Assembly: GCA_963783575.1 (NCBI GenBank)
Contig: CAWAOD010000009.1
Coordinates: forward strand, 160,001 to 224,000
Origin: an uncultured Spirochaetota bacterium
GTDB taxonomy: Bacteria > Spirochaetota > Brevinematia > Brevinematales > JAOACQ01
Reading direction: 5' to 3'
DNA: 64,000 nt
Shown: positions 1 to 64,000 of the stretch, in pieces
Layout: each line of letters opens with the position of its first letter
Position numbering within the stretch: position 1 is the stretch's first letter
Program-made: the position numbers and the translations under genes
The notes under the pieces: model-generated
What the model was told of the DNA's origin: nothing
Databases searched by the model: none
Seen by the model: only the letters and a program-made list of their open reading frames with translations

Positions 1-849
1 GGCAGGGACATTACTGCAAAGACGCATATTTGAAAGAATATCAAGCCCTTCAATATAGTCGGCCGCCATTTCTTTTTTTCCGCTTATTACCATCCATCCT
101 GCCCGGAACCCTGGAATCCTGTGAGATTTTGAAAGCCCATTCATTGTAATAAACAGGATTTCACCGGATAATGAAGCCGTAGAAGTATGTGTAGCATCAT
201 CATAAAGTATTCTATCGTATATTTCGTCAGAAAACACAATAAGCTTTTTTTCTACTGCAATATCAACTATTTTTTGAAGTATCTCCACCGGATAGACCGA
301 ACCTGTCGGATTATTAGGATTAATTACCACAATACCTTTTGTTTTATCGCTTATTTTCTTTCTGATATCTTCAATGTCCGGAATCCAGTCCTGGCTCTCG
401 TCACAGAAATAATGAACGGCCTTTCCTCCGGCAAGGTTCGCGGCTCCAGTCCAAAGAGGATAGTCAGGCATCGGTACAAGAATTTCGTCCCCGTTATTAA
501 GAAGACCCTGGAGGGCCAAAACGATAAGCTCGCTTACACCGTTGCCTATATAAATATCGCCGACATCCACACCTTCGATGCCCTTAAGCTGGCAGTACTG
601 CATAATGGCCTTCCTGGCCTGAAAAAGACCCTTTGAATCGCAATATCCTTCTGCGTTTTTAATATTAAGAATTACATCATGGATAATCTCATCGGGAGCG
701 GTAATCCCGAATTGGGGCGGATTCCCGGTATTAAGTTTGATTATGGTTGCCCCTTCCTCTTCAAGACGGTTCGCTTCCTGCAAAACAGGTCCCCTGATAT
801 CATAAAATACATTGTCGAGCTTGTTTGATTTTTTAAATTCCCGAACCAT
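1..849 (-). CDS. alaA: PLP-dependent alanine aminotransferase AlaA/YfbQ family (3' end runs off the window)
   Basis: Manual translation of the minus strand from ATG at 849: MVREFKKSNKLDNVFYDIRGPVLQEANRLEEEGATIIKLNTGNP...GYCDSKGLFQARKAI, the characteristic AlaA N-terminus; absent from the ORF track because it is truncated. Confidence 0.9.
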   Translation of the reverse strand, partial: MVREFKKSNKLDNVFYDIRGPVLQEANRLEEEGATIIKLNTGNPPQFGITAPDEIIHDVILNIKNAEGYCDSKGLFQARKAIMQYCQLKGIEGVDVGDIYIGNGVSELIVLALQGLLNNGDEILVPMPDYPLWTGAANLAGGKAVHYFCDESQDWIPDIEDIRKKISDKTKGIVVINPNNPTGSVYPVEILQKIVDIAVEKKLIVFSDEIYDRILYDDATHTSTASLSGEILFITMNGLSKSHRIPGFRAGWMVISGKKEMAADYIEGLDILSNMRLCSNVPA

Positions 850-1027
850 ATAAACCCTCAAATTAAATTTTAACAAATTCTATTCATAACAAAGCATAAC
901 TGCCTCTTTAGAGTGGCAGTATCATATTAACAAATCAGCCAAAGGAATTTATAGTATAATTCAGAATACTTATTTTATCAAAATTTATAGATTATCAGGC
1001 TGTTATTAAAAAAATATTTTTAAAAAC

Positions 1028-1081
1028 TATTGACTGATAATCAGTCAATATGTTATAATATATTTGACTGATCGTCAGTCA
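1028..1081 (+). promoter_or_regulatory. Tandem palindromic operators overlapping the promoter (likely TetR sites)
   Basis: TATTGACTGATAATCAGTCAATA (1028-1050) and TTGACTGATCGTCAGTCA (1064-1081) flank a TATAAT box upstream of a TetR-containing operon. Confidence 0.8.
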
Positions 1082-1109
1082 TTATAATTCTAATTAAAGG
1101 AGAAACAAA

Positions 1110-1577
1110 ATGATCTTTTTAGTTTTGTGGTTATTAGGGATACTTTTAGGGATTGTCACAACTATTATGAACCCGTCATTAAGAACAATGCAATCAATTG
1201 CATATAATCTACTTTTCTATCAAATGACAGTTACCGTAACTTTATCTGGATTGATATGCTTTACAGGCCATGTTTTCAGATCGGATTCAATAGCTGATAA
1301 AAACGGTTGGCCCAGAGGCAGCCTGTTTCAAAAGGAGCTTGGTTTTTCACAATTAGGGTGGGCATTCGCCGGGATTCTTTCAATATGGTATAAAAGCACT
1401 TTATGGATTGCAATTATTGTAATTCTTTGTCCAATGTTTATAGGAGCCGAGGTCATTCATATAATGGATATGTTTAAGAACAAAAATCTCAAACCCGGTA
1501 ATCCGCTAATAATTTTTGCGGATTTAATAATTCCCTTAACATTGATCGTCCTATCGGTTTTTGCAAAAATATGGTAG
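1110..1577 (+). CDS. Four-helix membrane protein (DUF6790-like)
   Basis: AAGGAG RBS; hydrophobic helices; GWPxGSLFQKELGF motif. Confidence 0.65.
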   Translation: MIFLVLWLLGILLGIVTTIMNPSLRTMQSIAYNLLFYQMTVTVTLSGLICFTGHVFRSDSIADKNGWPRGSLFQKELGFSQLGWAFAGILSIWYKSTLWIAIIVILCPMFIGAEVIHIMDMFKNKNLKPGNPLIIFADLIIPLTLIVLSVFAKIW

Positions 1578-1600
1578 TTTTTCAATAAAAGGAGATTCTT

Positions 1601-2236
1601 ATGTCAAGAACAACAAAAGATCCTGAGGAAAGAAGGAATGAAATTCTGGATACGGCTCAAAGGCTTTTTATAGAAAAAGGGTTTATTCAAACTTCGGTTA
1701 GTGAAATTGTAAAGGAAATCGGCGTTGCCCAGGGAACATTCTATTATTATTTCAAAACCAAAGAGGATATCTTAGATGCGATTATTGACCGCTATATTAA
1801 TGAAATTACAGTAGAGGCCGAATCCTGTTTGAATAACCCCGATTGGGATATAAAGCAAAAAATGGAGAATATAATTATTTCAGAAATAAAAATAGTGAGT
1901 AAGAACAATAGTTACCTGCACAGGATTCAATCGGCGGATATTCACACCCGTATGCTGACTGTGATGGTCAAAAAATTGACGCCTGTTTATGCCCGGATCA
2001 TCGAAGAAGGTATTCAATCGGGAATCTGGAAAACAGATTATCCGCAGGAATTCGCGGAATCCATGCTGGTATCATCGCACATTCTTTTTGATCCGGGATT
2101 GTTTCACAGGACAAAAGAGGAGTTTGAAAGGTGTATTTTAGCATGGCGAGATTCGATGGAAAAAACACTTGGTATGGAAAAAGGGTGGATGGATAGCCTT
2201 AAAAATATTTTTTTTCAGATATATAAAAGGCTCTAA
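1601..2236 (+). CDS. TetR/AcrR family regulator
   Basis: N-terminal HTH TSVSEIVKEIGVAQGTFYYYFKTKEDIL. Confidence 0.95.
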   Translation: MSRTTKDPEERRNEILDTAQRLFIEKGFIQTSVSEIVKEIGVAQGTFYYYFKTKEDILDAIIDRYINEITVEAESCLNNPDWDIKQKMENIIISEIKIVSKNNSYLHRIQSADIHTRMLTVMVKKLTPVYARIIEEGIQSGIWKTDYPQEFAESMLVSSHILFDPGLFHRTKEEFERCILAWRDSMEKTLGMEKGWMDSLKNIFFQIYKRL

Positions 2237-2267
2237 CATAAAAAAAATAATAAAAGAGGGATCATCT

Positions 2268-3833
2268 ATGGAAGATAGGCATTCTTTACTTGGCAATGAA
2301 AGCATAACCAGGCTCATTGTAAAATTTTCAATCCCGGCGGTCGCAGGGATGACCGTCACCGCACTTTATAACGTTATCGACAGGATATTTGTAGGACGGG
2401 GGGTTGGATCCGACGCCTTATCTGGCGTTGTGCTGACCTTTCCGATTATGATGATCATACTGGGATTTTCGCTTTTAATTTCCGTTGGAACGGCTTCAAT
2501 GGTTTCTATAAAATTAGGTCAGAAAAAGAAAGACGAGGCGGAGGATATTATCGGTAATGCTTTTGCCCTGTCCATGGCATTGGGAATCATCCTGTCGGCG
2601 GTTTGCCTGGTATTTATGAAGCCGGTACTCATTGCTTTTGGCGGTGAAGGAACTCCTCTCCTTTATGCCGAGCAGTTTATGCAGGTAGCGCTTTTTTCGA
2701 TTGTCTTCCAGATGATCGGTTTTACATTGAACGGAGCTATCCGTTCCGAAGGAAACGCGATGATTGCATTATTGACTTTAGTAATAGGGAATGCCATCAA
2801 CCTGATTTTGAACCCATTATTCATATTTGTCCTGCACCTTGGAGTTAGAGGTTCTTCCCTTGCCACACTTATATCCCAGATTGTAACTTCAGCCTGGACA
2901 TTCTTCTATTTTGCAAATAAAAAAAGCCTGCTGCGTCTCAGGATAAGGAACCTCCGGCTCAAACCCATTATCTTGAAGGAAATCCTGTCCATAGGACTTG
3001 CGCCATTTATTTTACAAAATGCTTTAAGCCTGATGTTGATCATATCGAACATTGTATTTAAGAAATTTGGAAATGGAGAAGGCCTTGCGGTTGTCGGAAT
3101 AATTATGGTAATCAGTATGCTGTTTAACCAGGTAGTTACAGGCATGCAGCGTGGAATTCAGCCTATTATAGGCTATAATTACGGGGCAAAAAATTTTACA
3201 CGGGTAAAAAAGACAATGGAACTCTCCATTATAATCACTACAATGATATGTTCCATCGGTTTTATTCCCATATTCTTTTTCAGCCGCGAAATCATATCTT
3301 TATTTACTGAACAAAGAACAGTTTTATCATTATTTGGCCCTCCGGGGCTGAAATATGCTCTTATAACCCTCCCTCTCCTCGGTTTTTTGACAATAGGGAG
3401 CGGCTATTTTACATCCGTAGGGAAATTTAAGCAGGCTCTATTTATTATTATAATCCGCCAGGCGGCCATTATAATTCTGCTGTTGATTCTTCCCGGATAT
3501 TTCGGTTTTTATGGCGGTATAACCGCATATCCTCTGGCAGATTTAATAACAACCGCCATAACAGCTCTTATGATGGCTATTGAATGGAGAAATCTCAAAG
3601 TAAACAGCGATAATACAGAAAAGCAAGAGAAAATGACCATTAATAAAGTATTCTCAAGGCAGCGCCTTGAGATATTAAAGTCAGAACAACTGGAAGCATC
3701 TTCTAGTGGAAAAGCAGCAGAGCTATACGAAACTTTGTTGCGTAAGGAATCTACGCCTGGGACAAGCAGCCTGCCTGGCCTGCCTACGCCGGGATTTCCG
3801 GCAGGTAGACGGCAGACAGGTCACGCTTGTTAA
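2268..3833 (+). CDS. MATE family efflux transporter (MepA-like) with repeat-derived C-terminal tail
   Basis: Start MEDRHSLLG after GAGGG RBS; FSIPAVAGM...LYNVIDRIFVG and QPIIGYNYGAKN motifs; about 12 TM segments. Confidence 0.92.
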   Translation: MEDRHSLLGNESITRLIVKFSIPAVAGMTVTALYNVIDRIFVGRGVGSDALSGVVLTFPIMMIILGFSLLISVGTASMVSIKLGQKKKDEAEDIIGNAFALSMALGIILSAVCLVFMKPVLIAFGGEGTPLLYAEQFMQVALFSIVFQMIGFTLNGAIRSEGNAMIALLTLVIGNAINLILNPLFIFVLHLGVRGSSLATLISQIVTSAWTFFYFANKKSLLRLRIRNLRLKPIILKEILSIGLAPFILQNALSLMLIISNIVFKKFGNGEGLAVVGIIMVISMLFNQVVTGMQRGIQPIIGYNYGAKNFTRVKKTMELSIIITTMICSIGFIPIFFFSREIISLFTEQRTVLSLFGPPGLKYALITLPLLGFLTIGSGYFTSVGKFKQALFIIIIRQAAIIILLLILPGYFGFYGGITAYPLADLITTAITALMMAIEWRNLKVNSDNTEKQEKMTINKVFSRQRLEILKSEQLEASSSGKAAELYETLLRKESTPGTSSLPGLPTPGFPAGRRQTGHAC

Positions 3834-3835
3834 AC
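3641..3835. repeat. Dispersed REP-like composite repeat, copy A
   Basis: Shares AACTTTGTTGCGTAAGGAATCTA (3731-3753) and GGTCACGCTTGTTAAA (3819-3834) exactly with 58660-58682 and 58719-58734. Confidence 0.8.
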
Positions 3836-3851
3836 CGGAGGAGGAAACAAT

Positions 3852-4700
3852 ATGAAAGCAATGACCGGAATTTTTATGTTATTCATTATCACAGGGTGCG
3901 GAATTGGAAAAGCTGAATACCCGCCTTTAAAATTGTACGATAAAATATCGATCCCCGATGGAGAATATTTACAATACGGGAAATATATCGGCGGAGAAAA
4001 AAACGTAACAATTTATTATGTTACCCGGCTGGATAATAATTCCAATCATGAACCTGAAGCCAGGATTTATGGTCAAGCGATCAGAGTTAACAGTAATGAT
4101 AAGCTTCCTGACAATTATAAAGATTATTCTTCAATTGATGTAATCTCTTTACAGACAGGATCTTTAACAGAGCAAATTGTTGATAACTCAATAATCACAA
4201 ATGATTATAAATACTTAAATGATCCATCTAAATTCAAAGGGGAATTTTATCATCATTACCTGCTAAAGGACGGCACAATATATTATGAATACCGTATTTT
4301 AAAAGGCAATGAGATTATGAACACAGCATTCAGGGAGACTGTTAAAAAAGATTATCCCACCTGGGATCTTTATAGTTTCTCGACTTTTTCTTTCAGGTAC
4401 CTGGATATATCTAAAGAGGGAATCTTGTATCTTGTTATGCCAACTATCATAAAGGATCCAATACCTGGGTATTTCAAGGTTATAGGTAAAGAGAAAATAA
4501 AAACCGGATTTAAAGAATTTGATGCCGTTAAACTCGGTGTAGTAGCCTCCGACCCATTCCTTGGAAAGCTTATGGAGTCCTATAGCAAGGATACATTTCT
4601 ATGGTTTGAAGATTCTGATAGAAGGGTTCTTTTGAAAATGCAGTCTGCCGGGATAACGCTGGAGATAGAAATGATCTCAAATGTGATTTCAAATATTTAA
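3852..4700 (+). CDS. Lipoprotein, DUF3108-like
   Basis: GGAGG RBS; lipobox ITGC; C-terminal VIGKEKIKTGFKEFDAVKL...LWF...RRVLLK pattern. Confidence 0.6.
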   Translation: MKAMTGIFMLFIITGCGIGKAEYPPLKLYDKISIPDGEYLQYGKYIGGEKNVTIYYVTRLDNNSNHEPEARIYGQAIRVNSNDKLPDNYKDYSSIDVISLQTGSLTEQIVDNSIITNDYKYLNDPSKFKGEFYHHYLLKDGTIYYEYRILKGNEIMNTAFRETVKKDYPTWDLYSFSTFSFRYLDISKEGILYLVMPTIIKDPIPGYFKVIGKEKIKTGFKEFDAVKLGVVASDPFLGKLMESYSKDTFLWFEDSDRRVLLKMQSAGITLEIEMISNVISNI

Positions 4701-4748
4701 AAAGAAAACATTTCTAACTGATTGAAATACAAAATAAAGGAGTTTATT

Positions 4749-5561
4749 ATGAGTAAAGCAGAGATTTATTATTTTTCAGGCACTGGAAATTCATTATACG
4801 CAGCTAAAGAACTGCAAAGGAATATTCCTGAATGCGAATTAATCCCCATATTGGGAGCTTTAAGAAATTCTACTTTTGAATCAAAAGCGGAAATAGCCGG
4901 ATTTGTTTTACCGAATTATGTCCGTACAATACCCGGGCCAGTCCGGAAATTCCTTAAAAAAATAAATTTAAAGACCGCATCCTATGTATTTGCGGTTGTT
5001 ACTGCGGGCGGTTCCCCGTCAACAGTCTGCAAAGACATAAACAAAATTATCTCAGGAAAAGGAAAACAGCTGAATGCCTATTTTGAACTGGAGATGCCCA
5101 ATAATTCCTTAATTTTTCATGGGGAAGATACCCCTGAAGAAATAAAAAGACTGGTAACGGGAGCAGGGAAAAAACTGGGATCCATACAAAAAACAATTTT
5201 GAACCGGGGAAAAAACATTGATCAAAGTTCTGAAAGCAATTCCATAAAGGAAAAAATCCTATTTTCAATATTGGGTAAGCTGGTAGTTCCGCTATTCGGC
5301 GAAAAAATGATCTCTTTTTACTCCGATTCCAATTGCAGCAGTTGTGGAATTTGCGAAAAAGTCTGTTTATCGGGCAAGATTGCCATTAAAGACAGAAAGC
5401 CTGAATGGCAGAAAAATGTTAAGTGCATGTACTGTTTTGCCTGTATCAATTTCTGCCCTGTTCAATCCATTCAAATAAAAAAATCAAAAACAAATGTTCT
5501 TGGAAGGTATCATCATCCGGAGATAACAGCAAAGGAAATTGCCGGGCAAAAATTAATTTGA
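4749..5561 (+). CDS. EFR1-family flavodoxin/ferredoxin fusion
   Basis: YFSGTGNS flavodoxin motif plus two CxxCxxCxxxC 4Fe-4S motifs. Confidence 0.92.
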   Translation: MSKAEIYYFSGTGNSLYAAKELQRNIPECELIPILGALRNSTFESKAEIAGFVLPNYVRTIPGPVRKFLKKINLKTASYVFAVVTAGGSPSTVCKDINKIISGKGKQLNAYFELEMPNNSLIFHGEDTPEEIKRLVTGAGKKLGSIQKTILNRGKNIDQSSESNSIKEKILFSILGKLVVPLFGEKMISFYSDSNCSSCGICEKVCLSGKIAIKDRKPEWQKNVKCMYCFACINFCPVQSIQIKKSKTNVLGRYHHPEITAKEIAGQKLI

Positions 5562-5581
5562 ATTCATCCAAAGATAATTTA

Positions 5582-6037
5582 TTATACTAATTCTTTTAAT
5601 TGCAGGTAAGTAATTCTTGGGAAAAAACCATATTTACTATAAAATTTAAAAACCGATTCATGCCCCTCTGCAACAGCGACCATGATTTTTGTACAGTTAT
5701 TGGCTTTTAACCAATTTATGCTATTTTCAACCAATTTCCCGCCATAACCGTATTTTCTATATTCCTGATCAATGAATAATGAATCTATCTCGCCAACATT
5801 TTTTTCAATTGTTGAAATACAATAGCCAACCGGAGTATTATTATTAACAATCAACTCAATTCTAATATTACCGCTATCCAGTTCATCAAACTTTTCACAT
5901 CTTTTTTCAAAAGTAAAACTTTTATAGTGCCCCTTAAAAAATTTGGAATCTTTTAAATGAATTTCATTTAATTTTTCCCAAAGAGCTTTTATTTCACCAA
6001 TTTTTATTTTTTCAATAACTTTGAATTCACAATTCAT
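5582..6037 (-). CDS. GNAT family N-acetyltransferase
   Basis: GEIDSLFIDQEYRKYGYGGKL motif A; FYSKYGF. Confidence 0.9.
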   Translation of the reverse strand: MNCEFKVIEKIKIGEIKALWEKLNEIHLKDSKFFKGHYKSFTFEKRCEKFDELDSGNIRIELIVNNNTPVGYCISTIEKNVGEIDSLFIDQEYRKYGYGGKLVENSINWLKANNCTKIMVAVAEGHESVFKFYSKYGFFPRITYLQLKELV

Positions 6038-6218
6038 AAAAAATATCCTTTTTATTTGATCATAATTACCCGGCAATACTTTACAATAAATAAATATAAA
6101 AATCAAATCCTGAAATTAAGAATTAAAGTTGCCGGATTAAATTATTTTATCAACTATTGACAAACATTCTTTTATATGTTACACTATTAGTATAATTAAT
6201 TATATTATAGGTGTAAAT

Positions 6219-6857
6219 ATGGGAAGAAAAGAAAGAACCATTGAACAGAAAAAAATCTGTGAAAAAGATATTTTAGATGCTGCCGAACGGAGGCTTTTCC
6301 AATCGGGTTTTGAAAATACTACAATGGAAGAGATTGCAATCGAAGCAAACTATACAAAGCGTTCTCTTTATTTCTATTTCAAAAGCAAGGAAGAAATCTA
6401 TCTTAGCATTATTACCCGGGGTTTCAAGATATTAAATATAAGCATAGAAGTTGTCAACAGAGCTTCTGTGGCAAAAGGAATAGAAAAGGTCAGGAAACTT
6501 GGCGAAGCTTATTACGCTTTTTACAAGCAATATACAAACTATTTTCGCTTGATCGCAGAATACGAAAACCGTGAACAGGATTTTTCAGGAGATAATCCAA
6601 TCATAAGCGAATGCTATACCGAAGGTGAAAAAAGCATCGGCATGCTGAAGACTGCTCTTGAGGAAGGAATCCTTGACGGCAGTATTCGAAACGGGATCGA
6701 TGTAAAAATGATGGCCTTTCTTTTATGGGGGCAGTTCAACGGAGTCATATCAATCATAGCTCACAAAAAACATTACATAGAAGCTTATTACCGTAAAAAT
6801 GACGAAGAAATAATGCGGGTTTTATCGGATATAATTGAAAGAATTCTTAAACAATAG
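6219..6857 (+). CDS. TetR/AcrR family regulator
   Basis: HTH TTMEEIAIEANYTKRSLYFYFKSKEEIY. Confidence 0.93.
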   Translation: MGRKERTIEQKKICEKDILDAAERRLFQSGFENTTMEEIAIEANYTKRSLYFYFKSKEEIYLSIITRGFKILNISIEVVNRASVAKGIEKVRKLGEAYYAFYKQYTNYFRLIAEYENREQDFSGDNPIISECYTEGEKSIGMLKTALEEGILDGSIRNGIDVKMMAFLLWGQFNGVISIIAHKKHYIEAYYRKNDEEIMRVLSDIIERILKQ

Positions 6858-6865
6858 AGGAAAAT

Positions 6866-7680
6866 ATGATTAGAATTACATTGTTAATTATTCTATTTAA
6901 CTTATTCTCGTCATTTACTTTTACACAATCTGTAGAAAAAGGATTTTTCTTATACCAGGGATTGGCCGGATTGGATTATCCAATGGGAATTCAAAGTGAT
7001 ACGGCTGTTTATTACCGTATTCCCACAGGTGAAAGTGAAGAGATGCTTTTTAAGACCGCTCATACGGATATTGGAATTGAAAATTGGCTTACCCCAACGG
7101 ATAATTTTCTGGCCCTATATTGCAAACTTGAGCCCATCGCATTCTTTGATCTTGTGTTCCGTAGCGGTTATGACGGTATTTTTAATTTTACCGGCGTGGG
7201 TTTTCAGCCGGTAAGCGGGCCCGGCGAGCCTTATGATTCGGAATCGGCTGTGAAACTGCCCATGAAAACCGGTCCGGATTATGGGGAATGATTACCCCGG
7301 AATTAAAAATCAAATTCTGGAATATCATTCTCACACATTCGTTTACAATTAACTATTTCAATATGTTTTATCCCGGATATTTTATTGAATTCCATACCGA
7401 TTCAATCCTTCATGGTGAAGATATTAATCTGCAAAACGATACATACGGATTTTACGAATTTAACCGGCAATTACTATTGGGTTTTAATCACTATTATCTC
7501 TATGTACCAAGCACCGGATATGCCTCGCAGAGACTTTCCGCAGCGGCGGTCTTTAAACCCGGGCTGAGTTGTTTTTATGATGCTTTCCTTGCTGCTCTTG
7601 CCGGCAGTTATCTTCAGGATCACAGCTACACCGGCAAGTTTTTCCTGCTTATTCAGGGTGGCTTTACTATAAAGTTATAA
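6866..7680 (+). CDS. Exported (possibly outer-membrane beta-rich) protein, split by a one-base deletion near 7260
   Basis: Signal peptide in ORF 6866-7291; adding one C in CTGCCCATG gives a continuous ...KLPHENRSGLWGMITPELKIKF... into ORF 7288-7680, which ends GGFTIKL. Confidence 0.6.
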
Positions 7681-7699
7681 AGGAGGTGGTATGATAAAA

Positions 7700-7870
7700 A
7701 AGGTTGAAAAATAAAAGAGCCCGCATCAAAATAGATGAGGGCTCTGAATAGGACAAAGATCGAATCAATTTGTGGGGATAAACCCCGTTAGGAGTATGAT
7801 CGAATCCTTGTCCGAACCACCATTTTGAGGATAAACCTCGTATTGGAGTATGGTAATTTTTCAACCGGAT
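7700..7870 (+). ncRNA. Putative IS110 bridge RNA (5' hairpin plus two related internal loops)
   Basis: Closing stem GGTTGAAAAAT/ATTTTTCAACC; hairpin AGAGCCCGCATC/GATGAGGGCTCT; two parallel loops ATC-AATTTGT-GGGG ATAAA CCCC-GTTAGGAGTAT-GAT and ACC-ACCATTTT-GAGG ATAAA CCTC-GTATTGGAGTAT-GGT. Confidence 0.75.
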
Positions 7871-7922
7871 TAATATACCACTAAAAGATTCAGGCCTCCC
7901 AAATAAATTAGGGAGAAAAACG

Positions 7923-8933
7923 ATGGACGCAAAAAAGTGGATCGGAATTGATATCCACAAAAAGCAAATTACCGTTTGCATTATTATAGAAAACGGTAAA
8001 AAATCAATCAAGCAATATGAGAGAAATGAAAAAGAATTAGCGGAATTTGAGAAAGAGATTGACAAAGAAACGATAATCGGGATTGAATCGACAAACTGGA
8101 CATGGGATTTAATCAAACGGTTAAAAGATAAAGTAAAAGATGCGGTTATTTTCAATACTATTGATTTAAAAAGATTAATGGATCGATTTAAAAAAACAGA
8201 CAAGGAAGATGCAGAAAGAATGGCGATTATATTACAAAGATTTGAAAAAGAAGAGCTAAGTACCTGTCAGATAAGAAGCGACGAAGACGCTGAAATAAGA
8301 GGATTATTATCTGTGAGGGAAGAAATGGTTAGCAATAAGAAAAGCTATAAGACAAAGATAATAGCGATGATGGAGTATTGGGGGATTAAAACCGGAGACA
8401 AAATGTTCAACAATTTTGAAAAGAACACAAACTGGGTCAAAGAACAAAACATACCTGAGAGTATAAAGAGAGCCGTAATCCAGATGTATGTTATGTTAGA
8501 AAATCTCAAAGAAGACATTAAGGTACTGGATAAAGAAACAGAAGCCTTAAGCATAAAGAGACCCGGATATAATGAGATTAAAGAATTAACGGGAATAGGC
8601 ACAACAACCGGCGTATACATCATAACGAAGGTAGGCAATATAGACCGCTTTAGTACCTCAAAAAAATTTGTATCATATATGGGATTAGCACCAAGAGTTA
8701 GTGAAAGTGACGGAAAAGGAACAAATGGTCAAATTACACGAAAAGTAGACGGTGCTTTTTTAAGGGTCATAGTACAAGCAGCCTGGGTTCGTGTGAGATA
8801 TGATAAAGAAATGAAATCGTTTTATGAGAATATTCGAACAAGAAGAGGAAAACAAAAAGCGATCATTGCAGTAGCGAGAAAAATTATTGTGGAAGTATAT
8901 TATAAGTTGTTGAATCTGAAATCTGAGGCTTGA
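7923..8933 (+). CDS. IS110 family transposase/bridge recombinase
   Basis: IGIDIHK, GIEST and KTDKEDA (DEDD RuvC-like domain); GIGTTTG HhH; YMGLAPRVSESDG catalytic Ser loop; KAIIAVARK. Confidence 0.96.
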   Translation: MDAKKWIGIDIHKKQITVCIIIENGKKSIKQYERNEKELAEFEKEIDKETIIGIESTNWTWDLIKRLKDKVKDAVIFNTIDLKRLMDRFKKTDKEDAERMAIILQRFEKEELSTCQIRSDEDAEIRGLLSVREEMVSNKKSYKTKIIAMMEYWGIKTGDKMFNNFEKNTNWVKEQNIPESIKRAVIQMYVMLENLKEDIKVLDKETEALSIKRPGYNEIKELTGIGTTTGVYIITKVGNIDRFSTSKKFVSYMGLAPRVSESDGKGTNGQITRKVDGAFLRVIVQAAWVRVRYDKEMKSFYENIRTRRGKQKAIIAVARKIIVEVYYKLLNLKSEA

Positions 8934-8948
8934 ATCTTAAAATAAAAC

Positions 8949-8977
8949 TTGACAAATTACATAGGAGAAATTATGAT
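8949..8977 (+). promoter_or_regulatory. Hybrid sigma70 promoter at the IS right junction
   Basis: TTGACA (8949-8954, IS-encoded) - 17 bp - TATGAT (8972-8977, target-encoded). Confidence 0.65.
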
Positions 8978-10058
8978 GCAAATATTAAAAAATATAATCC
9001 TGATGGGAATTATCTTTGTATTCCCGATTGCCGGTTACAATATAACAAATAATCAAGGAGAGAACAAAATGTACAATTTGAATCCGGAAATGGAGAAAAT
9101 GCTTTTTTACGGCACTCTTGCGCCAAGTTCTCACAATGCTCAAATGTGGAAAGTCCGGATAACAGGGCCTTTGGAAATAGAGGTTTTTCTAGATACAAAC
9201 CGGCTTCTGCCACAGGTTGATCCAGATAATAGAGAAGCATTCATCTCAATCGGCACATTCCTTGAGAATCTCGGCGAAGCCGCATTTTCCCTGGGTTATC
9301 GCGCAAATATCGATATTCAAGAGCATCCGATGGATGAACGTGCTGCTATCATTCAATTCATTAAAGATGATGCGCTTCCTCCTGACAATTCTTATCTTTC
9401 TAATATTTTGTCCCGCCATACAATCCGGACAGCATATTTGACAAATGAATTGACAATTTCCGAAATAAATTATTTTTTGTCTTCAGACCAATATCATGTT
9501 TTTTACTATTCGTTTAGTTCAGATGAGGGAAAGTACCTTTCACAAAACCTGATTAAAGCCAACCGTCAGCAGATGGCCGATGACAATAAAGAGCTTGAAC
9601 TTTCTGAATGGTTCCGTTTTTCACAAAAGGATATTGATCAGAAAAAAGATGGTATGGTACTGGATATTCAGGGTATCGGCGGCTGGATTGCAGGAATATT
9701 CTTCAATAAAGATACCGTTATGTCAAAGATCTTCCGCGAACAGGGTGTTGAAATGGTTAAAAATGCCGTTGGCAATTGCAGCGGGTATTTGGTTGTCACG
9801 GCTGAAGGCACTTCACCGAAAGACTGGATTTCAGCCGGTATGCTTTCCGAAAAGATTTGGCTGATGGCGGCATCGAAAAAGATCGCAATTCAACCCATGA
9901 GCCAATTGCTTGAAGAAATCCCCTGGAAGCTTGAAATTATGCAGAAAATCGGCTTAAATAAACCGATAGCCATGCTCTTCAGGGTTGGTTATATAAAGGT
10001 TTATGGAAAAGGTTTAACCAGACGACGCGATTTGAAGGATTTTATTATTAATCAGTAA
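8973..10058 (+). CDS. Acg-type FMN-dependent nitroreductase family protein (alternative start at 9069)
   Basis: LAPSSHNAQMW, LPQVDPDNRE, RHTIR, QPMSQLLE and FRVGY motifs; SD AGGAG before 8973 and AAGGAG before 9069. Confidence 0.88.
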   Translation: MMQILKNIILMGIIFVFPIAGYNITNNQGENKMYNLNPEMEKMLFYGTLAPSSHNAQMWKVRITGPLEIEVFLDTNRLLPQVDPDNREAFISIGTFLENLGEAAFSLGYRANIDIQEHPMDERAAIIQFIKDDALPPDNSYLSNILSRHTIRTAYLTNELTISEINYFLSSDQYHVFYYSFSSDEGKYLSQNLIKANRQQMADDNKELELSEWFRFSQKDIDQKKDGMVLDIQGIGGWIAGIFFNKDTVMSKIFREQGVEMVKNAVGNCSGYLVVTAEGTSPKDWISAGMLSEKIWLMAASKKIAIQPMSQLLEEIPWKLEIMQKIGLNKPIAMLFRVGYIKVYGKGLTRRRDLKDFIINQ

Positions 10059-10144
10059 TTCTATCTAAGCCAATTTTTATCTCAAACTAAGTCTTGAACT
10101 CAATACTCAAGGTATAACTCAACCGAAGAAATTTCTAATTATTA

Positions 10145-10199
10145 TTGACAAACTGTCATCTTATATGTTATACTTATTATAGACTGACAGTCGGTCTAT
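10145..10199 (+). promoter_or_regulatory. Promoter and palindromic TetR operator
   Basis: TTGACA...TATACT followed by the imperfect palindrome ATAGACTGACAGTCGGTCTAT (10179-10199). Confidence 0.7.
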
Positions 10200-10219
10200 A
10201 ATATAAGAGGTAAACTGAA

Positions 10220-10885
10220 TTGACAAGAATATTAAAGGAACCGGAAGAAAGACGGACGGAAATCCTTGATTCAGCCGAGGAATTATTCCAGATTAAAGGT
10301 TATGAAGCAGCCACAACGGGCGATATTATAAAAAAAGCCGGAATCGCACGCGGCACTTTATATTATTATTTCAAATCCAAAGACGAGATTATGGATGCGG
10401 TGATTGAAAGAAGAATTGAACGGCAGATTCAGAATTTGAAGACAATTATCAACGGACAAAAAATAAACGCTCTTGAAAAGATCAAAAAAGTCCTTTATCA
10501 AAACAGTATAATAAACAATGAAAACGAGGAAATGCTGGATTATCTCCACCAGCCAGAAAACAGCGCCATGCATCAAAAAACACTTGTTGCAGCTGTCAGA
10601 AATTCCGCGCCGGTTCTTGCGGAGATAATAAACCAGGGGAATTCCGAAAAAATATTTCAAGCCGGGTATCCGCTTGAACTGGCTGAGTTTTTACTGGCGG
10701 GGATGAATTTTCTGTTCGATCCTTCAATTTTTCAATGGAGCCGGGAAGAATACATAAAAAGAATGCACACTCTTGCGGATATTCTGGAAAAGGTTCTGGG
10801 GGCGGAAAAAGGCAGCTTTGATTTTATGAAATCATTTGCTGAAAAAGAAGGCTCACAATACAGGAATAAAAAGGAAAGGGACTAA
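10220..10885 (+). CDS. TetR/AcrR family regulator
   Basis: HTH AGIARGTLYYYFKSKDEIM; paralog of 1601-2236 (KxPEERRxEILD N-terminus). Confidence 0.95.
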   Translation: MTRILKEPEERRTEILDSAEELFQIKGYEAATTGDIIKKAGIARGTLYYYFKSKDEIMDAVIERRIERQIQNLKTIINGQKINALEKIKKVLYQNSIINNENEEMLDYLHQPENSAMHQKTLVAAVRNSAPVLAEIINQGNSEKIFQAGYPLELAEFLLAGMNFLFDPSIFQWSREEYIKRMHTLADILEKVLGAEKGSFDFMKSFAEKEGSQYRNKKERD

Positions 10886-10909
10886 TAAAATCGTGTAAGG
10901 AGTTTTGAT

Positions 10910-11680
10910 ATGTTCGAAATTCTTAGACAGTTGTTAATGAATCCGGAAACCAAAGAATCTCCGGACTATCTTGAAAAAGATGGGAAAGAATGGTTTCAGG
11001 ATAAAAACGGAACAGTTTTTCCGGTAGAAGACGGAATCGTTCGCTTTCTGTCCGGAAAAGAATTATCCGGAAATAATAAGAATTTTCAGAAAATGTATGA
11101 TGGATTTTCAGGGCTTTATGATGGATTCACACGGTTTTTTGCCTTAATAAGCGGCGGCGAGAAACAAAGACTTATGGAATATCTTTCGGAACTGGAAATA
11201 AAAGACGGCGATAAAGTAATTGAAATATCCATAGGTACCGGGCGAAATATTAAATATTTGAACCCAAAGGCAGAATATTTTGGCGCTGACATTTCTTTAG
11301 GGATGCTTAAAAAGTGCAGAAAAAATATGTTAAAAATAAACCGCAATATCGGACTTATTCAGGCGGAAGCGGAAAACCTTCATCTCCGGGACAATTCTTT
11401 CAATGTTGTTTTTTCAGCCGGAGGATTCAATTATTTTAACGACAGGGAAAAGGCGGTCCTGGAAATGCTGCGGATTGCAAAACCCGGGACAAAATTGATG
11501 ATTTCCGATGAGCCTGAAAAAATTATGAAATCATTCGAAAAAATCCCTTTTGCCGGGAAAAACTTTAAGCTTGATGATTCAAAAAAACCTGAGGATTTTA
11601 TCCCGGAATATTGCCGGGATGTACAATACAGGGAAATCTGCAAAGGCGCGTTGTATGTTTTAACATTCATCAAGCCATAA
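10910..11680 (+). CDS. Class I SAM-dependent methyltransferase (UbiE-like) with Trm112-like N-terminus
   Basis: VIEISIGTG, GADISLGML and EMLRIAKPG motifs; N-terminal LMNPETK...FPVEDGIVRF. Confidence 0.88.
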   Translation: MFEILRQLLMNPETKESPDYLEKDGKEWFQDKNGTVFPVEDGIVRFLSGKELSGNNKNFQKMYDGFSGLYDGFTRFFALISGGEKQRLMEYLSELEIKDGDKVIEISIGTGRNIKYLNPKAEYFGADISLGMLKKCRKNMLKINRNIGLIQAEAENLHLRDNSFNVVFSAGGFNYFNDREKAVLEMLRIAKPGTKLMISDEPEKIMKSFEKIPFAGKNFKLDDSKKPEDFIPEYCRDVQYREICKGALYVLTFIKP

Positions 11681-11887
11681 TACTGTCAAACTATAATACA
11701 AATTAATAATTGACAAAGATACTATATCAAGAATAGGAAAATTATATGAAAGTACTGGTCGTTGGTGCTGGTGTAATAGGTTCAATCTACGGATGGGCAC
11801 TTTCAGAAGCCGGTCATTCCGTAACACATTTAGTGCGCCCGGGTAGATCTAAGTTATTTACAAATGGTATTTCAATTGATATGATGG

Positions 11888-13903
<2,016 letters not shown>

Positions 13904-14881
13904 ACAGGCGGAAAGGCCATAAAAAATGGTTTACAGGGAATTACAATATCCGGTTAATGGAAAATCTTAATTCAAAAAATGATTATGAATTAGTGATTGT
14001 CCCGGTTAGACATTATTCAATTGAAGATGTTTTGAAACAAATAGTTCCGCTGATTCCAAACACAGGTTATCTATTATTAACTCAAAATTGGAAAGGCAGT
14101 TCCGAAATAGATAAATTTTTACCGGCAGATAAATATATTTTTGGTGATGCTAAAGCCGGTGGCTCTTTCCGGAACAATAAATTAATTGCAACAATTTATG
14201 CGATTGATATTGGCAGTATTGATAACAATGAAAACAATTGTTTAAGAAAAGCATATGATTTGTTTTTATCCGCAGATATAAAGACGACTATACAGGATAA
14301 TATATTACATTATCTTTGGGTTCAATATGCAATTAATGGAGGAGAGTGGCCGGCACTTGTAAAGGAAGGCAGCATAAAAGCGCTATTAAAGAATCCTCAA
14401 CTTGTAAAAGCCTCAATTTTAGCTGTGAGAGAATGTCTTACAGTTGCAAAATCCCGAAAGGTTGATCTAAATAAATATAATGAAACAGATTTTTATTTAA
14501 CTAATTCAATTATTAAACAAGTCATCGTGACAATAGCAATGAAAATCATATTTCGTTACAGCAAATATATTCAAAGAAATTCTGCACATGCTATGGCTGA
14601 TCCCAGGGAAATAAAGACTTTCTATTATGATTTGATTAAGACAGGAGATGATCTTGGAATAAATATGCCGGTTATGAAAAGTTTTAAAGAAGTTATTGAT
14701 AATTTAAAATCAACATAACCTGGTTCTCCCTCATAACAAACTGTCTTCGAATAAAAAATAAAAATTTTATCCGGTAGAAAATGGTATCATCCTTTTTCTG
14801 TCATGAACCAAATTATACCGTCAAAATAATTGTATTGATTTTAGATAATATCAAAAGTTTTATGAACCATAAGGAGATTAT

Positions 14882-15825
14882 ATGAAAGTTCTCATTGTCG
14901 GCAAGGGAATAATAGGAACAATTTACGGCTGGGCACTCCATAAGGCCGGGGTTGATATTACTCATTTTGTCAGAAAAGGCAAAGCTGAGCAATTTAAAGA
15001 AGGTATGAAAATAGACATCCTTGATGAAAGAAAAGGCTATCCGAAATATCAAAAGACAGTTTACCCGGCCCGCTGTATCGAAACTATTGAAATCCCCGGA
15101 CAATATGACCTGGTTTTTGTTCCGGTTAATGCCTATCAGGCCGAAGACGCTCTTAAAGAAACCTCGGAACTATGTCAAGATGCCTTCTTTTTTATTATGA
15201 CTTCCAATTGGACAGGTGCAGAGAAATTCAACAGAATCCCTGGAAATGGCAGGTATATTCTTGGTTACCCCGATGCGGGAGGCGCTATCCGGGACGGAGT
15301 TTATTGGACGAACATCGGCCCGGAAATCCACATCGCAAAACCGGAACCGCAAAACAAAGAGGGCGTAGAACAAATAGCCGCATTATTTCAAAAAGCAAAT
15401 ATAAAACCCGACTGGCAGGACAATATGCTTCACTGGCTCTGGGTTCACAATGCATCGTCTCAAGCGATCTGGGCGGCATTTACAAAATACAAAAACCGTG
15501 ACCGTTTTCTTGAAGACAAAAACTTGCTTAAGAAATCTTTCCTGGCAACACGGGAATTGCTTAAGCTTTGTGAAAAAAGGGGAGTTATTTTGAAAAACTA
15601 TCCGGATGTTTCGATGCTTCTGCATTTACCGCTATGGCTTATCATTTCATTTTTGTAAGAAACTTCCTCACCAATGAAAGCATGCAGAGATACACAAGCC
15701 ATGCCGAGAATGCCCCGGTTGAGGATTTAAATAAATTCTACACGGAGATGATTCAAACCGCTGAAGAACTGCATGTCAATATGCCGGTATTTCTCGAAAT
15801 CGGGAAAAATGGCGGATTTATATGA
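14882..15825 (+). CDS. Ketopantoate reductase family protein, frameshifted in a T-run near 15652
   Basis: MKVLIVGKGIIG Rossmann start; WLWVHNA; adding one T (TCA TTT TTT GTA AGA) joins ORF 15634-15825, whose end resembles the upstream paralog (HA...FY..MI.T..EL..NMP). Confidence 0.85.
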
Positions 15826-16097
15826 AATAGGCTAGTCTTGTAAAATAGTTACAAAAATTAATTACAGAGAGTATATATTTTATTGTTTAAGAATTCTCTA
15901 TTGATTTTTTTCATAGATTGAATTAAAATCTCAGATATTATGTTATATAACATATTAATATGAAATAATTTTAATCTTCGATGAAATACCGAATGAACTT
16001 AAAAGTTCTGGTATTATTGTCTCTCCTTTCCCTTTAATTTTAGATACTTGTTTTGAATATATGAAATTAAATCATACTTTTTCGTAGGAGGTATTAT

Positions 16098-16445
16098 ATG
16101 AGTGATAGAGTAAAATGGGAGGTTTTTAATGGCGTAAAATATTTGTTTACAGATTATTCTGCTTTAGAAAAAGAGGGTATTTCCAAAATAATGGAAGAAG
16201 CTGAATCAGAAATAATAAAACAGCCTATTAACTCCGTTCGGATAATAAGTCTTGTTAATAATTCTTTTTTTAATGATGAAATTAAGAATTTAGCAAGTAA
16301 ATATGCCCAAAAAATAAAACCATATATATTTAAAACAGCAGCAGTAGGTTTTACCGGCTTTAAGACAATAATACTAAAAGTAATAAGTCCAGCGGCAAAA
16401 ACATTTGTGACTCTCGATGATGCAAAAAAATGGATTACAGAATAA
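16098..16445 (+). CDS. Small hypothetical protein, STAS/SpoIIAA-like
   Basis: GGAGG RBS; KTAAVGFTGFKTII...TFVTLDDAKKWI pattern. Confidence 0.6.
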   Translation: MSDRVKWEVFNGVKYLFTDYSALEKEGISKIMEEAESEIIKQPINSVRIISLVNNSFFNDEIKNLASKYAQKIKPYIFKTAAVGFTGFKTIILKVISPAAKTFVTLDDAKKWITE

Positions 16446-16460
16446 CAACTATTGAGAATA

Positions 16461-16822
16461 ATGGGGGCTTATGTAGACCTGGTTAAAGCCATTGGTGAAG
16501 TTTATACAGAAGGGAAGAAACAATAGATATATACCTAATTTACTCGATTAATAAATAATGTAATGACCGGAATAGCAGATTTCCATATTCCTATTTCCGA
16601 AGATCCAAGTGTCCCTGTTTAAAATTTAAAACAATTCACAGGTCTTTAATGAAAGAATTTAATGATGCGATTATGATACAGAAGGGATCTAATGGTAATA
16701 AAGTCGATAAAATTCTTTCTGAATCTATAATAAAATTAAAAAAATCAGGAAAACTCCAGGTATTATTTTCAAAAATTCACAAGCCTTATGACAATTGGCA
16801 GCCATCTGAAATGGGTTGGTAA
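16461..16822 (+). pseudogene. Decayed, internally deleted family-3 solute-binding protein gene
   Basis: Fragments GAYVDLVKAIGEVYTEG, TRLINNVMTGIADFHIP and ILSESIIKLKKSGKLQVLFSKIHKPYDNWQP separated by stops and frameshifts. Confidence 0.55.
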
Positions 16823-17342
16823 TATCTGATATGGGATTTAATATTATCAGTTAGAAACCCCATAGATAATTTTCACCGTCTTGAGTAAGAATAACGCAAT
16901 CGTCAGCCCTCTTTGTAACGAATCCTTTTGATACAAGTGAATCCAGAATATTCTTCAATTCACTGTAATTTCCGGAACTCATAAATTTTTAATATTTGTA
17001 TCAACAAAGACGGACTGAATCATGACACAATCATCGGTAACTACTCTATAATGCCGGAATATTTCCATAAACTCTTTTTCACCGCTGGATAAACTATACG
17101 CCATATTTCCCCCAAAATTTCATTTATTGATAATTGGTTATTAAATCTATATTTATTTTCTGAAATATTTATTTCACTCCAGCCATATGACCAGATGTAA
17201 AATATTAATAAAAACCATGACAATAAAAGACTTTTTTTGAGAAACCATAAATATATCTCCTCAAATTTATATTCAAAAAGGATAGTTTATTTAATTAAAT
17301 TTTATCCGCTGAGCATATTTTTGTCAAAAGCATATTAATTTT

Positions 17343-17371
17343 TTGACAAATAATTTTTAGTTATATAGAAT
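17343..17371 (+). promoter_or_regulatory. Sigma70 promoter of the asd leader
   Basis: TTGACA-17 bp-TAGAAT. Confidence 0.7.
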
Positions 17372-17401
17372 TTATTAAATCAAATTTTAAGGATTTTATA
17401 T

Positions 17402-17506
17402 ATGTTCATTGCGGATAGACTTGAAACCATAACAGCTACATTGAAGCAGACATTCAAGTGTCAATTTAAATGGTGCAGCCTGTTTGCAGTGCATTATATT
17501 TTATGA
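17402..17506 (+). CDS. Putative leader peptide (34 aa) upstream of asd
   Basis: AAGGA RBS; MFIADRLETITATLKQTFKCQFKWCSLFAVHYIL; lies between the promoter and a terminator. Confidence 0.5.
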   Translation: MFIADRLETITATLKQTFKCQFKWCSLFAVHYIL

Positions 17507-17525
17507 TAAACATATAAAATATGAT

Positions 17526-17586
17526 AAAAAGCCCGCAGGTTGAGTCTGCATAAAGCAGATGACGCCCGCGGGCTTTTTTTGTTTTT
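17526..17586 (+). terminator. Intrinsic terminator in the asd 5' leader (attenuator)
   Basis: AAAAAGCCCGC...GCGGGCTTTTTTTGTTTTT with an inner GTCTGC/GCAGAT stem, just before the asd RBS. Confidence 0.8.
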
Positions 17587-17607
17587 ATTCAAATAAAGGA
17601 GGAATTT

Positions 17608-18681
17608 ATGGGATTAAAAGTTGGCTTAGTCGGTGTCGGCCCTGTCGGCGACATGATTGTACGGGTGCTGAAAGAAAGAAGCTTCCCGGTAGACGGAGAT
17701 CTTGTTGTTATGGCCACAAGTGAAAGGGATGAGATTCTTTCGGGTGAAAATTACCATGTCCTAAAAATCAAAGCGGATTTATTTAAAGGATTGGATCTGG
17801 TATTTTTCGCAGGGAAGGAAGGCGCCAAAGGCGCCAGCGTAGTGTGGAGTAAAACTGCGGTCAATTCCGGATGTACGGTAATCGATAACGGAGGCGATTT
17901 CAGAATGTTTCCGGGTTATCCGCTGGTCATTCCCGAAGTGAATATGGATGCCATAACCGCGGAAACCAGGCACATCTGCAATCCGAACTGCTCAACCATC
18001 CAGCTGGCGGTCGCTTTAGCCCCTCTTCACAGGGCTTCCAGGCTTTTCAGGATTGTTGTTTCAACTTATCAATCGGTCAGCGGCTGGGGCGGAAACGCAA
18101 TGGAAGAGCTGATAAAACAAACCGGGCAGGTTCTGGCGGGGAAAGAACCAAAGTATGACCCTTCCATTTTTAATCATCCTATAGCTTTCGACTGTATCCC
18201 GCAGGTCGATAAGTTTCTGGAAAATGGCTATAATAAAGAAGAAATGAAAATGGTCAATGAAACCAGGAAGATCCTAAATGAACCGAACCTTCTGATCAGT
18301 GCTACTACCGTCAGAGTACCGGTGCTAGTCGGCCATGGAGAATCGGTCAATGCAGAATTCATGGGGGAGATGACCGCGCAGAAGGCAATGTATATTCTTG
18401 CCGATAAAAAACAATCCCCCGGTGTAGTTTTAATCGACGGAATTACCGGAGACCCCGATGCCGTTCAAATCCGCAAAGATCCGCTGGAAAGGAGATATCC
18501 TATAACCAGGGACTTGCTGTCGGATGAATACAAGGACGCCGTTTTAGTGGGCCGCGTCCGGAATGATACGACCAGGGCTAATACCATTAATTTCTGGTGC
18601 GTATCCGACAACCTGAGAAAAGGTGCGGCGACAAACGCAATTCAGATAGCGGAAGGAATGCTGGAAAGAGGGATTTTATAA
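17608..18681 (+). CDS. asd: Aspartate-semialdehyde dehydrogenase
   Basis: PLVIPEVN, NPNCSTIQ, STYQSVSG, RVPVLVGHGESV and DNLRKGAATNAIQIAE motifs. Confidence 0.97.
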   Translation: MGLKVGLVGVGPVGDMIVRVLKERSFPVDGDLVVMATSERDEILSGENYHVLKIKADLFKGLDLVFFAGKEGAKGASVVWSKTAVNSGCTVIDNGGDFRMFPGYPLVIPEVNMDAITAETRHICNPNCSTIQLAVALAPLHRASRLFRIVVSTYQSVSGWGGNAMEELIKQTGQVLAGKEPKYDPSIFNHPIAFDCIPQVDKFLENGYNKEEMKMVNETRKILNEPNLLISATTVRVPVLVGHGESVNAEFMGEMTAQKAMYILADKKQSPGVVLIDGITGDPDAVQIRKDPLERRYPITRDLLSDEYKDAVLVGRVRNDTTRANTINFWCVSDNLRKGAATNAIQIAEGMLERGIL

Positions 18682-18715
18682 TAAATTCTTGGATCAAGAA
18701 GTGTAATAAACAATT

Positions 18716-19193
18716 CATCAAACAGTTTATGCTGTTGCCGTAAAGCCACTACAATGTGGCTTTCGCACCTTCGCATTAACGCCATTTCATGTCAAGCAGT
18801 CTTTAAGTACTGAAGTGTTGTTATTCCAATGTATTTAACGATTAATTTAAAGAAAAGAGCCTCACTTTGCAATCCTGCTGCGTTCGGGTCGCAGCCCTCC
18901 CTGGCTGCGAAATTATAATTGTTCAGATTATTTTCAAAGGGGAATAATAACGATTTTTTAATACCAAGATTCCTTTAAAATCAAATAAAGGCTCAATCAG
19001 AAATGGCGCTAATGCTGCGGGGTGCGATTAAGCAGGCTGGTTACAGATTGGATGGATTGTTTTAAAAACCAAATGTTAAAAAGCCAGATTGACAAGCAAT
19101 ATTTATAAATGTTATAATGGAATTATTTCAGTCCGTTGGTTGGTAAGACTATAAAAGAAATCCTGAAATTCGCTGTATATTTGGGTTATATGC
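18716..19193. repeat. Long imperfect hairpin ending in an attC-like R' box
   Basis: TCGCACCTTCGCATTAACGCCATTTC (~18763-18788) pairs with GAAATGGCGCTAATGCTGCGGGGTGCGA (~19001-19028); inner TCGCAGCC/GGCTGCGA hairpin; ends GTTATATGC (19185-19193). Confidence 0.5.
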
Positions 19194-19245
19194 AAAGTTC
19201 TTTATTTCAAGTTAAAAGCCATTACTTACCGCAAGGAGTTATTGA

Positions 19246-20139
19246 ATGGGGAAAAAATTAACTGTATATTTAATTGATGGGAATGATAATGGTCCGAGAA
19301 CAATTGAAATTGGTAATTGGTCAGGTAAAGCCATTTTTTCACCAAGAGCAAGTTTAATAAATTTGATGAATCGACCAGAATTTGATAAACCTGGTATATA
19401 TGTCCTAAAATCTGATCCAACAGAAGATGCTTATGATGAAAAAATTTATATAGGAGAAGCAGAAAAAGTTGGTCAAAGACTAAAACAACATATCAATAAT
19501 CCAGATAAAGATTTTAAAGAATGTATTTTTTTTACGAGTAAAGATGAACTACTTACTAAGTCACATATAAAATATATCGAATCAAGATTAGTAAATTTGG
19601 CATTTGAGGCTAAAAATTCACAAATAGATAATGGTAATATACCCACAGAATCATCATTATCCGAAGCAGATGTATCAGATATGGAATATTTTATAGACCA
19701 AATAAAATTGATACTTCCAGTTGCAGGTTTTACATTTTTGATATCTAGTACTGTTACAAAAGATAGTAAATATAGGATTGATAAAGACAAGATAACTTCT
19801 GAAATATATTACATTAATAGTAAAGGAATTCAAGCAAAAATGATTGAATCAAGCGAAGGCTTTATTATTTTGCAAGACTCTCAGGCATTTAGAGAAACAT
19901 CAAAATCTATGATGAAATCTTGGGTAAAATTAAGAAAAAAATTTATCGATACAGGAATTTTAATTGAGAATAATGACAATTATATTTTTAAAGAAGATAC
20001 AATATTTTCAAGTTTAAGTGCAGCTGCTTCAATTGTTATGGGAAGACAAGTAGCAGGAACAATTGAATGGAAAGATAAAAGTGGAAAATCTTATAAGGAA
20101 ATAAATGAATCAATTATTTTTGGACAAAATGGCAAGTAA
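19246..20139 (+). CDS. GIY-YIG nuclease family protein with DUF4357-like C-terminus
   Basis: PGIYVL...IYIGEAEKVGQRLKQH; FSSLSAAASIVMGR...EWKD. Confidence 0.9.
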   Translation: MGKKLTVYLIDGNDNGPRTIEIGNWSGKAIFSPRASLINLMNRPEFDKPGIYVLKSDPTEDAYDEKIYIGEAEKVGQRLKQHINNPDKDFKECIFFTSKDELLTKSHIKYIESRLVNLAFEAKNSQIDNGNIPTESSLSEADVSDMEYFIDQIKLILPVAGFTFLISSTVTKDSKYRIDKDKITSEIYYINSKGIQAKMIESSEGFIILQDSQAFRETSKSMMKSWVKLRKKFIDTGILIENNDNYIFKEDTIFSSLSAAASIVMGRQVAGTIEWKDKSGKSYKEINESIIFGQNGK

Positions 20140-20142
20140 CGG

Positions 20143-20375
20143 TAATTAACAGCGTCCATAGCATTACAGTACTCACCATCATCTCGATCGCTTAGGTTGT
20201 GTTCCTCAGGTTCGCCCGTTTTTGCTTTTTCTAAAAAAGATAAAGGAGTTCAACTTGACTATGATAATAAAGAAGTCATTGTTAACGGGCTCACCACATC
20301 TGCAAACCTAAGCGCGCGGGGCTGGCGCTAAGGCTTGGAAGCATTGTATAGCCACACAATTGTGCGATATATTAT
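20143..20375. repeat. Second long hairpin between cassette-like genes (attC-like)
   Basis: Begins TAACAGCG right after the stop; CGCTTAGGTT (20189-20198)/AACCTAAGCG (20305-20314) and GCCCGTT/AACGGGC arms. Confidence 0.5.
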
Positions 20376-20472
20376 GGGGATTCAGATTTTTGTTAAAAAA
20401 TATTTAGAGATTTTCCAACCTTTTTAAGAACTTCTCTTACTAAATATATAAACAAAATTTATGGAGGAAGTT

Positions 20473-21120
20473 ATGAACCCGTTATCTGAAGTATTAAATA
20501 GTAAAAGGGCCAATGATAATAGAGGCATTCAAAAAGCTTTGAGACGTCTTGATGTTCATATTCTTGCACTAAGCTTATTGGATATTGATAACAATAAACG
20601 GGAAATACTTTATCGTAATACAACTAAACGAGTTGCTGCAATGATTGAAAAAGAAGTAGAAACACTATCAATTAACTTAAAAAATGATTATATCGGAATT
20701 GAAAAGATAAGCATTTCAGAAGCACAAGAAATGGTAACTGAAATGATTATTAAATGGACACAGGAATTGAATGAACCAATAGTTTATCAAAAAGATTTTC
20801 CTGCTGTTAATTTAAATACATATGATGATTTAATAAAAACATTTGCAAATATTAATGATTATGCAAGCAAATATGGCTTGATGTCTATTGAAGGAATTGA
20901 AAATTCTACAGATAATGAATTGTTTAAAAAAGGCATTGAGTTGATATTAGACGGCTATGATCCTTTACTGCTTGATGAAATATTGGAAAACTATATTAAA
21001 TCTTTAATGAGTAAATATTTAACAGAATTAAATATGATTTCAAGTGCTATAAAAAGTATTCAAATGGCTTTACCAACTGACATTATGATTGAAAAACTCA
21101 ATTCTCTAAAGAATCAATAA
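20473..21120 (+). CDS. FliG C-terminal-like domain fused to a MotA cytoplasmic-domain-like region
   Basis: IQKALRRLD..ILALSL...YRNTTKRVAAMIEKEV...EAQ (FliG-C-like); YGLMSIE...NELFKKGIELILDGYDP..LDEILE (MotA-like); GGAGG RBS; no TM helix. Confidence 0.7.
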   Translation: MNPLSEVLNSKRANDNRGIQKALRRLDVHILALSLLDIDNNKREILYRNTTKRVAAMIEKEVETLSINLKNDYIGIEKISISEAQEMVTEMIIKWTQELNEPIVYQKDFPAVNLNTYDDLIKTFANINDYASKYGLMSIEGIENSTDNELFKKGIELILDGYDPLLLDEILENYIKSLMSKYLTELNMISSAIKSIQMALPTDIMIEKLNSLKNQ

Positions 21121-21123
21121 CTC

Positions 21124-21618
21124 ATGATAAGTGATAATGAATTTTATAATATTATTAATCAATATGAAGATAAAATTAGATATTTTTATCTGTCAAAAGT
21201 AGATAAACGTGATGATATTGATGATTTGGTCCAGGAGTCACTGTATCAGATAATAAAATCATTACCAAATTTTGGCCACAAATCTAACTTATCTACCTGG
21301 ATTTACAGTATTTGTAGAAATACGTTATACAATTATTATTATCAAAAGAGAAAAATTAATAATATCAAAATTAAACAAAACTATAATTCTTTAAATGAAG
21401 AATTTGAAAAAATAGATTTCAAGATAATTATAGAAAAATTGGAGAAACCATTAAATACAATATATGATTTATATTATAAAAAGAATTATAAAATCAAAGA
21501 AATAGCAGAATTGTTGGACAAACCAGAAGGTACGATTAAATATTTATTGTATAATTTGAAGATAAAAATAAGAGAATACTATTTTGACACTACAGAATCC
21601 GCAAAAAACATCATATAA
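21124..21618 (+). CDS. ECF (sigma70 group 4) RNA polymerase sigma factor
   Basis: DIDDLVQE, STWIYSICRN and YKIKEIAELLDKPEGTIK motifs. Confidence 0.9.
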   Translation: MISDNEFYNIINQYEDKIRYFYLSKVDKRDDIDDLVQESLYQIIKSLPNFGHKSNLSTWIYSICRNTLYNYYYQKRKINNIKIKQNYNSLNEEFEKIDFKIIIEKLEKPLNTIYDLYYKKNYKIKEIAELLDKPEGTIKYLLYNLKIKIREYYFDTTESAKNII

Positions 21619-21623
21619 CAGTA

Positions 21624-21934
21624 CAGTCTGTTGCAAAACCCCCTGAACAGCCGGCCAATAAACCTAAAAAACCGGTAATTTCAGATTATTGAATTTTAAA
21701 AATGAATCGTTAATCAATCTCCCGGCTGTTCTTCTCTACAAGATTCACGGGAAAGCACAGTGCAGGAAGAATGTTACTTTTGCGAGCCAACAGGACGTTG
21801 GCGTGCCCGAAGATCTGTCCGAAGCAAGGATGCGAGTTACGAAGGGCCGCAAAAGTCACATTCTTCCGGAGCGTTCTTCCCGTCAATAACCCGCCCTCTC
21901 GGGCGGAATCTAATCTTAACTTTTTAACAGGATT
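21624..21934. mobile_element. MITE-like non-coding element with a long internal hairpin
   Basis: Imperfect ends CTGTTGCAAAA / TTTTTAACAG; internal 20-bp arms GGAAGAATGTTACTTTTGCG (21765-21784) / CGCAAAAGTCACATTCTTCC (21848-21867) with one mismatch. Confidence 0.55.
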
Positions 21935-22027
21935 ATTGATAAAATCCTGCCAAAAAGTTAAAATATAAATGAAATTAAATACCATTGAGGTTTTCAATTA
22001 TAATAAAAATAATTAGGAGATTCTCCT

Positions 22028-22825
22028 ATGAAAGGCATATTATGTTATTATTCCGGTACCGGCAATACCCTTGCGGCATGCCGCTATATGGTGAAAAATC
22101 TTTCTTCAATAGATTTCGTATTATATAATATCGCAAAAGGCGGCCCGGTCGATTTCACCGAATATGATCTTGCGGGATTTGCGGCATTCGCGGATTTCTG
22201 GGGGCCATCGATGCTTTTCCGGAGATTTATCAAATCCCTGCCCCGTCAAAAGAAAAAGCCGGCATTTTTATTCAATACTTTTGGAAGTATAAACGGGCGT
22301 ACACTTATGGCTATGGCAGGCATTGTTAAAAAGAGGGGTTTCGATATTATAGCCGAATTCGCTCTCCATACGCCGGAGAATTTTCCTGTAATGGTGGCCG
22401 GGGACAATTCAAACAGCCAGGCTCCCGATGAGAGAGAGATGAATGATTTCAATAATTTTATTAATTATTTAAGCAATTTAATTGACAGTATAAAAACCGG
22501 GAAAGATATCAAACGGTTCCCAACCAGGACAAAATGGCCGGACATAATTATTCCATCCTTACCGCGCCGGCTGGCGAGGAAAATTTCGATGGGCAGGAAA
22601 TTCCTTGATGAAAAACTCTGCAATGAATGCGGTGTTTGCGCCCAGGCATGCCCGTATCAGGCCATAAAATTGGACCCGAAACCCATTTTTAACAGTGATA
22701 AATGCTGGGGATGCTGGGCCTGTTATAACCGCTGTTTAATGAAAGCAATTTATACAAAAAATATCAGGGGTACCGGTCACTACCCCGGGCCGATTGAACC
22801 GCTGTTGAAAAAGTTAAAAGTTTAA
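22028..22825 (+). CDS. EFR1-family flavodoxin/ferredoxin fusion
   Basis: YYSGTGNT; CNECGVCAQACP and CWGCWACYNRC. Confidence 0.92.
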   Translation: MKGILCYYSGTGNTLAACRYMVKNLSSIDFVLYNIAKGGPVDFTEYDLAGFAAFADFWGPSMLFRRFIKSLPRQKKKPAFLFNTFGSINGRTLMAMAGIVKKRGFDIIAEFALHTPENFPVMVAGDNSNSQAPDEREMNDFNNFINYLSNLIDSIKTGKDIKRFPTRTKWPDIIIPSLPRRLARKISMGRKFLDEKLCNECGVCAQACPYQAIKLDPKPIFNSDKCWGCWACYNRCLMKAIYTKNIRGTGHYPGPIEPLLKKLKV

Positions 22826-22942
22826 CAATCATTCCCGGATTAGAACTTGAAAAAAATTATTATTCTGCATGTTTATTTATGATATCTGAAATTTTTTCAT
22901 AAACAGGTAATTATCTGTTGACAAATGGATAATTTTCAGTTA

Positions 22943-22967
22943 TAATAAAGTACAGTGTACTTTATTA
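22943..22967. promoter_or_regulatory. Perfect palindromic operator upstream of TetR
   Basis: TAATAAAGTACA-G-TGTACTTTATTA overlapping the TATAAT of a TTGACA promoter. Confidence 0.8.
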
Positions 22968-22979
22968 AGAGGTTGAAAT

Positions 22980-23570
22980 TTGCAGTTTATTAAAGATGAA
23001 ATTAAGCAGAGAATTATCGATGCAGCTAAGGAAGAATTTCTGAAAAAGGGTTTTGAGAAGGCTTCCATCAGAACTATTTGTTTTAAGGCCAAAACATCTA
23101 AAAGCAATTTGTACAATTATTTCAAAAGCAAAGACCGGCTATTTTGTTCTATCCTGGAACCTGCTTTGACAGTGATTCAAAAAGGGTTTGAACAGGCTGA
23201 AGTCGAAGCATCCGGAGACGCTCTTTCATATACCGAGGAAAAGCAGTCGAGGAATATCGGCGTTGTGATGAATTTTGTTTATGAAAACCTGGCTGAAGTA
23301 AAATTATTGCTTTTTCAATCAAGGGGCTCAAGCCTGGAGAGTTTTAAGGATCAAATTATAGATAAATTTACAGACATATTATACGGATGGGTTAAAATGA
23401 ATTCGCCGGATAAGAATATAAGCAGGTTTTTTGTCCGGTGCGTTTCCTCTTTTTATATGACAGGTATTGAACAGACAATTATTAACGGCGCTTCAAAGGA
23501 ACAGGTGGAAAAGCATATTAACGAATTTGTCCGATTTGTTTACCATGGCTGTAAAGGTGTATTAAAATAA
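22980..23570 (+). CDS. TetR/AcrR family regulator
   Basis: HTH ASIRTICFKAKTSKSNLYNYFKSK. Confidence 0.93.
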   Translation: MQFIKDEIKQRIIDAAKEEFLKKGFEKASIRTICFKAKTSKSNLYNYFKSKDRLFCSILEPALTVIQKGFEQAEVEASGDALSYTEEKQSRNIGVVMNFVYENLAEVKLLLFQSRGSSLESFKDQIIDKFTDILYGWVKMNSPDKNISRFFVRCVSSFYMTGIEQTIINGASKEQVEKHINEFVRFVYHGCKGVLK

Positions 23571-23583
23571 AGGAGATGAAATA

Positions 23584-24468
23584 ATGCCTAAAAGAATCGA
23601 ATCAAAAACTTCAAGAACTGCGCAAATGACCTGTGGCGCAAGAGCAGTATCATACTCAGAATCAAGGGATTACTATAAAAGCGATGACTATATTTCATCA
23701 ATATTAATTCCTTCATTTTTAAAGCATTTGCTCAAATTTCCTCTTGCCCGGTATTTATATTTTCAAGGTAGTCCGAAAGGAAGTTATGAATATGTAGTTG
23801 CCCGGACAAAATACATTGATTATGAATTTGCAAAAGCCCTTCATGAAGATTATGAACAAATACTTATTTTTGGCGCCGGATTTGATTCCAGGGTTATACG
23901 TTTTCAAGATATTTCAAAAAAAAACAGGATTTTTGAAATCGATGCCCCAATCACCCAATCCTCCAAGCTGCAAAGGTATAAAGAGCTGGGAATTATAAAT
24001 CCGGATAATCTGACTTATATTCCGGTTAATTTTGACAAAGAGAATATCATTGACAGGCTTAATGAAAAAGGTTTTGCAAAAAATAAAAAAAGCCTTTTTA
24101 TCCTGGAAGGGTTGACTATGTATCTGCAGCCTGAATCCGCGGTCAAAACCTTTAAAATAATTCAGGAATTCGCAGGCGCTGGAAGTATGATAGTATTTGA
24201 TTATATTTATGCGTCTGTATTGAGAAAAGAAAATTTGTATTATGGTGAAAAAGAAATATATAAGTTTGCTTCAGGAGCAGATGAAAAATGGTATTTTGGA
24301 ATAGAAAAAGGAAGGGCGGGTGATTTTCTGGCAGAATACGGTTTTGAAATATTGAACCATATGGATTCAAATGATCTGGAAAACAAATTTTTTAAGGATA
24401 AACAGGGAAACATTGCAGGCAGGGTTAATGGAACCCATTGTATCGTCACCGCAATAAAAACGGAATAA
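23584..24468 (+). CDS. SAM-dependent methyltransferase, leucine-carboxyl-MT (TIGR00027-like) family
   Basis: ARTKYID, QILIFGAGFDSR, FEIDAP and ILEGLTMYL motifs. Confidence 0.9.
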   Translation: MPKRIESKTSRTAQMTCGARAVSYSESRDYYKSDDYISSILIPSFLKHLLKFPLARYLYFQGSPKGSYEYVVARTKYIDYEFAKALHEDYEQILIFGAGFDSRVIRFQDISKKNRIFEIDAPITQSSKLQRYKELGIINPDNLTYIPVNFDKENIIDRLNEKGFAKNKKSLFILEGLTMYLQPESAVKTFKIIQEFAGAGSMIVFDYIYASVLRKENLYYGEKEIYKFASGADEKWYFGIEKGRAGDFLAEYGFEILNHMDSNDLENKFFKDKQGNIAGRVNGTHCIVTAIKTE

Positions 24469-24493
24469 AATGAATCTTAAAAAGGAGTTTAGA

Positions 24494-25222
24494 ATGGATG
24501 TGAAAGATCATTACGAAAATCATCTCTGGAAATATTATTCCTGGATTTACGGAGGATTTGAAGCAAAATCGTCATATAATTCGGATTTTTTCAGCCTCCA
24601 CAATATTAAACCCGGGCTAAACAAAATTGCTCTGGATCTCGGTGCCGGTTCGGGGTTTCAATCGACAGCGCTGGCTAAACTTGGCTTCAAAGTTATAGCT
24701 ATCGATATAAGTGCCAAAATGCTGGAAGAATTAAAAATAAATTGTATTGGGCAGGATATTGAAACTGTTCAGGCGGATTTTATTGAATTAACGGAACAAG
24801 GTAATTATAAACCGGAATTGATTATATGTATGGGTGATACCCTGACACATATCGAAAGTATGGGATCGGTTGAAAAGCTTATAGTCAATTCTTTCAGTAT
24901 TCTTCCCGGAAGTGGTAAATTTATCGTTAATTTCAGGGATTTGACCGCCGAATTAAAGGATACGGAAAGGTTTATCCCCGTTCAAAGTAACATTAACAGG
25001 ATTTTTACTTGCTTTCTTGAGTATTTTCCGGAATATGTAAATGTTTATGACATCGTACAAGAAAAATCAGGGGATAAATGGGAACAAAAAATAAGCTTTT
25101 ATAAAAAAATAAGGATTTCTTCTGATAAAATCAGGGAACTTTTCATTAAAGCCGGGTTTGAAATCGAGTTTTTCGAAATTAATAATGGAATGATAACTGT
25201 AATAGGCAAGAAGCCTGAATAA
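24494..25222 (+). CDS. Class I SAM-dependent methyltransferase
   Basis: ALDLGAGSG, AIDISAKML and ICMGDTLTH motifs; AAGGAG RBS. Confidence 0.9.
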   Translation: MDVKDHYENHLWKYYSWIYGGFEAKSSYNSDFFSLHNIKPGLNKIALDLGAGSGFQSTALAKLGFKVIAIDISAKMLEELKINCIGQDIETVQADFIELTEQGNYKPELIICMGDTLTHIESMGSVEKLIVNSFSILPGSGKFIVNFRDLTAELKDTERFIPVQSNINRIFTCFLEYFPEYVNVYDIVQEKSGDKWEQKISFYKKIRISSDKIRELFIKAGFEIEFFEINNGMITVIGKKPE

Positions 25223-25241
25223 AAGTACCGGAGGTATTAGT

Positions 25242-26054
25242 ATGCAGGATAAAATTTTACTGGAACTTGGAAATGTCCAGAAAACCCTTCTTCTTCCATT
25301 ATGGGGGAGAGCCGTTGAAACACGGAAGGATAAACCGCTTTTGATTGACAAAACCGCTGTTGAGATCATTGATAAAATCGATTATGATTTTTCATTAATG
25401 ACGGTAAATATTAACGAAGTAAGCCGGATGGGCTGGATAATGCGGAGTCTTCACATTGATAAAACAATCAAAGCATTTCTGGAAAAACATCCTAAAGCAA
25501 TTATTGTCAATATCGGTTGCGGCTTTGATACAACATTCAATAGAGTTGACAACGGTTTGTTGAAGTGGTTCGACCTTGATATGCCGGATGTAATTGAAGT
25601 TCGAAAACATCTCATTCCGGAAAGCGGCATACAGAAATATATTTCATCTTCTTTTCTTGATGAAGAATGGCTTAAAACATTGAAACCGGACGACAATATT
25701 TTATTCATTGCGGCAGGTGTATTTTACTATTTTGAGGAAAATCAGGTTAAGGGATTTTTCAGAAAAATCGCAGACCTTTTCCCTGAAAGCGAGGTTGTCT
25801 TTGACACATCGTCAACGCTTGGGATCAAAATGGCTAATAAAATGGTCATTAAAAAAAGCGGTCTTGATGAAAAGTCATTCCTGAAATGGGGGCTTAAAAA
25901 TGCGTCAGTCCTGGAAATGTGGGATAAAAGGATAAAAATTCTTGAAGAATATGACCTGTTTAAAGATGTACGAAATATTTTTAAAAATAAGATCGTAGCT
26001 TTTATCTCGGATGCTTTGAAGATGCAGTATATGGTGCATATTAAATTCCGGTAA
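25242..26054 (+). CDS. O-methyltransferase, TcmP/LCM-like
   Basis: QKTLLLPLWGRA, VNIGCGFDT, WFDLDMPDVI and AAGVFYYF motifs. Confidence 0.9.
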   Translation: MQDKILLELGNVQKTLLLPLWGRAVETRKDKPLLIDKTAVEIIDKIDYDFSLMTVNINEVSRMGWIMRSLHIDKTIKAFLEKHPKAIIVNIGCGFDTTFNRVDNGLLKWFDLDMPDVIEVRKHLIPESGIQKYISSSFLDEEWLKTLKPDDNILFIAAGVFYYFEENQVKGFFRKIADLFPESEVVFDTSSTLGIKMANKMVIKKSGLDEKSFLKWGLKNASVLEMWDKRIKILEEYDLFKDVRNIFKNKIVAFISDALKMQYMVHIKFR

Positions 26055-26119
26055 TAATTTTGCTAAAACCGGCGTTTTTCTGTTAAAATAATGATCACTA
26101 TAAAATACGGAGTTTAAGA

Positions 26120-28375
26120 ATGCATCAATCAGCCGGTGAAGTTCTGCGTAATGTATTCGGGTACGAAACATTTCTTCCACACCAGGAAGAAATCATATGC
26201 GCCGTTCTTTCAAAAGATGATGTACTTGCCGTTCTTCCTACAGGAGGCGGAAAGTCAGTCTGCTACCAGATACCGGCGATCATTCTCCCTGGTTTGACCA
26301 TTGTTATATCGCCGCTTATCTCGCTCATGAAAGACCAGGTCGATCAGCTGATCAAGGCCGGAATAAATGCCGTCGTGCTTAACAGCTCACTTGAACGAAA
26401 CGAATATTTTAAAAACAAAGCTCTGCTTATCCAAGGAAAAGCCCGCATCCTTTATATTGCCCCGGAATCGCTATTCAAACCGGATATTCAATCAATGCTT
26501 TCCGGCATCAAACCATCTTTGATCGCTGTTGACGAAGCTCACTGCGTCTCTGTCTGGGGACATGACTTCCGCCCTGAATACCGGCAGTTGATCAAACTTC
26601 GATCAATTTTCCCTGAAGCTGTCTGGATAGCCCTGACGGCAACCGCAACCGGTCATGTACGCGATGATATCAAAAAATGCCTGGGCCTGAAATCGGCAAA
26701 AGTATTCATTGGAAGTTTTAACCGGAAAAATTTGTTCCTTGAGGTAATAAAAAAAACAAATGGTTTTAATCAAATAATTCAGGTTCTAAACCGGCACAAA
26801 GATGAGTCCGGAATAGTCTACTGCTTTTCAAGAAAACAGGTTGATATATTATCTGAGAAGCTTTCTAAAGAAGGCTATTCCGTAAAACCATATCATGCCG
26901 GATTGACCGATGAAGAACGCCATAACAACCAACGGCTTTTTGTAAACGATAATGTATCGATCATTGTTGCGACAATCGCATTCGGAATGGGGATCAATAA
27001 GCCGAACGTACGCTTTGTCATCCATTATGACCTCCCGAAAAACCTTGAGTCATATTACCAGGAGATCGGCAGGGCCGGGAGGGACGGCCTTGCTTCCGAC
27101 TGCATACTCCTTTATAATTACGGCGATATGCGAAAGCAGATGATCTTTATAGAAGAAATACAAAATCCGGAATTAAAGTCCTCGGCAATTAAACACCTGA
27201 ACGACATGGTTTCTTACGCCGAAAACATGGACTGCCGGAGAAAACCGCTTTTAAATTACTTCGGGGAGGTATTCCACCCTGAAAATTGCGGCGGATGCGA
27301 TAACTGCGTTGAAAAAGAAACTACCGGTTCCGAAACGGATTTGACGAAAGAAGGCAGGTACTTCCTGTCAGCAATGACAGAAGTCAATGAAAAATTCGGG
27401 AGCGAACACATAATCGAAATCCTCCGGGGCTCCTCTAGTGAAAAAATTCTGAAATTCAGCCATAACGAACTTGCATCATACGGCCTGGGCAAGGATAAAA
27501 CAAAGAAAGAATGGCGGCAAATCAGGGATGCTATGGAACAGCACAGGCTTGTCAAAAAAGACCTTGAGCAATTCGGCGTGCTTAAAATTCTGCCGGCAGG
27601 CCGGGAAGTTCTGTGCGGCACGCGAAAATTCATGGCTTTTATTGAGAAGGAAGATGTGAAGATATTCCAGCAAAACACTCATAAATCTGACTTAAATTAT
27701 GATAAAAACCTATTTGAAATTTTAAGGAAACTCAGAAAACAACTTGCAGACAATGAAAATGTACCGCCTTACATAATATTTCCCGATACTTCTCTCATAC
27801 AGATGTCAAAGGTTTTCCCGAAGAATAAAGAGGAATTCTCGCATATAACCGGCGTCGGCCGGGTGAAACTTGAAAAATATTCCGGGGATTTTATTCCTGT
27901 GATCAGGCAATATGCCAATGAAAACAAAATTTCTTCAATTTCAATTCCGGAGAATAACCGAAAAGATTATTCCATTAACGCTCAGCTAAATGGAATAAAA
28001 ACCGGGATATATAAGCAAACAGCCTCTAAAATATTGGAGGTAAAAAAACCTCCGGCACATATTAATACAGGGACATTATTTAATTCCGGCCGGTCCTTTG
28101 ACAGTATCGCCGGCGATCTTAAAATTCAAAAAGCCACAATTATTGACCATCTTCTCCGATGTCTAAAAAGCGGTTTTCAAATCAATACTTCTTATCTTTC
28201 GGGCAATATGCCACGAAGCGAGGATGAATCAAGGCAAATTCTTGAAAAATTTAGAAAAGACGGCGGCGGCTACTTGAAGCCAGTTTTTGAGGCTTTCAAT
28301 GGAAAATACGGTTATGATGAGCTGAAGATTTATCAATTGGTATTTTTCAGTGAAAAAATATCAAAGAGTAAATAA
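26120..28375 (+). CDS. recQ: DNA helicase RecQ
   Basis: PTGGGKS, VDEAHC, WGHDFRPEY and QEIGRAGRDG motifs; Zn/RQC and HRDC domains. Confidence 0.97.
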   Translation: MHQSAGEVLRNVFGYETFLPHQEEIICAVLSKDDVLAVLPTGGGKSVCYQIPAIILPGLTIVISPLISLMKDQVDQLIKAGINAVVLNSSLERNEYFKNKALLIQGKARILYIAPESLFKPDIQSMLSGIKPSLIAVDEAHCVSVWGHDFRPEYRQLIKLRSIFPEAVWIALTATATGHVRDDIKKCLGLKSAKVFIGSFNRKNLFLEVIKKTNGFNQIIQVLNRHKDESGIVYCFSRKQVDILSEKLSKEGYSVKPYHAGLTDEERHNNQRLFVNDNVSIIVATIAFGMGINKPNVRFVIHYDLPKNLESYYQEIGRAGRDGLASDCILLYNYGDMRKQMIFIEEIQNPELKSSAIKHLNDMVSYAENMDCRRKPLLNYFGEVFHPENCGGCDNCVEKETTGSETDLTKEGRYFLSAMTEVNEKFGSEHIIEILRGSSSEKILKFSHNELASYGLGKDKTKKEWRQIRDAMEQHRLVKKDLEQFGVLKILPAGREVLCGTRKFMAFIEKEDVKIFQQNTHKSDLNYDKNLFEILRKLRKQLADNENVPPYIIFPDTSLIQMSKVFPKNKEEFSHITGVGRVKLEKYSGDFIPVIRQYANENKISSISIPENNRKDYSINAQLNGIKTGIYKQTASKILEVKKPPAHINTGTLFNSGRSFDSIAGDLKIQKATIIDHLLRCLKSGFQINTSYLSGNMPRSEDESRQILEKFRKDGGGYLKPVFEAFNGKYGYDELKIYQLVFFSEKISKSK

Positions 28376-28461
28376 AATTTAACCATAAATGCCACTTGAC
28401 TGCCATTAAAACAAATATTATATTTAATTATCTTGAATATTTAATAAATGACGGAGGATTT

Positions 28462-29088
28462 ATGGATAATTCTAACCCATGGCTGGAAATTCCAGCTGAA
28501 ATATATGAGCATCATATGTCGGATAAAAATATATTACAAATACAAAAGCTTAACGATATTATAAAATCACAAATTGAAGATTATAAACCGAAGTATCTTG
28601 CTATCTTCGGAGTAACTACCGGAAATGGACTTGAATATACGGTAAATGTAAAAAATGTTTATGCCATTGATATTAATGACAAATATTTGAATATTTGCAA
28701 GGAAAGGTTTAATCATAATAAAAATATAAGTTTTCTCAAATTGGATGTTCAAAAAGATAATTATAATTTCGGTAAAATTGACCTTGCAATTTGTAATCTG
28801 ATCTTTGAATATGTTAATGAAGATACTATGGCTAAAAAGATTGCCGGGATTTTGCTTGAAAACGGTGTTTTGTCATTGGTGTATCAAGTCAATCAAGGCG
28901 TGGCTTATATCAGTAAATCAAAGTATTCAGATGTCTTTACCATATTGGACAAAATACATCATAATGTTAACGAAGAATTTATAACAAATATAATGAAAAA
29001 TAATGGATTAATTAAAATTAAAAAGGAAGAGTTTATTTTACCGGATAATAAAAAACTTATTAGAATTGATTTTAAAAAAACCGCTTAA
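28462..29088 (+). CDS. Class I SAM-dependent methyltransferase
   Basis: NPWLEIP..YEHHM, FGVTTGNGLE and AIDINDKYL motifs; GGAGG RBS. Confidence 0.8.
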   Translation: MDNSNPWLEIPAEIYEHHMSDKNILQIQKLNDIIKSQIEDYKPKYLAIFGVTTGNGLEYTVNVKNVYAIDINDKYLNICKERFNHNKNISFLKLDVQKDNYNFGKIDLAICNLIFEYVNEDTMAKKIAGILLENGVLSLVYQVNQGVAYISKSKYSDVFTILDKIHHNVNEEFITNIMKNNGLIKIKKEEFILPDNKKLIRIDFKKTA

Positions 29089-29094
29089 ATTTTC

Positions 29095-31725
29095 CTATTT
29101 TCCATCTTTTGGGAATAAAATGGAAAAAATGGTATGTCCAGGCCTGCTTTCTACATTTATAGTCCCTTTAAATTCGTTAACAAATCTTTTAACCAGGCTT
29201 AAACCAAGTCCGGTTCCTTCCCCGAAAGGCTTTGTAGTAAATAGCGAATCAAAAATCTTATCCATATTTTCCGGTGGAATTCCTATTCCGTTATCTATAA
29301 CCGTAAACCTTAATTGTCCGTCATTCGTCCGTGATAAAGTTAATGAAATTTGACCCCCATTCGGATTACAGGCATCTATGGAATTCTTAATCAAATTAGA
29401 GGCAATCTGGCTGAACCATCTTGGATCACCGTATAAAACCGATGTCTCATCAAGTTCCATTACCAGGTTGCATTTTACCTTCTTAAAAGCAAATTCCAAT
29501 AAATTGACAACATCCTTTAAAATCGGAGCAACTTTAAAATATTGTATCGGTGATTCGATTTTATCAGGCGTTTGAGCCTTTATACCCCTGATAAAACCTG
29601 CACTTTTTTCTGCGCTACGCATGGCTGTTTCTATATTTTTTTTCATTTCTCCGGCAATTGCATGATGATCTGCCGGAAGAACCTCGGGTGTGTCTATTGA
29701 CTGATTATATTCATCAGTAAGAGATTTTATCTGTATTAATGCAGCACGGATAGCCGCTATAGGTGTGCTCATTTCATGGGCAATCTCGGCAGACAAACGA
29801 CCCAAAGAAGCCATTATTTCAGATAAAAGCAGTTTTTCCTGATTTTCTTTTAAATCCTGATAAGTTGCTTCAAGCTTTGATTTTGACTGGGCTAATTGAA
29901 CTGCATCCGATTCTAAATTATTTACAAGAAGCGCCCCCTTCAATGCGCTTGAAAGCTGAACCCTTAATAAATCAAATACCTTTCCGTTCTGAGGGTTTGA
30001 TTCAAACAATACAAAACCTAGCTGGTCTTCCCTGAAATATAAAGGCTCGACTATCATACTGAAACGCTTATCAAGATTTAATAGACCTTCGGGTAAAAGC
30101 ATCTTAGAAGAAAATCTCAAACCTTCCGGTGCAATTTTTATTCTTCCGTTCTCATCATAGGCCAGCAAAATACGCGACCATTCCGTAGGTTTAAGAGGAG
30201 CTTCATAAAGTGCCAGGTAACATTTTGAAATACCAAATAAGGGGAATTCTCCAGCCATTATATCGGTTAAGTCTTTCAAATTGAAAGAAGTAATTAACTT
30301 TTGGGCTATTTCACTCAATTTCTGGTTTTGTGCTTCAATAACAATTCTTTTATACCCCTCAGCCTGTAAAGATACCTTACTAATCATTAAGCGGATCTGC
30401 TGAAAGAGGTTTTCAGCAGACAGTATGTATTTACCTGGCAGTAAAGGAAGGATATGCTTTCTGAGAGTTGTTATGACCTCCTGCCAAGAGATAATATCAA
30501 TATCATTCATAACCATCTTTGAGAGGATTTCATTCATTACTGAAAGGAATCTTACCGATCCCGGGTTTTCCAACCCGTCAATAAAACTTTCCTGAAGCTG
30601 TTCAATATTTTTTTCATCAACGGATACCCCGGTAATTATACCTGAAATATCATTTATAAATAGATCTTTATCTATTCCGGCTTCAATTCTCATATTATCA
30701 TCCTCCTGAGAATTGAGACTGACTGGAATTTTTAAAACCTCGGTATCAATACAACCGCAAGACTGCCTTATAATCAGCTCGGACTCTTTATTAACAATTT
30801 CAGGCACTTCTTTTCCTTCAAAAATATCCAGCAGAATATTTGCGGCAATGATGCCCTGATTGTAAAATTGCTGGGTAATAGTAGTAAGAGGAGGTGTTGA
30901 CAACACACACTCCGCAAGATCATCAAAACCTGTAACGGCAATATCGCCTGGAACCCGGATTCCCCTGTTTTTTAAAGCCTCAATAACATCAAAAGCAGTA
31001 ACATCATTAGCAGCGGCAATTGCATCCGGTTTCTGTTTTCTAACATCAAGTAAAAGATTAACTGCATTTTCACCCGAAGGTCTGTTAAAATCACCGGGGG
31101 CTACAAGATCCGGATCGAATGAAATCCCGTTTTTAATTAATACTTCCACATACGCTCGGTATCTTTCCTGCGCTTCAAGATGCGTGGAAGGCCCCTGAAC
31201 AAACGCGATCTTCCTATAGCCATGAACCTTAATCAAGTGTTCGATAATATACTTCATACCATTATAATTATCAAAAACAATTGAAGGCACACCTTCAATT
31301 TTTAATGATATACTTACAATTGGCAGTTGTTTGTAACGTATATGAAAATATCTCATTTCTTCAACCGTACTGTAAAAAATGAGCAGAGAACTCCAAAGAA
31401 CAAGGCCGTCAATGCATTCCTTGTTCGCAAGATCAAAAAGAACATTAGCTTGATAATCATAACCGAGATGTGAATTGATGGGATTTGCCGGAAAACATAT
31501 CAAATTGGCATTCCTTTTCCTGACTGCGTCATTAACGCCGGCCCATAATAAAAGGCTGCAGGGATCTTTCGTGCCATAATTTAATAGGCCGATTGTTGGC
31601 CTTTCCCTTGCTTTACCCGTTATTCCAAATCTGTTAATATCCATCGGAAATACCCCGTGTTTTCCGGTTAAGGATAGTTCCGGTTTATTAAAGCTCTGTT
31701 TTAAATGATATTTCGAACTGTCCAA
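29095..31725 (-). CDS. Sensor histidine kinase with LacI-type sugar-binding domain and GAF-like region (alternative start 31644)
   Basis: DNYNG..IIEHLI..HGYRKIAFVQG, AANDVTAF, VPGDIAVTGFDD (LacI/PBP, no HTH); AHEMSTP H-box, DNGIGI and GTGLGL. Confidence 0.9.
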   Translation of the reverse strand: MDSSKYHLKQSFNKPELSLTGKHGVFPMDINRFGITGKARERPTIGLLNYGTKDPCSLLLWAGVNDAVRKRNANLICFPANPINSHLGYDYQANVLFDLANKECIDGLVLWSSLLIFYSTVEEMRYFHIRYKQLPIVSISLKIEGVPSIVFDNYNGMKYIIEHLIKVHGYRKIAFVQGPSTHLEAQERYRAYVEVLIKNGISFDPDLVAPGDFNRPSGENAVNLLLDVRKQKPDAIAAANDVTAFDVIEALKNRGIRVPGDIAVTGFDDLAECVLSTPPLTTITQQFYNQGIIAANILLDIFEGKEVPEIVNKESELIIRQSCGCIDTEVLKIPVSLNSQEDDNMRIEAGIDKDLFINDISGIITGVSVDEKNIEQLQESFIDGLENPGSVRFLSVMNEILSKMVMNDIDIISWQEVITTLRKHILPLLPGKYILSAENLFQQIRLMISKVSLQAEGYKRIVIEAQNQKLSEIAQKLITSFNLKDLTDIMAGEFPLFGISKCYLALYEAPLKPTEWSRILLAYDENGRIKIAPEGLRFSSKMLLPEGLLNLDKRFSMIVEPLYFREDQLGFVLFESNPQNGKVFDLLRVQLSSALKGALLVNNLESDAVQLAQSKSKLEATYQDLKENQEKLLLSEIMASLGRLSAEIAHEMSTPIAAIRAALIQIKSLTDEYNQSIDTPEVLPADHHAIAGEMKKNIETAMRSAEKSAGFIRGIKAQTPDKIESPIQYFKVAPILKDVVNLLEFAFKKVKCNLVMELDETSVLYGDPRWFSQIASNLIKNSIDACNPNGGQISLTLSRTNDGQLRFTVIDNGIGIPPENMDKIFDSLFTTKPFGEGTGLGLSLVKRFVNEFKGTINVESRPGHTIFSILFPKDGK

Positions 31726-31728
31726 AAA

Positions 31729-32103
31729 TCATTTTTTTAGTGCTTTTTCCAGAACCTCAAAAAGTCTCTCTTTTCTGACAGGTTTGATAATCAGGTCAAT
31801 GGCGCCAAGTTCCTTCGCCCTGTCATAATACTCCTTCTCTATAAATCCGGTCAGCATAATAACGGGTATACTGGGATATTCCGTATGAATTTCCCGCAAA
31901 ATATCGAAACCGTTTTCTTCCTTCATTTTGATATCGCAGACAACAATATTTATTGAACCGGCGATCAGAAAAGCCAGGGCCTCCGGTTTGTTCGATGCTT
32001 CCGCAACCCTGAATCCGAATGATTTTATCTGGTTACGGATCACGCTTCTGATACCGGGATCATCGTCCACTATCAAAATTGTTTTTAAAGAGCTTTCATG
32101 CAT
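31729..32103 (-). CDS. Single-domain response regulator
   Basis: ILIVDDD, CDIKM, MLTG and IKPV receiver motifs. Confidence 0.93.
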   Translation of the reverse strand: MHESSLKTILIVDDDPGIRSVIRNQIKSFGFRVAEASNKPEALAFLIAGSINIVVCDIKMKEENGFDILREIHTEYPSIPVIMLTGFIEKEYYDRAKELGAIDLIIKPVRKERLFEVLEKALKK

Positions 32104-32106
32104 TTT

Positions 32107-34503
32107 TTATTCCTTATATTTTATCAGGTATTTTACATCAAAAACAGTTCCGGAGCCTTTGCTGCTCCGGACCGAAATAATACCATCATATTTTGTGACC
32201 AGTCGGTAAACAATACTTAATCCCATGCCGGTTCCCAGTCCAGGATCCTTTGTGGTAAAAAATGGATCAAATATTTTCGAGATGTCCTCGGATGGTATCC
32301 CGCTGCCCGTATCGCTTACTGATGTATGAATTACATTCCCGTTATAAGAAGAATCGATTGTCAGAACCCCCTTACCTTTCATCGCATCAACAGCGTTGTT
32401 AAAAAGATTAATATATATCTGGCGTATTTCTCCGCCCAGAGCATAAAACGGAGGCAGTTCGGAAAAATTCTTCTCAACTTTTATATTTATGAAATTTTTA
32501 CTGTATTTTACAATCCTTAAAGCCTCTTCCATTATTTCGTTTAAATTAACACGGGAAGGTTTTTCATCTCTCATACTCCTGGAATATGAAGATAGGTCTT
32601 TAACAATATCTGAGGCATGAATCGTAAAATTAATAATCGTTTCGGCATAATCCCTGATCTCCTTTGAATCCGCCTCATCCCTTATGATTTCAGCGTTTCC
32701 CAGAATACCATAGAGCGGATTATTTATTTCGTGAGCGACCCCGGAAACCAGCGTACCCAGGGCAGCCATCTTCTCCGCACGGATAAGCTGTTCTTTCATT
32801 TCTTTCTGAGATGTAATATTTTTCATAATAATTCCGGCTTCTTTTTTTCTACCGGACAATTCCGGAAGAAGAAAAAGAGTGTATCCCATAATCTCTTTAC
32901 CTGTTATAAGCTCCTGATCATCCAGAAAATTATTTTTAGGAAGCAGTTTTATCTGCTCTATGAATTTTTCCCTGAATTCAGTACTATCAATCCCTATAAC
33001 ATTAAGAACTTCACTGCCGATCAAATCCCCGCGGTTCTGAAGAATTTCGTTTTTAAACGATTCATTGTAAAAAGAAATCTTATATGTTTCCAGATCAAAA
33101 ACCGCAATTGATGAAGGTATGTTTGATATAATATTCTTTGCGGCATTGGAAGCGTATATTTTATTAAGAGCAACTTTCAACTGGTTTGATATTGTTATAA
33201 AAAACTGATTGTAATCAGGATTTATTTTTTTGCGCGAATAAGGATTATCGAATATTATAAAATATAGATATTTATTCCTTACTGTCAAATGAAGGACAAG
33301 GCTTTCATAAGTCCCGGGTTCGGGATTGAGCAGATTGTAATTACCAATTGATAAATTCATTTCACTTGCCAGGCCTGACAGCATCTTTTCCCATTGCCGG
33401 GGAGTAAAATAAGGAAAATCAACCGCCCTTTTTGATAAATCCCTGTAAAGAATCAACGGTTCCTCGATCAGTTCATATTGTTCATTAAAAATAAAACAAT
33501 ATCCTCTGTCAAATCCGACCCTTTCTATGATTAAATTAATAACTGCTACAATTGTATCTTTTTCGTTTTCAAGAGTGTTAATCTGCTCCGCAATATCCTT
33601 TAATATGGATAATTTCTCCGCTTCTTCACGAATCTGCAGATGGGCGGTCCGAAGGTTACCGTATTCATTTTTAATGCTTTCCAGTGATTCTTCCAGGGCC
33701 TTTGATCTTTCCACATTCAATTTTTTGTTAACCTCAATGATTTTCTGGTATTTCCTGATCCATACAAAAGAGTATATTCCAAAGAAGCCCAGCGCTGTAA
33801 TCACAAGAGATTTTAAATCAATCCAGGGTAAAGATTGGAAAAAGTATAAAATTAAAATCCCTATAAAAAGAACAACAAGTCCTCCTAATATATATAGTTC
33901 TTTCCTTTGAACCGGTTTCCATTTTAATCTATAAATGCAGGAATCGTCTCCCTCAGCCTGACATTTAAGTTCTTCAATTTCAGCGGGCGGGAGCCCCCAG
34001 AAACCCGGAATGTAGGCAAGCTGACCCTGCATTGCCTGACAGTTCAGCTTGGTCTGCTGGTAGCCGCTGGAGTATTTACAACGCATAGTAATTGTATTGA
34101 AACCAGATTCCACCACCTCCATCTTCCCGACGCCGGAAAAATTCGAGGACATTTCTGCTATTTTCCTGTAAGCAATTTTCGGTGAACCGAACAGTTTCAG
34201 GACACTGAGTATTGAATAAAAAAAACCGTAGGATTCTTTGGATAAAACATAATACCCTGCCTCAAAAGGCGCTCTCGGGTTCTTAGTGAAATCCACCAGT
34301 CTCTGCAATAACTGGTTATAATATTCAAAAGATACCCAATTATTCTCATTTTCGAGAAATTCCAAATCCAGGCCTGTCTCACCGATAAAAAGCTCCAGAG
34401 TCCTCATGTCATAGCGGTCCTGAAGATAAAAGAGGATAGGTTTCACAACCCTACATGAGAGGTCGGTTTTAATTTTTTCGCTATCATAAACCCTTTGGCT
34501 CAT
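32107..34503 (-). CDS. Sensor histidine kinase: V4R/H-NOX-like N-terminal domain, 2 TM, GAF, PAS-like, HisKA, HATPase
   Basis: N-terminal ...ENNWVS...AG...CQAMQG...[39 protein letters not shown] and GTGMGL. Confidence 0.88.
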
Positions 34504-35949
34504 GGAATCTTCCTTTCTTTATTTTCATAGCTTAGCACCAACCGTCTAACTTTTTCGTTAATTGCCGGGTCATTCAGTATAAAAACAAATCCCATCTCTT
34601 TTTCATGAGCGCCGTCAAATGACCAAACCACCCTGGCAGGTACTTTAAAATCATTCAGGGGATTGGAGAAGGAAAATCTCAGCAAGCACCGCCCTTTCTT
34701 CAAGACCTTGGGAAAGGATATCCTGGCTCCGGTCAAAGAAATGTCTGCCAGATTGCCGCTAAAGAATTCTTTTTTATGTTCCAACACAACGCTGGCATCG
34801 GTATAGACTCTTTCACAGAAACGCCGATTGAAAACCTGCTTGGTATGAAATTTAGTCGATTCGGAGAAAAGAACAAAAAGATTTGTCAATATCGGATTCA
34901 GAAAGGGTGAGAGGTGCTTCATATAAGCGTACATCGGCACAACTTCGGATCCAAAACTTAGTTTTTCATATGTGGTAGTAAGACCCATTTCAATAATCCC
35001 GGCCCCTTCATCAATACCCAGTTTAACGGTATAACCGTAAAGATTAAAAAGCAAATAATACTGCCTTACATATTCATAATCCATACCGGCAAAAAGCCCG
35101 TGAAGGGTACTTTCATCCTTAATCGCCAGTGAGTAACCGATCACCTTGCCATCCTTCAAGAATTCCAGGAGCTTCGTCTTTCCCTTCATATAATGACTCA
35201 TATTGACAAAATACTCCCGGGTAAGGATTTCTCTCTGATATTCCCTGGAATGATCATAACATTGCCGCCAAGAGCTCCAGAAGCCTGTCCGCCTGATCCC
35301 CATATTCGGACACAACTTTTACTTCGACCGAGTTTTCCTCTAAAATGCGCATATATCTTCTGACTGACATTTTGTATTTACTGGCAAGGTCCCCCATATA
35401 TTCCCCAAAATCTTTCCAATTGTTGATCACATAAGCATTGGGCAGTATACCAACCCTTTTAAAAGCGAACTTAAGAAGGCTATCGGAATGGGGAAGATCT
35501 TTTTCGATGAAATCCCTCAAAATAAGTATATTGACTTTTTTTTCACGGGCGTATACTTTCATCTGATCCGTAATAATTTCCATAATCCGTGAGATGTCAT
35601 GCCCATCGACCCAATTTACGGTATTTCCCAGCGCGGTAGGAGTCCCGCATTCAATAACGCGCAGCCGGAGGAAACGCGGATAGATAATTTTCCTGATAAA
35701 ATCGATGATTTTCTTTGCGATTCCCCTATTGAAAATATCCAGATCGAAACTGATATAATAGAAACAGGTATTTGCTATAGGCTTGCCGTCTTCATACAAC
35801 ACAACATAACGGTAATCGCAGTCGTTAATATGAGATTCTTCAACAGCGATCAGGTGTTCCCAGGAACTGATGATATTATCCTTTCTGACAACGGAATTCC
35901 AGAGTGATGGTTCGACTTCTTTCAGGGAGTTATAAACTTTAGTTTCCAT
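34500..35949 (-). CDS. FemAB/BioF2-like GNAT acyltransferase fused to a C-terminal PilZ domain (one-base frameshift near 35270)
   Basis: Removing one T in GAG CTC T TGG CGG joins the ORFs (...LLELWRQCYDH...); GNAT motifs CGTP, LRDF, GMDY...FNLY, EMGLTTTYEK; PilZ RFCER and DISLTG. Confidence 0.8.
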
Positions 35950-36089
35950 AACTACCTCACAATAGAATATTCTCCAAAAATAATTATCCGGATAATATGG
36001 ATAGTATAGGTCTTCCTGATAATTCTGTCAATAAGGTTTTTAAATTAATAATGAATCGTATTAATTACTGAAAAAAGATTATTCTTTAT

Positions 36090-36176
36090 GAATATGGGTA
36101 GTTCTAAAATCTTCTTTAAACTACATTTTTTATCCAATGGAACTACCCATGGAGTTTTTAGAAGTACTCATATTAT
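36090..36176. promoter_or_regulatory. Triple repeated motif in the divergent promoter region
   Basis: ATGGGTAGTTC (36094-36104), inverted GAACTACCCAT (36140-36150) and GAAGTACTCAT (36161-36171). Confidence 0.6.
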
Positions 36177-36385
36177 ATTTGTTTATTCCTCTTACCTTTT
36201 TTTATTATAATGAGTAAGATATCATCTGTCAACCAATAAATAGTTTTCTTTACATAAATTATTCCTTTAATTAAAATGATATATTAATTGTATAAAATTT
36301 GTGATTAATATTTTATTAATAATTTGTTATCTTGTTATTTAATAAACGGTTGATTATATTATAAATTGATTTTTAGGAAATTAGC

Positions 36386-36754
36386 ATGGAAGAAAAGAGA
36401 TTTTTTAGTAGAAGAGATCCAAGGATTAGCCTGACAATTGAAATATCCATATTGCAGGAAGGCCTTACCGATAGTAAAAAAACCATACTTGTCAATACCA
36501 TTGATATTTCAAAAGAAGGTTTCTTTCTTGAAACTACAGAAAAACTGCCGGAAAACATTACACTTGTACTTACATTTTCCCTGCCGGATCAGCATGATAA
36601 GATTAAAGTACATGGAACTGTTGTCTGGCAGAAAAAGGAAGAAACCAGCGACAGTTATCAAGCCGGCATCCATATTCTTGATATGGATGATAAATCCGCT
36701 GATTTAATGAAACATTTCTTCGAATCGGCCAGTTATTACGGCTGGTTTTATTAA
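36386..36754 (+). CDS. Stand-alone PilZ domain protein
   Basis: RRDPR (RxxxR) and DISKEG (DxSxxG); GTVVW...AGIHI. Confidence 0.9.
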   Translation: MEEKRFFSRRDPRISLTIEISILQEGLTDSKKTILVNTIDISKEGFFLETTEKLPENITLVLTFSLPDQHDKIKVHGTVVWQKKEETSDSYQAGIHILDMDDKSADLMKHFFESASYYGWFY

Positions 36755-36764
36755 GGAAGTATTT

Positions 36765-38024
36765 ATGGATTCAGACAAATATTCATTGGTAGATTTTATT
36801 GAATACAACGACAGCGATATATTCACAAAAGCACGTTTTTTCGGGGAATATAAGGTAGATTATATTGCCAAACGATATTACACATATTTCCGTCAAACCC
36901 TTGGTTACTGCGGACCCCGTGTTAAAGTATTCGACCGCTATGAGAACAAAGTCAAAGAGATGATTATGATGGCTTCGAACAATTACCTATGTTTATCCTA
37001 TCATCCGGACGTTATCGAAGCCGGAGTTCAGGCCCTTAAAAAATATGGTGCGGGCCTTTGCGGTTCTCCGGTTCTCTGCGGTTATACCGATCTTCACAGG
37101 GAACTTGAGCTCAAGCTTGCTGAATTTAAAAGTTGTGAGGATGCAATCCTTTTTCCATCAGGATTTTCAACAAACCAGGGGACAATCTCTGCGCTTGTAA
37201 GAAAAAATGATACTGTTGTTGTCGACAGACTTGATCATGCCAGTATAATCGACGGTTGTATGGCTTCAGGCGCAACTTTCAAGCCCTTCGCCCATAACAG
37301 CATTACGAGCCTGCACAATGTTCTATCAAGGCTTGACAAAGCCGGGATAAAATCAGGAAAACTTATCATCATTGAAGGTGTTTATAGCATGGACGGTGAT
37401 ATCGCCCCCCTTACGGGAATTGTTGATGCGGCAAAGGAATTCGGGGCAAGGGTTATGGTTGATGAAGCCCACGCTACCGGTGTTCTCGGGAAAACAGGCA
37501 GGGGAAGCCTGGAACACCACGGATTGGAAGGCAAGGTTGATATAGTTATGGGTACATTCAGCAAATCTCTCGGCGCTTCGGGAGGATTTATCTGTTCATC
37601 TAGTGAGGTTATCGATTATCTTAGATTTTACGCACGTTCTTATTTCTTTTCGGCATCGCTGCCGCCGGTCATAGCCGGCTGCGTACTCAAGGCTCTTGAA
37701 TTGATTGAGAAAGACGGTAAAATTCGCGATAAACTCTGGGATAATATCCATTATATGAAAAGCCAATTGAAATCGCTGGGTTTCAATGTTCTGGAAAGCA
37801 ATTCCGCCATAATCCCAATAATTGTAGGCGATGACATAAAACTACGGAAAATGTCTTCCGAAATTCATGATAAAGGTATCTTTATAAATTCGGTATTTTA
37901 TCCGGCGGTTCAGAGGAAATCTTCAAGAATCCGCTTAAGCTTGATTTCAGACCACACAAGGCAGGACCTTGACGAAACCCTGAATGTCCTTGAGGATACA
38001 GGTAAAAAATTCGGCATAATTTAA
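36765..38024 (+). CDS. PLP-dependent alpha-oxoamine synthase (SPT/BioF/Kbl/CqsA family)
   Basis: SNNYL, DHASIIDG, EGVYSMDGD, DEAHATG, GTFSKS (PLP Lys) and FSASLPP; N-terminal extension with DIFTK. Confidence 0.92.
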   Translation: MDSDKYSLVDFIEYNDSDIFTKARFFGEYKVDYIAKRYYTYFRQTLGYCGPRVKVFDRYENKVKEMIMMASNNYLCLSYHPDVIEAGVQALKKYGAGLCGSPVLCGYTDLHRELELKLAEFKSCEDAILFPSGFSTNQGTISALVRKNDTVVVDRLDHASIIDGCMASGATFKPFAHNSITSLHNVLSRLDKAGIKSGKLIIIEGVYSMDGDIAPLTGIVDAAKEFGARVMVDEAHATGVLGKTGRGSLEHHGLEGKVDIVMGTFSKSLGASGGFICSSSEVIDYLRFYARSYFFSASLPPVIAGCVLKALELIEKDGKIRDKLWDNIHYMKSQLKSLGFNVLESNSAIIPIIVGDDIKLRKMSSEIHDKGIFINSVFYPAVQRKSSRIRLSLISDHTRQDLDETLNVLEDTGKKFGII

Positions 38025-38043
38025 TAAAAAGGCAGAAAGGGGC

Positions 38044-38736
38044 CTAATCAGTTTCTTTCAATAAATTCTTGATTGTTTCTAAAAGCAGTTCCTTCCTGAT
38101 TGGTTTCTGAAGATAGGCAGCCCTGGATTTGATAAGACCGTAACTTTTCATTTCGGAGTCCATATCGATAGCTGTTATAAAAAGAATCGGTACAGTTTCA
38201 TCCAGCCTCCTTATCAATTCGGCAAGCTCAATCCCATTAAAATCAGGAAGTCTGATATCTGTAATTACAAGATCGGGAACTATGTTCTGAAAGAGAATAA
38301 GGCCTTCGGCTCCGCTTTTTGCAGTATAAACGCTGTAGTTCTCCTTTTGAAGCATATAAGAAATGGTTTTAGTTATATATGTAAGGTCATCTATGAGCAG
38401 TATGTTAATAAACATATTATTTTTCACTATACCTTTCAGCCTTTCGGCTATTTCTATCTGCATGGAATTTGCATTAATATTTAGAAGAGGATCAAGGCTG
38501 CTCTTTAAAAGATTTTGAAAACGGGCTTTAATCTTTTGCTCCCTGGATTCTCGATCTATCTGTTCTATCATTGCTTTCTTTTTATCGACTGGAATATTCA
38601 TTTCAAGAATTTCCTTTACCCTGGCTGTTTCTTCCTCAGAACGTGAACGTTTTAATATATTACCGAGTTCGATATAATTTTCACCATCAATTTTTTTGTC
38701 CATATCTAACTCCTGTAATATTATTTTATAACACAT
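38044..38736 (-). CDS. Response regulator receiver with N-terminal helical extension
   Basis: LLIDD, ITDIRLP, FITA and LQKP in the C-terminal half; no DNA-binding domain. Confidence 0.85.
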   Translation of the reverse strand: MCYKIILQELDMDKKIDGENYIELGNILKRSRSEEETARVKEILEMNIPVDKKKAMIEQIDRESREQKIKARFQNLLKSSLDPLLNINANSMQIEIAERLKGIVKNNMFINILLIDDLTYITKTISYMLQKENYSVYTAKSGAEGLILFQNIVPDLVITDIRLPDFNGIELAELIRRLDETVPILFITAIDMDSEMKSYGLIKSRAAYLQKPIRKELLLETIKNLLKETD

Positions 38737-38831
38737 AAATAATATTCATTACTTGGTAAAATAACAAGAATAATACAAGTAATTTCGGAATTGATATATA
38801 ATTTATTAATAAATCTTATTATCAATAAATA

Positions 38832-40061
38832 TTAAAAAAGATGGACGGGCGATTCGTCTATTTGTGTGGGAAGACCCATACCATTTAATAATGATATAAA
38901 AGGATCGGGATCAAGTTCCTCGACATTTGCCATTGTTTTTACATCCCAGGCGCCCTGAGCGGCAAGAATCGCTCCTGCTACAGGCGGAACGCCGGCAGTA
39001 TATGAAATCGCTTGAGATCCGACCTCTTTATAACAATCTGCATGATCGCAAACATTGTAGATAAATATCATCTTGTCTTTCCCGTCTTTTTCCCCTTTGA
39101 CAAGATTCCCGATGCAGGTTTTGCCGGTATAATTGGGGGCCAGGGATGACGGATCCGGGAGGATGGCTTTAAGAAGCTTAAGCGGTACGACTTCAAGTCC
39201 TTCTGCCGTTTTGACCGGTTTTTCCGAAGTAAGGCCCAGCTTTGTGAGAACCGTGAAAACATTGATGTAATGATCGCTGAAACCCATCCAGAAACGGATA
39301 CTGTTCGCATCAATATTATTCGAAAGGGAATGAAGCTCGTCATGACCATTGAGGTAGACCGGCATCTCACCTACAACCGGAAATTTATATACTTTTTTAA
39401 TTGAATGGACCTTTTCTTCGACCCATTTCCTGTCTATCCATGTCCATACTTTCTTAAATTCCCTGAAATTGATCTCAGGATCGAAGTTTGTTGCAAAGTA
39501 TTTTCCATGATTTCCGGCATTTACATCCAGAATATCAATTGTGTCGATCTTATCGAAATAATGCTTTACAGCCAGCGCGCAGTAGCTGTTAACCACCCCG
39601 GGATCGAATCCCACCCCAAGAATGGCCGTTATACCTTTTTCTTTACACCTGTCTTTTCTCTTCCATTCATAATTCGCATACCACGGCGGGTCTTCACAGA
39701 CCTTGTCGGGTTCCTCATGAATAGCTGTGTCCATATAGACAGCGCCGGTTTCTATGCAGGCCTCAAGAACCGACATATTGATGTAGGATTGACCGAGATT
39801 GATGACGATCTGTGAGCCGGTTTCTTTAATCAATCTTGCAGTTGCCTGAATATCCAGGGCATCAATCTTCCTTGAATAAAGTTTCTTTGATTTATCTTTC
39901 AGACTGTTTTTTCTGTTAACACTTTCTATGATCGCTTCGCATTTATTCTGCGACCTTGAGGCAATGCAGATATCGCCTAATATATCATTATTACTGGCAG
40001 CCTTATGCGCAGCCACATGAGCAACCCCGCCGGCTCCTATAATCATAACATTTTTCCTCAT
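38832..40061 (-). CDS. Carboxy(nor)spermidine dehydrogenase (saccharopine dehydrogenase family)
   Basis: IIGAGGV, GVGFDPG, FATNFDPEIN and QAISYTAGVP motifs; adjacent to nspC. Confidence 0.93.
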   Translation of the reverse strand: MRKNVMIIGAGGVAHVAAHKAASNNDILGDICIASRSQNKCEAIIESVNRKNSLKDKSKKLYSRKIDALDIQATARLIKETGSQIVINLGQSYINMSVLEACIETGAVYMDTAIHEEPDKVCEDPPWYANYEWKRKDRCKEKGITAILGVGFDPGVVNSYCALAVKHYFDKIDTIDILDVNAGNHGKYFATNFDPEINFREFKKVWTWIDRKWVEEKVHSIKKVYKFPVVGEMPVYLNGHDELHSLSNNIDANSIRFWMGFSDHYINVFTVLTKLGLTSEKPVKTAEGLEVVPLKLLKAILPDPSSLAPNYTGKTCIGNLVKGEKDGKDKMIFIYNVCDHADCYKEVGSQAISYTAGVPPVAGAILAAQGAWDVKTMANVEELDPDPFISLLNGMGLPTQIDESPVHLF

Positions 40062-40075
40062 AGCCGTAGACCTCC

Positions 40076-41182
40076 CTAAGATAAATTATTCAAATAATCT
40101 TCATATTTAAAAATACGTACGGTATCGATACTGCCGTCCAGCCTTTTTACAACGATCGAGGGCATTTGAAGCCCGTTAAACCAGTTCTTTTTAACCATTG
40201 TATAGCCTGCAGCATCAGCTATATGAATGATACTGCCTGCTTTTAATTTATTTTTAAAATCATGAGTCCCGAATATGTCACCTGCGAGGCAGGAACATCC
40301 CGCGATCATATATTTATTACCTCCCCGGGGCATTTCAATTTTAGCGCCTGTACCGTAGATCAACAAATCAAGCATATGTGCTTCCGTCGAAGCGTCAACA
40401 ACCGCTATATTTATTTCATTATGAACAATATCCAGAACTTTTGTAACAAGTTCGGCGGATTTAGTAATGACAGTTTCTCCGGGTTCAAGATATACCTGAA
40501 CATTGTATTTTTCACCGAACTCTTTCAGCTTTGAACAAAAACTTTTCAAAGGATAACCGTCCTTTGTAAAATAAAGCCCGCCGCCAAGACTGATCCAATC
40601 CACTTTATTTAAAATTCCCGAATATTTCCTTCCTATTAAATCCAGGTTTGCTGAAAAATTATCAAAGTCATCATTTTCACAATTAAAATGTATCATAATA
40701 CCGCTCAAAATCGGCAACACTTCCGATAAATCTCCTGTTTTGGTAACTCCAAGCCTTGAGTAACGGCGAGCCGGGTCGGCAAGATCGAAATGAGAGTAAC
40801 TAAAACCAGGATTTACCCGAAGACCTATTTTTAATCCCCTGACGTCTTTATAATAATTTTTTAATTGTGATAATGAATTAAATATAATCTTGTCGGCATA
40901 TTTTTTAATCTCAAGGATATCATCCCTTGAATAAGCTACGCTGTAGCCATGGACTTCCTTCCCGAACTTTTCCCTTCCAAGCCTTGCTTCAAATAAAGAA
41001 CTGCTGGTTGTACCGTCTAAATATTCCTTCATCAATCCGAAAACAGACCAAGTGGAAAAACACTTCAGTGCCAGAACCGACTTTGCCCCGGAATGATCTC
41101 TGACATATTTTATCTTTTTAAGATTTTTTAATAACTTCTTTTCATCAATTAAATAGTAAGGGGTTTTTAAAACCATCGCCAT
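40076..41182 (-). CDS. nspC: Carboxy(nor)spermidine decarboxylase
   Basis: LALKCF, LRVNP, SRLG, YLEPGE, SCLAGD and YTMVKKNWFNG motifs. Confidence 0.95.
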   Translation of the reverse strand: MAMVLKTPYYLIDEKKLLKNLKKIKYVRDHSGAKSVLALKCFSTWSVFGLMKEYLDGTTSSSLFEARLGREKFGKEVHGYSVAYSRDDILEIKKYADKIIFNSLSQLKNYYKDVRGLKIGLRVNPGFSYSHFDLADPARRYSRLGVTKTGDLSEVLPILSGIMIHFNCENDDFDNFSANLDLIGRKYSGILNKVDWISLGGGLYFTKDGYPLKSFCSKLKEFGEKYNVQVYLEPGETVITKSAELVTKVLDIVHNEINIAVVDASTEAHMLDLLIYGTGAKIEMPRGGNKYMIAGCSCLAGDIFGTHDFKNKLKAGSIIHIADAAGYTMVKKNWFNGLQMPSIVVKRLDGSIDTVRIFKYEDYLNNLS

Positions 41183-41427
41183 CCTTCTGACTGCATTAAA
41201 ATTGACATGATTTTTATTAGAAACAGGTGTACAGTATTATAGACCAGCGCAAGAATTTTATCAAAAAACAATGGTCTTAAAATAGTCAAAAGACGGTAGA
41301 TTTAATAAACTATTATTGATTATCGCCCTGTTACCTGCCAATCGAATGACTTTGCTGCTTTATATCTCATATTATTTTGCCAATTTTAATCTAAGGCTGT
41401 AAAATTAATAATATTTGGAGGAAAAAT

Positions 41428-42255
41428 ATGATCAACGGCATTAATGATTTTATCACATTGAATAATGGAATAAAAATTCCCGGATTAGGTCTGGGCACAT
41501 GGCAGACAAATGATGGAAATGAGGTGATCAATTCCATCAAATGGGCTGTACAGGCAGGCTACCGGCTGATAGATACCGCTGCCGCTTATTATAATGAAGA
41601 GGGCGTTGGTAAAGCAATAAAAGAATGCGGAATTCCCAGGGAAGAACTTTTTATAACAACAAAAGTCTGGAATTCCGACCATGGATTCAATAACACTCTC
41701 AGGGCTTTTGAGACAAGCAGGAAAAAATTAGGGCTTGAATATATCGATCTTTACCTGATCCACTGGCCTGTGAGGGGAAAATACAAAGAAACCTGGAAAG
41801 CTCTTGAAAAGATTTATAAAGAAGGGCTGGTACAAGCCATCGGAGTAAGCAATTTCCAGATTCATCACCTTAGGGATATTCTTTCCGAAACGGAAACAGT
41901 TCCGGCGGTTAATCAAGTGGAATTTCATCCCCTGCTTACCCAGGCCGAACTTCGCGGCTTCTGTGCAGAAAACGGTATCCGCTTTGAAGCTTGGAGTCCA
42001 ATGATGCAGGGACACCTGAACCAGCAGGTATTAATGGATATTGCAAAAAAATACAAAAAAACACCGGCACAAGTTGTTCTCCGATGGGATTTGCAAAATG
42101 AAGTCATAACAATACCAAAGTCTATTCATGAAAATCGCATCAAAGAAAATATAGATATATTTGATTTTGAGCTTTCACCTGAAGAAATGGAAAAGATCGA
42201 CAGAATGAACTTAAACAGGCGTTTCGGCCCCGACCCTGACAACTTTTTCTTTTGA
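41428..42255 (+). CDS. Aldo/keto reductase (YvgN/DkgA-like)
   Basis: GYRLIDTAAAYYNE, FITTKVWN, DLYLIHWP, IGVSNF and IPKS motifs. Confidence 0.95.
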   Translation: MINGINDFITLNNGIKIPGLGLGTWQTNDGNEVINSIKWAVQAGYRLIDTAAAYYNEEGVGKAIKECGIPREELFITTKVWNSDHGFNNTLRAFETSRKKLGLEYIDLYLIHWPVRGKYKETWKALEKIYKEGLVQAIGVSNFQIHHLRDILSETETVPAVNQVEFHPLLTQAELRGFCAENGIRFEAWSPMMQGHLNQQVLMDIAKKYKKTPAQVVLRWDLQNEVITIPKSIHENRIKENIDIFDFELSPEEMEKIDRMNLNRRFGPDPDNFFF

Positions 42256-42413
42256 CAAGCGTACCGCTTGATCCAAAATTAATCAACAGATAGCCAGACA
42301 AGATATCTGACATTTTACAAAGAATGTTTTAATGCTAATGTTAATTATATTGACAAAACCCCGGTTTATGTGTAATTTTAAGTAATTCAAAAAAATAAAC
42401 CGGAGGCGGTATT

Positions 42414-42611
42414 ATGAAAGAAATGAAATACAGTTGTAAAGAGTGCGGAAAGACTGTTTCGGTAACCAGTGATAATGTACCGGAATGCTGCGGCAAACCT
42501 ATGGAACAGATGCCGCTTGATGTCTGCACATATGCCTTTTCTGCCGAAATTGCAAGGCCGAACAATGAGGATGAGCCATGCGATGATGCCCGCACAGGTC
42601 TTAGAAAATAA
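42414..42611 (+). CDS. Small Cys-rich metal-binding protein (desulforedoxin-like N-terminus)
   Basis: GGAGG RBS; YSCKECG...PECCGKPM; C-terminal EDEPCDDAR. Confidence 0.75.
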   Translation: MKEMKYSCKECGKTVSVTSDNVPECCGKPMEQMPLDVCTYAFSAEIARPNNEDEPCDDARTGLRK

Positions 42612-42719
42612 AATGCTTGATTTTAAAAGAAATAATGATTATAATTTTCATTAATTTCTATTAAGTTGGAAAGGAAATATACATTTGACAGAATTATAAA
42701 CAAATAAAGAGGAGAAGTT

Positions 42720-43328
42720 ATGAGTAAAGGGACAAGAAGTTTATTGATTGTAGTTGGTGTTATTGTTGTGCTTGTATTAATGATTTACGGATATATATCA
42801 GGTACTTACAACAGCCTGGTCAGGCTTGAAGAAGGTGTTAAAGCCTCATGGTCTCAGGTTCAGAACGTTTACCAGCGGAGGGCCGATTTAATCCCCAATC
42901 TGGTGGAGACGGTAAAAGGATATGCAAGCCATGAAAAAAGCACGCTTCAAGCTGTTGTTGATGCTCGAAGCCGCGTCGGATCAATAAATGTTGACCAGAA
43001 TGTAATTAATAATACAGAGGCTTTAAAAAAGTTTCAATCAATGCAGGGCGAATTGTCAGGCGCATTATCAAGGCTGCTTGTAGTAACAGAGAATTATCCC
43101 CAGTTAAAGGCAAATGAAAACTTTCTGGCTCTCCAGTCTCAGCTTGAAGGAACCGAAAACAGGATCGCTGTGGAAAGAATGCGTTATAATGAGGCTGCAA
43201 GGGAATTCAACACAAAACGCAGATTGTTCCCGGCCAGTATTATTGCCAATATGTCCGGTTTTCAGGAAAAGGCATATTTTGAAGCGGAGGAAGGCGCAGA
43301 AAAGGCGCCGAAGGTTAAATTCAATTAA
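42720..43328 (+). CDS. lemA: LemA family protein
   Basis: WSQVQNVYQRRADLIPNLV, ENYPQLKANENF and LEGTENRIAVER motifs. Confidence 0.96.
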   Translation: MSKGTRSLLIVVGVIVVLVLMIYGYISGTYNSLVRLEEGVKASWSQVQNVYQRRADLIPNLVETVKGYASHEKSTLQAVVDARSRVGSINVDQNVINNTEALKKFQSMQGELSGALSRLLVVTENYPQLKANENFLALQSQLEGTENRIAVERMRYNEAAREFNTKRRLFPASIIANMSGFQEKAYFEAEEGAEKAPKVKFN

Positions 43329-43420
43329 TTTCTTTGAATTCCATTCATAATGAGCAGATCATTTAATAATGGCCTGCTCAAGTTTTATCTCAGGATAATA
43401 ATTAAGGATGTTTTAAAATA

Positions 43421-44290
43421 ATGAATAAAATTAAATTGTTTATACAATCACAGATATTAATAATAATTATGGCTGTTATTAATATATCTTTATTACCTTT
43501 AATTTCTTACGGCTTAAAAGTCCCCGATAGTCCCGAAGCAAGGGTCAGCGATTGGGCCGGAATTATGTCGGAAGACGCGAAGAGCCGACTGGAAGAAATA
43601 CTTGGAGATTTTGAAGAAAAAACCGGGAATCAGATTGCGGTCGCTACTTTTACTACTCTGGAAGGCGACAGCCTTGAAGACTTTTCAATACGGCTTGCGG
43701 AAAAATGGAAAATCGGGCAGAAAGGAAAGGATAGCGGCATTATTCTTCTGATTATTAAGGATGACAGGCTAGTCCGGATTGAAGTTGGCTATGGGCTGGA
43801 AGGCGTTATACCGGATGCGGTTGCATCGCAAATAATACGCGGGGTAATTGTGCCAAGTTTTCAAAAGGGGGATTTTGACGGCGGAATAACCCTGGCGGTT
43901 CAAACCATGATCAGGATTATTTCCGGAGAAAATAGTGCAATCCCCGAAGAAAATAAAATAAGAAGCGGCAGCATGGCTTATTTGCTGAACATCCGGGCAA
44001 TCAAAACGACTATAATTGTCATTTTTATCCTGATCGTGCTTTTATTCATTATTGACATATTCCGCTACGGGGGATATGTTTCCGAAAACAGGAACTACGG
44101 TCACCGTTATGGTTTCATTGAATGGATGATATATTTCGGAATTTTACTGGCTATAATGAAATTAATATTGCAGATGATATTTTTTTCACGCGGGTTTGGA
44201 GGAGGCAGGGGCGGATTCGGCAGTTCAGGCGGCGGTTTCAGCGGAGGCGGCGGGAATTTCGGCGGAGGAGGTGCAAGTGGAAGCTGGTAA
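43421..44290 (+). CDS. TPM domain membrane protein with Gly-rich tail
   Basis: WKIGQKGKDSG, RIEVGYGLEG and FSGGGGNFGGGGASGSW motifs. Confidence 0.93.
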   Translation: MNKIKLFIQSQILIIIMAVINISLLPLISYGLKVPDSPEARVSDWAGIMSEDAKSRLEEILGDFEEKTGNQIAVATFTTLEGDSLEDFSIRLAEKWKIGQKGKDSGIILLIIKDDRLVRIEVGYGLEGVIPDAVASQIIRGVIVPSFQKGDFDGGITLAVQTMIRIISGENSAIPEENKIRSGSMAYLLNIRAIKTTIIVIFILIVLLFIIDIFRYGGYVSENRNYGHRYGFIEWMIYFGILLAIMKLILQMIFFSRGFGGGRGGFGSSGGGFSGGGGNFGGGGASGSW

Positions 44291-44771
44291 AGTTAAAGAA
44301 AAACAAAAAAAGATAAAAAAGTTTTCTGCAAACAGGTCACTTAACCCGGCTTTTTTTCTGTCCAAAAGGGAAAAAGTCGAAATTAAAAACGCCATCATCC
44401 AGGCTGAAAATGAAACATCAGGCGAAATCCGCGTCCAAATTGCAAAAAAAGTTCAACACGATATTATGCAAGAGGCTAAAAGAGTATTTGAAAAAATCGG
44501 TATGATAGAGACAAAAGAGAGAAACGGAATCTTAATTTACTTTGCCGTAAAAGACCGCAAATTCGCCATCCTCGGCGACAAAGGCATCCATGAAAAGATG
44601 GGTGATGCCGCCTGGAACACAATCGCATCGGCAATGCAGGAGTATTTCAAGAATAACGATTTTGCAGGCGGCCTCTCTTTTGGAATAGGCCGGATCGGCG
44701 AAGCTTTAAAGACCCATTTCCCCCATCAAAAGGATGATATTAACGAACTTCCCGATGATATATCATATTAA
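44277..44771 (+). CDS. TPM domain protein
   Basis: AENETSGEIRV, RNGILIY, GDKGIH and DINELPD motifs; start uncertain (GTG after GGAGG). Confidence 0.88.
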   Translation: MEAGKVKEKQKKIKKFSANRSLNPAFFLSKREKVEIKNAIIQAENETSGEIRVQIAKKVQHDIMQEAKRVFEKIGMIETKERNGILIYFAVKDRKFAILGDKGIHEKMGDAAWNTIASAMQEYFKNNDFAGGLSFGIGRIGEALKTHFPHQKDDINELPDDISY

Positions 44772-45065
44772 TATTACCCTAAATGCTTATTTATATAACC
44801 GCCTTCGATAAAGTAAGAGTTTTTGCATATTTGACTATCTAACAAATCATCGCACAGGACATCAATTTGTGCACTTTGACAATATAAATCATATTTATAA
44901 TTGATTATTTTTATCCGATTCATTACAATTTTTTATTATTTATAATTTTTTATGTATGAAAAGAGCCTACCATGGACTTATAGAAATATCAATCCAAAAG
45001 GTTTGTTTATTTGTAAAAAACTGAGTAAATAATTAATTTTATTATTCATATAAGAGAGTATAATT

Positions 45066-46688
45066 ATGAGAAAAAACCATTTAATTGCAGTCATTTTTGT
45101 TCTTATTTCCCTCAATTTATATTCCCAGAATACTAATACTCAGTCTGATGAAAAACCCGGGAAGCTGAGAGCCCTTTTCTATCCGCTTGAAAATATAACA
45201 GACACTAATAAATATGTTAATTCTGATATTGTTAAATTAATTATTTATAAATCCTTATATAATTTTATCCTGGTTTTGCCATCTATTGAATTAGTCGAGG
45301 ATAAATACAAGATGAAAGTACCTGAATTATCTAATTTGAAAGAGTCTTCAAAGGAGCTTAACCCGGATATTGTTCTCTTCGGAAACATAGAATTATTCGG
45401 AGACCGGCTGAATCCGGATGTTAGGGTTAAGCTTTCCACCTGGTTTAAAGATGAAGATAAGATAGTTTTTCAGAAGAAATATGAAGGAACAACCGGCATA
45501 GACATATTTGATACTATAGATGCCACAATCGTGGATTTTATGAAAACGGTGTTCAACCTTACTGTAAATCTGGCAAAAATACAATTCCATGATTTTGTTC
45601 TTGGGAATGAAACGCATGAAATCCGCCTGAATGGAAGGCCTATAGCCTCACCATCCGGCGATGATTTCTCCCTATCGATGAAAGTGCTTGCGGATACACC
45701 TTATGATATCACCATCACAAACCTGGTTGATAAAAAGGAAGTTTATCATAAGACAGTGAATTTGAAAAGGGATGAGACGGCCGATATAAGTTATAAAACC
45801 TATACAGGATTCATTCAATTCAGGGATTTTAAGACTGGTGGTGAAAAATACAGGTTGGATATAAATGGTATACCGGCGGGTATAATCACAAACGGATATT
45901 TTTCAAAATACAGGACGCATGAAAATAATTATAATCATATAAATATAATCCATATCCGCGATAATAAAAGTGTTCTTGAAGAGAATATCCGGCTTGAAGG
46001 CGGTGAAACAAGGATTATATCATATTCGGCTTACGGCTCTGTCAGGATTCACACTGGAAAATATCAATCCCCCAACCGGCGGATAAGCTATATGCTGGAC
46101 GATACACCAGTGGAAGGAAACTCCATTTTGACAAATATGAGTGCGGGTGTAAAACATACGTTCCTGACCCTTGAAAACGGTGTACCGGTCAAAAAAGAAA
46201 TATTCTATCTTAAAGATGGAGAATTAAAAGAATTTTCCCCGGGAGAAAGTTTCTTTTCTTTCGGAATAAGAATCTACACCCTGGATGAATGCATGCTGGG
46301 CCTCGGATTGGATGGGAATTTAGGCGGTTTCAGGCTATCCGGGGGCTGGGGCGAGTCTTATTATTCCTACCCCGACTTTAATCATAACCGGTTGATTTTC
46401 AACAGTCTTTATCTTGAGCTTTCCTATAAAATATTTGAAATACCTTTATTTTCAAGGCCCTTGAAGATTTATCTGGGCGGCGATTACAGGTATTATTTTT
46501 TAACCCCCATCGACGATTATAACAGTTCACCATACTCTTTACCGATGGACGGTTCTTCATATACTTCCTATGGTATAACAATAACACCGGAAAATGGATT
46601 CCTGTTTATAAAAACAGGAGTATATTTCAACCAAATCGGAGACTCTGGTAATTTTACCTTTGTAATTTCTCCCGGAATTAAATTTTAG
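45066..46688 (+). CDS. Exported hypothetical protein with beta-sandwich repeats and barrel-like C-terminus
   Basis: Signal peptide; repeated IQF.DF..G.E..I.(L/I)NG units; terminal ISPGIKF. Confidence 0.6.
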   Translation: MRKNHLIAVIFVLISLNLYSQNTNTQSDEKPGKLRALFYPLENITDTNKYVNSDIVKLIIYKSLYNFILVLPSIELVEDKYKMKVPELSNLKESSKELNPDIVLFGNIELFGDRLNPDVRVKLSTWFKDEDKIVFQKKYEGTTGIDIFDTIDATIVDFMKTVFNLTVNLAKIQFHDFVLGNETHEIRLNGRPIASPSGDDFSLSMKVLADTPYDITITNLVDKKEVYHKTVNLKRDETADISYKTYTGFIQFRDFKTGGEKYRLDINGIPAGIITNGYFSKYRTHENNYNHINIIHIRDNKSVLEENIRLEGGETRIISYSAYGSVRIHTGKYQSPNRRISYMLDDTPVEGNSILTNMSAGVKHTFLTLENGVPVKKEIFYLKDGELKEFSPGESFFSFGIRIYTLDECMLGLGLDGNLGGFRLSGGWGESYYSYPDFNHNRLIFNSLYLELSYKIFEIPLFSRPLKIYLGGDYRYYFLTPIDDYNSSPYSLPMDGSSYTSYGITITPENGFLFIKTGVYFNQIGDSGNFTFVISPGIKF

Positions 46689-46697
46689 AGGCAATTT

Positions 46698-48173
46698 ATG
46701 AAAAAGATTGCTATTATTTTCTTATTCATCATACCCGTTTTATCGGCCTGCCAGCTTTATCCCGGGAGGTATAAAACCGAGATAGTGGATAAAATGAATA
46801 CAAGCAGCTCGGGAAGTACTAATACCTACACTTTAACCTACGATTCTGGCGGAGCAGCAAGCGGAAACGTTCCGACCGACGGCAACCTCTACCACCAGGG
46901 AGCGGCAGTATCCATTCAAGGCAACACCGGCGGGCTGATTGACCCCGGCTATGCTTTTGCCGGGTGGACCACCAGTATTACCGGGCCAGGGTCAAGCTAT
47001 TCCAGCGGGGCAACTTTATCGATGGGATCGTCTAATATAACACTTTATGCTGTCTGGATAACCAATAGCCTCAAGTTTAACAGTTCGGAAACTAATATAA
47101 CGATAACGGGAACTAACTCATCTCCAGGCGGAATACTTATTATACCATGCGGTGTTACAACTATCGGCGGAAGCGCATTTTATTGCTGTATTAGTTTTAC
47201 AAGCGTCACCATTCCTGCAAGCGTAATTAGCGTTGGTATCAATGCATTTCAAACATGTGAAAGCCTTATAAGTATTAACGTCGATTCTGCCAATTCTTTT
47301 TATGAATCCATCTCAGGAATATTATTCAATAAGAATGGGACTACCCTTGTAGAGATGGCGGATGGTATGAATGGAAGTTATATTATTCCCTCCGGTGTCA
47401 TCAGTATCAGCGGCAGCGCATTTCAAAACTGCAGTCTTACCAGTATAACAATCCCTTCCGGCGTCACTAACTTAGGCGCAGGGGGCGATCCATTTATGTA
47501 CTGTAATAATCTAATAAGTATTAACGTCGATACAGCAAATACCTCTTATAAATCCATCTCGGGAATATTGTTCGGTAAAGACGGGACTACTCTGGTGGCA
47601 GTGCCAGGAAGTATGACAGATAGTTATATTATTCCATCCGGTGTTTTAAGCATCAATGGCGGCGCATTTGATGGCTGCGGCATTGTCAGTGTAAATATCC
47701 CTTCCAGTGTTACAAATATAGGAAACAATGGTGTTTACGGAGACCCATTTAACTGCCGCAACCTTCTCAGTATTAACGTTGATTCTGCCAATACTTTTTA
47801 TGAATCCATTAACGGAGTATTATTCAATAAAAGCGGGACTGTATTAATATCTGTACCAGGCAGTATGACTGGTAGTTATATAATTCCCTCCGGTGTTTTA
47901 AGTATAAACGGCGGCTCATTTCAATGGGGTTTCCTTACCAGTGTAATTATCCCTTCCAGCGTTACAAATATCGGTGATGGAGCATTTTATTCTTGTACAA
48001 GTCTTACCAGCTTAACAGTTCAGGCAACTATACCTCCAGCATTGCCTTCGGGATCACAGGTATTTGATAACTGTAACCCCGGTTTGCTGATTCACGTCCC
48101 CTCTGGTACTGTACTAACATATCAAACGGCAACCGGGTGGAGCGATTATGCATCATTAATAGTTTCACCTTAG
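46698..48173 (+). CDS. Lipoprotein with InlB-B/Flg_new repeat and BspA/TpLRR leucine-rich repeats
   Basis: Lipobox LSAC; GYAFAGW...ITLYAVW; repeated IPSGV..I...AF..C.L.SI.VDSAN..Y.SI.GILFNK. Confidence 0.9.
   Translation: MKKIAIIFLFIIPVLSACQLYPGRYKTEIVDKMNTSSSGSTNTYTLTYDSGGAASGNVPTDGNLYHQGAAVSIQGNTGGLIDPGYAFAGWTTSITGPGSSYSSGATLSMGSSNITLYAVWITNSLKFNSSETNITITGTNSSPGGILIIPCGVTTIGGSAFYCCISFTSVTIPASVISVGINAFQTCESLISINVDSANSFYESISGILFNKNGTTLVEMADGMNGSYIIPSGVISISGSAFQNCSLTSITIPSGVTNLGAGGDPFMYCNNLISINVDTANTSYKSISGILFGKDGTTLVAVPGSMTDSYIIPSGVLSINGGAFDGCGIVSVNIPSSVTNIGNNGVYGDPFNCRNLLSINVDSANTFYESINGVLFNKSGTVLISVPGSMTGSYIIPSGVLSINGGSFQWGFLTSVIIPSSVTNIGDGAFYSCTSLTSLTVQATIPPALPSGSQVFDNCNPGLLIHVPSGTVLTYQTATGWSDYASLIVSP
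47140..48010 (+). repeat. Coding tandem repeats (about three long LRR units)
   Basis: AGTATTAACGT(C/T)GAT(T/A)C(T/A)GC(C/A)AAT recurs near 47271, 47517 and 47769. Confidence 0.8.
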
Positions 48174-48321
48174 TAGTATTATAGGAGGTCAAATAATACC
48201 AAAAACCGGCTTAAACTCATTGGCTAAAAAGTGACACCGGTGAAAAGCTTTTATTAATAATAAGAGAATTCCCCTAGTATCCAAAGCCAGGGCTAGGGGG
48301 ATCAAAGGGAACCCATGCAAA

Positions 48322-49239
48322 TCACATTATCTTAACACTCACTTCAACTGACATGCCCGGCAGCAAAACATATGGATCCGAAATCTTATCCAGCTCAATC
48401 TTTATGGGAACCCTCTGCGTGGTTTTAGTAAACTCGCCGATCGTAAAAGCCGGTGCTACAATACCCGCGCCTATCCGTACAACATGGCCTTTAAACAGGT
48501 GGTTCGGATATGCGTCAACATTTATGTCAACAGGTGCGTTAATTTTTATATGCCTAACTTTTGTTTCCTCGAAGTTGGCCACAATCCAGATACTATTCAA
48601 ATCATTTACGGAAAAAATAGCCTGACCCGGCTGGACAACATCGCCGGGCATTACGGATTTTTTTGCTATCACGCCCGAAATCGGAGCGGTTATTCTTGTA
48701 TTAAGAAGCTGGGTCTCAATCACTCCCAATTGCGCTTTTGCCGTATCAATCTGCGCTTGAGCTATAGAATATTGAGCTTTTGCCGTGTCCAGGGCTTTCT
48801 CTGCATGAGTGAACTGCTCTTTTGTCGATGCCCCTGAACCGAACAGCGTCCTTGTACGGTCATAATCATCCTGGGTTTTTTCAAGATTAACTTTTGCCAG
48901 GATCAGATTCTGATTAGCATAATTCAGTGAAGATGCAGATTGCGCTTCCTGAGAGCGGAGATCGGAATCATCAAGCTGGACAAGCAATTGTCCTGTTTCA
49001 ACTTTATCCCCTTCATCAGCCTGAAGGCTTTTTACCCTTCCAAGCATTTTAGCGCTTATAGTTACATGGTTGCCGTCAATCGCAGCATCATCCGTGCTTA
49101 CAAAATTTATAAAATTTATAAACCAGGCATAGCCAAACCATAAACCTGCCGCCGAAAGGACTATAAGGATAACCGCGCCTATTAAAACCGGCCTTTTCCT
49201 TTCTTTCGACTGTTTCTTCGGTTGTTCTTTAGAATCCAT
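48322..49239 (-). CDS. HlyD/EmrA family membrane fusion protein
   Basis: VSTDDA, ITAPISG, ANFEET and QRVPIKI...LLPGMSV motifs. Confidence 0.92.
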   Translation of the reverse strand: MDSKEQPKKQSKERKRPVLIGAVILIVLSAAGLWFGYAWFINFINFVSTDDAAIDGNHVTISAKMLGRVKSLQADEGDKVETGQLLVQLDDSDLRSQEAQSASSLNYANQNLILAKVNLEKTQDDYDRTRTLFGSGASTKEQFTHAEKALDTAKAQYSIAQAQIDTAKAQLGVIETQLLNTRITAPISGVIAKKSVMPGDVVQPGQAIFSVNDLNSIWIVANFEETKVRHIKINAPVDINVDAYPNHLFKGHVVRIGAGIVAPAFTIGEFTKTTQRVPIKIELDKISDPYVLLPGMSVEVSVKIM

Positions 49240-49301
49240 ATAATTTACTCCCTTTATATTATTTTCTTTTTTCGTAAAATTAAAAACGGGCTTCACTTGC
49301 T

Positions 49302-51228
49302 CTACGCAGCCTCGTCCGTATAAGCGCCGGTAAACTGGCTGTTGTAAAGGTCTGCGTAAAAACCCCCGGCTCTCAATAATTCACTGTGATTACCCATTTC
49401 AATAATGCTTCCATTATTCATCACAAGGATTGTCTCCGCGTCGCGTATTGTTGAAAGCCTGTGAGCTATAACAAAGCTTGTCCTTCCCTTCATCAATTCC
49501 TTCATAGCCTTCTGAATGTAAACTTCAGTTCTTGTATCAACGCTGCTTGTCGCCTCGTCAAGAATCAATATCGCCGGATCTGCAAGTATAGCCCTTGCTA
49601 TTGTCAGCAGCTGTTTCTCGCCCTGGGAGATGTTAGAAGCTTCTTCATTCAGGATTGTGTTGTAACCTTCAGGCAAAGCTCTGATAAAATGGTCCGCGTG
49701 AGCAGCTTTTGCGGCCTGAATAATTTCTTCCTCCGATGCGCCTTCGCGGCCATACGCGATATTTTCCCTGATAGTTCCGTTAAAAAGCCAGGTGTCCTGC
49801 AGAACCATACCGAACATTGTCCTTAAATCCCCGCGTTTCAATTCACGAATATCAACGCCGTCTACTTTAATCATCCCGCCGTTAATCTCGTAAAAACGCA
49901 TCAGGAGGTTGACAAGCGTGGTTTTACCCGCGCCAGTCGGCCCAACAATAGCGATTGTCTGCCCCTGCTTGACGTCGATATTCATATCCTCCATCAGGAC
50001 AGACCCTTCCTTATAACCAAATTTTACATTCTGGAATTGAACCTCGCCTTTTGGAGATGTAATAATAAAAGCATCATCTTTTTCGGGGATTTCCTCGGTT
50101 TCATCAAGGATTTCAAAAACACGTTCCGCCGAAGCTATTGTCGATTGAAGGACATTTGCGATATTCGCGGTCTGGGCAATCGGCTGCATAAACTGTCTTG
50201 AGTACTGGATGAAAGCCTGGATATCACCGATTTTAATTATTTTTTTTGCCGTCAATATTCCGCCTACAACGCATACCAGGACATAACCTATATTATTGAC
50301 AAAGTTCATCATAGGAAAAATTATTCCGGAAACAAACTGCGCCTTCCATGCCGGCATGATAAAGCCTTCCGTTAATTTCATCAAATTCTTTGATGGACTT
50401 ATGTTCATGCCCGAATACCTTGACTATTTTGTGGCCGGTATACATCTCCTCGACGTGTCCGTTAAGGGCGCCGAGTTCCTTCTGTTGAGCCCCGAAGTAT
50501 TTCTGCGAAAGTTTCGCTATATTTGCCGTAATGATAAATGAAAGGGGTAATGTAACAAACGTAATCAAAGTCAGGAGCGGGCTGATCGTCAGCATCATAA
50601 CAAGCACGCCTATAATAGTACATACTGATGTAATAAGCTGAGTCAGGCTCTGCTGAAGAGTTGTGCTTATGTTGTCAATATCGTTTGTAACCCTGCTCAT
50701 AATCTCGCCATGAGTCCTGGAATCAAAAAACTTCAACGGAAGCCTTGACAATTTCGCGTTAACATCACGACGCATATCGAAAACAGTTTTCTGAGAGACG
50801 CCCGCCATCTGGTATTGCTGGATATATCCGAAAAGGGCGCTGATCAGATAAAGAATTATTAAAAGTATTATGATTTGTCCTATATAAGTGAAATCGATTG
50901 AAGGCATGGGTTTTTTCAAAAAGAAAGCGGCATATTTTGCCATAAGCCCGTCAAAAAGCTTTGTAGTCGCTTGTCCCAGTATTTTAGGGCCTATTATATT
51001 AAAAATTGTGCTAAGCACTGCAAACAAAACCACAAAACTCATCTGTACGGCATGCGGTTTTAAATAAACGATCAGCCTTTTCATTGTTCCGAAAAAATCT
51101 TTTGGCTTTTCCGCTGGCCCCCTGCCCATCATTCCGCCGAAACCGCCCGGGCCGCGTCCGCGACCTCCCATAATTCCCCGCTGCTGCTCTCCGGGTCTGG
51201 GACCTTGATCTTTTCTATCTTCACTCAT
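49302..51228 (-). CDS. Heterodimeric ABC exporter subunit (TMD+NBD), one-base frameshift near 50350
   Basis: TMD in 50293-51228; NBD GPTGAGKT, ISQGEKQ, LDEATS in 49302-50408; one extra base in CAT GCC GGC ATG GAA. Confidence 0.9.
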
Positions 51229-52955
51229 GCTATTTCCTCCTCAGAAAGCTGGGATGCCACAATTTCCCTGTAAACTTCGCAGGTTTTGTAAAGTTCCTTA
51301 TGAGTGCCGATCCCTGCTATCCTGCCTTCATCAAGGACGATTATCCTGTCCGAGTCCATGATTGTGGCGACTCTTTGCCCAACGATAATTACAGTCGAAT
51401 TAACGGTTTCTTTTCTCAGGGCAGCGCGGAGTTTAGCGTCGGTTTTAAAATCCAGCGCGGAAAAGCTGTCGTCAAAAACATAAATTTCCGGTTTTCTGAT
51501 AAGTGCTCTCGCTATTGATATACGCTGCTTCTGCCCGCCAGAGACATTCGTGCCTCCCTGAGAAATGATGGAATCGAACCCGTCTTTCATTTCAGAGATA
51601 AATTCGTCCGCCTGAGCTGTTCCGGCGGCCGTTTTTACTTCTTCATCGGAAGCGTCTTCATTTCCGTAACGGATGTTTTCCGCTATGGTTCCGGTAAAAA
51701 GAACGGCTTTTTGAGGTACAAAACCGATCTTTGCCCTCAGATCATCCTGCGACATATCGCGGACATCCACGCCGTCAATATATATATTTCCTTGATCTGT
51801 ATCGTAAAAACGAGGAATAAGGTTGATCAAAGTAGATTTACCAGAACCCGTGCTTCCGATAATCGCCGTTACTTCTCCGGGCAAAGCCGTGAATGAAATA
51901 CCGCAAACAGCCGGTTCTTCCGCACCATGATAGCTGAAAGACACATTTCTGAACTCTATGCATCCCCTGACATCGCTGTTTGGATTGAATGTGTTCACAG
52001 AGTCTTTAATTTCGGGTTCCGTATCGAGCACCTCGTTTATTCTCTGTGCTGAAGCCTGTGCGCGCGGAAGCATTATAAACATAATCGACGCCATAAGGAG
52101 TGAAAATAGAATCTGCATGGCGTACTGCAGGAATGCCATCATATTGCCTACATTTGAAGTTCCGCGGTCTATTCTGATGCTGCCGAACCATATTATACAT
52201 ACTGTTGTTACATTCATGACAAGCATCATCACCGGCATCAGTACAGCCATAATCCTGTTAACCTGAATTGATGTCTCCATAAGGTCAAGGTTTGCTTCAT
52301 GAAAACGTCTTTTCTCGTCTTCGATCCGGTTGAAAGCCCGGATTACCCTTATTCCGGTCAATCCCTCACGGAGTACAAGATTGATTTTGTCGATTTTTTT
52401 CTGGATCGACTGGAATAGCGGAAATCCCTTTAATGCCACAAAAAGTATTATGCCGGTAAGGACCGGTATAACAACAACAATTACCCAGGACAAACCCGCG
52501 TCTTTGGATACAGCCATAATTATGCCGCCTATGCATGTTATGGGAGCGCTGATCATCATTTGCATCATAATCATCAATACGTTCTGGATCTGGGTAACAT
52601 CGTTTGTGGTTCTTGTTATTAAAGAAGGCGTGCTTAGTTTATCGAATTCATGCAGGGAAAAACTCGAAACATGCGTAAATATTTTACCCCTGAGGATTTC
52701 ACCGAACCCCATGGAAGCATGAGCGGCAAGATATGCCGCCAGTACAGCGCAGATTGAACCGCCCAGGGCTACGGCGATCATTAATCCCCCCGTACCCATT
52801 ATGTAGCCTGTATCGCCGTTTGTAATCCCATTATTCACGATATCAGACATTAAAGTAGGAAGATACAGGTCGGACATTGACCTGAAAAATACCAGAACAA
52901 TGACTGCTGCCGTCGGGATTGTGTATGGCTTTAAAAACCTGAATAATTTTATCAT
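51225..52955 (-). CDS. Heterodimeric ABC exporter subunit (degenerate site)
   Basis: GSTGSGKS, VSGGQKQR and FDDSFSALD motifs. Confidence 0.95.
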   Translation of the reverse strand: MIKLFRFLKPYTIPTAAVIVLVFFRSMSDLYLPTLMSDIVNNGITNGDTGYIMGTGGLMIAVALGGSICAVLAAYLAAHASMGFGEILRGKIFTHVSSFSLHEFDKLSTPSLITRTTNDVTQIQNVLMIMMQMMISAPITCIGGIIMAVSKDAGLSWVIVVVIPVLTGIILFVALKGFPLFQSIQKKIDKINLVLREGLTGIRVIRAFNRIEDEKRRFHEANLDLMETSIQVNRIMAVLMPVMMLVMNVTTVCIIWFGSIRIDRGTSNVGNMMAFLQYAMQILFSLLMASIMFIMLPRAQASAQRINEVLDTEPEIKDSVNTFNPNSDVRGCIEFRNVSFSYHGAEEPAVCGISFTALPGEVTAIIGSTGSGKSTLINLIPRFYDTDQGNIYIDGVDVRDMSQDDLRAKIGFVPQKAVLFTGTIAENIRYGNEDASDEEVKTAAGTAQADEFISEMKDGFDSIISQGGTNVSGGQKQRISIARALIRKPEIYVFDDSFSALDFKTDAKLRAALRKETVNSTVIIVGQRVATIMDSDRIIVLDEGRIAGIGTHKELYKTCEVYREIVASQLSEEEIA

Positions 52956-53047
52956 AAAAAAATAATCTCCACTTATAAAGACGTTAACCCACTAAAAATA
53001 TTTCTTAGTTTTTTATAATTTGATTTATTAAGATTTGAATACACAGT

Positions 53048-53506
53048 TCAATTTACAGAATTTTTCAAAAGCTTTTTCAGGATATTCAAGCCGTTTGTGA
53101 CTGCAACAATCTCTTCCGGAGTGGCATTTTTAACTATGTTTTCTATATTTTTATCAAATATACTGTGAAAATCCTGGTGCATTTCCGCAAATTCCGGTGT
53201 TAAACTGACATAAACCACCCTTTTGTCATCATTGCTTCTAACCCTTTCGACTATTTGTTTTTTTTCAAGCCTGTCTATTATTCCCGAAACTGTGCTGTTA
53301 GTTAAATTAAGCTGATGGCTTAATTCATTTATTTTCATTTTACCGGACTTTCTTATATATCCTATCAAAAATCCCTGTGCCATAGTTATACCGCTTTTTT
53401 CAAATGCTTTAAAAGCCTTGTCCATATTATGCTTTAAAAGAGACAGAACTTCTTTAAAAAGACCCGCCGCCGCCAGGTTACTTTCGGAATTTTCCATTAC
53501 AGGCAT
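53048..53506 (-). CDS. MarR family regulator
   Basis: INELSHQLNLTNSTVSGIIDRLEKK...DKRVVYV. Confidence 0.95.
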   Translation of the reverse strand: MPVMENSESNLAAAGLFKEVLSLLKHNMDKAFKAFEKSGITMAQGFLIGYIRKSGKMKINELSHQLNLTNSTVSGIIDRLEKKQIVERVRSNDDKRVVYVSLTPEFAEMHQDFHSIFDKNIENIVKNATPEEIVAVTNGLNILKKLLKNSVN

Positions 53507-53530
53507 TTACCTCTTAATTGCGATATTTTT

Positions 53531-53565
53531 TACGCGAATATTTCGTACACAATTATTTCGTGTAC
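53531..53565. promoter_or_regulatory. Putative MarR operator palindromes
   Basis: GTACACAATTATTTCGTGTAC (53545-53565) and overlapping CGAATATTTCG upstream of marR. Confidence 0.6.
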
Positions 53566-53750
53566 TAATTAATTATAATAAATTTACCTCAAAGTGTCAA
53601 GAATTTTGCATAAACATTACAAGCCCAGATTTAACGCATTTTATACTTCCTAACTTTTTTAGTTTTAACTCGTTTAATGAATTAGACAATTTTTACTTCT
53701 ACTTTTATAATAAGCATTATTATACTTAGATTTTATATAAGGAGACTGGA

Positions 53751-54809
53751 TTGCCCATATCATTTATTTCCGGATCAAAAAAAAGTTTAAATATAAAAAG
53801 TCTCGAACAAATCTGCTCAAGAAACATATCACTTTCCGGCCATTCTTCTTACGAGATAGGAGGAGAAGCCAATTATTTCGCACTTCCTGAAACAATTGAA
53901 GAAACAATACTATTGCTTAATATTTGTAAGAAATCAGGTATACCGTATTCTTTTTTTGGATTGGGTGCTAATATACTATTCCCGGATAAACCGCAAAAAG
54001 ATAAAATATTTATTTCCTTAAAAAAATGTATTGAACTTGAGTTAAATGAAGGCAGGCTATTTTTATCTGCAGGAATTCCTATAACATTCCTATCGATAAT
54101 AAGTCTTACTGCTGAAAGCGGCCGATTTGCATTTTCATATCTTTTACCGGGAAGCCTAGGCGCAGGAATATATATCAATGCCAAATACGGCGGGACACAG
54201 ATTTGCGATATAATCGATTCGGTTTATTATGTTGATACAAAACAGGATTCTCTTATTATTCAAAAAATCAAGACCGCCGATTGCGGATTCGATTATAAAA
54301 AATCCATTTTTCAGAATTCAGATTTTTTGATCCTGGGAACCGATATTTTAATTCCCGGCATCGACGGAGACAAAATGCAATTAATACAGAATTCATTCAT
54401 TAAGTTAAAAGAAAAAACTGAAATGTTTTCATCATTAAAAATTTTTTATAAATTATTTTCAATTGACCGGGATTTACTTCTCCAAAATCCGGGAAAAATA
54501 TCAGGAGAATATCTCGAAATAGAGCAATACCGGCTTGAAAAAAAACATTTTGAATATCCATCCTGCGGTTCGGTATTTAAAAATAATTATAATTTCGGTA
54601 AACCGATGGGAAAGGTAATTGAAGACCTTGGACTAAAGGGAAAATCTCATGGCGGCGCGATGATTTCACCTCATCATGGAAATATGATACTTAATATGAA
54701 CCACGCATCTGCATCGGATGTATTATATTTAATACAAATAATCAAAGATGCGGTATATAAAGCACATAATTTTATTCCCGAACTTGAAGTGGTTATAATG
54801 AAGGAATAA
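53751..54809 (+). CDS. murB: UDP-N-acetylmuramate dehydrogenase
   Basis: SYEIGGEA, GLGANILF, PGSLGAGIYINA, YPSCGSVFKN and HGNMILN...ELEV motifs. Confidence 0.88.
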   Translation: MPISFISGSKKSLNIKSLEQICSRNISLSGHSSYEIGGEANYFALPETIEETILLLNICKKSGIPYSFFGLGANILFPDKPQKDKIFISLKKCIELELNEGRLFLSAGIPITFLSIISLTAESGRFAFSYLLPGSLGAGIYINAKYGGTQICDIIDSVYYVDTKQDSLIIQKIKTADCGFDYKKSIFQNSDFLILGTDILIPGIDGDKMQLIQNSFIKLKEKTEMFSSLKIFYKLFSIDRDLLLQNPGKISGEYLEIEQYRLEKKHFEYPSCGSVFKNNYNFGKPMGKVIEDLGLKGKSHGGAMISPHHGNMILNMNHASASDVLYLIQIIKDAVYKAHNFIPELEVVIMKE

Positions 54810-54894
54810 AAATTCGGATAAACCAATCTTGAAACTTTCAGGTTTTTCTGGTATTTTTATAATATGGAATTTTGTAATAATAAAAGGAGATATT

Positions 54895-57000
54895 GTGCCC
54901 CGTTCAAACAAAGAAAACAAAGCGCAAAAAAAATTTACCGTTTTAAGGATTGTTATTGTAAGCCTACTTTTGGGCGAACTGCTCTCGTTCATAAGTACGC
55001 TGCCTCTTAATCTAAAATCCTTGGTAACAATTTTAAATCTTAATAAATCAAAGATTATCGAAATAAAAAAAAATAACGAGTTGAACCGGAAAGATTTAAA
55101 TCATAATATCTATGAGACAAACATTATCAATAAAAGTTTCGAAAGTTACCAGAAATTAAGCATTGCTCTGATTATTCCGGTTTTTTTTATAATTTTCTTA
55201 TATCATATCCCGGTTTATAGATATTTCAGAAAAATGAAACGAAAAAAAACCGTAAGTGAAAAACACAGGGAATTGGCAAAAAAAAGGCTCGCTAATTCAG
55301 CCGCTTTCCTGGCGATTATAGTATTTCTCTGGTATGCTCTCAGCTATATTCCATATCTATTCTTCGGTCAAAATCCTAAAAACCTCATCAATTTCAATTT
55401 AACCGAATTAACCAATAATTTCGTGATTATAAAAATGTTATCATCTCTTCTGACAATTTTATTTGTATATCTATGGCAAAACCACAGAGTTAAAACACAT
55501 TTTATTCAATCCGTATTTACCGGTGAAGAGCTGAGGACAAGGCACCATTACGGTCCATCACTAAAAATCAAACGCCAGATGATAATATCAACCCTTTTGA
55601 CAACATTTCTTCCTTTAATACTGATAATATTTTATCTTTTTACTTTTATTACTTATTTCCCTGTTCATGGAAGTCTTTCTCCTGAACAAATGAGCCTATT
55701 TTTATCCAGCTACCAGGAGTTTTTTAACAACCTGGGTATTCCTTATATGGACTTTATAAAAAATATGAATAGTATTAATTATTTTAACGCAGTTGACACA
55801 TTTTTCCTTTTTATAAGCATCTTTATGGGAGTATTAATAACTCTTTTTTATTTGTACTGCATTACAAGATGGACTATTGCCGAAATTATCCTGCCGGTCA
55901 AGGAACTTCAAAACCTTATGAAAGATGTTTCAATAGGAAATTATCAAAATTTTGCAGTTGTCAGAAACAATGATGAAATAGGTGAACTATCGGAAGGCTA
56001 CAATATTATGCTTTCATTCATTCAGAAAAATACTTCGGAAATTACAAAATTGAACCAGGATCTGGTTGTGCTCAATAGAGAATTGGAACAAAAAGTTGAG
56101 GAGCGGACCGGAGAACTTCAGAAGCTTAATAAAGAACTGCAGACAGAGGTTGAGGAAAGGATTAGGGTTGAAGAAGCTCTTCTTAATACAAACAATAAGC
56201 TTATGAGCCGGAATGAAATTATGGAGGGTGAACTTGAGATGGCGAGAAAGATCCAGATGAGGCTCATACCCAGTAAAAGCCCGCATCCCTCCATATCTTT
56301 TTATTATAAACCGATGGACAAAGTCGGCGGTGACTATTACGATTTTGTCCTTTTTGACTCTGGAGGCAAACAAAAAAAAGTCCCTGATTATGTTGGGATC
56401 TTCATTAGTGATGTTTCAGGACATGGCGTTCCGGCAGCTTTCATAACATCTATGATTAAGGGCGCTGTAACACAGGGCGGAGACATTCTTTATGAACCGG
56501 CGGAATTTTTATTATACCTTAATGATTTTTTAATAGCTCAGACCAGCGGTAATTTTGTAACCGCTTTTTATTGTATTTACAATTTACAAAACAAAGAGCT
56601 TGTTTTCTCAAATGCGGGGCATAATCATCCTTATATAATAACCGGGAATGGAATTTCAATGATGCAGGCTGAAAAATCGAGTATCCCTCTTGCTATAATG
56701 GATAGTTCGGAATTATACTCGGCGAAAAAATCATACAGGAACGAAAAAGTAACCCTTCCGGACAATTCCAAACTCCTGTTATATACTGACGGGCTTGTGG
56801 AAGCTGTAAATATTAAGGATAAATACAGCACAGATAAAATGGAGGATTTTGAAACCCAATGTATAATTAATGTTATGGAGGATATCAAGAATGAAACTTC
56901 CCCTGTTTTTATAAAAAAAATGGCCGAAAGGCTGATAGAATTCAGGGGAACAAATAATTTTGACGATGATGTGTGTATGGTCTGTGTTGACATACCATAA
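54895..57000 (+). CDS. Membrane sensor with HAMP and SpoIIE/PP2C phosphatase domain
   Basis: GTG start after AAGGAG; multiple TMs; NDEIGEL; VGGDYYD, DVSGHGVPAA, YTDG and DDDVC motifs. Confidence 0.92.
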   Translation: MPRSNKENKAQKKFTVLRIVIVSLLLGELLSFISTLPLNLKSLVTILNLNKSKIIEIKKNNELNRKDLNHNIYETNIINKSFESYQKLSIALIIPVFFIIFLYHIPVYRYFRKMKRKKTVSEKHRELAKKRLANSAAFLAIIVFLWYALSYIPYLFFGQNPKNLINFNLTELTNNFVIIKMLSSLLTILFVYLWQNHRVKTHFIQSVFTGEELRTRHHYGPSLKIKRQMIISTLLTTFLPLILIIFYLFTFITYFPVHGSLSPEQMSLFLSSYQEFFNNLGIPYMDFIKNMNSINYFNAVDTFFLFISIFMGVLITLFYLYCITRWTIAEIILPVKELQNLMKDVSIGNYQNFAVVRNNDEIGELSEGYNIMLSFIQKNTSEITKLNQDLVVLNRELEQKVEERTGELQKLNKELQTEVEERIRVEEALLNTNNKLMSRNEIMEGELEMARKIQMRLIPSKSPHPSISFYYKPMDKVGGDYYDFVLFDSGGKQKKVPDYVGIFISDVSGHGVPAAFITSMIKGAVTQGGDILYEPAEFLLYLNDFLIAQTSGNFVTAFYCIYNLQNKELVFSNAGHNHPYIITGNGISMMQAEKSSIPLAIMDSSELYSAKKSYRNEKVTLPDNSKLLLYTDGLVEAVNIKDKYSTDKMEDFETQCIINVMEDIKNETSPVFIKKMAERLIEFRGTNNFDDDVCMVCVDIP

Positions 57001-57033
57001 GTTATCCGGAGGATAACTTATGGCGTGGCAACT

Positions 57034-57076
57034 TGTAGTTTTAATATCATCCTGAACGGATGATATTAAAACTACA
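57034..57076. repeat. Perfect 19-bp hairpin, GTAG-type REP-like (may act as bidirectional terminator)
   Basis: TGTAGTTTTAATATCATCC-TGAAC-GGATGATATTAAAACTACA between convergent genes. Confidence 0.75.
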
Positions 57077-57178
57077 CTGTTGAAACAAAAAGAATCGGTA
57101 AGGTCATTGCGAGTTAAACTTTCTTCTAAGCTTGCGCGAAGTAATCCGCCTAGCATTAAAACAAGACTGATTCAGGAA

Positions 57179-57850
57179 CTAAATAAATAATTTTGAAATC
57201 TTCTTATAATTAATTTCGGTAATAGAATCAACGATCATTGTTGCTTTTGATAGATCCTGATTTCCTGAATGTATATTCCTGTATCCTATGCATTTCATAC
57301 CAGCGGTAATTGCCGCTGCTACGCCATGGGTAGCATCCTCAATTACCAGGCATTCCTCTGGCTGGACTTTAAGCACTTCTGCGGCTTTCAGAAAAATATC
57401 CGGAAATGGCTTGCTTTTCTCGACCTGATCCCCGCTTATTATTATTTTAAAATAGGAACCAATCCCTAGTTTTTCAAGGACCGCATCTATAAAGTCTTTT
57501 GTCGATGACGAAGCTATCGCCGTTGGAATTCGTTTCTCTTTTAGTTCCGATAGAAGCTCATCAATACCGGGTACAAATCCGTCATTATAATCCTTAAGCA
57601 TAATTATCCTTAAATCGGCCTGCATCTTCATCAGCTCTTTTACGCTTTTTATCAGCGAGTACTTTTCTTTCAATTCACTCCAGACAATAAAATTGGCAAC
57701 ACCGACATACCTGCTCAGTTCTTCATCGGTTATTTCACCGCCGTTATTTTTTAATACAGTTTTGGCGGCTTTAAACTGCAGCGGCTCACTGTTGATAATT
57801 ACGCCGTCAAGATCAAAAATAACTGCTTTTAACATAAATTTCCTTACCAC
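57179..57850 (-). CDS. HAD family phosphatase (beta-PGM-like)
   Basis: FDLDGV, ASSS, KPFPDIF and IEDATHG motifs. Confidence 0.93.
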   Translation of the reverse strand: MVRKFMLKAVIFDLDGVIINSEPLQFKAAKTVLKNNGGEITDEELSRYVGVANFIVWSELKEKYSLIKSVKELMKMQADLRIIMLKDYNDGFVPGIDELLSELKEKRIPTAIASSSTKDFIDAVLEKLGIGSYFKIIISGDQVEKSKPFPDIFLKAAEVLKVQPEECLVIEDATHGVAAAITAGMKCIGYRNIHSGNQDLSKATMIVDSITEINYKKISKLFI

Positions 57851-58474
57851 CTATAAAATTTTTAAGACAATTTCACTTACAACTTTCCCTAATTTCGCAT
57901 GTTCCGCTTCATCAAAATGTATGCCATCCGAATCGCTTGAAACAATGACTTTCCCGGCGTCAAGAAAATAGCATTTTAATTCTCTCGCTTCAATTTCAAA
58001 GAATTTTGACAACTCTTTTGACTTTTCCGCACCGCCCCTGAACATTTCCGAGAAATAATTTAGTTTACCGAGAGGCGGGGGGCAAATCAACAATACTTCT
58101 AGCGCTTTTTCATTGCGGCCGTACCGGCTGTTTTTAACCATATCGATAAGAACCCCGGCCCCTTTCGCTATATCGAACGAAGTCAGTGAAAACCTGTGCT
58201 TGAGGTCATTTGTCCCAAGCAGAAAGATAACAAGATCAAGCGGATTATGGCTGTCAAGACAGGGGATAAGGTATTCTTTCCCGCTTTTATATCCTTCTAT
58301 CGGATCATCCCAGACGGTTGTCCTGCCGCAAAGCCCTTCTTCGACTACCTCATATCCATTACCAAGTATATTTCTAAGAACGCCCGGCCAGCGTTTGTTT
58401 CTTTCCATCCTGCTCCAATCACGCGGAGAAGCTCCCCAGGTATTGGAATCGCCATAACAAAGAATTGATTTCAT
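57851..58474 (-). CDS. SGNH/GDSL hydrolase (arylesterase-like)
   Basis: GDSNTWG, EEGLCGRT, LGTND and DGIH motifs. Confidence 0.95.
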   Translation of the reverse strand: MKSILCYGDSNTWGASPRDWSRMERNKRWPGVLRNILGNGYEVVEEGLCGRTTVWDDPIEGYKSGKEYLIPCLDSHNPLDLVIFLLGTNDLKHRFSLTSFDIAKGAGVLIDMVKNSRYGRNEKALEVLLICPPPLGKLNYFSEMFRGGAEKSKELSKFFEIEARELKCYFLDAGKVIVSSDSDGIHFDEAEHAKLGKVVSEIVLKIL

Positions 58475-58493
58475 AAGAATTCTCCTATCTTTC

Positions 58494-58512
58494 TATTTCA
58501 CCACAGAGGCAC
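58494..58512 (+). repeat. 19-bp direct repeat, copy 1
   Basis: TATTTCACCACAGAGGCAC, identical to 59537-59555. Confidence 0.85.
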
Positions 58513-58589
58513 AAAGACACTGAGTTTTTTATATTATAATTACATCTAACACTTATTTATTATGCATAACTTTGGCTTCTTAGTGGTTT

Positions 58590-58736
58590 AATAAACTACC
58601 CCGCAGTAAGCTGGTGTATTACTTAAGAACACTTAAGGAATCGAAGCAAAGCTATACACAACTTTGTTGCGTAAGGAATCTAATCCGGGTCAAGAAGCAT
58701 GCCATGAGTATAATGAAGGGTCACGCTTGTTAAAAC
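58590..58736. repeat. Dispersed REP-like composite repeat, copy B
   Basis: Blocks identical to 3731-3753 and 3819-3834; begins ATAAACTACCCCGCAGTAAGCTG. Confidence 0.8.
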
Positions 58737-58811
58737 AAATTTTTAAGGCATAAAGCGATACAATGAGTTTAACGAATGGACGGGAAGACTTAATCACGAT
58801 AATAACTTTTA

Positions 58812-59021
58812 TCAAACCTTCTCATAACTGTATTTCACAGGCAGAACCTTTTCTAGATCGACATTCTTCGAAGCGTCCAGAATCTCAATACCAACAATCT
58901 TGCTGTCTTCACCAACATCCAGTACCATTTCATCGCTGACGCGCTGATTAATCACTTCCTGCTTTTTCTCATCCAAGCGAATATATAAAAGGTCTGTACC
59001 CGGATTATATATTATATCCAT
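58812..59021 (-). CDS. DUF2283 family protein (putative antitoxin)
   Basis: YNPGTDLLYIRL...IVGIEILDAS. Confidence 0.88.
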   Translation of the reverse strand: MDIIYNPGTDLLYIRLDEKKQEVINQRVSDEMVLDVGEDSKIVGIEILDASKNVDLEKVLPVKYSYEKV

Positions 59022-59030
59022 GATCGCCTC

Positions 59031-59292
59031 CTACCGCCATTTTCCGTAAAAAACATACACAGTTATAGTTATAATTTCATTGTTTTCATCAAGGTAATAT
59101 ACTTCGACCAGTTTTTGTTCATAGTATCTACCGAACCGTTCTTTTTTGTAATTAAAGACTTTTCGCTTTTCCTTTCCTATTGTATCTGGCTTCTACAGGA
59201 TAGTCTGTTTCAATTACATCAATAATCTCGGTTTCGTTCGTTCCTCTTTCTTCAGCCCGCTCCAGCGTATGCGGCTCTATTCGGATAATCAT
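59031..59292 (-). CDS. DUF4258-like putative toxin, one-base frameshift near 59160
   Basis: MIIRIEPHTLERAEERG..E.EI..VI; removing one A in GCGAAAAGTC gives ...AKVFNY...ITITVYVFYGKWR*; directly upstream of DUF2283. Confidence 0.75.
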
Positions 59293-59536
59293 ATTTAATT
59301 CCTGATATCTCCAATTTCAAACTTAACAAGCAAATTTTCGTTAATAATAATCACACTTATCGTCTGTTTATAAAAAATCCAATACAAAATTTTAATTTTC
59401 TCCAGTTGTTATAAAAGAATATTATAATAGAATAACCTGGATTGTCAATGTATATAAAAAATTACTTAATTTTATAAATTTATTACTTGAGATGACAAAG
59501 ACAATCTCTTTTTCTTTTTGATTTCTCTTTTCTTTT

Positions 59537-59555
59537 TATTTCACCACAGAGGCAC
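59537..59555 (+). repeat. 19-bp direct repeat, copy 2
   Basis: TATTTCACCACAGAGGCAC, identical to 58494-58512. Confidence 0.85.
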
Positions 59556-59600
59556 TGAGACTCAAAGTTTTTTGTTAGGTGTAAATAAATCTATCACGGT

Positions 59601-59919
59601 TTATAAATTAATTGATTTTTTTTCTGATTCAATGATAGAATCGGGAGTATTTTTTACCGGAACAGAATAATACAATAATTCTTCCTTACTTGGAACCCAA
59701 AACAAATTTCTTCCGGGAAATACAGGATAATATTTCTTTTGATTGGTTAAATAATCCATTGAAATAAACAAGGTGATGGAAGTTCTGACGGGTCGAAATA
59801 TATCGCTTTCCCGTTTTAGCAATAGCGCCATCCCAGACAATATCATTTGTTTTTTCCTGGGCGAAAATAGAATTACCAAGTATTAAAATAAATATAGTCA
59901 ATGCTATATATCCCTTCAT
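59601..59919 (-). CDS. Small exported hypothetical protein, probably frameshift-split
   Basis: AAGGAGG RBS and signal peptide in ORF 59686-59919; overlapping ORF 59601-59879 may supply the C-terminus. Confidence 0.4.
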
Positions 59920-60087
59920 ATCAGCCTCCTTTTTTAGGATTATTGCTATTACAGTTAAACCACTCCGGTATTTTAATTTTCGAAATAAGTTATAGATTTT
60001 ATAAGGATTTACCTTATGTTCCTTTAAGCAAATATTATAATTATTGGTATTCCAAATTGCTAATTTATCAAATTTACATCTTAAGAC

Positions 60088-60134
60088 TTGACATATTAAT
60101 AATATTAAATTATACTGAATATACTTAAGTATAT
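60088..60134 (+). promoter_or_regulatory. Sigma70 promoter plus perfect 16-bp palindromic operator
   Basis: TTGACA-17-TATACT, then ATATACTTAAGTATAT (60119-60134). Confidence 0.7.
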
Positions 60135-60159
60135 ATTAACATTATACAGGAGGTCACTC

Positions 60160-60915
60160 ATGGATCAGATAGACAAAAACCGTTTTTTTGAAATGCCGGA
60201 AATATTCGACAATCTTGCACAATTTATGGTTCCGCAATATGACTTTCTCCAGGATGAAATCTTCAGGATTATCTCGTTTGAAAACGATAAACCCATATCC
60301 ATAATTGATTTGGGAGGCGGCAGCGGCATCTGGCTGGAAAAATTTCTCAAACGTTATAAAAATGCACAAGTTTTCTGGGTCGATTATTCAAAAGCTTTTC
60401 TCGATATTGCCGGAAAAAGGCTCGACAAATTTAGCGATAGGGTTAAATACATACTTTCAAAGTTTGAAGACAATTGGGAGAGTGAAATAAAAGTAAACCC
60501 GGATATTATAGTATCTATGTCATCAATTCATCACCTTGAAACTCAGGAGAAAAAGAGGCTTTATAAGAGAATTTATGACATTCTGAATCCCGGAGGATGG
60601 TTCTTTAATATTGATGAAATGAAGACTTTATATCAGGACAGTTACCTGCAGAGTATGGAATTCTGGGGCCGGTATTCGGCTGAAGCTGGAAATAGTCTGT
60701 CGGAGGAGAAACAAATTTTTCTCCCAAGCTGGAATAAGCATTTTGAAAACTGGAAGCTAAGAAACATTAAACAATCCGGTTCCACAAAACAAAAGGGAGA
60801 TGATATACATGATCCTTTTCTTGACCAGCTTGAATGGCTTCATGAAATCGGCTTTAATAATGCGGATTTGTTTATGAAATATCATTTATGGAGTGTAATC
60901 GGCGGCCGAAAGTAA
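60160..60915 (+). CDS. Class I SAM-dependent methyltransferase (CmoA-like)
   Basis: IDLGGGSG, VDYS, SSIHHL and LNPGGWF motifs. Confidence 0.88.
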   Translation: MDQIDKNRFFEMPEIFDNLAQFMVPQYDFLQDEIFRIISFENDKPISIIDLGGGSGIWLEKFLKRYKNAQVFWVDYSKAFLDIAGKRLDKFSDRVKYILSKFEDNWESEIKVNPDIIVSMSSIHHLETQEKKRLYKRIYDILNPGGWFFNIDEMKTLYQDSYLQSMEFWGRYSAEAGNSLSEEKQIFLPSWNKHFENWKLRNIKQSGSTKQKGDDIHDPFLDQLEWLHEIGFNNADLFMKYHLWSVIGGRK

Positions 60916-61000
60916 AAGCTTAGCATTATATATAACCATTAATTTGACATTATACAGATTTAATTTATAATATATGGAAATTTTTTTGGGTGGTAGCTCC

Positions 61001-61429
61001 ATGAAGACATTTTCGTTAAAAGCTTCTGAAATTAAAAGGGACTGGTATATCATAGACGCTAATAATCAGCCGCTTGGAAGGATTGCGTCAAAAGCCGCTT
61101 TTGTGCTGATGGGCAAACATAAACCAACATATACTCAGCATCTGGATAATGGAGATTACGTTATTATTATAAACGCTGAAAAGATTTTGTTAACCGGGCG
61201 GAAAGCCAAAAATATGAAATATTATCATTATTCGGGCTATGTCGGCGGTTTGAGGGAAGTCCCTTTCAAAGATATGCTTGCAAAAAAGCCGCTTTTCCCT
61301 CTGGAGAAGGCAATCAAAGGTATGCTCCCGAAAAATCATCTTGCCAGGGATATGTACAAAAAATTGTATTTGTTTGAAGGTCCCGAACATAACCTGAAAA
61401 ATAAAGAATTGAAACCGCTCGAGATATAA
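61001..61429 (+). CDS. rplM: 50S ribosomal protein L13
   Basis: [32 protein letters not shown] and KGMLPKN motifs. Confidence 0.97.
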
Positions 61430-61448
61430 ATATCGGAGGATTACAATT

Positions 61449-61841
61449 ATGACAGATAAAATATACGCGACAGGCAGAAGGAAAACAAGCGTAGCAAGGG
61501 TTTTTCTTATCCCGAAGGGTAATGGAAAAATTACTGTAAATGGGAAAAAGATGGAAGAATACTTTCCCGCAAATTATTGGGAAATTGTAAAAATGCCCCT
61601 CACAATGACAGAAATTCTGGATAAATGCGATGTTTTTATAACCGTTAAAGGTGGCGGTATGACCGGGCAATCAGAAGCAATCAGGCACGGATTGTCAAGG
61701 GCCGTAGATAAAATGGATAAGGATAAATTCCACAAAACTTTAAAATCCGCCGGTTATCTGACAAGAGACCCAAGAATGGTACAGAGGAAGAAATACGGGC
61801 TCAAAAAAGCGAGAAAAGGTCCCCAGTACTCAAAACGTTAA
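61449..61841 (+). CDS. rpsI: 30S ribosomal protein S9
   Basis: [19 protein letters not shown] and [18 protein letters not shown] motifs. Confidence 0.98.
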
Positions 61842-61856
61842 TTATTATTTTCATAT

Positions 61857-61890
61857 AAAAAAACATCCCGTGTTTGCGGGACGTTTTTTT
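61857..61890. terminator. Bidirectional intrinsic terminator
   Basis: AAAAAAACATCCCGTGTTTGCGGGACGTTTTTTT between convergent genes. Confidence 0.75.
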
Positions 61891-62917
61891 ATATATACTT
61901 ACCGCCGCTTGCTTTTATAAGCCGGTTCATTATTGCCCTTCCAATTCCACTCTCTTCAACGCTCTGCGCGACAATTTCATCGGCATTGTTATCATCAAAA
62001 AAAGCCATAGTCTTATAAAGATCCCGCGCATATTCCTCAAGATTTTTGCATTGTATTACCATAAAACCATCCGAATTATCTAAAATTTCATTTAAAAGAA
62101 TAATTCCGACTTTTTTACCGGGAAACCTGTTTTTTATTCTATCCATGCTAATATTATTTGATAAATAAACTTCCGCCCGTGGTTTATAATGAGTATATTT
62201 TATTCCGGGCGATGAAGGTGATTTATGATAATTTTCAATAATATCATCGGTAAGATTAATATTAAAGTCATAACCCAATACGGAATATATCATTTCTTCG
62301 GTTACCGCTCCGGGGCGCAGGATCCTGACCCCGCCATTTTCAATACTTAAAACAGTTGATTCCAGTCCGACTTCACAATCTCCGCCGTCGATAATGGCGT
62401 CAACCCTGCCGTTCATTTCGTTATAAGCCATGTTCAGTGTTGTTGGGCTTGGTTTGCCGGACAGGTTTGCGGATGGTGCCGCAATTGGAAGACCGGTTTC
62501 TTTTAAAAGCGCTAATGCGGCCGGATGGGAAGGAATCCTTACGGCGACCGTATCAAGTCCGGCTGTAACATTATATGGTATTTTCTCGTTTTTAGGTAGA
62601 ACTACAGTTAAAGGGCCGGGAGAAAACGCCTCAAACAATTTATATGCAATATCAGGTATTTCTCTTGCCGCCTCATTCAATTTTGTAATACCAGGTATAT
62701 GCACTATCAATGGATTGTCTGAAGGCCTTCCCTTAGCGGCGAATATCAATTGTACGGCATTTTCATCAAAAGCGTTGGCGCCAAGCCCATAAACGGTTTC
62801 GGTTGGAAAAACAAGGATTCCACCGCTCCTGATAATATTAACAGATTTTTTCAATCCTTCATTATTATTTAATAAGTCTTTAACTATGATTGTTTTTTTC
62901 TCCATATCATAATCCAT
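61889..62917 (-). CDS. sua5: Threonylcarbamoyl-AMP synthase (Sua5/TsaC with SUA5 domain)
   Basis: FPTETVYGLGA, KGRPSDNPLIVH, APSANLSGKPSPT and SPGIKYTHY motifs. Confidence 0.95.
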   Translation of the reverse strand: MDYDMEKKTIIVKDLLNNNEGLKKSVNIIRSGGILVFPTETVYGLGANAFDENAVQLIFAAKGRPSDNPLIVHIPGITKLNEAAREIPDIAYKLFEAFSPGPLTVVLPKNEKIPYNVTAGLDTVAVRIPSHPAALALLKETGLPIAAPSANLSGKPSPTTLNMAYNEMNGRVDAIIDGGDCEVGLESTVLSIENGGVRILRPGAVTEEMIYSVLGYDFNINLTDDIIENYHKSPSSPGIKYTHYKPRAEVYLSNNISMDRIKNRFPGKKVGIILLNEILDNSDGFMVIQCKNLEEYARDLYKTMAFFDDNNADEIVAQSVEESGIGRAIMNRLIKASGGKYI

Positions 62918-64000
62918 TAGTCAGACTTTCAAGAACATTCCAATACTCTTCTGCGATTTTTGAATTAGAAAAATTTTTTACCCTTTCAAAACCCTTGTTT
63001 ATCAATTCAATTTTCAGATTTGAATCAGTTATAACCCTGATTATGCCTTCAGCAATACCATTAGATGAATAAGGATTGACATAATAAGCCGCTTCTCTGC
63101 AAATCTCATGGAGCGGGGCAATATCGGACACAACAACAGGACAGCCGCAAGCCATTGCTTCAATGGGAGGCAAGCCGAATCCTTCATAAAAAGATGGAAG
63201 GACTAATAGATCCGCAAAATTATATAAATCGATCAGCTTATTATCATCGACAATACCGGTAAATATTACCTGATTTTCAAGATGAAGATTTTTAATTATT
63301 AAATCAATATTATCAAGTCTTGTTATAAAATCTTCCTTCTGTCCCGTAATAATTAATTTATAATTCTTATAATCATTATTTATTTTTTTAAATGCATTAA
63401 GTAAACCTATGATATTTTTATGAGGTTTGACATTTCCCACAAAAAGAATAAATTTTTCATTTTCTTCAAGACATGATCCACTCATAAACCTCATTTTCTC
63501 CTGAAATGAGTATTCTTTTTTCATAAATTTAACTTCAGGCGATCGATATATTATTTTTATCTTACCGATTTGTTTGATGTCCAGATTTAACCGGCCGATA
63601 ATCTCATCTCTTGTAAATTGAGAAATCGCAATAAGTAAATTCGAATTTTTAACAGCGTTTTTAAATAGAAACTTCGCATATAATTTTGCAAGGGGATTTA
63701 GTTTCGACATTTGTGTAATCTGAAAAACATCATGAATTGTTACAATTCTTTTTTTTGCCGGGATTTTAAAAACCGGCGCATTGAATTGCGGAGACCAGAA
63801 AATATCAGCTGGAGGAATTTTTTTAATAAATTCATATTGTTCAATTGGAGAATAAATTTTTGAATTCATTTCAATTACTTCAGCCTGATATTCTGAAAGA
63901 GCTTTTTTGCTGCCGAGGAGAATAACCTCATATTTCCACAATATATAAGGTAAAATAGAGCGAATATAACGTCCGATACCAGACATGCTAATCATTCTGG
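62907..64000 (-). CDS. Glycosyltransferase family 4 (N-terminus probably beyond the window)
   Basis: SGIGRY, VTIHD, KPHKN and PSFYEGFGLPPIEAMACG motifs. Confidence 0.93.
   Translation of the reverse strand, partial: RMISMSGIGRYIRSILPYILWKYEVILLGSKKALSEYQAEVIEMNSKIYSPIEQYEFIKKIPPADIFWSPQFNAPVFKIPAKKRIVTIHDVFQITQMSKLNPLAKLYAKFLFKNAVKNSNLLIAISQFTRDEIIGRLNLDIKQIGKIKIIYRSPEVKFMKKEYSFQEKMRFMSGSCLEENEKFILFVGNVKPHKNIIGLLNAFKKINNDYKNYKLIITGQKEDFITRLDNIDLIIKNLHLENQVIFTGIVDDNKLIDLYNFADLLVLPSFYEGFGLPPIEAMACGCPVVVSDIAPLHEICREAAYYVNPYSSNGIAEGIIRVITDSNLKIELINKGFERVKNFSNSKIAEEYWNVLESLTNGL

Follow-up and report, generated by a model that had tools for sequence, protein, structure and literature searches.

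How can an insertion sequence lie within the ribosome-binding site (RBS) of a host gene and leave that gene with a ribosome-binding site? This is the question raised by a locus near the left end of the window, by which we mean the entire stretch of 64,000 nucleotides of a contig from an uncultured Spirochaetota bacterium that was analysed. The left junction reads TAA-AGGAG-GTGGTATGAT (7678-7695, with TAA at 7678-7680 and AGGAG at 7681-7685) and the right junction (8949-8975) reads TTGACA-AATTACAT-AGGAG-AAATT-ATG, with TTGACA at 8949-8954, CAT at 8960-8962, AGGAG at 8963-8967 and ATG at 8973, which bears out the original prediction of an IS110 element with AGGAG on both of its sides. Based on the evidence set out below we propose, with a probability of about 0.72, that this is a bridge-RNA element related to IS1533 and ISLin1, the target loop of which would be programmed with the Shine-Dalgarno (SD) sequence itself, in a niche that spares the RBS. 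The site and the element comprise the following features:

7288..7680, plus strand: upstream host ORF, 130 aa, of no family; its TAA abuts the target SD
7681..7683, plus strand: AGG of the host SD, the left target half, orphaned before the element (core position as deduced from the empty repeat units of ISLin1)
7684..8965, plus strand: the insertion sequence by the IS1111 7+3 convention, 1282 bp, core AG counted left; ends identical in 6/6 copies
7684..7690, plus strand: left terminal extension of 7 bp: AG (core) followed by GTGGT (right donor half)
7690..7695, plus strand: -10 box TATGAT of the circle-junction promoter predicted here; the ATG within it forms the left sub-terminal repeat stub
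7896..7915, plus strand: hairpin pairing the transposase's own SD (GGGAG, 7911-7915) with CTCCC, in both the MFE and the centroid structure
7923..8933, plus strand: intact DEDD recombinase, 336 aa, PF01548 plus PF02371
8949..8954, plus strand: -35 box TTGACA of the predicted circle promoter
8960..8965, plus strand: right end CAT-AGG, sub-terminal repeat stub plus the 3-bp extension completing the SD; same end in ISLin1, L007, L009 and L071
8963..8967, plus strand: regenerated SD AGGAG (AGG from the element, AG the core)
8973..10058, plus strand: downstream host gene, Acg-family FMN nitroreductase, 361 aa

The insertion site likely lies inside an operon consisting of tetR, two hypothetical ORFs and then the nitroreductase gene, whose start at 8973 is backed by a 72%-identical ortholog with the same N-terminus. 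A pattern scan found no terminator-like site within the element. Upstream, near-consensus divergent promoters occupy 6157-6217, between a GNAT-like ORF (5582-6106, minus strand) and tetR, and are the likely source of read-through into the element. The ORFs at 6866-7291 (141 aa, with a hydrophobic N-terminus) and 7288-7680 overlap and are possibly one frameshifted gene; neither has a family match.

Collecting the other copies in the genome (G000), a check proposed with the original prediction, gave six copies in all, about 99% identical, with identical ends and unrelated flanks and all in AGGAG; a contig scan with the single protein as query had returned one locus. The element boundaries are fixed because the five other copies have identical ends and different flanks. 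An ATG follows AGGAG at 5, 5, 6, 7, 6 and 5 nt, and the ORFs opened behind the copies span 361, 178, 209, 228, 474 and 151 aa, all in the element's direction. The six are independent insertions at AGG|AG, co-directional and 5-7 nt before a start codon, and the targeting of SDs, the co-direction and the regeneration of the SD, which had been claimed from the window copy, extend to 6/6 copies, with the relatives in agreement. An element placed on the sense strand at an RBS in every case would always lie within a transcript. Two copies are intact, two carry a stop and two have a common 11-bp deletion, one of the latter also holding a 2.5-kb nested insert; the presence of one deletion at two sites suggests that a broken copy moved in trans. 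The further claim that donor and target both read AGGAG-N4-TATGAT fails on the target side beyond the window copy (1/6).

We then compared these sites with the background of AGGAG in the genome, where 638 of 6534 occurrences (9.8%) precede a start of an ORF of at least 100 aa at 5-7 nt, giving a p of about 9e-7 for 6/6. A crude gene call splits the same occurrences into 4655 coding, 923 SD-like and 956 other non-coding sites. A comparison that takes selection into account is fairer: against non-coding sites, 42% of which have an ATG at 5-7 nt, 6/6 has p 0.005, and against AT-rich non-coding sites (55%) p 0.03; in the looser window of 3-9 nt, ATG follows 70-74% of AT-rich non-coding sites and p rises to 0.12-0.17. 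On these values, this genome by itself cannot separate active sensing of starts from a short guide combined with selection. Other insertion sequences are seldom kept within ORFs (0/12, 2/13 and 3/10 in the three families not confined to one repeat), a rough control in that the handling of target duplications failed for some families and three families target repeats. A T immediately before the ATG was considered as a family-wide determinant and rejected: it is present in 6/6 and 10/10 junctions of two genomes, but its background is 61% and it occurs in 1/5 for type 2 of genome G153.

The recombinase matches PF01548 (E 1.5e-17), PF02371 (E 9e-19) and NF033542 (192 bits, cut-off 140), and residues D10, E55, D93, D96 and S262 are invariant across 28 homologs; judging from its sequence, the element belongs to the IS110/IS1111 superfamily of bridge recombinases. 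Within the superfamily it appears to be IS1111-like and related to ISLin1 and IS1533, and ISLin1 presumably belongs with IS1533. The latter, from Leptospira, is called an IS1111 member in PMC11187229. According to the same source, the ends of IS1111 elements extend 7 bp on the left and 3 bp on the right, and the guide for the top strand lies 5' of that for the bottom strand. Both extensions are present here (AG-GTGGT-ATG and CAT-AGG), and the guide order recurs in the donor loop of this element, in both loops of ISLin1 and in the target loop of L009. The transposase (336 aa, against 330-350 aa in IS1111) reads GLAP----SDG at the GL-P----S(t)G motif. The near-perfect sub-terminal inverted repeats of 11-13 bp that are an IS1111 trait are reduced to 4/13 in this element, with 9-10 contiguous matches in G285 and G153 type 2 and 9/10 in ISLin1. 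The non-coding DNA amounts to 237 nt upstream and about 30 nt downstream of the transposase gene, the opposite of the usual IS1111 arrangement, in which the long non-coding region follows the gene, with exceptions noted (PMC11187229). We do not file the element as a typical IS1111 member because its terminal repeat has decayed and its RNA lies upstream. Protein identity is 27% to ISLin1 and about 19-23% to other named IS110-like elements.

The apparent 5-bp target duplication was rejected as such: the target supplies one AGG and the element the other, with AG as the core. Through its right end, CATAGG, which completes AGGAG, the element rebuilds the SD. The same end is found in ISLin1, which does not target SDs, and the SD-like right end thus appears to be older than SD targeting. 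The circle-junction promoter TTGACA-17-TATGAT that the original prediction had reconstructed was reproduced in silico for the predicted circle, and its 17-bp spacing is kept in 6 of the 7 SD-targeting element types read. Contigs from three sequencing runs of other samples showed no circle joint, a result with no bearing on whether circles form. The enclosing helix of the RNA described below starts at 7702, seven bases past the -10 box that the circle would complete, and the predicted RNA start lies near 7702. In the window copy, TTGACA 8949-8954 is also 17 bp from a TATGAT at 8972-8977 across the right junction; an outward hybrid promoter was rejected as a general feature, being perfect in 1/6 copies and having a -10 box that overlaps the start codon. 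Separately, a second strong SD and ATG lie within the nitroreductase gene (9056-9072), past the hydrophobic N-terminus, with a Met at that place also in the ortholog P0037; with the hybrid promoter (8949-8977), this second start could yield a leaderless-peptide form of the nitroreductase. At the other end, the ATG behind the orphaned host SD opens a 7-codon ORF (7691-7714; 5-14 codons in relatives, by eye) that overlaps the 5' strand of the enclosing helix and may reflect chance in AT-rich DNA.

What might direct the element to AGGAG became apparent from its left end, for which we predict a bridge RNA of the kind that the original prediction had missed, with a guide reading AGGAG and an IS1111-type architecture:

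7702..7866, plus strand: predicted bridge RNA (fold z = -6.0; 0/200 shuffles as stable)
7790..7794, plus strand: 3' target guide AGGAG, identical to the SD sequence, with predicted pairing to the template strand; invariant in 7/7 aligned RNAs
7819..7823, plus strand: putative 5' donor guide ACCAU, which complements RTGGT of the left end, with one G-U pair in the window copy
7842..7848, plus strand: 3' donor guide AUUGGAG, 6/7 to donor ATAGGAG; 7/7 in relatives

The RNA would consist of an enclosing helix (7702-7712/7856-7866), a 5' hairpin (7716-7745), a target loop (7751-7813) and a donor loop (7814-7855), a layout of helix, 5' hairpin and two stems with internal loops like that described in PMC11208160. 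The same fold is predicted in relatives, with a consensus fold of seven of them; covariation is seen in 3 of 35 pairs in these 7 close sequences, and Rfam returned no match for the element or for the miniature element (MITE) described below. As modelled, the two-loop RNA has AGGAG in both 3' guides, each loop carrying a GGAG-ending guide 3' of its inner hairpin. The pairing over the transposase SD also has counterparts in relatives (by eye).

The register of the guides was taken from sister elements with other targets, ISLin1 and L009. ISLin1 is inserted in a tandem repeat, the empty units of which show a single AG; its 5' target guide matches the right flank at 8/8 and its 3' guide the left flank at 7/7 (by eye), and L009 is alike. 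In this register the 3' target guide matches the target at 5/5 in all copies, and guide positions -1 to -3 co-vary with the target flanks across 8 element types (guides permuted among types, p 0.005, and per type 0.002, both overstated since the types are kin). Matches at -1/-2 number 19/22 in G285, 5/6 in G153 type 2, 4/6 in G153 type 1 and 2/2 in each of three singletons, against 3/14 in the window's own type and 0/2 in G216; since the -1/-2 bases of the window's type do not match its targets, only 5 nt are explained there. For the 5' target guide (7762-7773 in the window), a pooled swap test gave no signal (p 0.63) and none of 7 registers in the window beats the SD background (p 0.06-0.52), the sole exception being one G216 site (7/9, p 0.02). 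The 5' donor guide matches at 4/5 plus a G-U.

A second IS110 family in this genome (C13, C16 and C5; e.g. C16:220240-221670) has 3 copies, a CG core, GC-rich targets, related ends and a longer left-end RNA, and one of its copies lies about 1 kb from an SD-targeting copy. In this family the 5' donor guide AACAU faces a left end ATGTT and the 3' donor guide AUAGACG an end CATAGACG, the core, the donor and both donor guides having changed together.

The left-end pattern was detected in 6 of 43 genomes of the class, all six in the window's family, and two records of close homologs carry the label Brevinematales or Brevinematia. The 30 pattern hits in relatives include two ordinary genes (L103, L125), one contig-end fragment (L127) and one MITE (L106), and no transposase match was found among 34 viral-contig pattern hits and 15 pattern loci from other families of the phylum. 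In a tree bearing on the monophyly of SD targeting, the window-type clade of 7 rows is recovered at 100/100, with G285, the ISLin1 group and the second IS110 family on an open fork. The G285 type, with a 27%-identical enzyme and 12 left ends, has ATG at 5-7 nt in 10/10 intact right junctions; 8 of these junction ORFs are open for at least 70 codons and two measure 38 and 32 aa. For G153, all 20 hits with the end signatures of its two types were examined (25 of 44 pattern hits), and the 9 usable right junctions comprise five gene starts (one apparently ATA), one start with a 37-aa ORF, two junctions within IS110 transposase genes (L263/L185 and L264/L177) and one without a start, so that 3/9 lack a real start. 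A real start is not required, because 2 of the 9 fall within IS110 transposase genes; one G153 insertion is in its own type's transposase gene, at a site matching its 3' guide at 6/7. G132, G216, L022, L023 and a contig of run X2 each contribute one junction, in every case with an ATG 3-6 nt downstream.

Together, the genome and its relatives have ATG 3-9 nt downstream in 27/30 right junctions (p 1e-4 against non-coding AGGAG sites and 0.03 against AT-rich non-coding sites, at 74%, with the G000 background used for all). The count leaves out L124, in which another element interrupts the junction; L122 and L024, which lack a right end; L117, whose contig stops at the junction; the truncated element of L107; and the degenerate L181. 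In L107 of G153, at about 1500-1640, the left end extends as far as the AGGAG inside the target loop, where it joins the spacer and ATG of a 462-aa host gene, as would result from a deletion between the internal AGGAG and the right one. In L026 (1356-1375) and L027 (1631-1650), the right-end motif of a distant IS110 runs straight into a left-end-like sequence containing TATAAT; these arrangements may be assembled circle junctions or tandem copies.

The inference of an empty site with a single AGGAG is supported by orthologs of the targets of other copies. From the A-run through AGGAG to the second codon, the reconstructed empty site of L021 is identical to its G000 ortholog; that of L017 matches its ortholog with three extra bases, and in G285 the ortholog of the C11a target carries a single AGGAG with the spacing unchanged. 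Several further orthologs were too diverged to compare. For the window site itself, no nitroreductase ortholog was found at E <= 1e-40 in 40 relatives.

A 115-bp MITE with the ends of this element is present in G043, in the assembly of which no transposase domain was found; it gave 30 BLAST matches, of which 29 loci were read (L199-L208 and L243-L261). Among 25 copies with a recognisable right end, 23 continue into AGGAG in register and the other two after a one-base shift, and 24 have ATG at 3-10 nt. In the 15 copies scored at both ends AGGAG is intact on the left in 3 and on the right in 13, with 25 and 7 mismatches, respectively, out of 75 (p 5e-4). Body identity is 86%, and the alignment of two left ends is poor. 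The pattern is consistent with selection for the rebuilt SD while the orphaned copy decays; alternatively, insertion may have occurred at non-SD left flanks. One gene downstream of a MITE copy is, from its N-terminus, presumably leuC.

If the target loop is indeed programmed with the SD, host transcription entering the integrated element would yield the bridge RNA, and the hairpin over the transposase SD would damp translation of the transposase. The ends would join as a circle, CAT-AGG-AG-GTGGT-ATG, forming a sigma-70 promoter that starts RNA near 7702; the target loop would pair mainly via its 3' guide, over 5 nt in this element and as many as 7-9 in relatives, with the 5' guide adding little, and exchange at the AG core would set the element's CAT-AGG before AG-spacer-ATG, rebuilding the RBS. 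AT-rich flanks and selection against hits within genes would leave mostly true RBS sites. Under this proposal an ancestral SD-like right end would have been followed by retargeting of the guide to AGGAG, opening a niche in which the RBS is spared and each copy comes to lie on a transcribed strand. The host gene can probably stay readable past the 1.3-kb insert, while the element would ride on host transcription. The suggestion of the original prediction that such sites are a safe harbour has indirect support: the right-hand SDs of the MITEs are kept and the left-hand ones are not. However, the SD-like right end predates SD targeting, as ISLin1 indicates, and much of the pattern may come from selection against copies that hit genes.

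The alternative that fares best, which we nonetheless consider unlikely, shares most of these mechanics and differs on adaptation: there would be no adapted niche, recombination would occur at donor-like AGGAG sites by means of a target loop copied from the donor loop, and both the placement at SDs and their regeneration would be by-products screened by host selection. The two loops do hold a 19-nt direct repeat at 84% and are alike within each type, the donor end is already SD-like in ISLin1, the 6/6 of this genome is unremarkable against the looser AT-rich null, and complexes with the donor loop only can be productive (PMC13626964). However, bases -1 to -3 of the target guide differ from those of the donor guide and track the targets, and the target loop retains AGGAG even between types with transposases of only 27% identity, while the neighbouring guide bases change.

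A short guide, AT-rich flanks and selection may account for the ATG bias, but against guide and selection alone an excess of ATG remains (in G000 and G285, 16/16 have it at 5-7 nt where 55% would be expected, p 7e-5, besides the p of 0.03 for the 27/30 junctions, both on the G000 background). This excess is what recommends a second alternative, rather unlikely in our judgement, in which whole translation starts would be actively read, the SD guide being joined by a conserved AUCA(U) and U-rich stretch of the 5' target guide, by the protein or by an initiating polymerase or ribosome, with the ATG at flexible spacing. CAU occupies the AUCA(U) place in 4 of 7 aligned target loops, one G216 target matches its 5' guide as noted above, the IS900 motif also contains SD and start codon (PMC8141618) and MITE right ends are followed by ATG although their left flanks are often not AGGAG; against this, the 5' guide tests are null both in the window and pooled, spacers vary from 3 to 9 nt, a third of the G153 junctions lack a real start and the G153 type-2 loop has no CAU. 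A bolder version, which we regard as speculative and doubtful, would have the lineage reading translation starts as such (the 3' guide recognising the SD, and a 5' guide tolerant of bulges, or else coupling to initiation complexes, the start codon), using read-through at every site for its expression, and its miniature derivatives domesticated as RBSs or 5' leaders of dozens of host genes. Finally, a target chosen through contacts of the protein with DNA and duplicated over 5 bp, in the manner of DDE elements, with a merely incidental likeness of the RNA, would explain AGGAG on both flanks of every copy but is disfavoured and highly improbable: the enzyme is DEDD/IS110, ISLin1 has the same right end beside another left flank and shows a single AG in its empty units, and the guides co-vary with targets and donors.

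Returning to the preferred reading of an SD-programmed guide, its closest precedent in target choice is IS900, whose targeting of RBSs was reportedly described in 1997. The statement in the original prediction that IS900-type elements insert near RBSs agrees with the literature: IS900 and IS901, IS110-group elements of the Mycobacterium avium complex, insert at translation-initiation signals and rarely disrupt genes (PMC8141618; PMC2942039 citing Doran 1997 and Inglis 2003). The IS900 motif CATGNNNNNNTCTCCTT is the reverse complement of AAGGAGA-N6-CATG (PMC8141618), and the host RBS serves hed, an ORF encoded opposite the transposase (PMC8141618, PMC2942039). Both elements thus insert at an SD and start codon, but IS900 is counter-directional, with a gene of 1,200 bp and an enzyme of about 400 aa, whereas the present element is co-directional in 6/6 copies (longest antisense ORF, 178 aa), encodes a 336-aa enzyme, has IS1111-type ends and guide order and rebuilds the RBS with its own end; an origin independent of IS900 is likely. 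ISLin1, the best named protein match (27%, E 1e-21), shares the right end CATAGG|AG, the left-end bridge RNA, the guide order and the register, but its target is a tandem repeat that both guides match in full (8 + 7 nt), in place of SDs matched by one short guide. IS621 shares the DEDD + Ser enzyme (PDB matches, E 5e-14) and, according to PMC11208160, a left-end RNA with a 5' hairpin and two loops, a 2-nt core and a circle-junction sigma-70 promoter, as predicted here; in contrast to IS621, the guide order here is reversed, the target specificity looks one-sided over 5-7 nt and the targets are RBSs. ISPpu10, ISPa11 and other IS110/IS1111 elements that target REPs or structures likewise use safe intergenic sites, and for ISPpu10 a layer of specificity beyond RNA-DNA pairing is reported; their targets are repeated stem-loops, in contrast to the 5-nt functional signal at each gene's start here.

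Our literature searches found no description of this clade or of an SD-matching bridge guide, though the target-logo supplements of PMC11208160, PMC11187229 and a 2026 preprint could hold one; such guides go unmentioned in the available parts of 10.64898/2026.10.21.760802, 10.1101/2025.10.25.684509, 10.64898/2026.03.19.712850, PMC13604230 and PMC7823733. RBS targeting as such is known from IS900, and what appears to be new is the SD-encoding guide, the one-sided targeting, the opposite orientation and the RBSs supplied by MITEs. The guide would offer an RNA-level explanation for RBS targeting and a second, opposite-orientation route to the niche of IS900. It also suggests that a natural bridge RNA can work with a one-sided target guide of 5-7 nt, which bears on the off-target rules of bridge recombinases. 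Excision of IS621 requires read-through (PMC13626964), and co-directional insertion at RBSs would supply read-through of this kind. The MITE family further suggests that many genes of a single genome can acquire their RBS from mobile ends.

This genome also carries other mobile elements. A 1.69-kb insertion sequence with about 30 copies and 3-bp duplications (e.g. C11:255310-257020) sits, in every copy, in the loop of a conserved GC-rich palindromic repeat (REP-like), and a 1.35-kb family targets another GC-rich repeat. The window also encodes, at 12075-13436 on the minus strand, a group II intron reverse transcriptase/maturase (RVT_1 + GIIM), within an element of about 2.0 kb (repeat about 11890-13910) that has 3 copies in the genome.

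Follow-up and report, generated by a model that had tools for sequence, protein, structure and literature searches.

A predicted bridge RNA of an IS110-family element with guides that appear programmed for ribosome-binding sites

Introduction

Bridge RNA-directed recombination has been known since 2024 from IS621 and ISCro4 (10.1101/2024.01.24.577089, PMC11208160, PMC11208158), and roles of the IS621 residues are given in the accessible part of PMC11208158. For IS1111-family RNAs a reverse guide order has been published, and a few IS1111 relatives are described there with an upstream non-coding region (PMC11187229, as far as its accessible text goes). The locus analysed here lies in the window, the whole 64,000-nucleotide stretch of DNA examined, and its nearest named records are Brevinematales/Brevinematia sequences. 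It was compared with these systems by the architecture of its ends, the predicted RNA, covariation of the RNA with the flanking DNA and the placement of its transposase (tnp). Coordinates are listed in Table 1.

Materials and methods

Homolog loci were drawn from 61 + 401 genomes, metagenomes (best 80 of 526), viral contigs and plasmids. An RNA model (R1) was built from seven close homologs; of 67 chosen sources, 17 carried a match to it on the expected strand, and 64 distant metagenome and viral loci carried none. The rebuilt model (R2) yielded 38 matches among 80 chosen sources, with one place matched in the window and the six element copies matched in the genome. Seven of the 38 were dropped (one antisense match, two located behind tnp, and four that were misaligned or lacked ends), as were five near-copies or mis-anchored rows, leaving a covariation set of 26 elements. 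A rule based on the -10 and -35 boxes placed the DNA ends of these elements, with a left offset of normally 5 nt; within the 26 the offset was 2 nt in four elements and 6 nt in two, and eight junction offsets of these two sizes were set by hand. The exceptions were taken from multi-copy flanks (L121, L126, L115, L141) or by analogy (L120, L122).

Arms were read from the model-fitted alignment, and covariation P values were obtained from 100,000 permutations with scores that tolerate a shift of 1–2 nt. The 60-protein tree was computed without IS621 and ISEc11, and long branches were flagged. IS1111 references were elements typed by architecture (L144, L197) and IS5708 (L146).

Results

Table 1. 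Features of the element and its predicted RNA, in window coordinates
Feature	Position	Strand	Evidence or role
IS110-family element, 1,282 bp (one core counted)	7686–8967	+	Six copies in the genome, identity 98.7–100%; flank divergence
Host Shine-Dalgarno AGGAG (target left half), its last two bases being core AG (7684–7685)	7681–7685	+	Left junction, 6/6 copies; upstream flanks diverge
Left end, comprising GTGGT (donor right half) and TATGAT (-10 box, 7690–7695)	7686–7695	+	
Right end: -35 box TTGACA (8949–8954), CATA repeat arm, AGGAG (8963–8967)	8949–8967	+	
Target right half AAATT, then ATG (8973–8975) of a nitroreductase-family gene	8968–8975	+	
IS110 recombinase, 336 aa; D10, E55, D93, D96, S262	7923–8933	+	PF01548 and PF02371 above cut-off
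Predicted bridge RNA (ends predicted)	7702–7866	+	Fold; models R1 and R2
Enclosing stem of predicted RNA, 11 bp	7702–7712/7856–7866	+	
5' hairpin of predicted RNA	7716–7745	+	
Target stem-loop of predicted RNA	7751–7813	+	
Donor stem-loop of predicted RNA	7816–7854	+	
Target loop 5' arm AATTT(GT)	7767–7773	+	Predicted to pair with top strand right of core (spacer from Shine-Dalgarno to ATG)
Target loop 3' arm (TT)AGGAG	7788–7794	+	Identical to target left half; predicted to pair with bottom strand
Donor loop 5' arm ACCAT(TT)	7819–7825	+	Predicted to pair with core and with GTGGT of the left end
Donor loop 3' arm (AT)TGGAG	7842–7848	+	Equals right end ATAGGAG with one mismatch

The junctions were fixed by the six copies, whose flanks diverge beyond the AGGAG/GTGGT joint at the left end and beyond the last base of CATAGGAG at the right end. 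Because both junctions of the window element share the five nucleotides AGGAG, this element by itself does not fix the position of the 2-nt core; the core was narrowed to AG using the relatives L020, L029, L165, L115 and L116, and on the strand that does not encode the transposase it is CT. The AGGAG at the right end is the donor left half plus core and is at the same time the rebuilt Shine-Dalgarno sequence. Long terminal inverted repeats are absent, and the only subterminal repeat is of 4 bp, with TATG in the left end and CATA in the right end as its arms. The element is thus multi-copy with a short shared core and lacks long terminal inverted repeats, as is usual in the IS110 family, and its recombinase carries both family domains, the DEDD residues and the catalytic Ser. 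The five catalytic residues are invariant across 28 homologs, and the recombinase profile aligns these motifs with the catalytic motifs of IS621 and ISCro4.

Joining the left end to the right end would give TTGACA-17-TATGAT (spacing computed), so the junction promoter of the IS110 family is present here as geometry. No circle junction was found in the assembly, and contigs of four DNA sequencing runs, which cover the element in part, contained neither a circle joint nor an empty site.

Intact tnp frames were found only in the window copy and the C16 copy. The other four of the six copies (G000 C11, C12, C14) carry stops or frameshifts in tnp with unchanged loop arms, and both frameshifted copies are broken at the same tnp codon (about 87–91). 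Between 7685 and 7922 two positions vary among the six copies, neither of them inside a loop arm. One copy (G000:C12:19699-22234) is split by a 2.5-kb insert with ORFs of 521 aa and 255 aa that by eye resemble IS21-family IstA/IstB. A second IS110 family of about 24% identity occurs in the genome (G000 C16:220561, C13:280053, C5:70334); one of its copies lies about 1.4 kb behind the C16 copy, and R2 has no match to it. The window also holds a group II intron reverse transcriptase/maturase (RVT_1 and GIIM) at 12075–13436 on the minus strand.

The region 7690–7922 folds at -73 kcal/mol (z -6.9), a stability reached by none of 200 shuffles. The predicted structure is a 5' hairpin followed by two stem-loops with internal loops, the two-internal-loop layout of a bridge RNA, and ATAAA hairpin loops cap both stem-loops (7778–7782 and 7831–7835). 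Counted by hand, AATTTGT pairs with the top-strand AGAAATT at 6/7 positions, ACCATTT pairs with AGGTGGT through five Watson-Crick and two U-G pairs, and the TGGAG donor arm pairs at 4/5. Among 20,000 dinucleotide shuffles of 7748–7857, 0.11% gave matches of this kind in both loops and in the same order. Since either loop alone matched in 7–9% of these shuffles, the window locus by itself is modest evidence, and the case is carried by covariation among homologs. The structure score was 0.574, against 0.195 when shuffled and at most 0.116 when slid. Two-sided changes were seen at 24/27 RNA pairs on the model-fitted alignment and at 4/27 on the unfitted alignment of seven sequences. Base 7819, the first of the donor 5' arm, pairs with 7851 in the RNA stem as G-C in 5/7 close homologs and as A-U in two. 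An Rfam scan of 5000–12000 gave no match.

Fold energies of the sense and antisense strands do not differ (-63.7 and -63.6), so the assignment of the RNA strand rests on geometry and the promoter. The stop of the upstream gene lies 4 nt ahead of the left junction in the window, and read-through from that gene could supply the RNA, a supply reported for IS621 in the accessible text of PMC13626964. At 7691–7714 (plus strand) the displaced host Shine-Dalgarno sequence faces an ATG of the element at 5 nt; this opens a frame of 7 codons across the 5' side of the RNA closing stem (5–14 codons in close homologs), which may be due to chance in A/T-rich DNA.

All four loop arms follow the DNA of their own element across the covariation set, on both strands of target and donor, as expected of a bridge RNA. 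At 168/182 positions (permuted mean 89.5) the target 3' arm has the base of the 7-nt flank left of the insertion, at 107/110 (22 elements; 82.8 permuted) the donor 3' arm has that of the final 5 nt in the right end, and at 94/126 (21 elements; 50.9 permuted) the target 5' arm complements the right flank; no permutation scored as high in any of the three. The weakest signal is that of the donor 5' arm, which complements the left end, wobble allowed, at 112/130 (98.9 permuted; one permutation as high). The window itself scored 5/7, 4/5, 5/6 and 5/5 for target 3', donor 3', target 5' and donor 5' arms, respectively. Kin are not independent, and the P values are therefore overstated; the signal is still present in a subset of 17 more distant lineages (target 3' 111/119, donor 3' 73/75, target 5' 70/90, donor 5' 71/85; worst P 5e-4). 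Arms identical to the flank include GGGGACG (L129), GTAAGCG (L006) and GAGAATG (L187), and more than a dozen different targets are followed by one loop, which amounts to natural reprogramming data.

One core base does not vary: on the top strand it is G in 26/26 elements (AG 18, CG 7, TG 1) and corresponds to the C of CT, a count that depends on junction placement. The bases after the target 3' arm, which correspond to the handshake position, equal the first two left-end bases in 15/26 elements and in 0/6 of the closest, the window included; this count too depends on where the junctions are placed.

These results confirm what the original prediction observed and support its interpretation in part. 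Its loop words occur where it had put them (AATTTGT at 7767–7773, AGGAG at 7790–7794, ACCATTT at 7819–7825, TGGAG at 7844–7848, and the two ATAAA loops), and its reading of loop 1 as target and loop 2 as donor of a bridge RNA has registers that agree with the covarying homologs. The proposed CT core on the strand opposite the transposase was borne out by covariation of the 26 elements, and loop covariation with target and donor, whose absence the prediction had named in advance as refuting it, is present in all four arms.

Two other registers were rejected. A donor register ACCACC at 7816–7821 matches 6/6, and its bases form the donor stem; homologs have ACCGCC there with ATGGT donors. Shifted outwards by one base to the IS621 register, the target 5' arm gave 11/30 by hand count against 19/30. 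As a side observation, L058 and L129 share the target arm GGGGACG and the donor arm AGACG, but in L058 the RNA follows tnp and in L129 it precedes it. Their proteins lie on separate branches, a hint that the RNA module may have moved.

All six copies are inserted between AGGAG and an ATG located 5–7 nt further on (spacers 5, 5, 6, 7, 6 and 5 nt), before an ORF of 151–474 aa, and the element is co-oriented with the host gene. In the genome 744 of 6,550 AGGAG sites are so placed, which gives a chance of about 2e-6 for six of six. Relatives with a target arm ending in GGAG behave alike, with ATG 5–7 nt on in 10/10 (G001), 5/5 (G223) and 4/5 (G251) copies; the fifth G251 copy has ATG at 3 and 8 nt. 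The contig of one sequencing run held an additional right junction of the same form. The right end terminates in AGGAG, so that a ribosome-binding site is left to the host gene. A scan for terminator-like sites inside the element found none. Shine-Dalgarno targeting is the main biology that the original prediction missed, and a literature search, mostly of open papers, found none on a bridge RNA targeting such sites.

The two target arms contribute unequally in the six copies. The 3' arm matches AGGAG in 6/6, and its two 5' bases match at only 3/12 positions. By these site counts the AGGAG arm does most of the predicted targeting of the window element and the AATTT arm is weak. This raises the possibility that AGGAG alone is recognised, the association with ATG coming entirely from selection against insertions elsewhere; insertions that rebuild a ribosome-binding site should be the least harmful. 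The 5' arm matches at 19/30 positions, where 12.5 would be expected judging by other ribosome-binding sites (P 0.02), a value inflated by the copy that served to pick the register; when this window copy is left out the match is 14/25 and not significant (P 0.13). Within the family, however, covariation of the 5' arm is strong (94/126, as above), and recognition of AGGAG alone is considered unlikely.

A start codon read by the RNA together with the Shine-Dalgarno sequence, so that ATG is part of the programmed target, has its support mostly in relatives. CAT is found in the 5' target arm of L002, L003, L004, L032, L120, L121, L126 and L170. In G251, T-ATG stands in exact register at a 5-nt spacer in 4/4 copies with the arm CATATTT, against 48/286 such sites (about 8e-4, post hoc); start-codon reading looks real in G251, judged from these sites. 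T precedes ATG in 10/10 G001 sites (background 239/465) and in 6/6 sites here (background 0.59). The window arm, however, contains no CAT and its spacers vary, and ATG is in register in 1/5 G223 copies and 0/3 close homologs, with only AT in register in 5/10 G001 copies. Such reading by the window element is rated improbable.

Targeting through the donor loop alone, in which AGGAG sites are hit as half-matches resembling the donor of the element itself and the target loop is not needed, would draw on the fact that both 3' arms end in GGAG and that AGGAG is common to target and donor. Donor-only recognition has been reported for IS621 (10.64898/2026.08.31.748434, in its accessible part), and T stands at +5 in all six targets, as in the donor (background 0.49; P about 0.013, post hoc). 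L115, L141 and L116, however, have an AGGAG donor and other target arms; they sit at the sequence of their own arm and not at AGGAG, which is evidence against targeting by the donor loop alone. In L003, L004, L032, L033 and L005 the target arm agrees with the left flank at all 7 nt, and AGGAG is matched 5/5 by the window target arm and 4/5 by the donor arm. Donor-only targeting is accordingly held to be very improbable. That the loops are plain regulatory hairpins with chance matches, as the single-loop shuffle rate and the empty Rfam scan might suggest, is refuted within the limits of the covariation data by four-arm covariation and by structure conserved at about 25% protein identity, and its probability is practically negligible.

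Several further observations were made at the target sites. The right junction at 8949–8977 (plus strand) itself forms TTGACA-17-TATGAT (11/12, the best site), with a -10 box that overlaps the host ATG; a second AGGAG (9056–9060) precedes an in-frame ATG, and the hybrid promoter could drive a shorter nitroreductase. In G001 (L155–L164) G stands at +1 in all four copies with a 7-nt spacer and in 0/6 with 5–6 nt; the guide has C at this position. Pairing of the RNA TATG that follows AGGAG with a looped-out start codon was tried and rejected, with no covariation in G001, G223 and G251. L153, an IS110 element of a Rhizobium plasmid with downstream RNA, has ends nearly identical to those of the window element, AAGGAG/GTGGC-ATG and CAT-TGGAG (336–349 and 1801–1820); located 7 nt before an ATG, it is possibly an independent Shine-Dalgarno-targeting lineage. 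L198 is an IS110-family element of a Thermus plasmid inside a repeat-spacer array.

The RNA lies in the left end, as in the IS621 type. The bottom-strand arm before the top-strand arm, the order of the IS621 type, was not found (controls P 0.06 and 0.77, not significant); the top-strand arm comes first, as in strict IS1111 elements. Two other features of strict IS1111 elements are missing: in place of subterminal inverted repeats of 11–13 bp the element has 4 bp (10 bp in its relative L005), and in place of a long non-coding region downstream of tnp it has 34 nt, with 237 nt upstream. By these sequence features the element belongs to the broad IS110 family and is a strict member of neither the IS110 (IS621-type) nor the IS1111 group.

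In the protein tree the elements that share the RNA, ISLin1 included, form a weak clade (83/91). It sits in a 93/94 group with the IS1111-type, ISSso6 and ISHvo9 branches, ISEc21 lying apart; the window transposase is outside the 100/100 clade of three IS1111-type references and shares only the wider 93/94 group with them. The IS1111-type reference L144 has the reverse order in both loops. A survey of 37 loci for same-strand copies of the right end placed them upstream of tnp in ISLin1, ISHvo9, L142, L151, L046, L067, L087, L137, L134, L131 and L125, and downstream in L144, IS5708, L148, L153, L058, L035, L036, L047 and L077; ten loci had no match (ISEc21 among them), and the remainder look like chance. 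With same-strand donor arms both upstream and downstream of tnp, polarity follows lineage and not the position of the RNA. The order that the original prediction called inverted is real, given the four-arm covariation, but not the sign of divergence it was taken for, being a lineage trait already described for IS1111 and seen also in L144, ISLin1 and ISHvo9. The literature search found no paper showing the reverse order for an upstream RNA.

Discussion

The segment 7702–7866 is, with high confidence on the sequence evidence, a bridge RNA programmed for ribosome-binding sites, and its element stands on the IS1111 side of the IS110 family. Circularisation, as IS621, ISEc11 and ISEc21 suggest, would join CAT-AGGAG to GTGGT-ATG, and the junction would place its promoter, in the geometry seen in the two ends, ahead of RNA and transposase. 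The donor loop would then read both strands of this junction and the target loop both strands of the chromosomal site, as covariation indicates. Pairing is expected between each 3' arm and the bottom strand to the left of the AG core, and between each 5' arm and the top strand to the right of that core, and the DEDD/Ser recombinase would exchange strands at the core, to judge from the IS621 structures. A target 3' arm AGGAG combined with a loose preference of the 5' arm for A/T-rich spacers would bring the element down in Shine-Dalgarno sites, where its right end would leave the host gene a ribosome-binding site at unchanged spacing, as the copies do. The ATG after every copy probably reflects the A/T-rich preference together with survival of harmless insertions, and direct reading of ATG is likely in some relatives.

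A wider reading, doubtful at present, is a spirochaete lineage of bridge recombinases with a general 'gene-start' guide. It would consist of a Shine-Dalgarno arm and a spacer arm (with the start codon in some members), tolerate 5–7 nt and do without the handshake pairs of IS621. Co-oriented landing, a rebuilt ribosome-binding site and the lack of an evident terminator would make it a mobile RNA-programmed modifier of gene starts, with the C of the core fixed and the T free, unlike IS621. If such a guide exists, hundreds of genes are possible targets, and the -35 box can pair with T-ATG-A of the start region. Hitting and rebuilding ribosome-binding sites would be a low-cost way to spread through a genome. 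The analysis extends bridge-RNA targeting to an uncharacterised clade that includes ISLin1. The set of tools could be enlarged by members with different core rules and with donor arms that are shorter; with its loose target the window element would be a poor tool at present.

The element resembles IS621 and ISCro4 in its left-end RNA, the order of 5' hairpin, target loop and donor loop, the junction promoter, the D-E-D-D and Ser residues and a core that reads CT on one strand. With the IS621 RNA (PMC11208160, supplement) it shares the layout arm-U-hairpin-G-arm and 3' arms that end in AG. It differs in its guide polarity, which is opposite relative to the transposase, in its Shine-Dalgarno target and in the invariant core base, C in the 26 elements where the accessible literature has T kept in IS621 relatives; the protein match is distant (profile E 1.7e-19). 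The RNA of about 165 nt against 177 nt, and the protein of 336 aa against the 328-residue IS621 chain, do not support the description as compact. The guides are short in part only. Donor arms are about 2 nt shorter than in IS621 (5+2 against 7+2 nt in the 5' arm; 8 against 10 nt from donor hairpin to core AG), whereas the target 3' arm is 7 nt in the family (168/182, as above) and has degenerated to 5 here. By our count the arms span about 20–24 DNA positions; a survey of 32,190 bridge RNAs gives 12–40 positions with a median of 25 (10.64898/2026.10.21.760802, accessible part), and its 86 bridge-RNA models may already include the window clade. The accessible portions of 10.1101/2025.10.25.684509 and 10.1101/2024.06.21.599552 hold nothing specific to the window element.

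With the IS1111 family (ISEc11, ISPa11, ISKpn4; PMC11187229, accessible text) the element shares the top-strand match before the bottom-strand match, a distance of 10 nt between CAT and ATG at the junction (extensions of 5+5 here and 3+7 bp as published) and a protein length within 330–350 aa. It differs in the upstream RNA, downstream in that family, in the shorter inverted repeat (4 bp against 11–13) and in the motif, GLAPRVSESDG here against GL-P----S(t)G.

The closest named element is ISLin1 of Leptospira (L141; 27–28% identity), a member of the same RNA-sharing clade on whose RNA the literature search found no paper. It is alike in upstream RNA, polarity and AGGAG right end, and differs in a target arm that ends in CATAG and in copies that lie away from ribosome-binding sites. 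ISHvo9 (L143) likewise has a same-strand copy of its right end upstream. IS900, IS901 and IS116 of actinomycetes also insert between ribosome-binding site and start codon. They lie on a long IS110 branch and are antisense to the host gene, whereas the window element is co-oriented with it.

Follow-up and report, generated by a model that had tools for sequence, protein, structure and literature searches.

A candidate cassette for making and sensing an amino-ketone lipid in an uncultured Spirochaetota bacterium

Alpha-hydroxyketone quorum sensing by CqsA/CqsS in Vibrio and LqsA/LqsS in Legionella follows a make-and-sense logic: the gene for an oxoamine synthase lies next to those for a membrane histidine kinase and receivers. 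In the bacterial ceramide pathway (Spt, bCerS and CerR), an amino-ketone is formed and then converted to an amide by a GNAT-fold enzyme. Mycobacterial BioF2 (Rv0032) joins a GNAT-type domain to an SPT-like synthase; in the accessible part of the source, its product is given as unknown and bioF was not complemented (PMC12910592). Nas343 and Nas354 are N-acyl amino acid synthases with PilZ domains, whose control by c-di-GMP was proposed but not shown, as far as the available text of the report goes (PMC4897644). In the available part of a study on H-NOX and its kinase HnoK from Shewanella and Vibrio, the proximal histidine was absolutely conserved within the H-NOX set considered (PMC7108781).

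Here, we analyzed a stretch of 64,000 nucleotides (the window) from an uncultured Spirochaetota bacterium, which holds a cassette with partial likeness to each of these systems. As for CqsA and LqsA, the oxoamine synthase gene has a membrane histidine kinase and receivers as neighbours; however, the cassette adds a second, putative amide-forming enzyme, and the kinase input is a predicted cytoplasmic H-NOX-fold domain instead of the multi-pass membrane domain of CqsS and LqsS. The order proposed below, amino-ketone and then amide by a GNAT-fold enzyme, is that of the ceramide pathway, whereas the window synthase is not an SPT member, its GNAT is unlike the bCerS type, and no reductase is adjacent. 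A variant of the cassette in three relatives (G006, G008 and L088) has the fusion order of BioF2 together with a fatty acyl-AMP ligase (FAAL) and an acyl carrier protein (ACP); Rv0032 itself neighbours acpA and fadD34. In contrast to BioF2, the window encodes GNAT and synthase in separate genes, its synthase lies outside the SPT clade, and PilZ domains and a sensor kinase are present. The Nas proteins likewise carry a PilZ domain at the C terminus of an amide synthase from the GNAT superfamily, but in the part of the report available theirs is a FeeM-type domain with no oxoamine synthase partner (PMC4897644), whereas the window protein is predicted to be a FemX-fold tandem GNAT. With the Shewanella and Vibrio H-NOX proteins, as far as described in the accessible text (PMC7108781), the kinase input shares its predicted fold, a Cys3 + His/Glu zinc site, a hinge glycine, and linkage to a histidine kinase in organisms rich in c-di-GMP; it differs in that it lacks any histidine, is fused to its kinase via a membrane hairpin and is tied to a lipid synthase. 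As a first-pass annotation had supposed, no description of this gene combination was found in a literature search that covered few subscription journals.

Locus organization and conservation

All open reading frames, their tight packing and the gaps described in the first-pass annotation were recovered in the window, with domains confirmed by Pfam (Table 1) and spacings of 3 bp, 3 bp, a 4-bp overlap and 10 bp. Its observation that the cassette has no bio, ACP or reductase genes next to it was also confirmed in the open reading frame list and Pfam searches. Sigma-70-like sites in the divergent intergenic region matched the consensus at 12/12 (36232-36204, minus strand), 11/12 (36031-36003, minus strand) and 10/12 (36249-36277, plus strand) positions; as consensus matches only, 10 sites were found versus 4.6 expected. 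Neither the window nor four related loci contained an Rfam riboswitch.

Table 1 Features of the cassette in the window
Feature	Position	Strand	Basis
LacI-type-sensor histidine kinase	29095..31725	-	ORF and Pfam; lineage-specific passenger
Single-domain receiver	31729..32103	-	Pfam; conserved directly 3' of kinase
Sensor histidine kinase, 798 aa	32107..34503	-	Pfam, alignments, model
GNAT-PilZ, tandem GNAT (FemAB_like) and C-terminal PilZ, split by frameshift	34500..35949	-	Pfam, orthologue alignment
Divergent intergenic region, AT-rich	35950..36385		Sigma-70-like consensus matches
Standalone PilZ (RRDPR ... DISKEG)	36386..36754	+	Pfam; 10 bp before synthase
Orphan alpha-oxoamine synthase, 419 aa	36765..38024	+	Pfam, NCBIfam, PDB searches, trees
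Second receiver, conserved unnamed helical N-terminal part	38044..38736	-	Pfam; orthologues in relatives

A six-gene core of single-domain receiver, kinase, GNAT-PilZ, standalone PilZ, synthase and second receiver occurs in the same order in two related genomes, G013 and G017. Among 401 genomes of the phylum, the sensor domain was found in 15 (E<1e-20) and the GNAT in 16 (E<1e-30), and all 15 sensor genomes were among the 16 GNAT genomes; these thresholds were placed at score gaps after the scores had been seen, and related genomes are not independent. The recurring core order and this co-occurrence show that the window arrangement is beyond chance. In the same fetched stretch as the kinase, the GNAT was present in 12/14 and a synthase in 10/14 of the other sensor genomes, and an Omnitrophota contig (L032) and L089 likewise show synthase, GNAT and kinase in that order. 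The partnership assumed in the first-pass annotation is further borne out by gene fusions, of GNAT and synthase (G006, G008, L088), of GNAT and sensor kinase (P0126), and of PilZ and synthase (19 of the best 120 synthase homologues); in P0174, a divergent GNAT-like region and a PilZ domain precede the sensor. A targeted search for longer GNAT fusions found one protein and was insensitive, since it missed fusions later seen in genomes.

Neighbouring genes agree with the link to lipid chemistry drawn earlier: FAAL and ACP in G006, G008, L088 and G160, and FadL in G294, G139 and L089. B12 radical SAM proteins (G294, G135, G102, G166, G160), CrtI-like proteins (G203, G378) and tandem sensor duplicates (G264, G203, G378, G294) were also found. 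The single-domain receiver follows the kinase in ten relatives (G013, G017, G006, G008, G135, G102, G166, G160, L088, L091), and the second receiver accompanies this kinase type, with orthologues in G013, G017, G006, G008, L088 and L091; no DNA-binding domain was recognised in either receiver. Six metagenome loci contained the GNAT in three cases, and in the other three the sensor gene lay about 2 kb or less from the end of its contig. No synthase was found near the sensor kinase in G264 (L075), and loci from weak sensor matches (L082-L087, n=6) had neither a synthase nor this GNAT. In a plasmid collection, the sensor domain had no match and GNAT relatives were at most 26% identical; no oxoamine synthase lay closer than 7 kb to the one inspected (Nostoc). 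Three unnamed ESM Atlas clusters with scores <0.9 are leads only.

The LacI-type kinase, which the first-pass annotation had listed in the leftward unit, proved to be a local addition missing from the conserved unit. It is probably co-transcribed in the window; its sensor part matched only two proteins among all fetched loci, and the window genome has seven other LacI-sensor matches. Polyamine genes at 38832-41182 were likewise rejected as cassette members: in G017 they are not beside the second receiver, and in G013 two similar-sized genes on the other flank encode TPR and WG-repeat proteins according to Pfam.

The claim that c-di-GMP gates the system was weakened. Both window PilZ domains carry RxxxR and DxSxxG (RFCER ... 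DISLTG in GNAT-PilZ), both motifs of GNAT-PilZ are kept in 6/6 genomes, and the window genome has 32 GGDEF matches. However, the standalone PilZ orthologues in G013 and G017 lack D/NxSxxG, and PilZ is present in the cassettes of 8/15 genomes. By sequence comparison, the c-di-GMP layer is thus an optional add-on and not a defining trait of the cassette; the standalone PilZ is likely a regulatory partner of the synthase.

The two enzymes

Judged by its sequence, the synthase is a fold-type I PLP enzyme of the alpha-oxoamine synthase family that keeps K267, H158, D233/H236 and R390; the PLP and catalytic residues N72, H158, D233, H236, T264, K267 and R390 are invariant in 59/59 aligned homologues. 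PDB matches reached 1.6e-85, with CqsA a distant match (134 bits, versus 291 for the best match, SPT). It passes none of the curated cut-offs, with scores of 382/640, 341/500 and 304/670 (score/cut-off) for SPT models, 380/426 for BioF, 393/460 and 342/493 for Kbl, and 230/428 for CqsA/LqsA (NF005526). Approximately unbiased (AU) tests on a tree of 27 chosen rows rejected a union with the Bacteroidota-type SPT group (p=0.0005) and with BioF (p=0.0003). A union with E. coli Kbl was not rejected (p=0.127), and the two were not sisters in free trees. The first tree had 14 of its 65 rows dropped as near-duplicates or partial rows, and the trees held no CqsA or LqsA sequence. Y41/F42 correspond to SPT Tyr27/Phe28, and the SPT loop GSRFLN reads GSPVLC in the window synthase; according to the accessible part of PMC10196870, SPT Tyr27 belongs to the wall of the acyl site.

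The synthase is the single family copy found in the window genome, which is 90% complete; there, bioD had no match and no bioB exceeded the cut-off. Zinc-type tdh above cut-off was absent in 5/5 genomes. Some synthase at E<=1e-85 occurs in 103/401 genomes, and the lineage also exists without the cassette: GNAT and sensor were present in only 1/13 synthase-seeded loci.

GNAT-PilZ lies in two frames in the window (35254-35949 and 34500-35315), changing between 35284 and 35270 by reference to the intact G017 orthologue, and is one open reading frame in both G013 and G017; the frameshift is probably an assembly error. The GNAT had no match in a sequence search of the PDB. A model of the G017 orthologue (pLDDT 90.4) had FemX (E 7e-12), Sbb17, Sba18, FemA and MprF as top Foldseek matches, with Sbb17/Sba18 giving the highest TM for the target (0.72-0.73). 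The acyl-CoA-using tandem GNATs VipF, Orf14 and NMT also scored well, and identity was at most 13% throughout. The protein is thus predicted to be a tandem GNAT with the FemX/Sbb17 fold of aminoacyl-tRNA transferases. It had previously been likened to the ceramide acyltransferase, an assignment that we discarded in favor of the FemX-like fold; comparison with the bCerS-like type gave an hhalign probability of 6%.

A predicted heme-less H-NOX-fold sensor

The kinase begins with an input domain of predicted H-NOX/V4R fold (33904-34503; residues C155, E178, C181 and C189), followed by a hydrophobic hairpin at about residues 200-255, a middle region that appears GAF-like and PAS-like by comparison with relatives, HisKA (H591) and HATPase. 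For the earlier label of a V4R-like sensor, the Pfam match to V4R is weak (E 0.034, below cut-off); the model (pLDDT 95.7) has an H-NOX fold. Foldseek matched it to H-NOX with E 4.5e-8, and comparison with H-NOX 4u99 gave Z 15.0 and rmsd 2.7 over 174 residues, followed by VirS (Z 13.4), Bet3 (9.2) and PoxR (8.4). An H-NOX fold is hence predicted for the sensor domain.

No histidine occurs in kinase residues 1-200, and along the proximal-His helix histidine is present in at most 6/101 rows in every column of the sensor alignment, so the sensor domain lacks the standard heme ligand. The H-NOX motif YxSxR is likewise not conserved. A putative zinc site, Cys ... (His/Gln/Glu)-x2-Cys-x7-Cys, is nearly invariant: C155, C181 and C189 are each present in 100/101 sensors, and position 178 is Glu in 70 and His in 25. 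The sensor family comprises 781 clusters at E<=1e-10, with kinases, cyclases and HD-domain proteins as outputs, and its distant relatives include a fusion to a FeeM N-acyl amino acid synthase (L082).

Proposed function and alternative explanations

The genes, their conserved linkage, the fusions and the catalytic and zinc-site residues are observed, whereas the folds of GNAT and sensor are predicted from models. On these grounds, we give about even odds to a cassette whose enzymes produce an N-aminoacyl fatty amino-ketone and whose kinase detects it. The synthase would decarboxylatively join acyl-ACP or acyl-CoA to a small amino acid, possibly one other than serine, giving a 2-amino-3-ketone; the acyl group would come from the dedicated FAAL and ACP in relatives and from the general acyl pool in the window genome. 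The FemX-fold GNAT would cap the amine with an amino acid, most likely from aminoacyl-tRNA, or alternatively N-acylate it. The product would then enter the membrane and bind, on its cytoplasmic side, in the empty pocket of the H-NOX domain, altering H591 autophosphorylation and transfer to the two receivers. In the window lineage, c-di-GMP would likely tune synthesis via the PilZ domain of the GNAT, and perhaps also via the standalone PilZ.

Strict co-evolution of sensor and synthase was rejected. In L088 the sensor is 62% identical to that of the window, whereas GNAT (24%) and synthase (34%) are not, and its synthase falls inside the SPT clade, with the window synthase outside (AU p=0.0075). 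This mismatch argues against a strict lock-and-key pair, unless the products are alike. Such exchange of the synthase module beneath conserved kinase and receivers (HisKA 81-87% identical) would also suit a somewhat unlikely alternative, in which the enzymes supply the membrane with a structural lipid, ceramide-like or an amino-lipid, and the kinase is a co-inherited regulator of cell state, most plausibly of thiol redox at the Cys3-Glu/His zinc site, without binding the product. Both the zinc ligands and a glycine at five residues past the first Cys agree with H-NOX of S. oneidensis and V. cholerae, and heme-free Vibrio H-NOX senses redox through the same zinc site according to the available part of PMC7108781. 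However, V4R domains that bind small molecules also have the site (DmpR, PMC7264223), which may therefore be structural. GNAT-fused synthases group with SPT and tailoring enzymes typical of membrane lipids lie nearby, but the window cassette has no reductase, FadL genes point to transport of a lipid that diffuses, and the patchy spread (15/401) and tandem sensor duplicates suit signalling.

That the GNAT is instead a receptor subunit seems improbable; it would bind or modify the amino-ketone, or acylate the sensor domain, and signal to the kinase by contact, leaving signal production to the synthase alone, as with CqsA. The GNAT is the most constant neighbour of the kinase (12/14) and is fused to it in P0126, and in P0174 a divergent GNAT-like region with PilZ precedes the sensor; Bet3, of the same fold as the sensor, carries covalent palmitate (structure 6aq3), and C17 is present in 69/101 sensors. 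Yet G006, G008 and L088 carry the GNAT as a fusion with the synthase, and the divergence of the L088 GNAT under a similar sensor is hard to fit to a tight interface. Finally, it is very improbable that a housekeeping Kbl or BioF gene and a decaying GNAT pseudogene lie among the signalling genes by chance. In favor of this, the synthase is the only family member found in the genome, its close homologues are labelled 'glycine C-acetyltransferase' in source databases, the Kbl union is not rejected and the GNAT is frameshifted. Against it, the synthase falls below every Kbl and BioF cut-off, the BioF union is rejected, bioD, bioB and zinc-type tdh gave no match or none over cut-off, G013 and G017 hold a separate family member beside bioD, the neighbourhood is conserved, and frameshifts occur in 5/72 other loci tested in the window assembly.

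If synthesis and sensing of an N-aminoacyl amino-ketone is right, the cassette would be an undescribed lipid signal-and-receptor pair, adding one more chemical class to the few bacterial signals from PLP acyltransferases. More tentatively, and with less than even probability, N-aminoacyl long-chain amino-ketones may form a new class of bacterial signals, made by a synthase and a tRNA-dependent FemX-fold enzyme, diversified by exchange of synthase and tailoring modules, and detected by H-NOX domains in which lipid replaces heme. Orphan GNAT-synthase fusions of the BioF2 type, with a function given as unknown in a 2026 review, would gain a suggested and testable product, and heme-less H-NOX-fold sensors, a large family so far without annotation, would be assigned a ligand class.

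The cassette and its relatives

The eight genes described in the first-pass annotation were borne out in strand and spacing by an ORF check, with domains confirmed by Pfam. The closest named homologues of the synthase carry the label Spirochaetales, which makes a spirochaete the probable source. The GNAT-PilZ gene is split, with a frame switch between 35284 and 35270 relative to the intact orthologue in genome G017. This is likely an assembly error, because frame switches also occur in 5 of 72 other loci of the same assembly (tblastn), one of them an 86%-identical gene.

A six-gene core (RR, HK, GNAT-PilZ, PilZ, synthase and second receiver) recurs with the same layout in G013 and G017, both from the taxonomic order of the window, with synthases 68-70% identical. 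When 401 genomes of the phylum were searched with each cassette part separately, the sensor domain matched in 26 (15 at E<1e-20) and the GNAT, queried with an orthologue, in 54 (16 at E<1e-30). All 15 sensor genomes fall within the 16 GNAT genomes, an overlap that describes a pattern and is no test, because both cut-offs were set post hoc at score gaps, the GNAT query was taken from a sensor-linked locus, and related genomes are non-independent. The sole GNAT genome outside the sensor set is G084 (85% complete, 540 contigs). On the kinase's own fetched stretch, 12 of the 14 other sensor genomes carried the GNAT and 10 a synthase; in G135 and G111, a PilZ-synthase, a GNAT and a FAAL are grouped on a separate contig. 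The cassette is real and the neighbourhood conserved. The LacI-type kinase, which had been counted as part of the unit, is a passenger, because the genome holds seven further LacI-sensor hits and related cassettes lack it.

Four layouts were seen among related cassettes, (a) being that of the window. Layout (b) is synthase-GNAT-kinase, frequently accompanied by FadL, CrtI-like or B12 radical-SAM genes and by duplicated kinases; it was seen in G264, G203, G378, G139, G294, fetched locus L089 and, from Omnitrophota, contig L032. In layout (d), a PilZ-synthase fusion is accompanied by FAAL, ACP and radical-SAM genes together with either GNAT or GNAT-PilZ (G160, G135, G102, G166, G111). Layout (c) combines FAAL, a GNAT-synthase fusion, ACP, kinase and both receivers (G006, G008, L088), and mirrors BioF2, which in the excerpt of PMC12910592 is SPT-like, does not complement bioF and is listed as of unknown role.

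Positions of features in the window and in fetched loci (L numbers)
Sequence	Positions	Strand	Feature
Window	7923-8933	+	IS110-family transposase
Window	11888-13436	-	Group II intron: Rfam RF00029 match 11888-12040; reverse transcriptase/maturase ORF 12075-13436
Window	22980-29088	+	TetR gene and four SAM methyltransferase genes (two of LCM type) flanking a 751-aa ORF that, labelled by eye, looks like RecQ
Window	32107-34503	-	HK (sensor, residues 1-200)
Window	34500-35949	-	GNAT-PilZ
Window	36765-38024	+	Alpha-oxoamine synthase
Window	38832-41182	-	Adjoining the cassette: saccharopine-dehydrogenase-like gene and PLP decarboxylase, which we take to be likely a carboxynorspermidine/carboxyspermidine polyamine pair
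Window	50293-51228 and 49302-50408	-	ABC transporter gene in two frames, probably another indel error; unit MarR / ABC / ABC / HlyD
L019	4601-10373		Relatives of the same taxonomic order: HMG-CoA-synthase-like gene, two enoyl-CoA hydratases, SDR, another oxoamine synthase, then FabA-like gene; a beta-branching cassette, with a branched long-chain base as its possible product
L020-L024			Similar to the L019 cassette, judged by ORF sizes
L026	7488-10271		PilZ-synthase-GNAT three-domain fusion, then two kinases with a different sensor type
L082	8532-10637		FeeM-type N-acyl amino acid synthase domain N-terminal to a distant V4R/H-NOX-like domain, one fusion
L097	2750-13232		Thioclava plasmid cluster: ACP, related oxoamine synthase, AMP-binding protein, ketosynthase

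The synthase and the GNAT

All catalytic residues of the alpha-oxoamine synthase family are present in the window synthase in an alignment of homologues, and its scores lie below every curated cut-off (score/cut-off: Kbl 393/460, SPT 382/640, BioF 380/426, CqsA/LqsA 230/428). With references from plasmid records, labelled by passing the model cut-offs, a careful tree puts the synthase outside SPT and BioF (union with the Bacteroidota-type SPT group rejected at p = 0.0005, with BioF at p = 0.0003), whereas union with Kbl was not rejected (p = 0.127) and the tree backbone is poorly resolved. The GNAT and the sensor accompany it in only 1 of 13 synthase-seeded loci; the lineage exists outside the cassette too.

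In the alignment, the window synthase shares Asn52, His138, Ser81, Lys244 and the Tyr27/Phe28 pair with S. multivorum SPT, where Tyr27 lines the acyl site (residue roles from PMC10196870, in excerpt). The SPT loop G80-N85, GSRFLN, reads GSPVLC in the window synthase, with the Pro present in 52 of 59 homologues. The synthase may thus use a long-chain acyl donor, possibly with an amino acid other than serine; PMC13692747, in excerpt, cautions that first-shell residues do not determine specificity in this family.

A PDB sequence search with the GNAT gave no match. When the G017 orthologue was modelled (pLDDT 90.4) and the model used in a fold search, FemX had the best E-value and Sbb17 and Sba18, which are aminoacyl-tRNA-dependent synthases, the best TM-score, followed by FemA and MprF; acyl-CoA-using tandem GNATs scored as well. 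The cassette GNAT is dissimilar (probability 6%) to the synthase-fused GNAT of L026, presumably of the ceramide-synthase type, and the window's genome has two matches to this L026-type GNAT, both elsewhere.

The sensor domain and the c-di-GMP layer

The model of the sensor (pLDDT 95.7) has the H-NOX fold (Z 15.0, rmsd 2.7, 174 aligned), the next structural matches being VirS (13.4), Bet3 (9.2) and PoxR (8.4). Across 101 homologues, C155, C181 and C189 are conserved in 100 apiece, and 95 carry Glu or His at position 178. These positions form a predicted site that fits the H-NOX zinc site C139/H161/C164/C172, and a hinge glycine five residues past the first Cys is common to both (PMC7108781, in excerpt); the putative site also resembles that of DmpR (PMC7264223, in excerpt). 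Standard heme binding is unlikely, because residues 1-200 contain no histidine, while the proximal His is absolutely conserved throughout the H-NOX set in the excerpt of PMC7108781. The next segment, about 200-255, is hydrophobic, which makes a cytoplasmic, membrane-tethered position of the domain probable. The sensor family comprises 781 clusters at E<=1e-10. Histidine kinases make up most of the 40 long members scanned, and GGDEF, HD or SpoIIE modules accompany some; a cyclase, a Ser/Thr kinase and an ABC transporter are each found in single ones. Protein P0146 carries two copies of the H-NOX-like domain on one ABC transporter.

The c-di-GMP gating proposed in the first-pass annotation is plausible in the window, where both PilZ domains have both motifs (RxxxR, D/NxSxxG), kept for GNAT-PilZ in 6 of 6 genomes, but it does not define the system, as only 8 of the 15 sensor genomes have PilZ in their cassettes. 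In G013 and G017 the standalone PilZ no longer has D/NxSxxG. The 120 best-matching synthase homologues include 19 with fused PilZ, and the window's genome has 32 GGDEF and 14 PilZ matches. No riboswitch was found by Rfam in the window and four related loci. For N-acyl amino acids, a synthase with fused PilZ has been published, c-di-GMP control being a proposal there (PMC4897644, in excerpt).

Readings of the cassette

The cassette has about an even chance of being a make-and-sense system. Between locus L088 and the window, the sensors are 62% identical, the adjoining GNATs 24% and the synthases 34%; the fused L088 synthase groups with SPT (98/98), and its union with the window synthase was rejected (p = 0.0075). 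The kinase core (HisKA 81-87%) and both receivers stay close. Because GNAT and synthase have diverged while the signalling parts are close, the biosynthetic half has been exchanged beneath a stable signalling half. This leaves two options: convergent products, or a sensor that responds to a generic cue, e.g. acyl tail or redox state. That a structural lipid is made and the kinase is a redox or general sensor is rather unlikely. In sensor-family protein P0126, the GNAT is fused straight onto sensor and kinase; for the GNAT to be a receptor subunit is improbable. The window's genome (4.9 Mb, 18 contigs, 90% complete) has no match to bioD and none over cut-off to bioB or zinc-type tdh, in G013 and G017 a separate oxoamine-synthase family member adjoins bioD, and a housekeeping enzyme is very improbable.

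No description of the combination was found in the literature searched (mostly open-access main texts). For a make-and-sense system, CqsA/CqsS is the system for comparison. The cassette differs from it in synthase lineage, in an extra amide-forming enzyme and in receptor fold, and most likely works like CqsA/CqsS without being a member.
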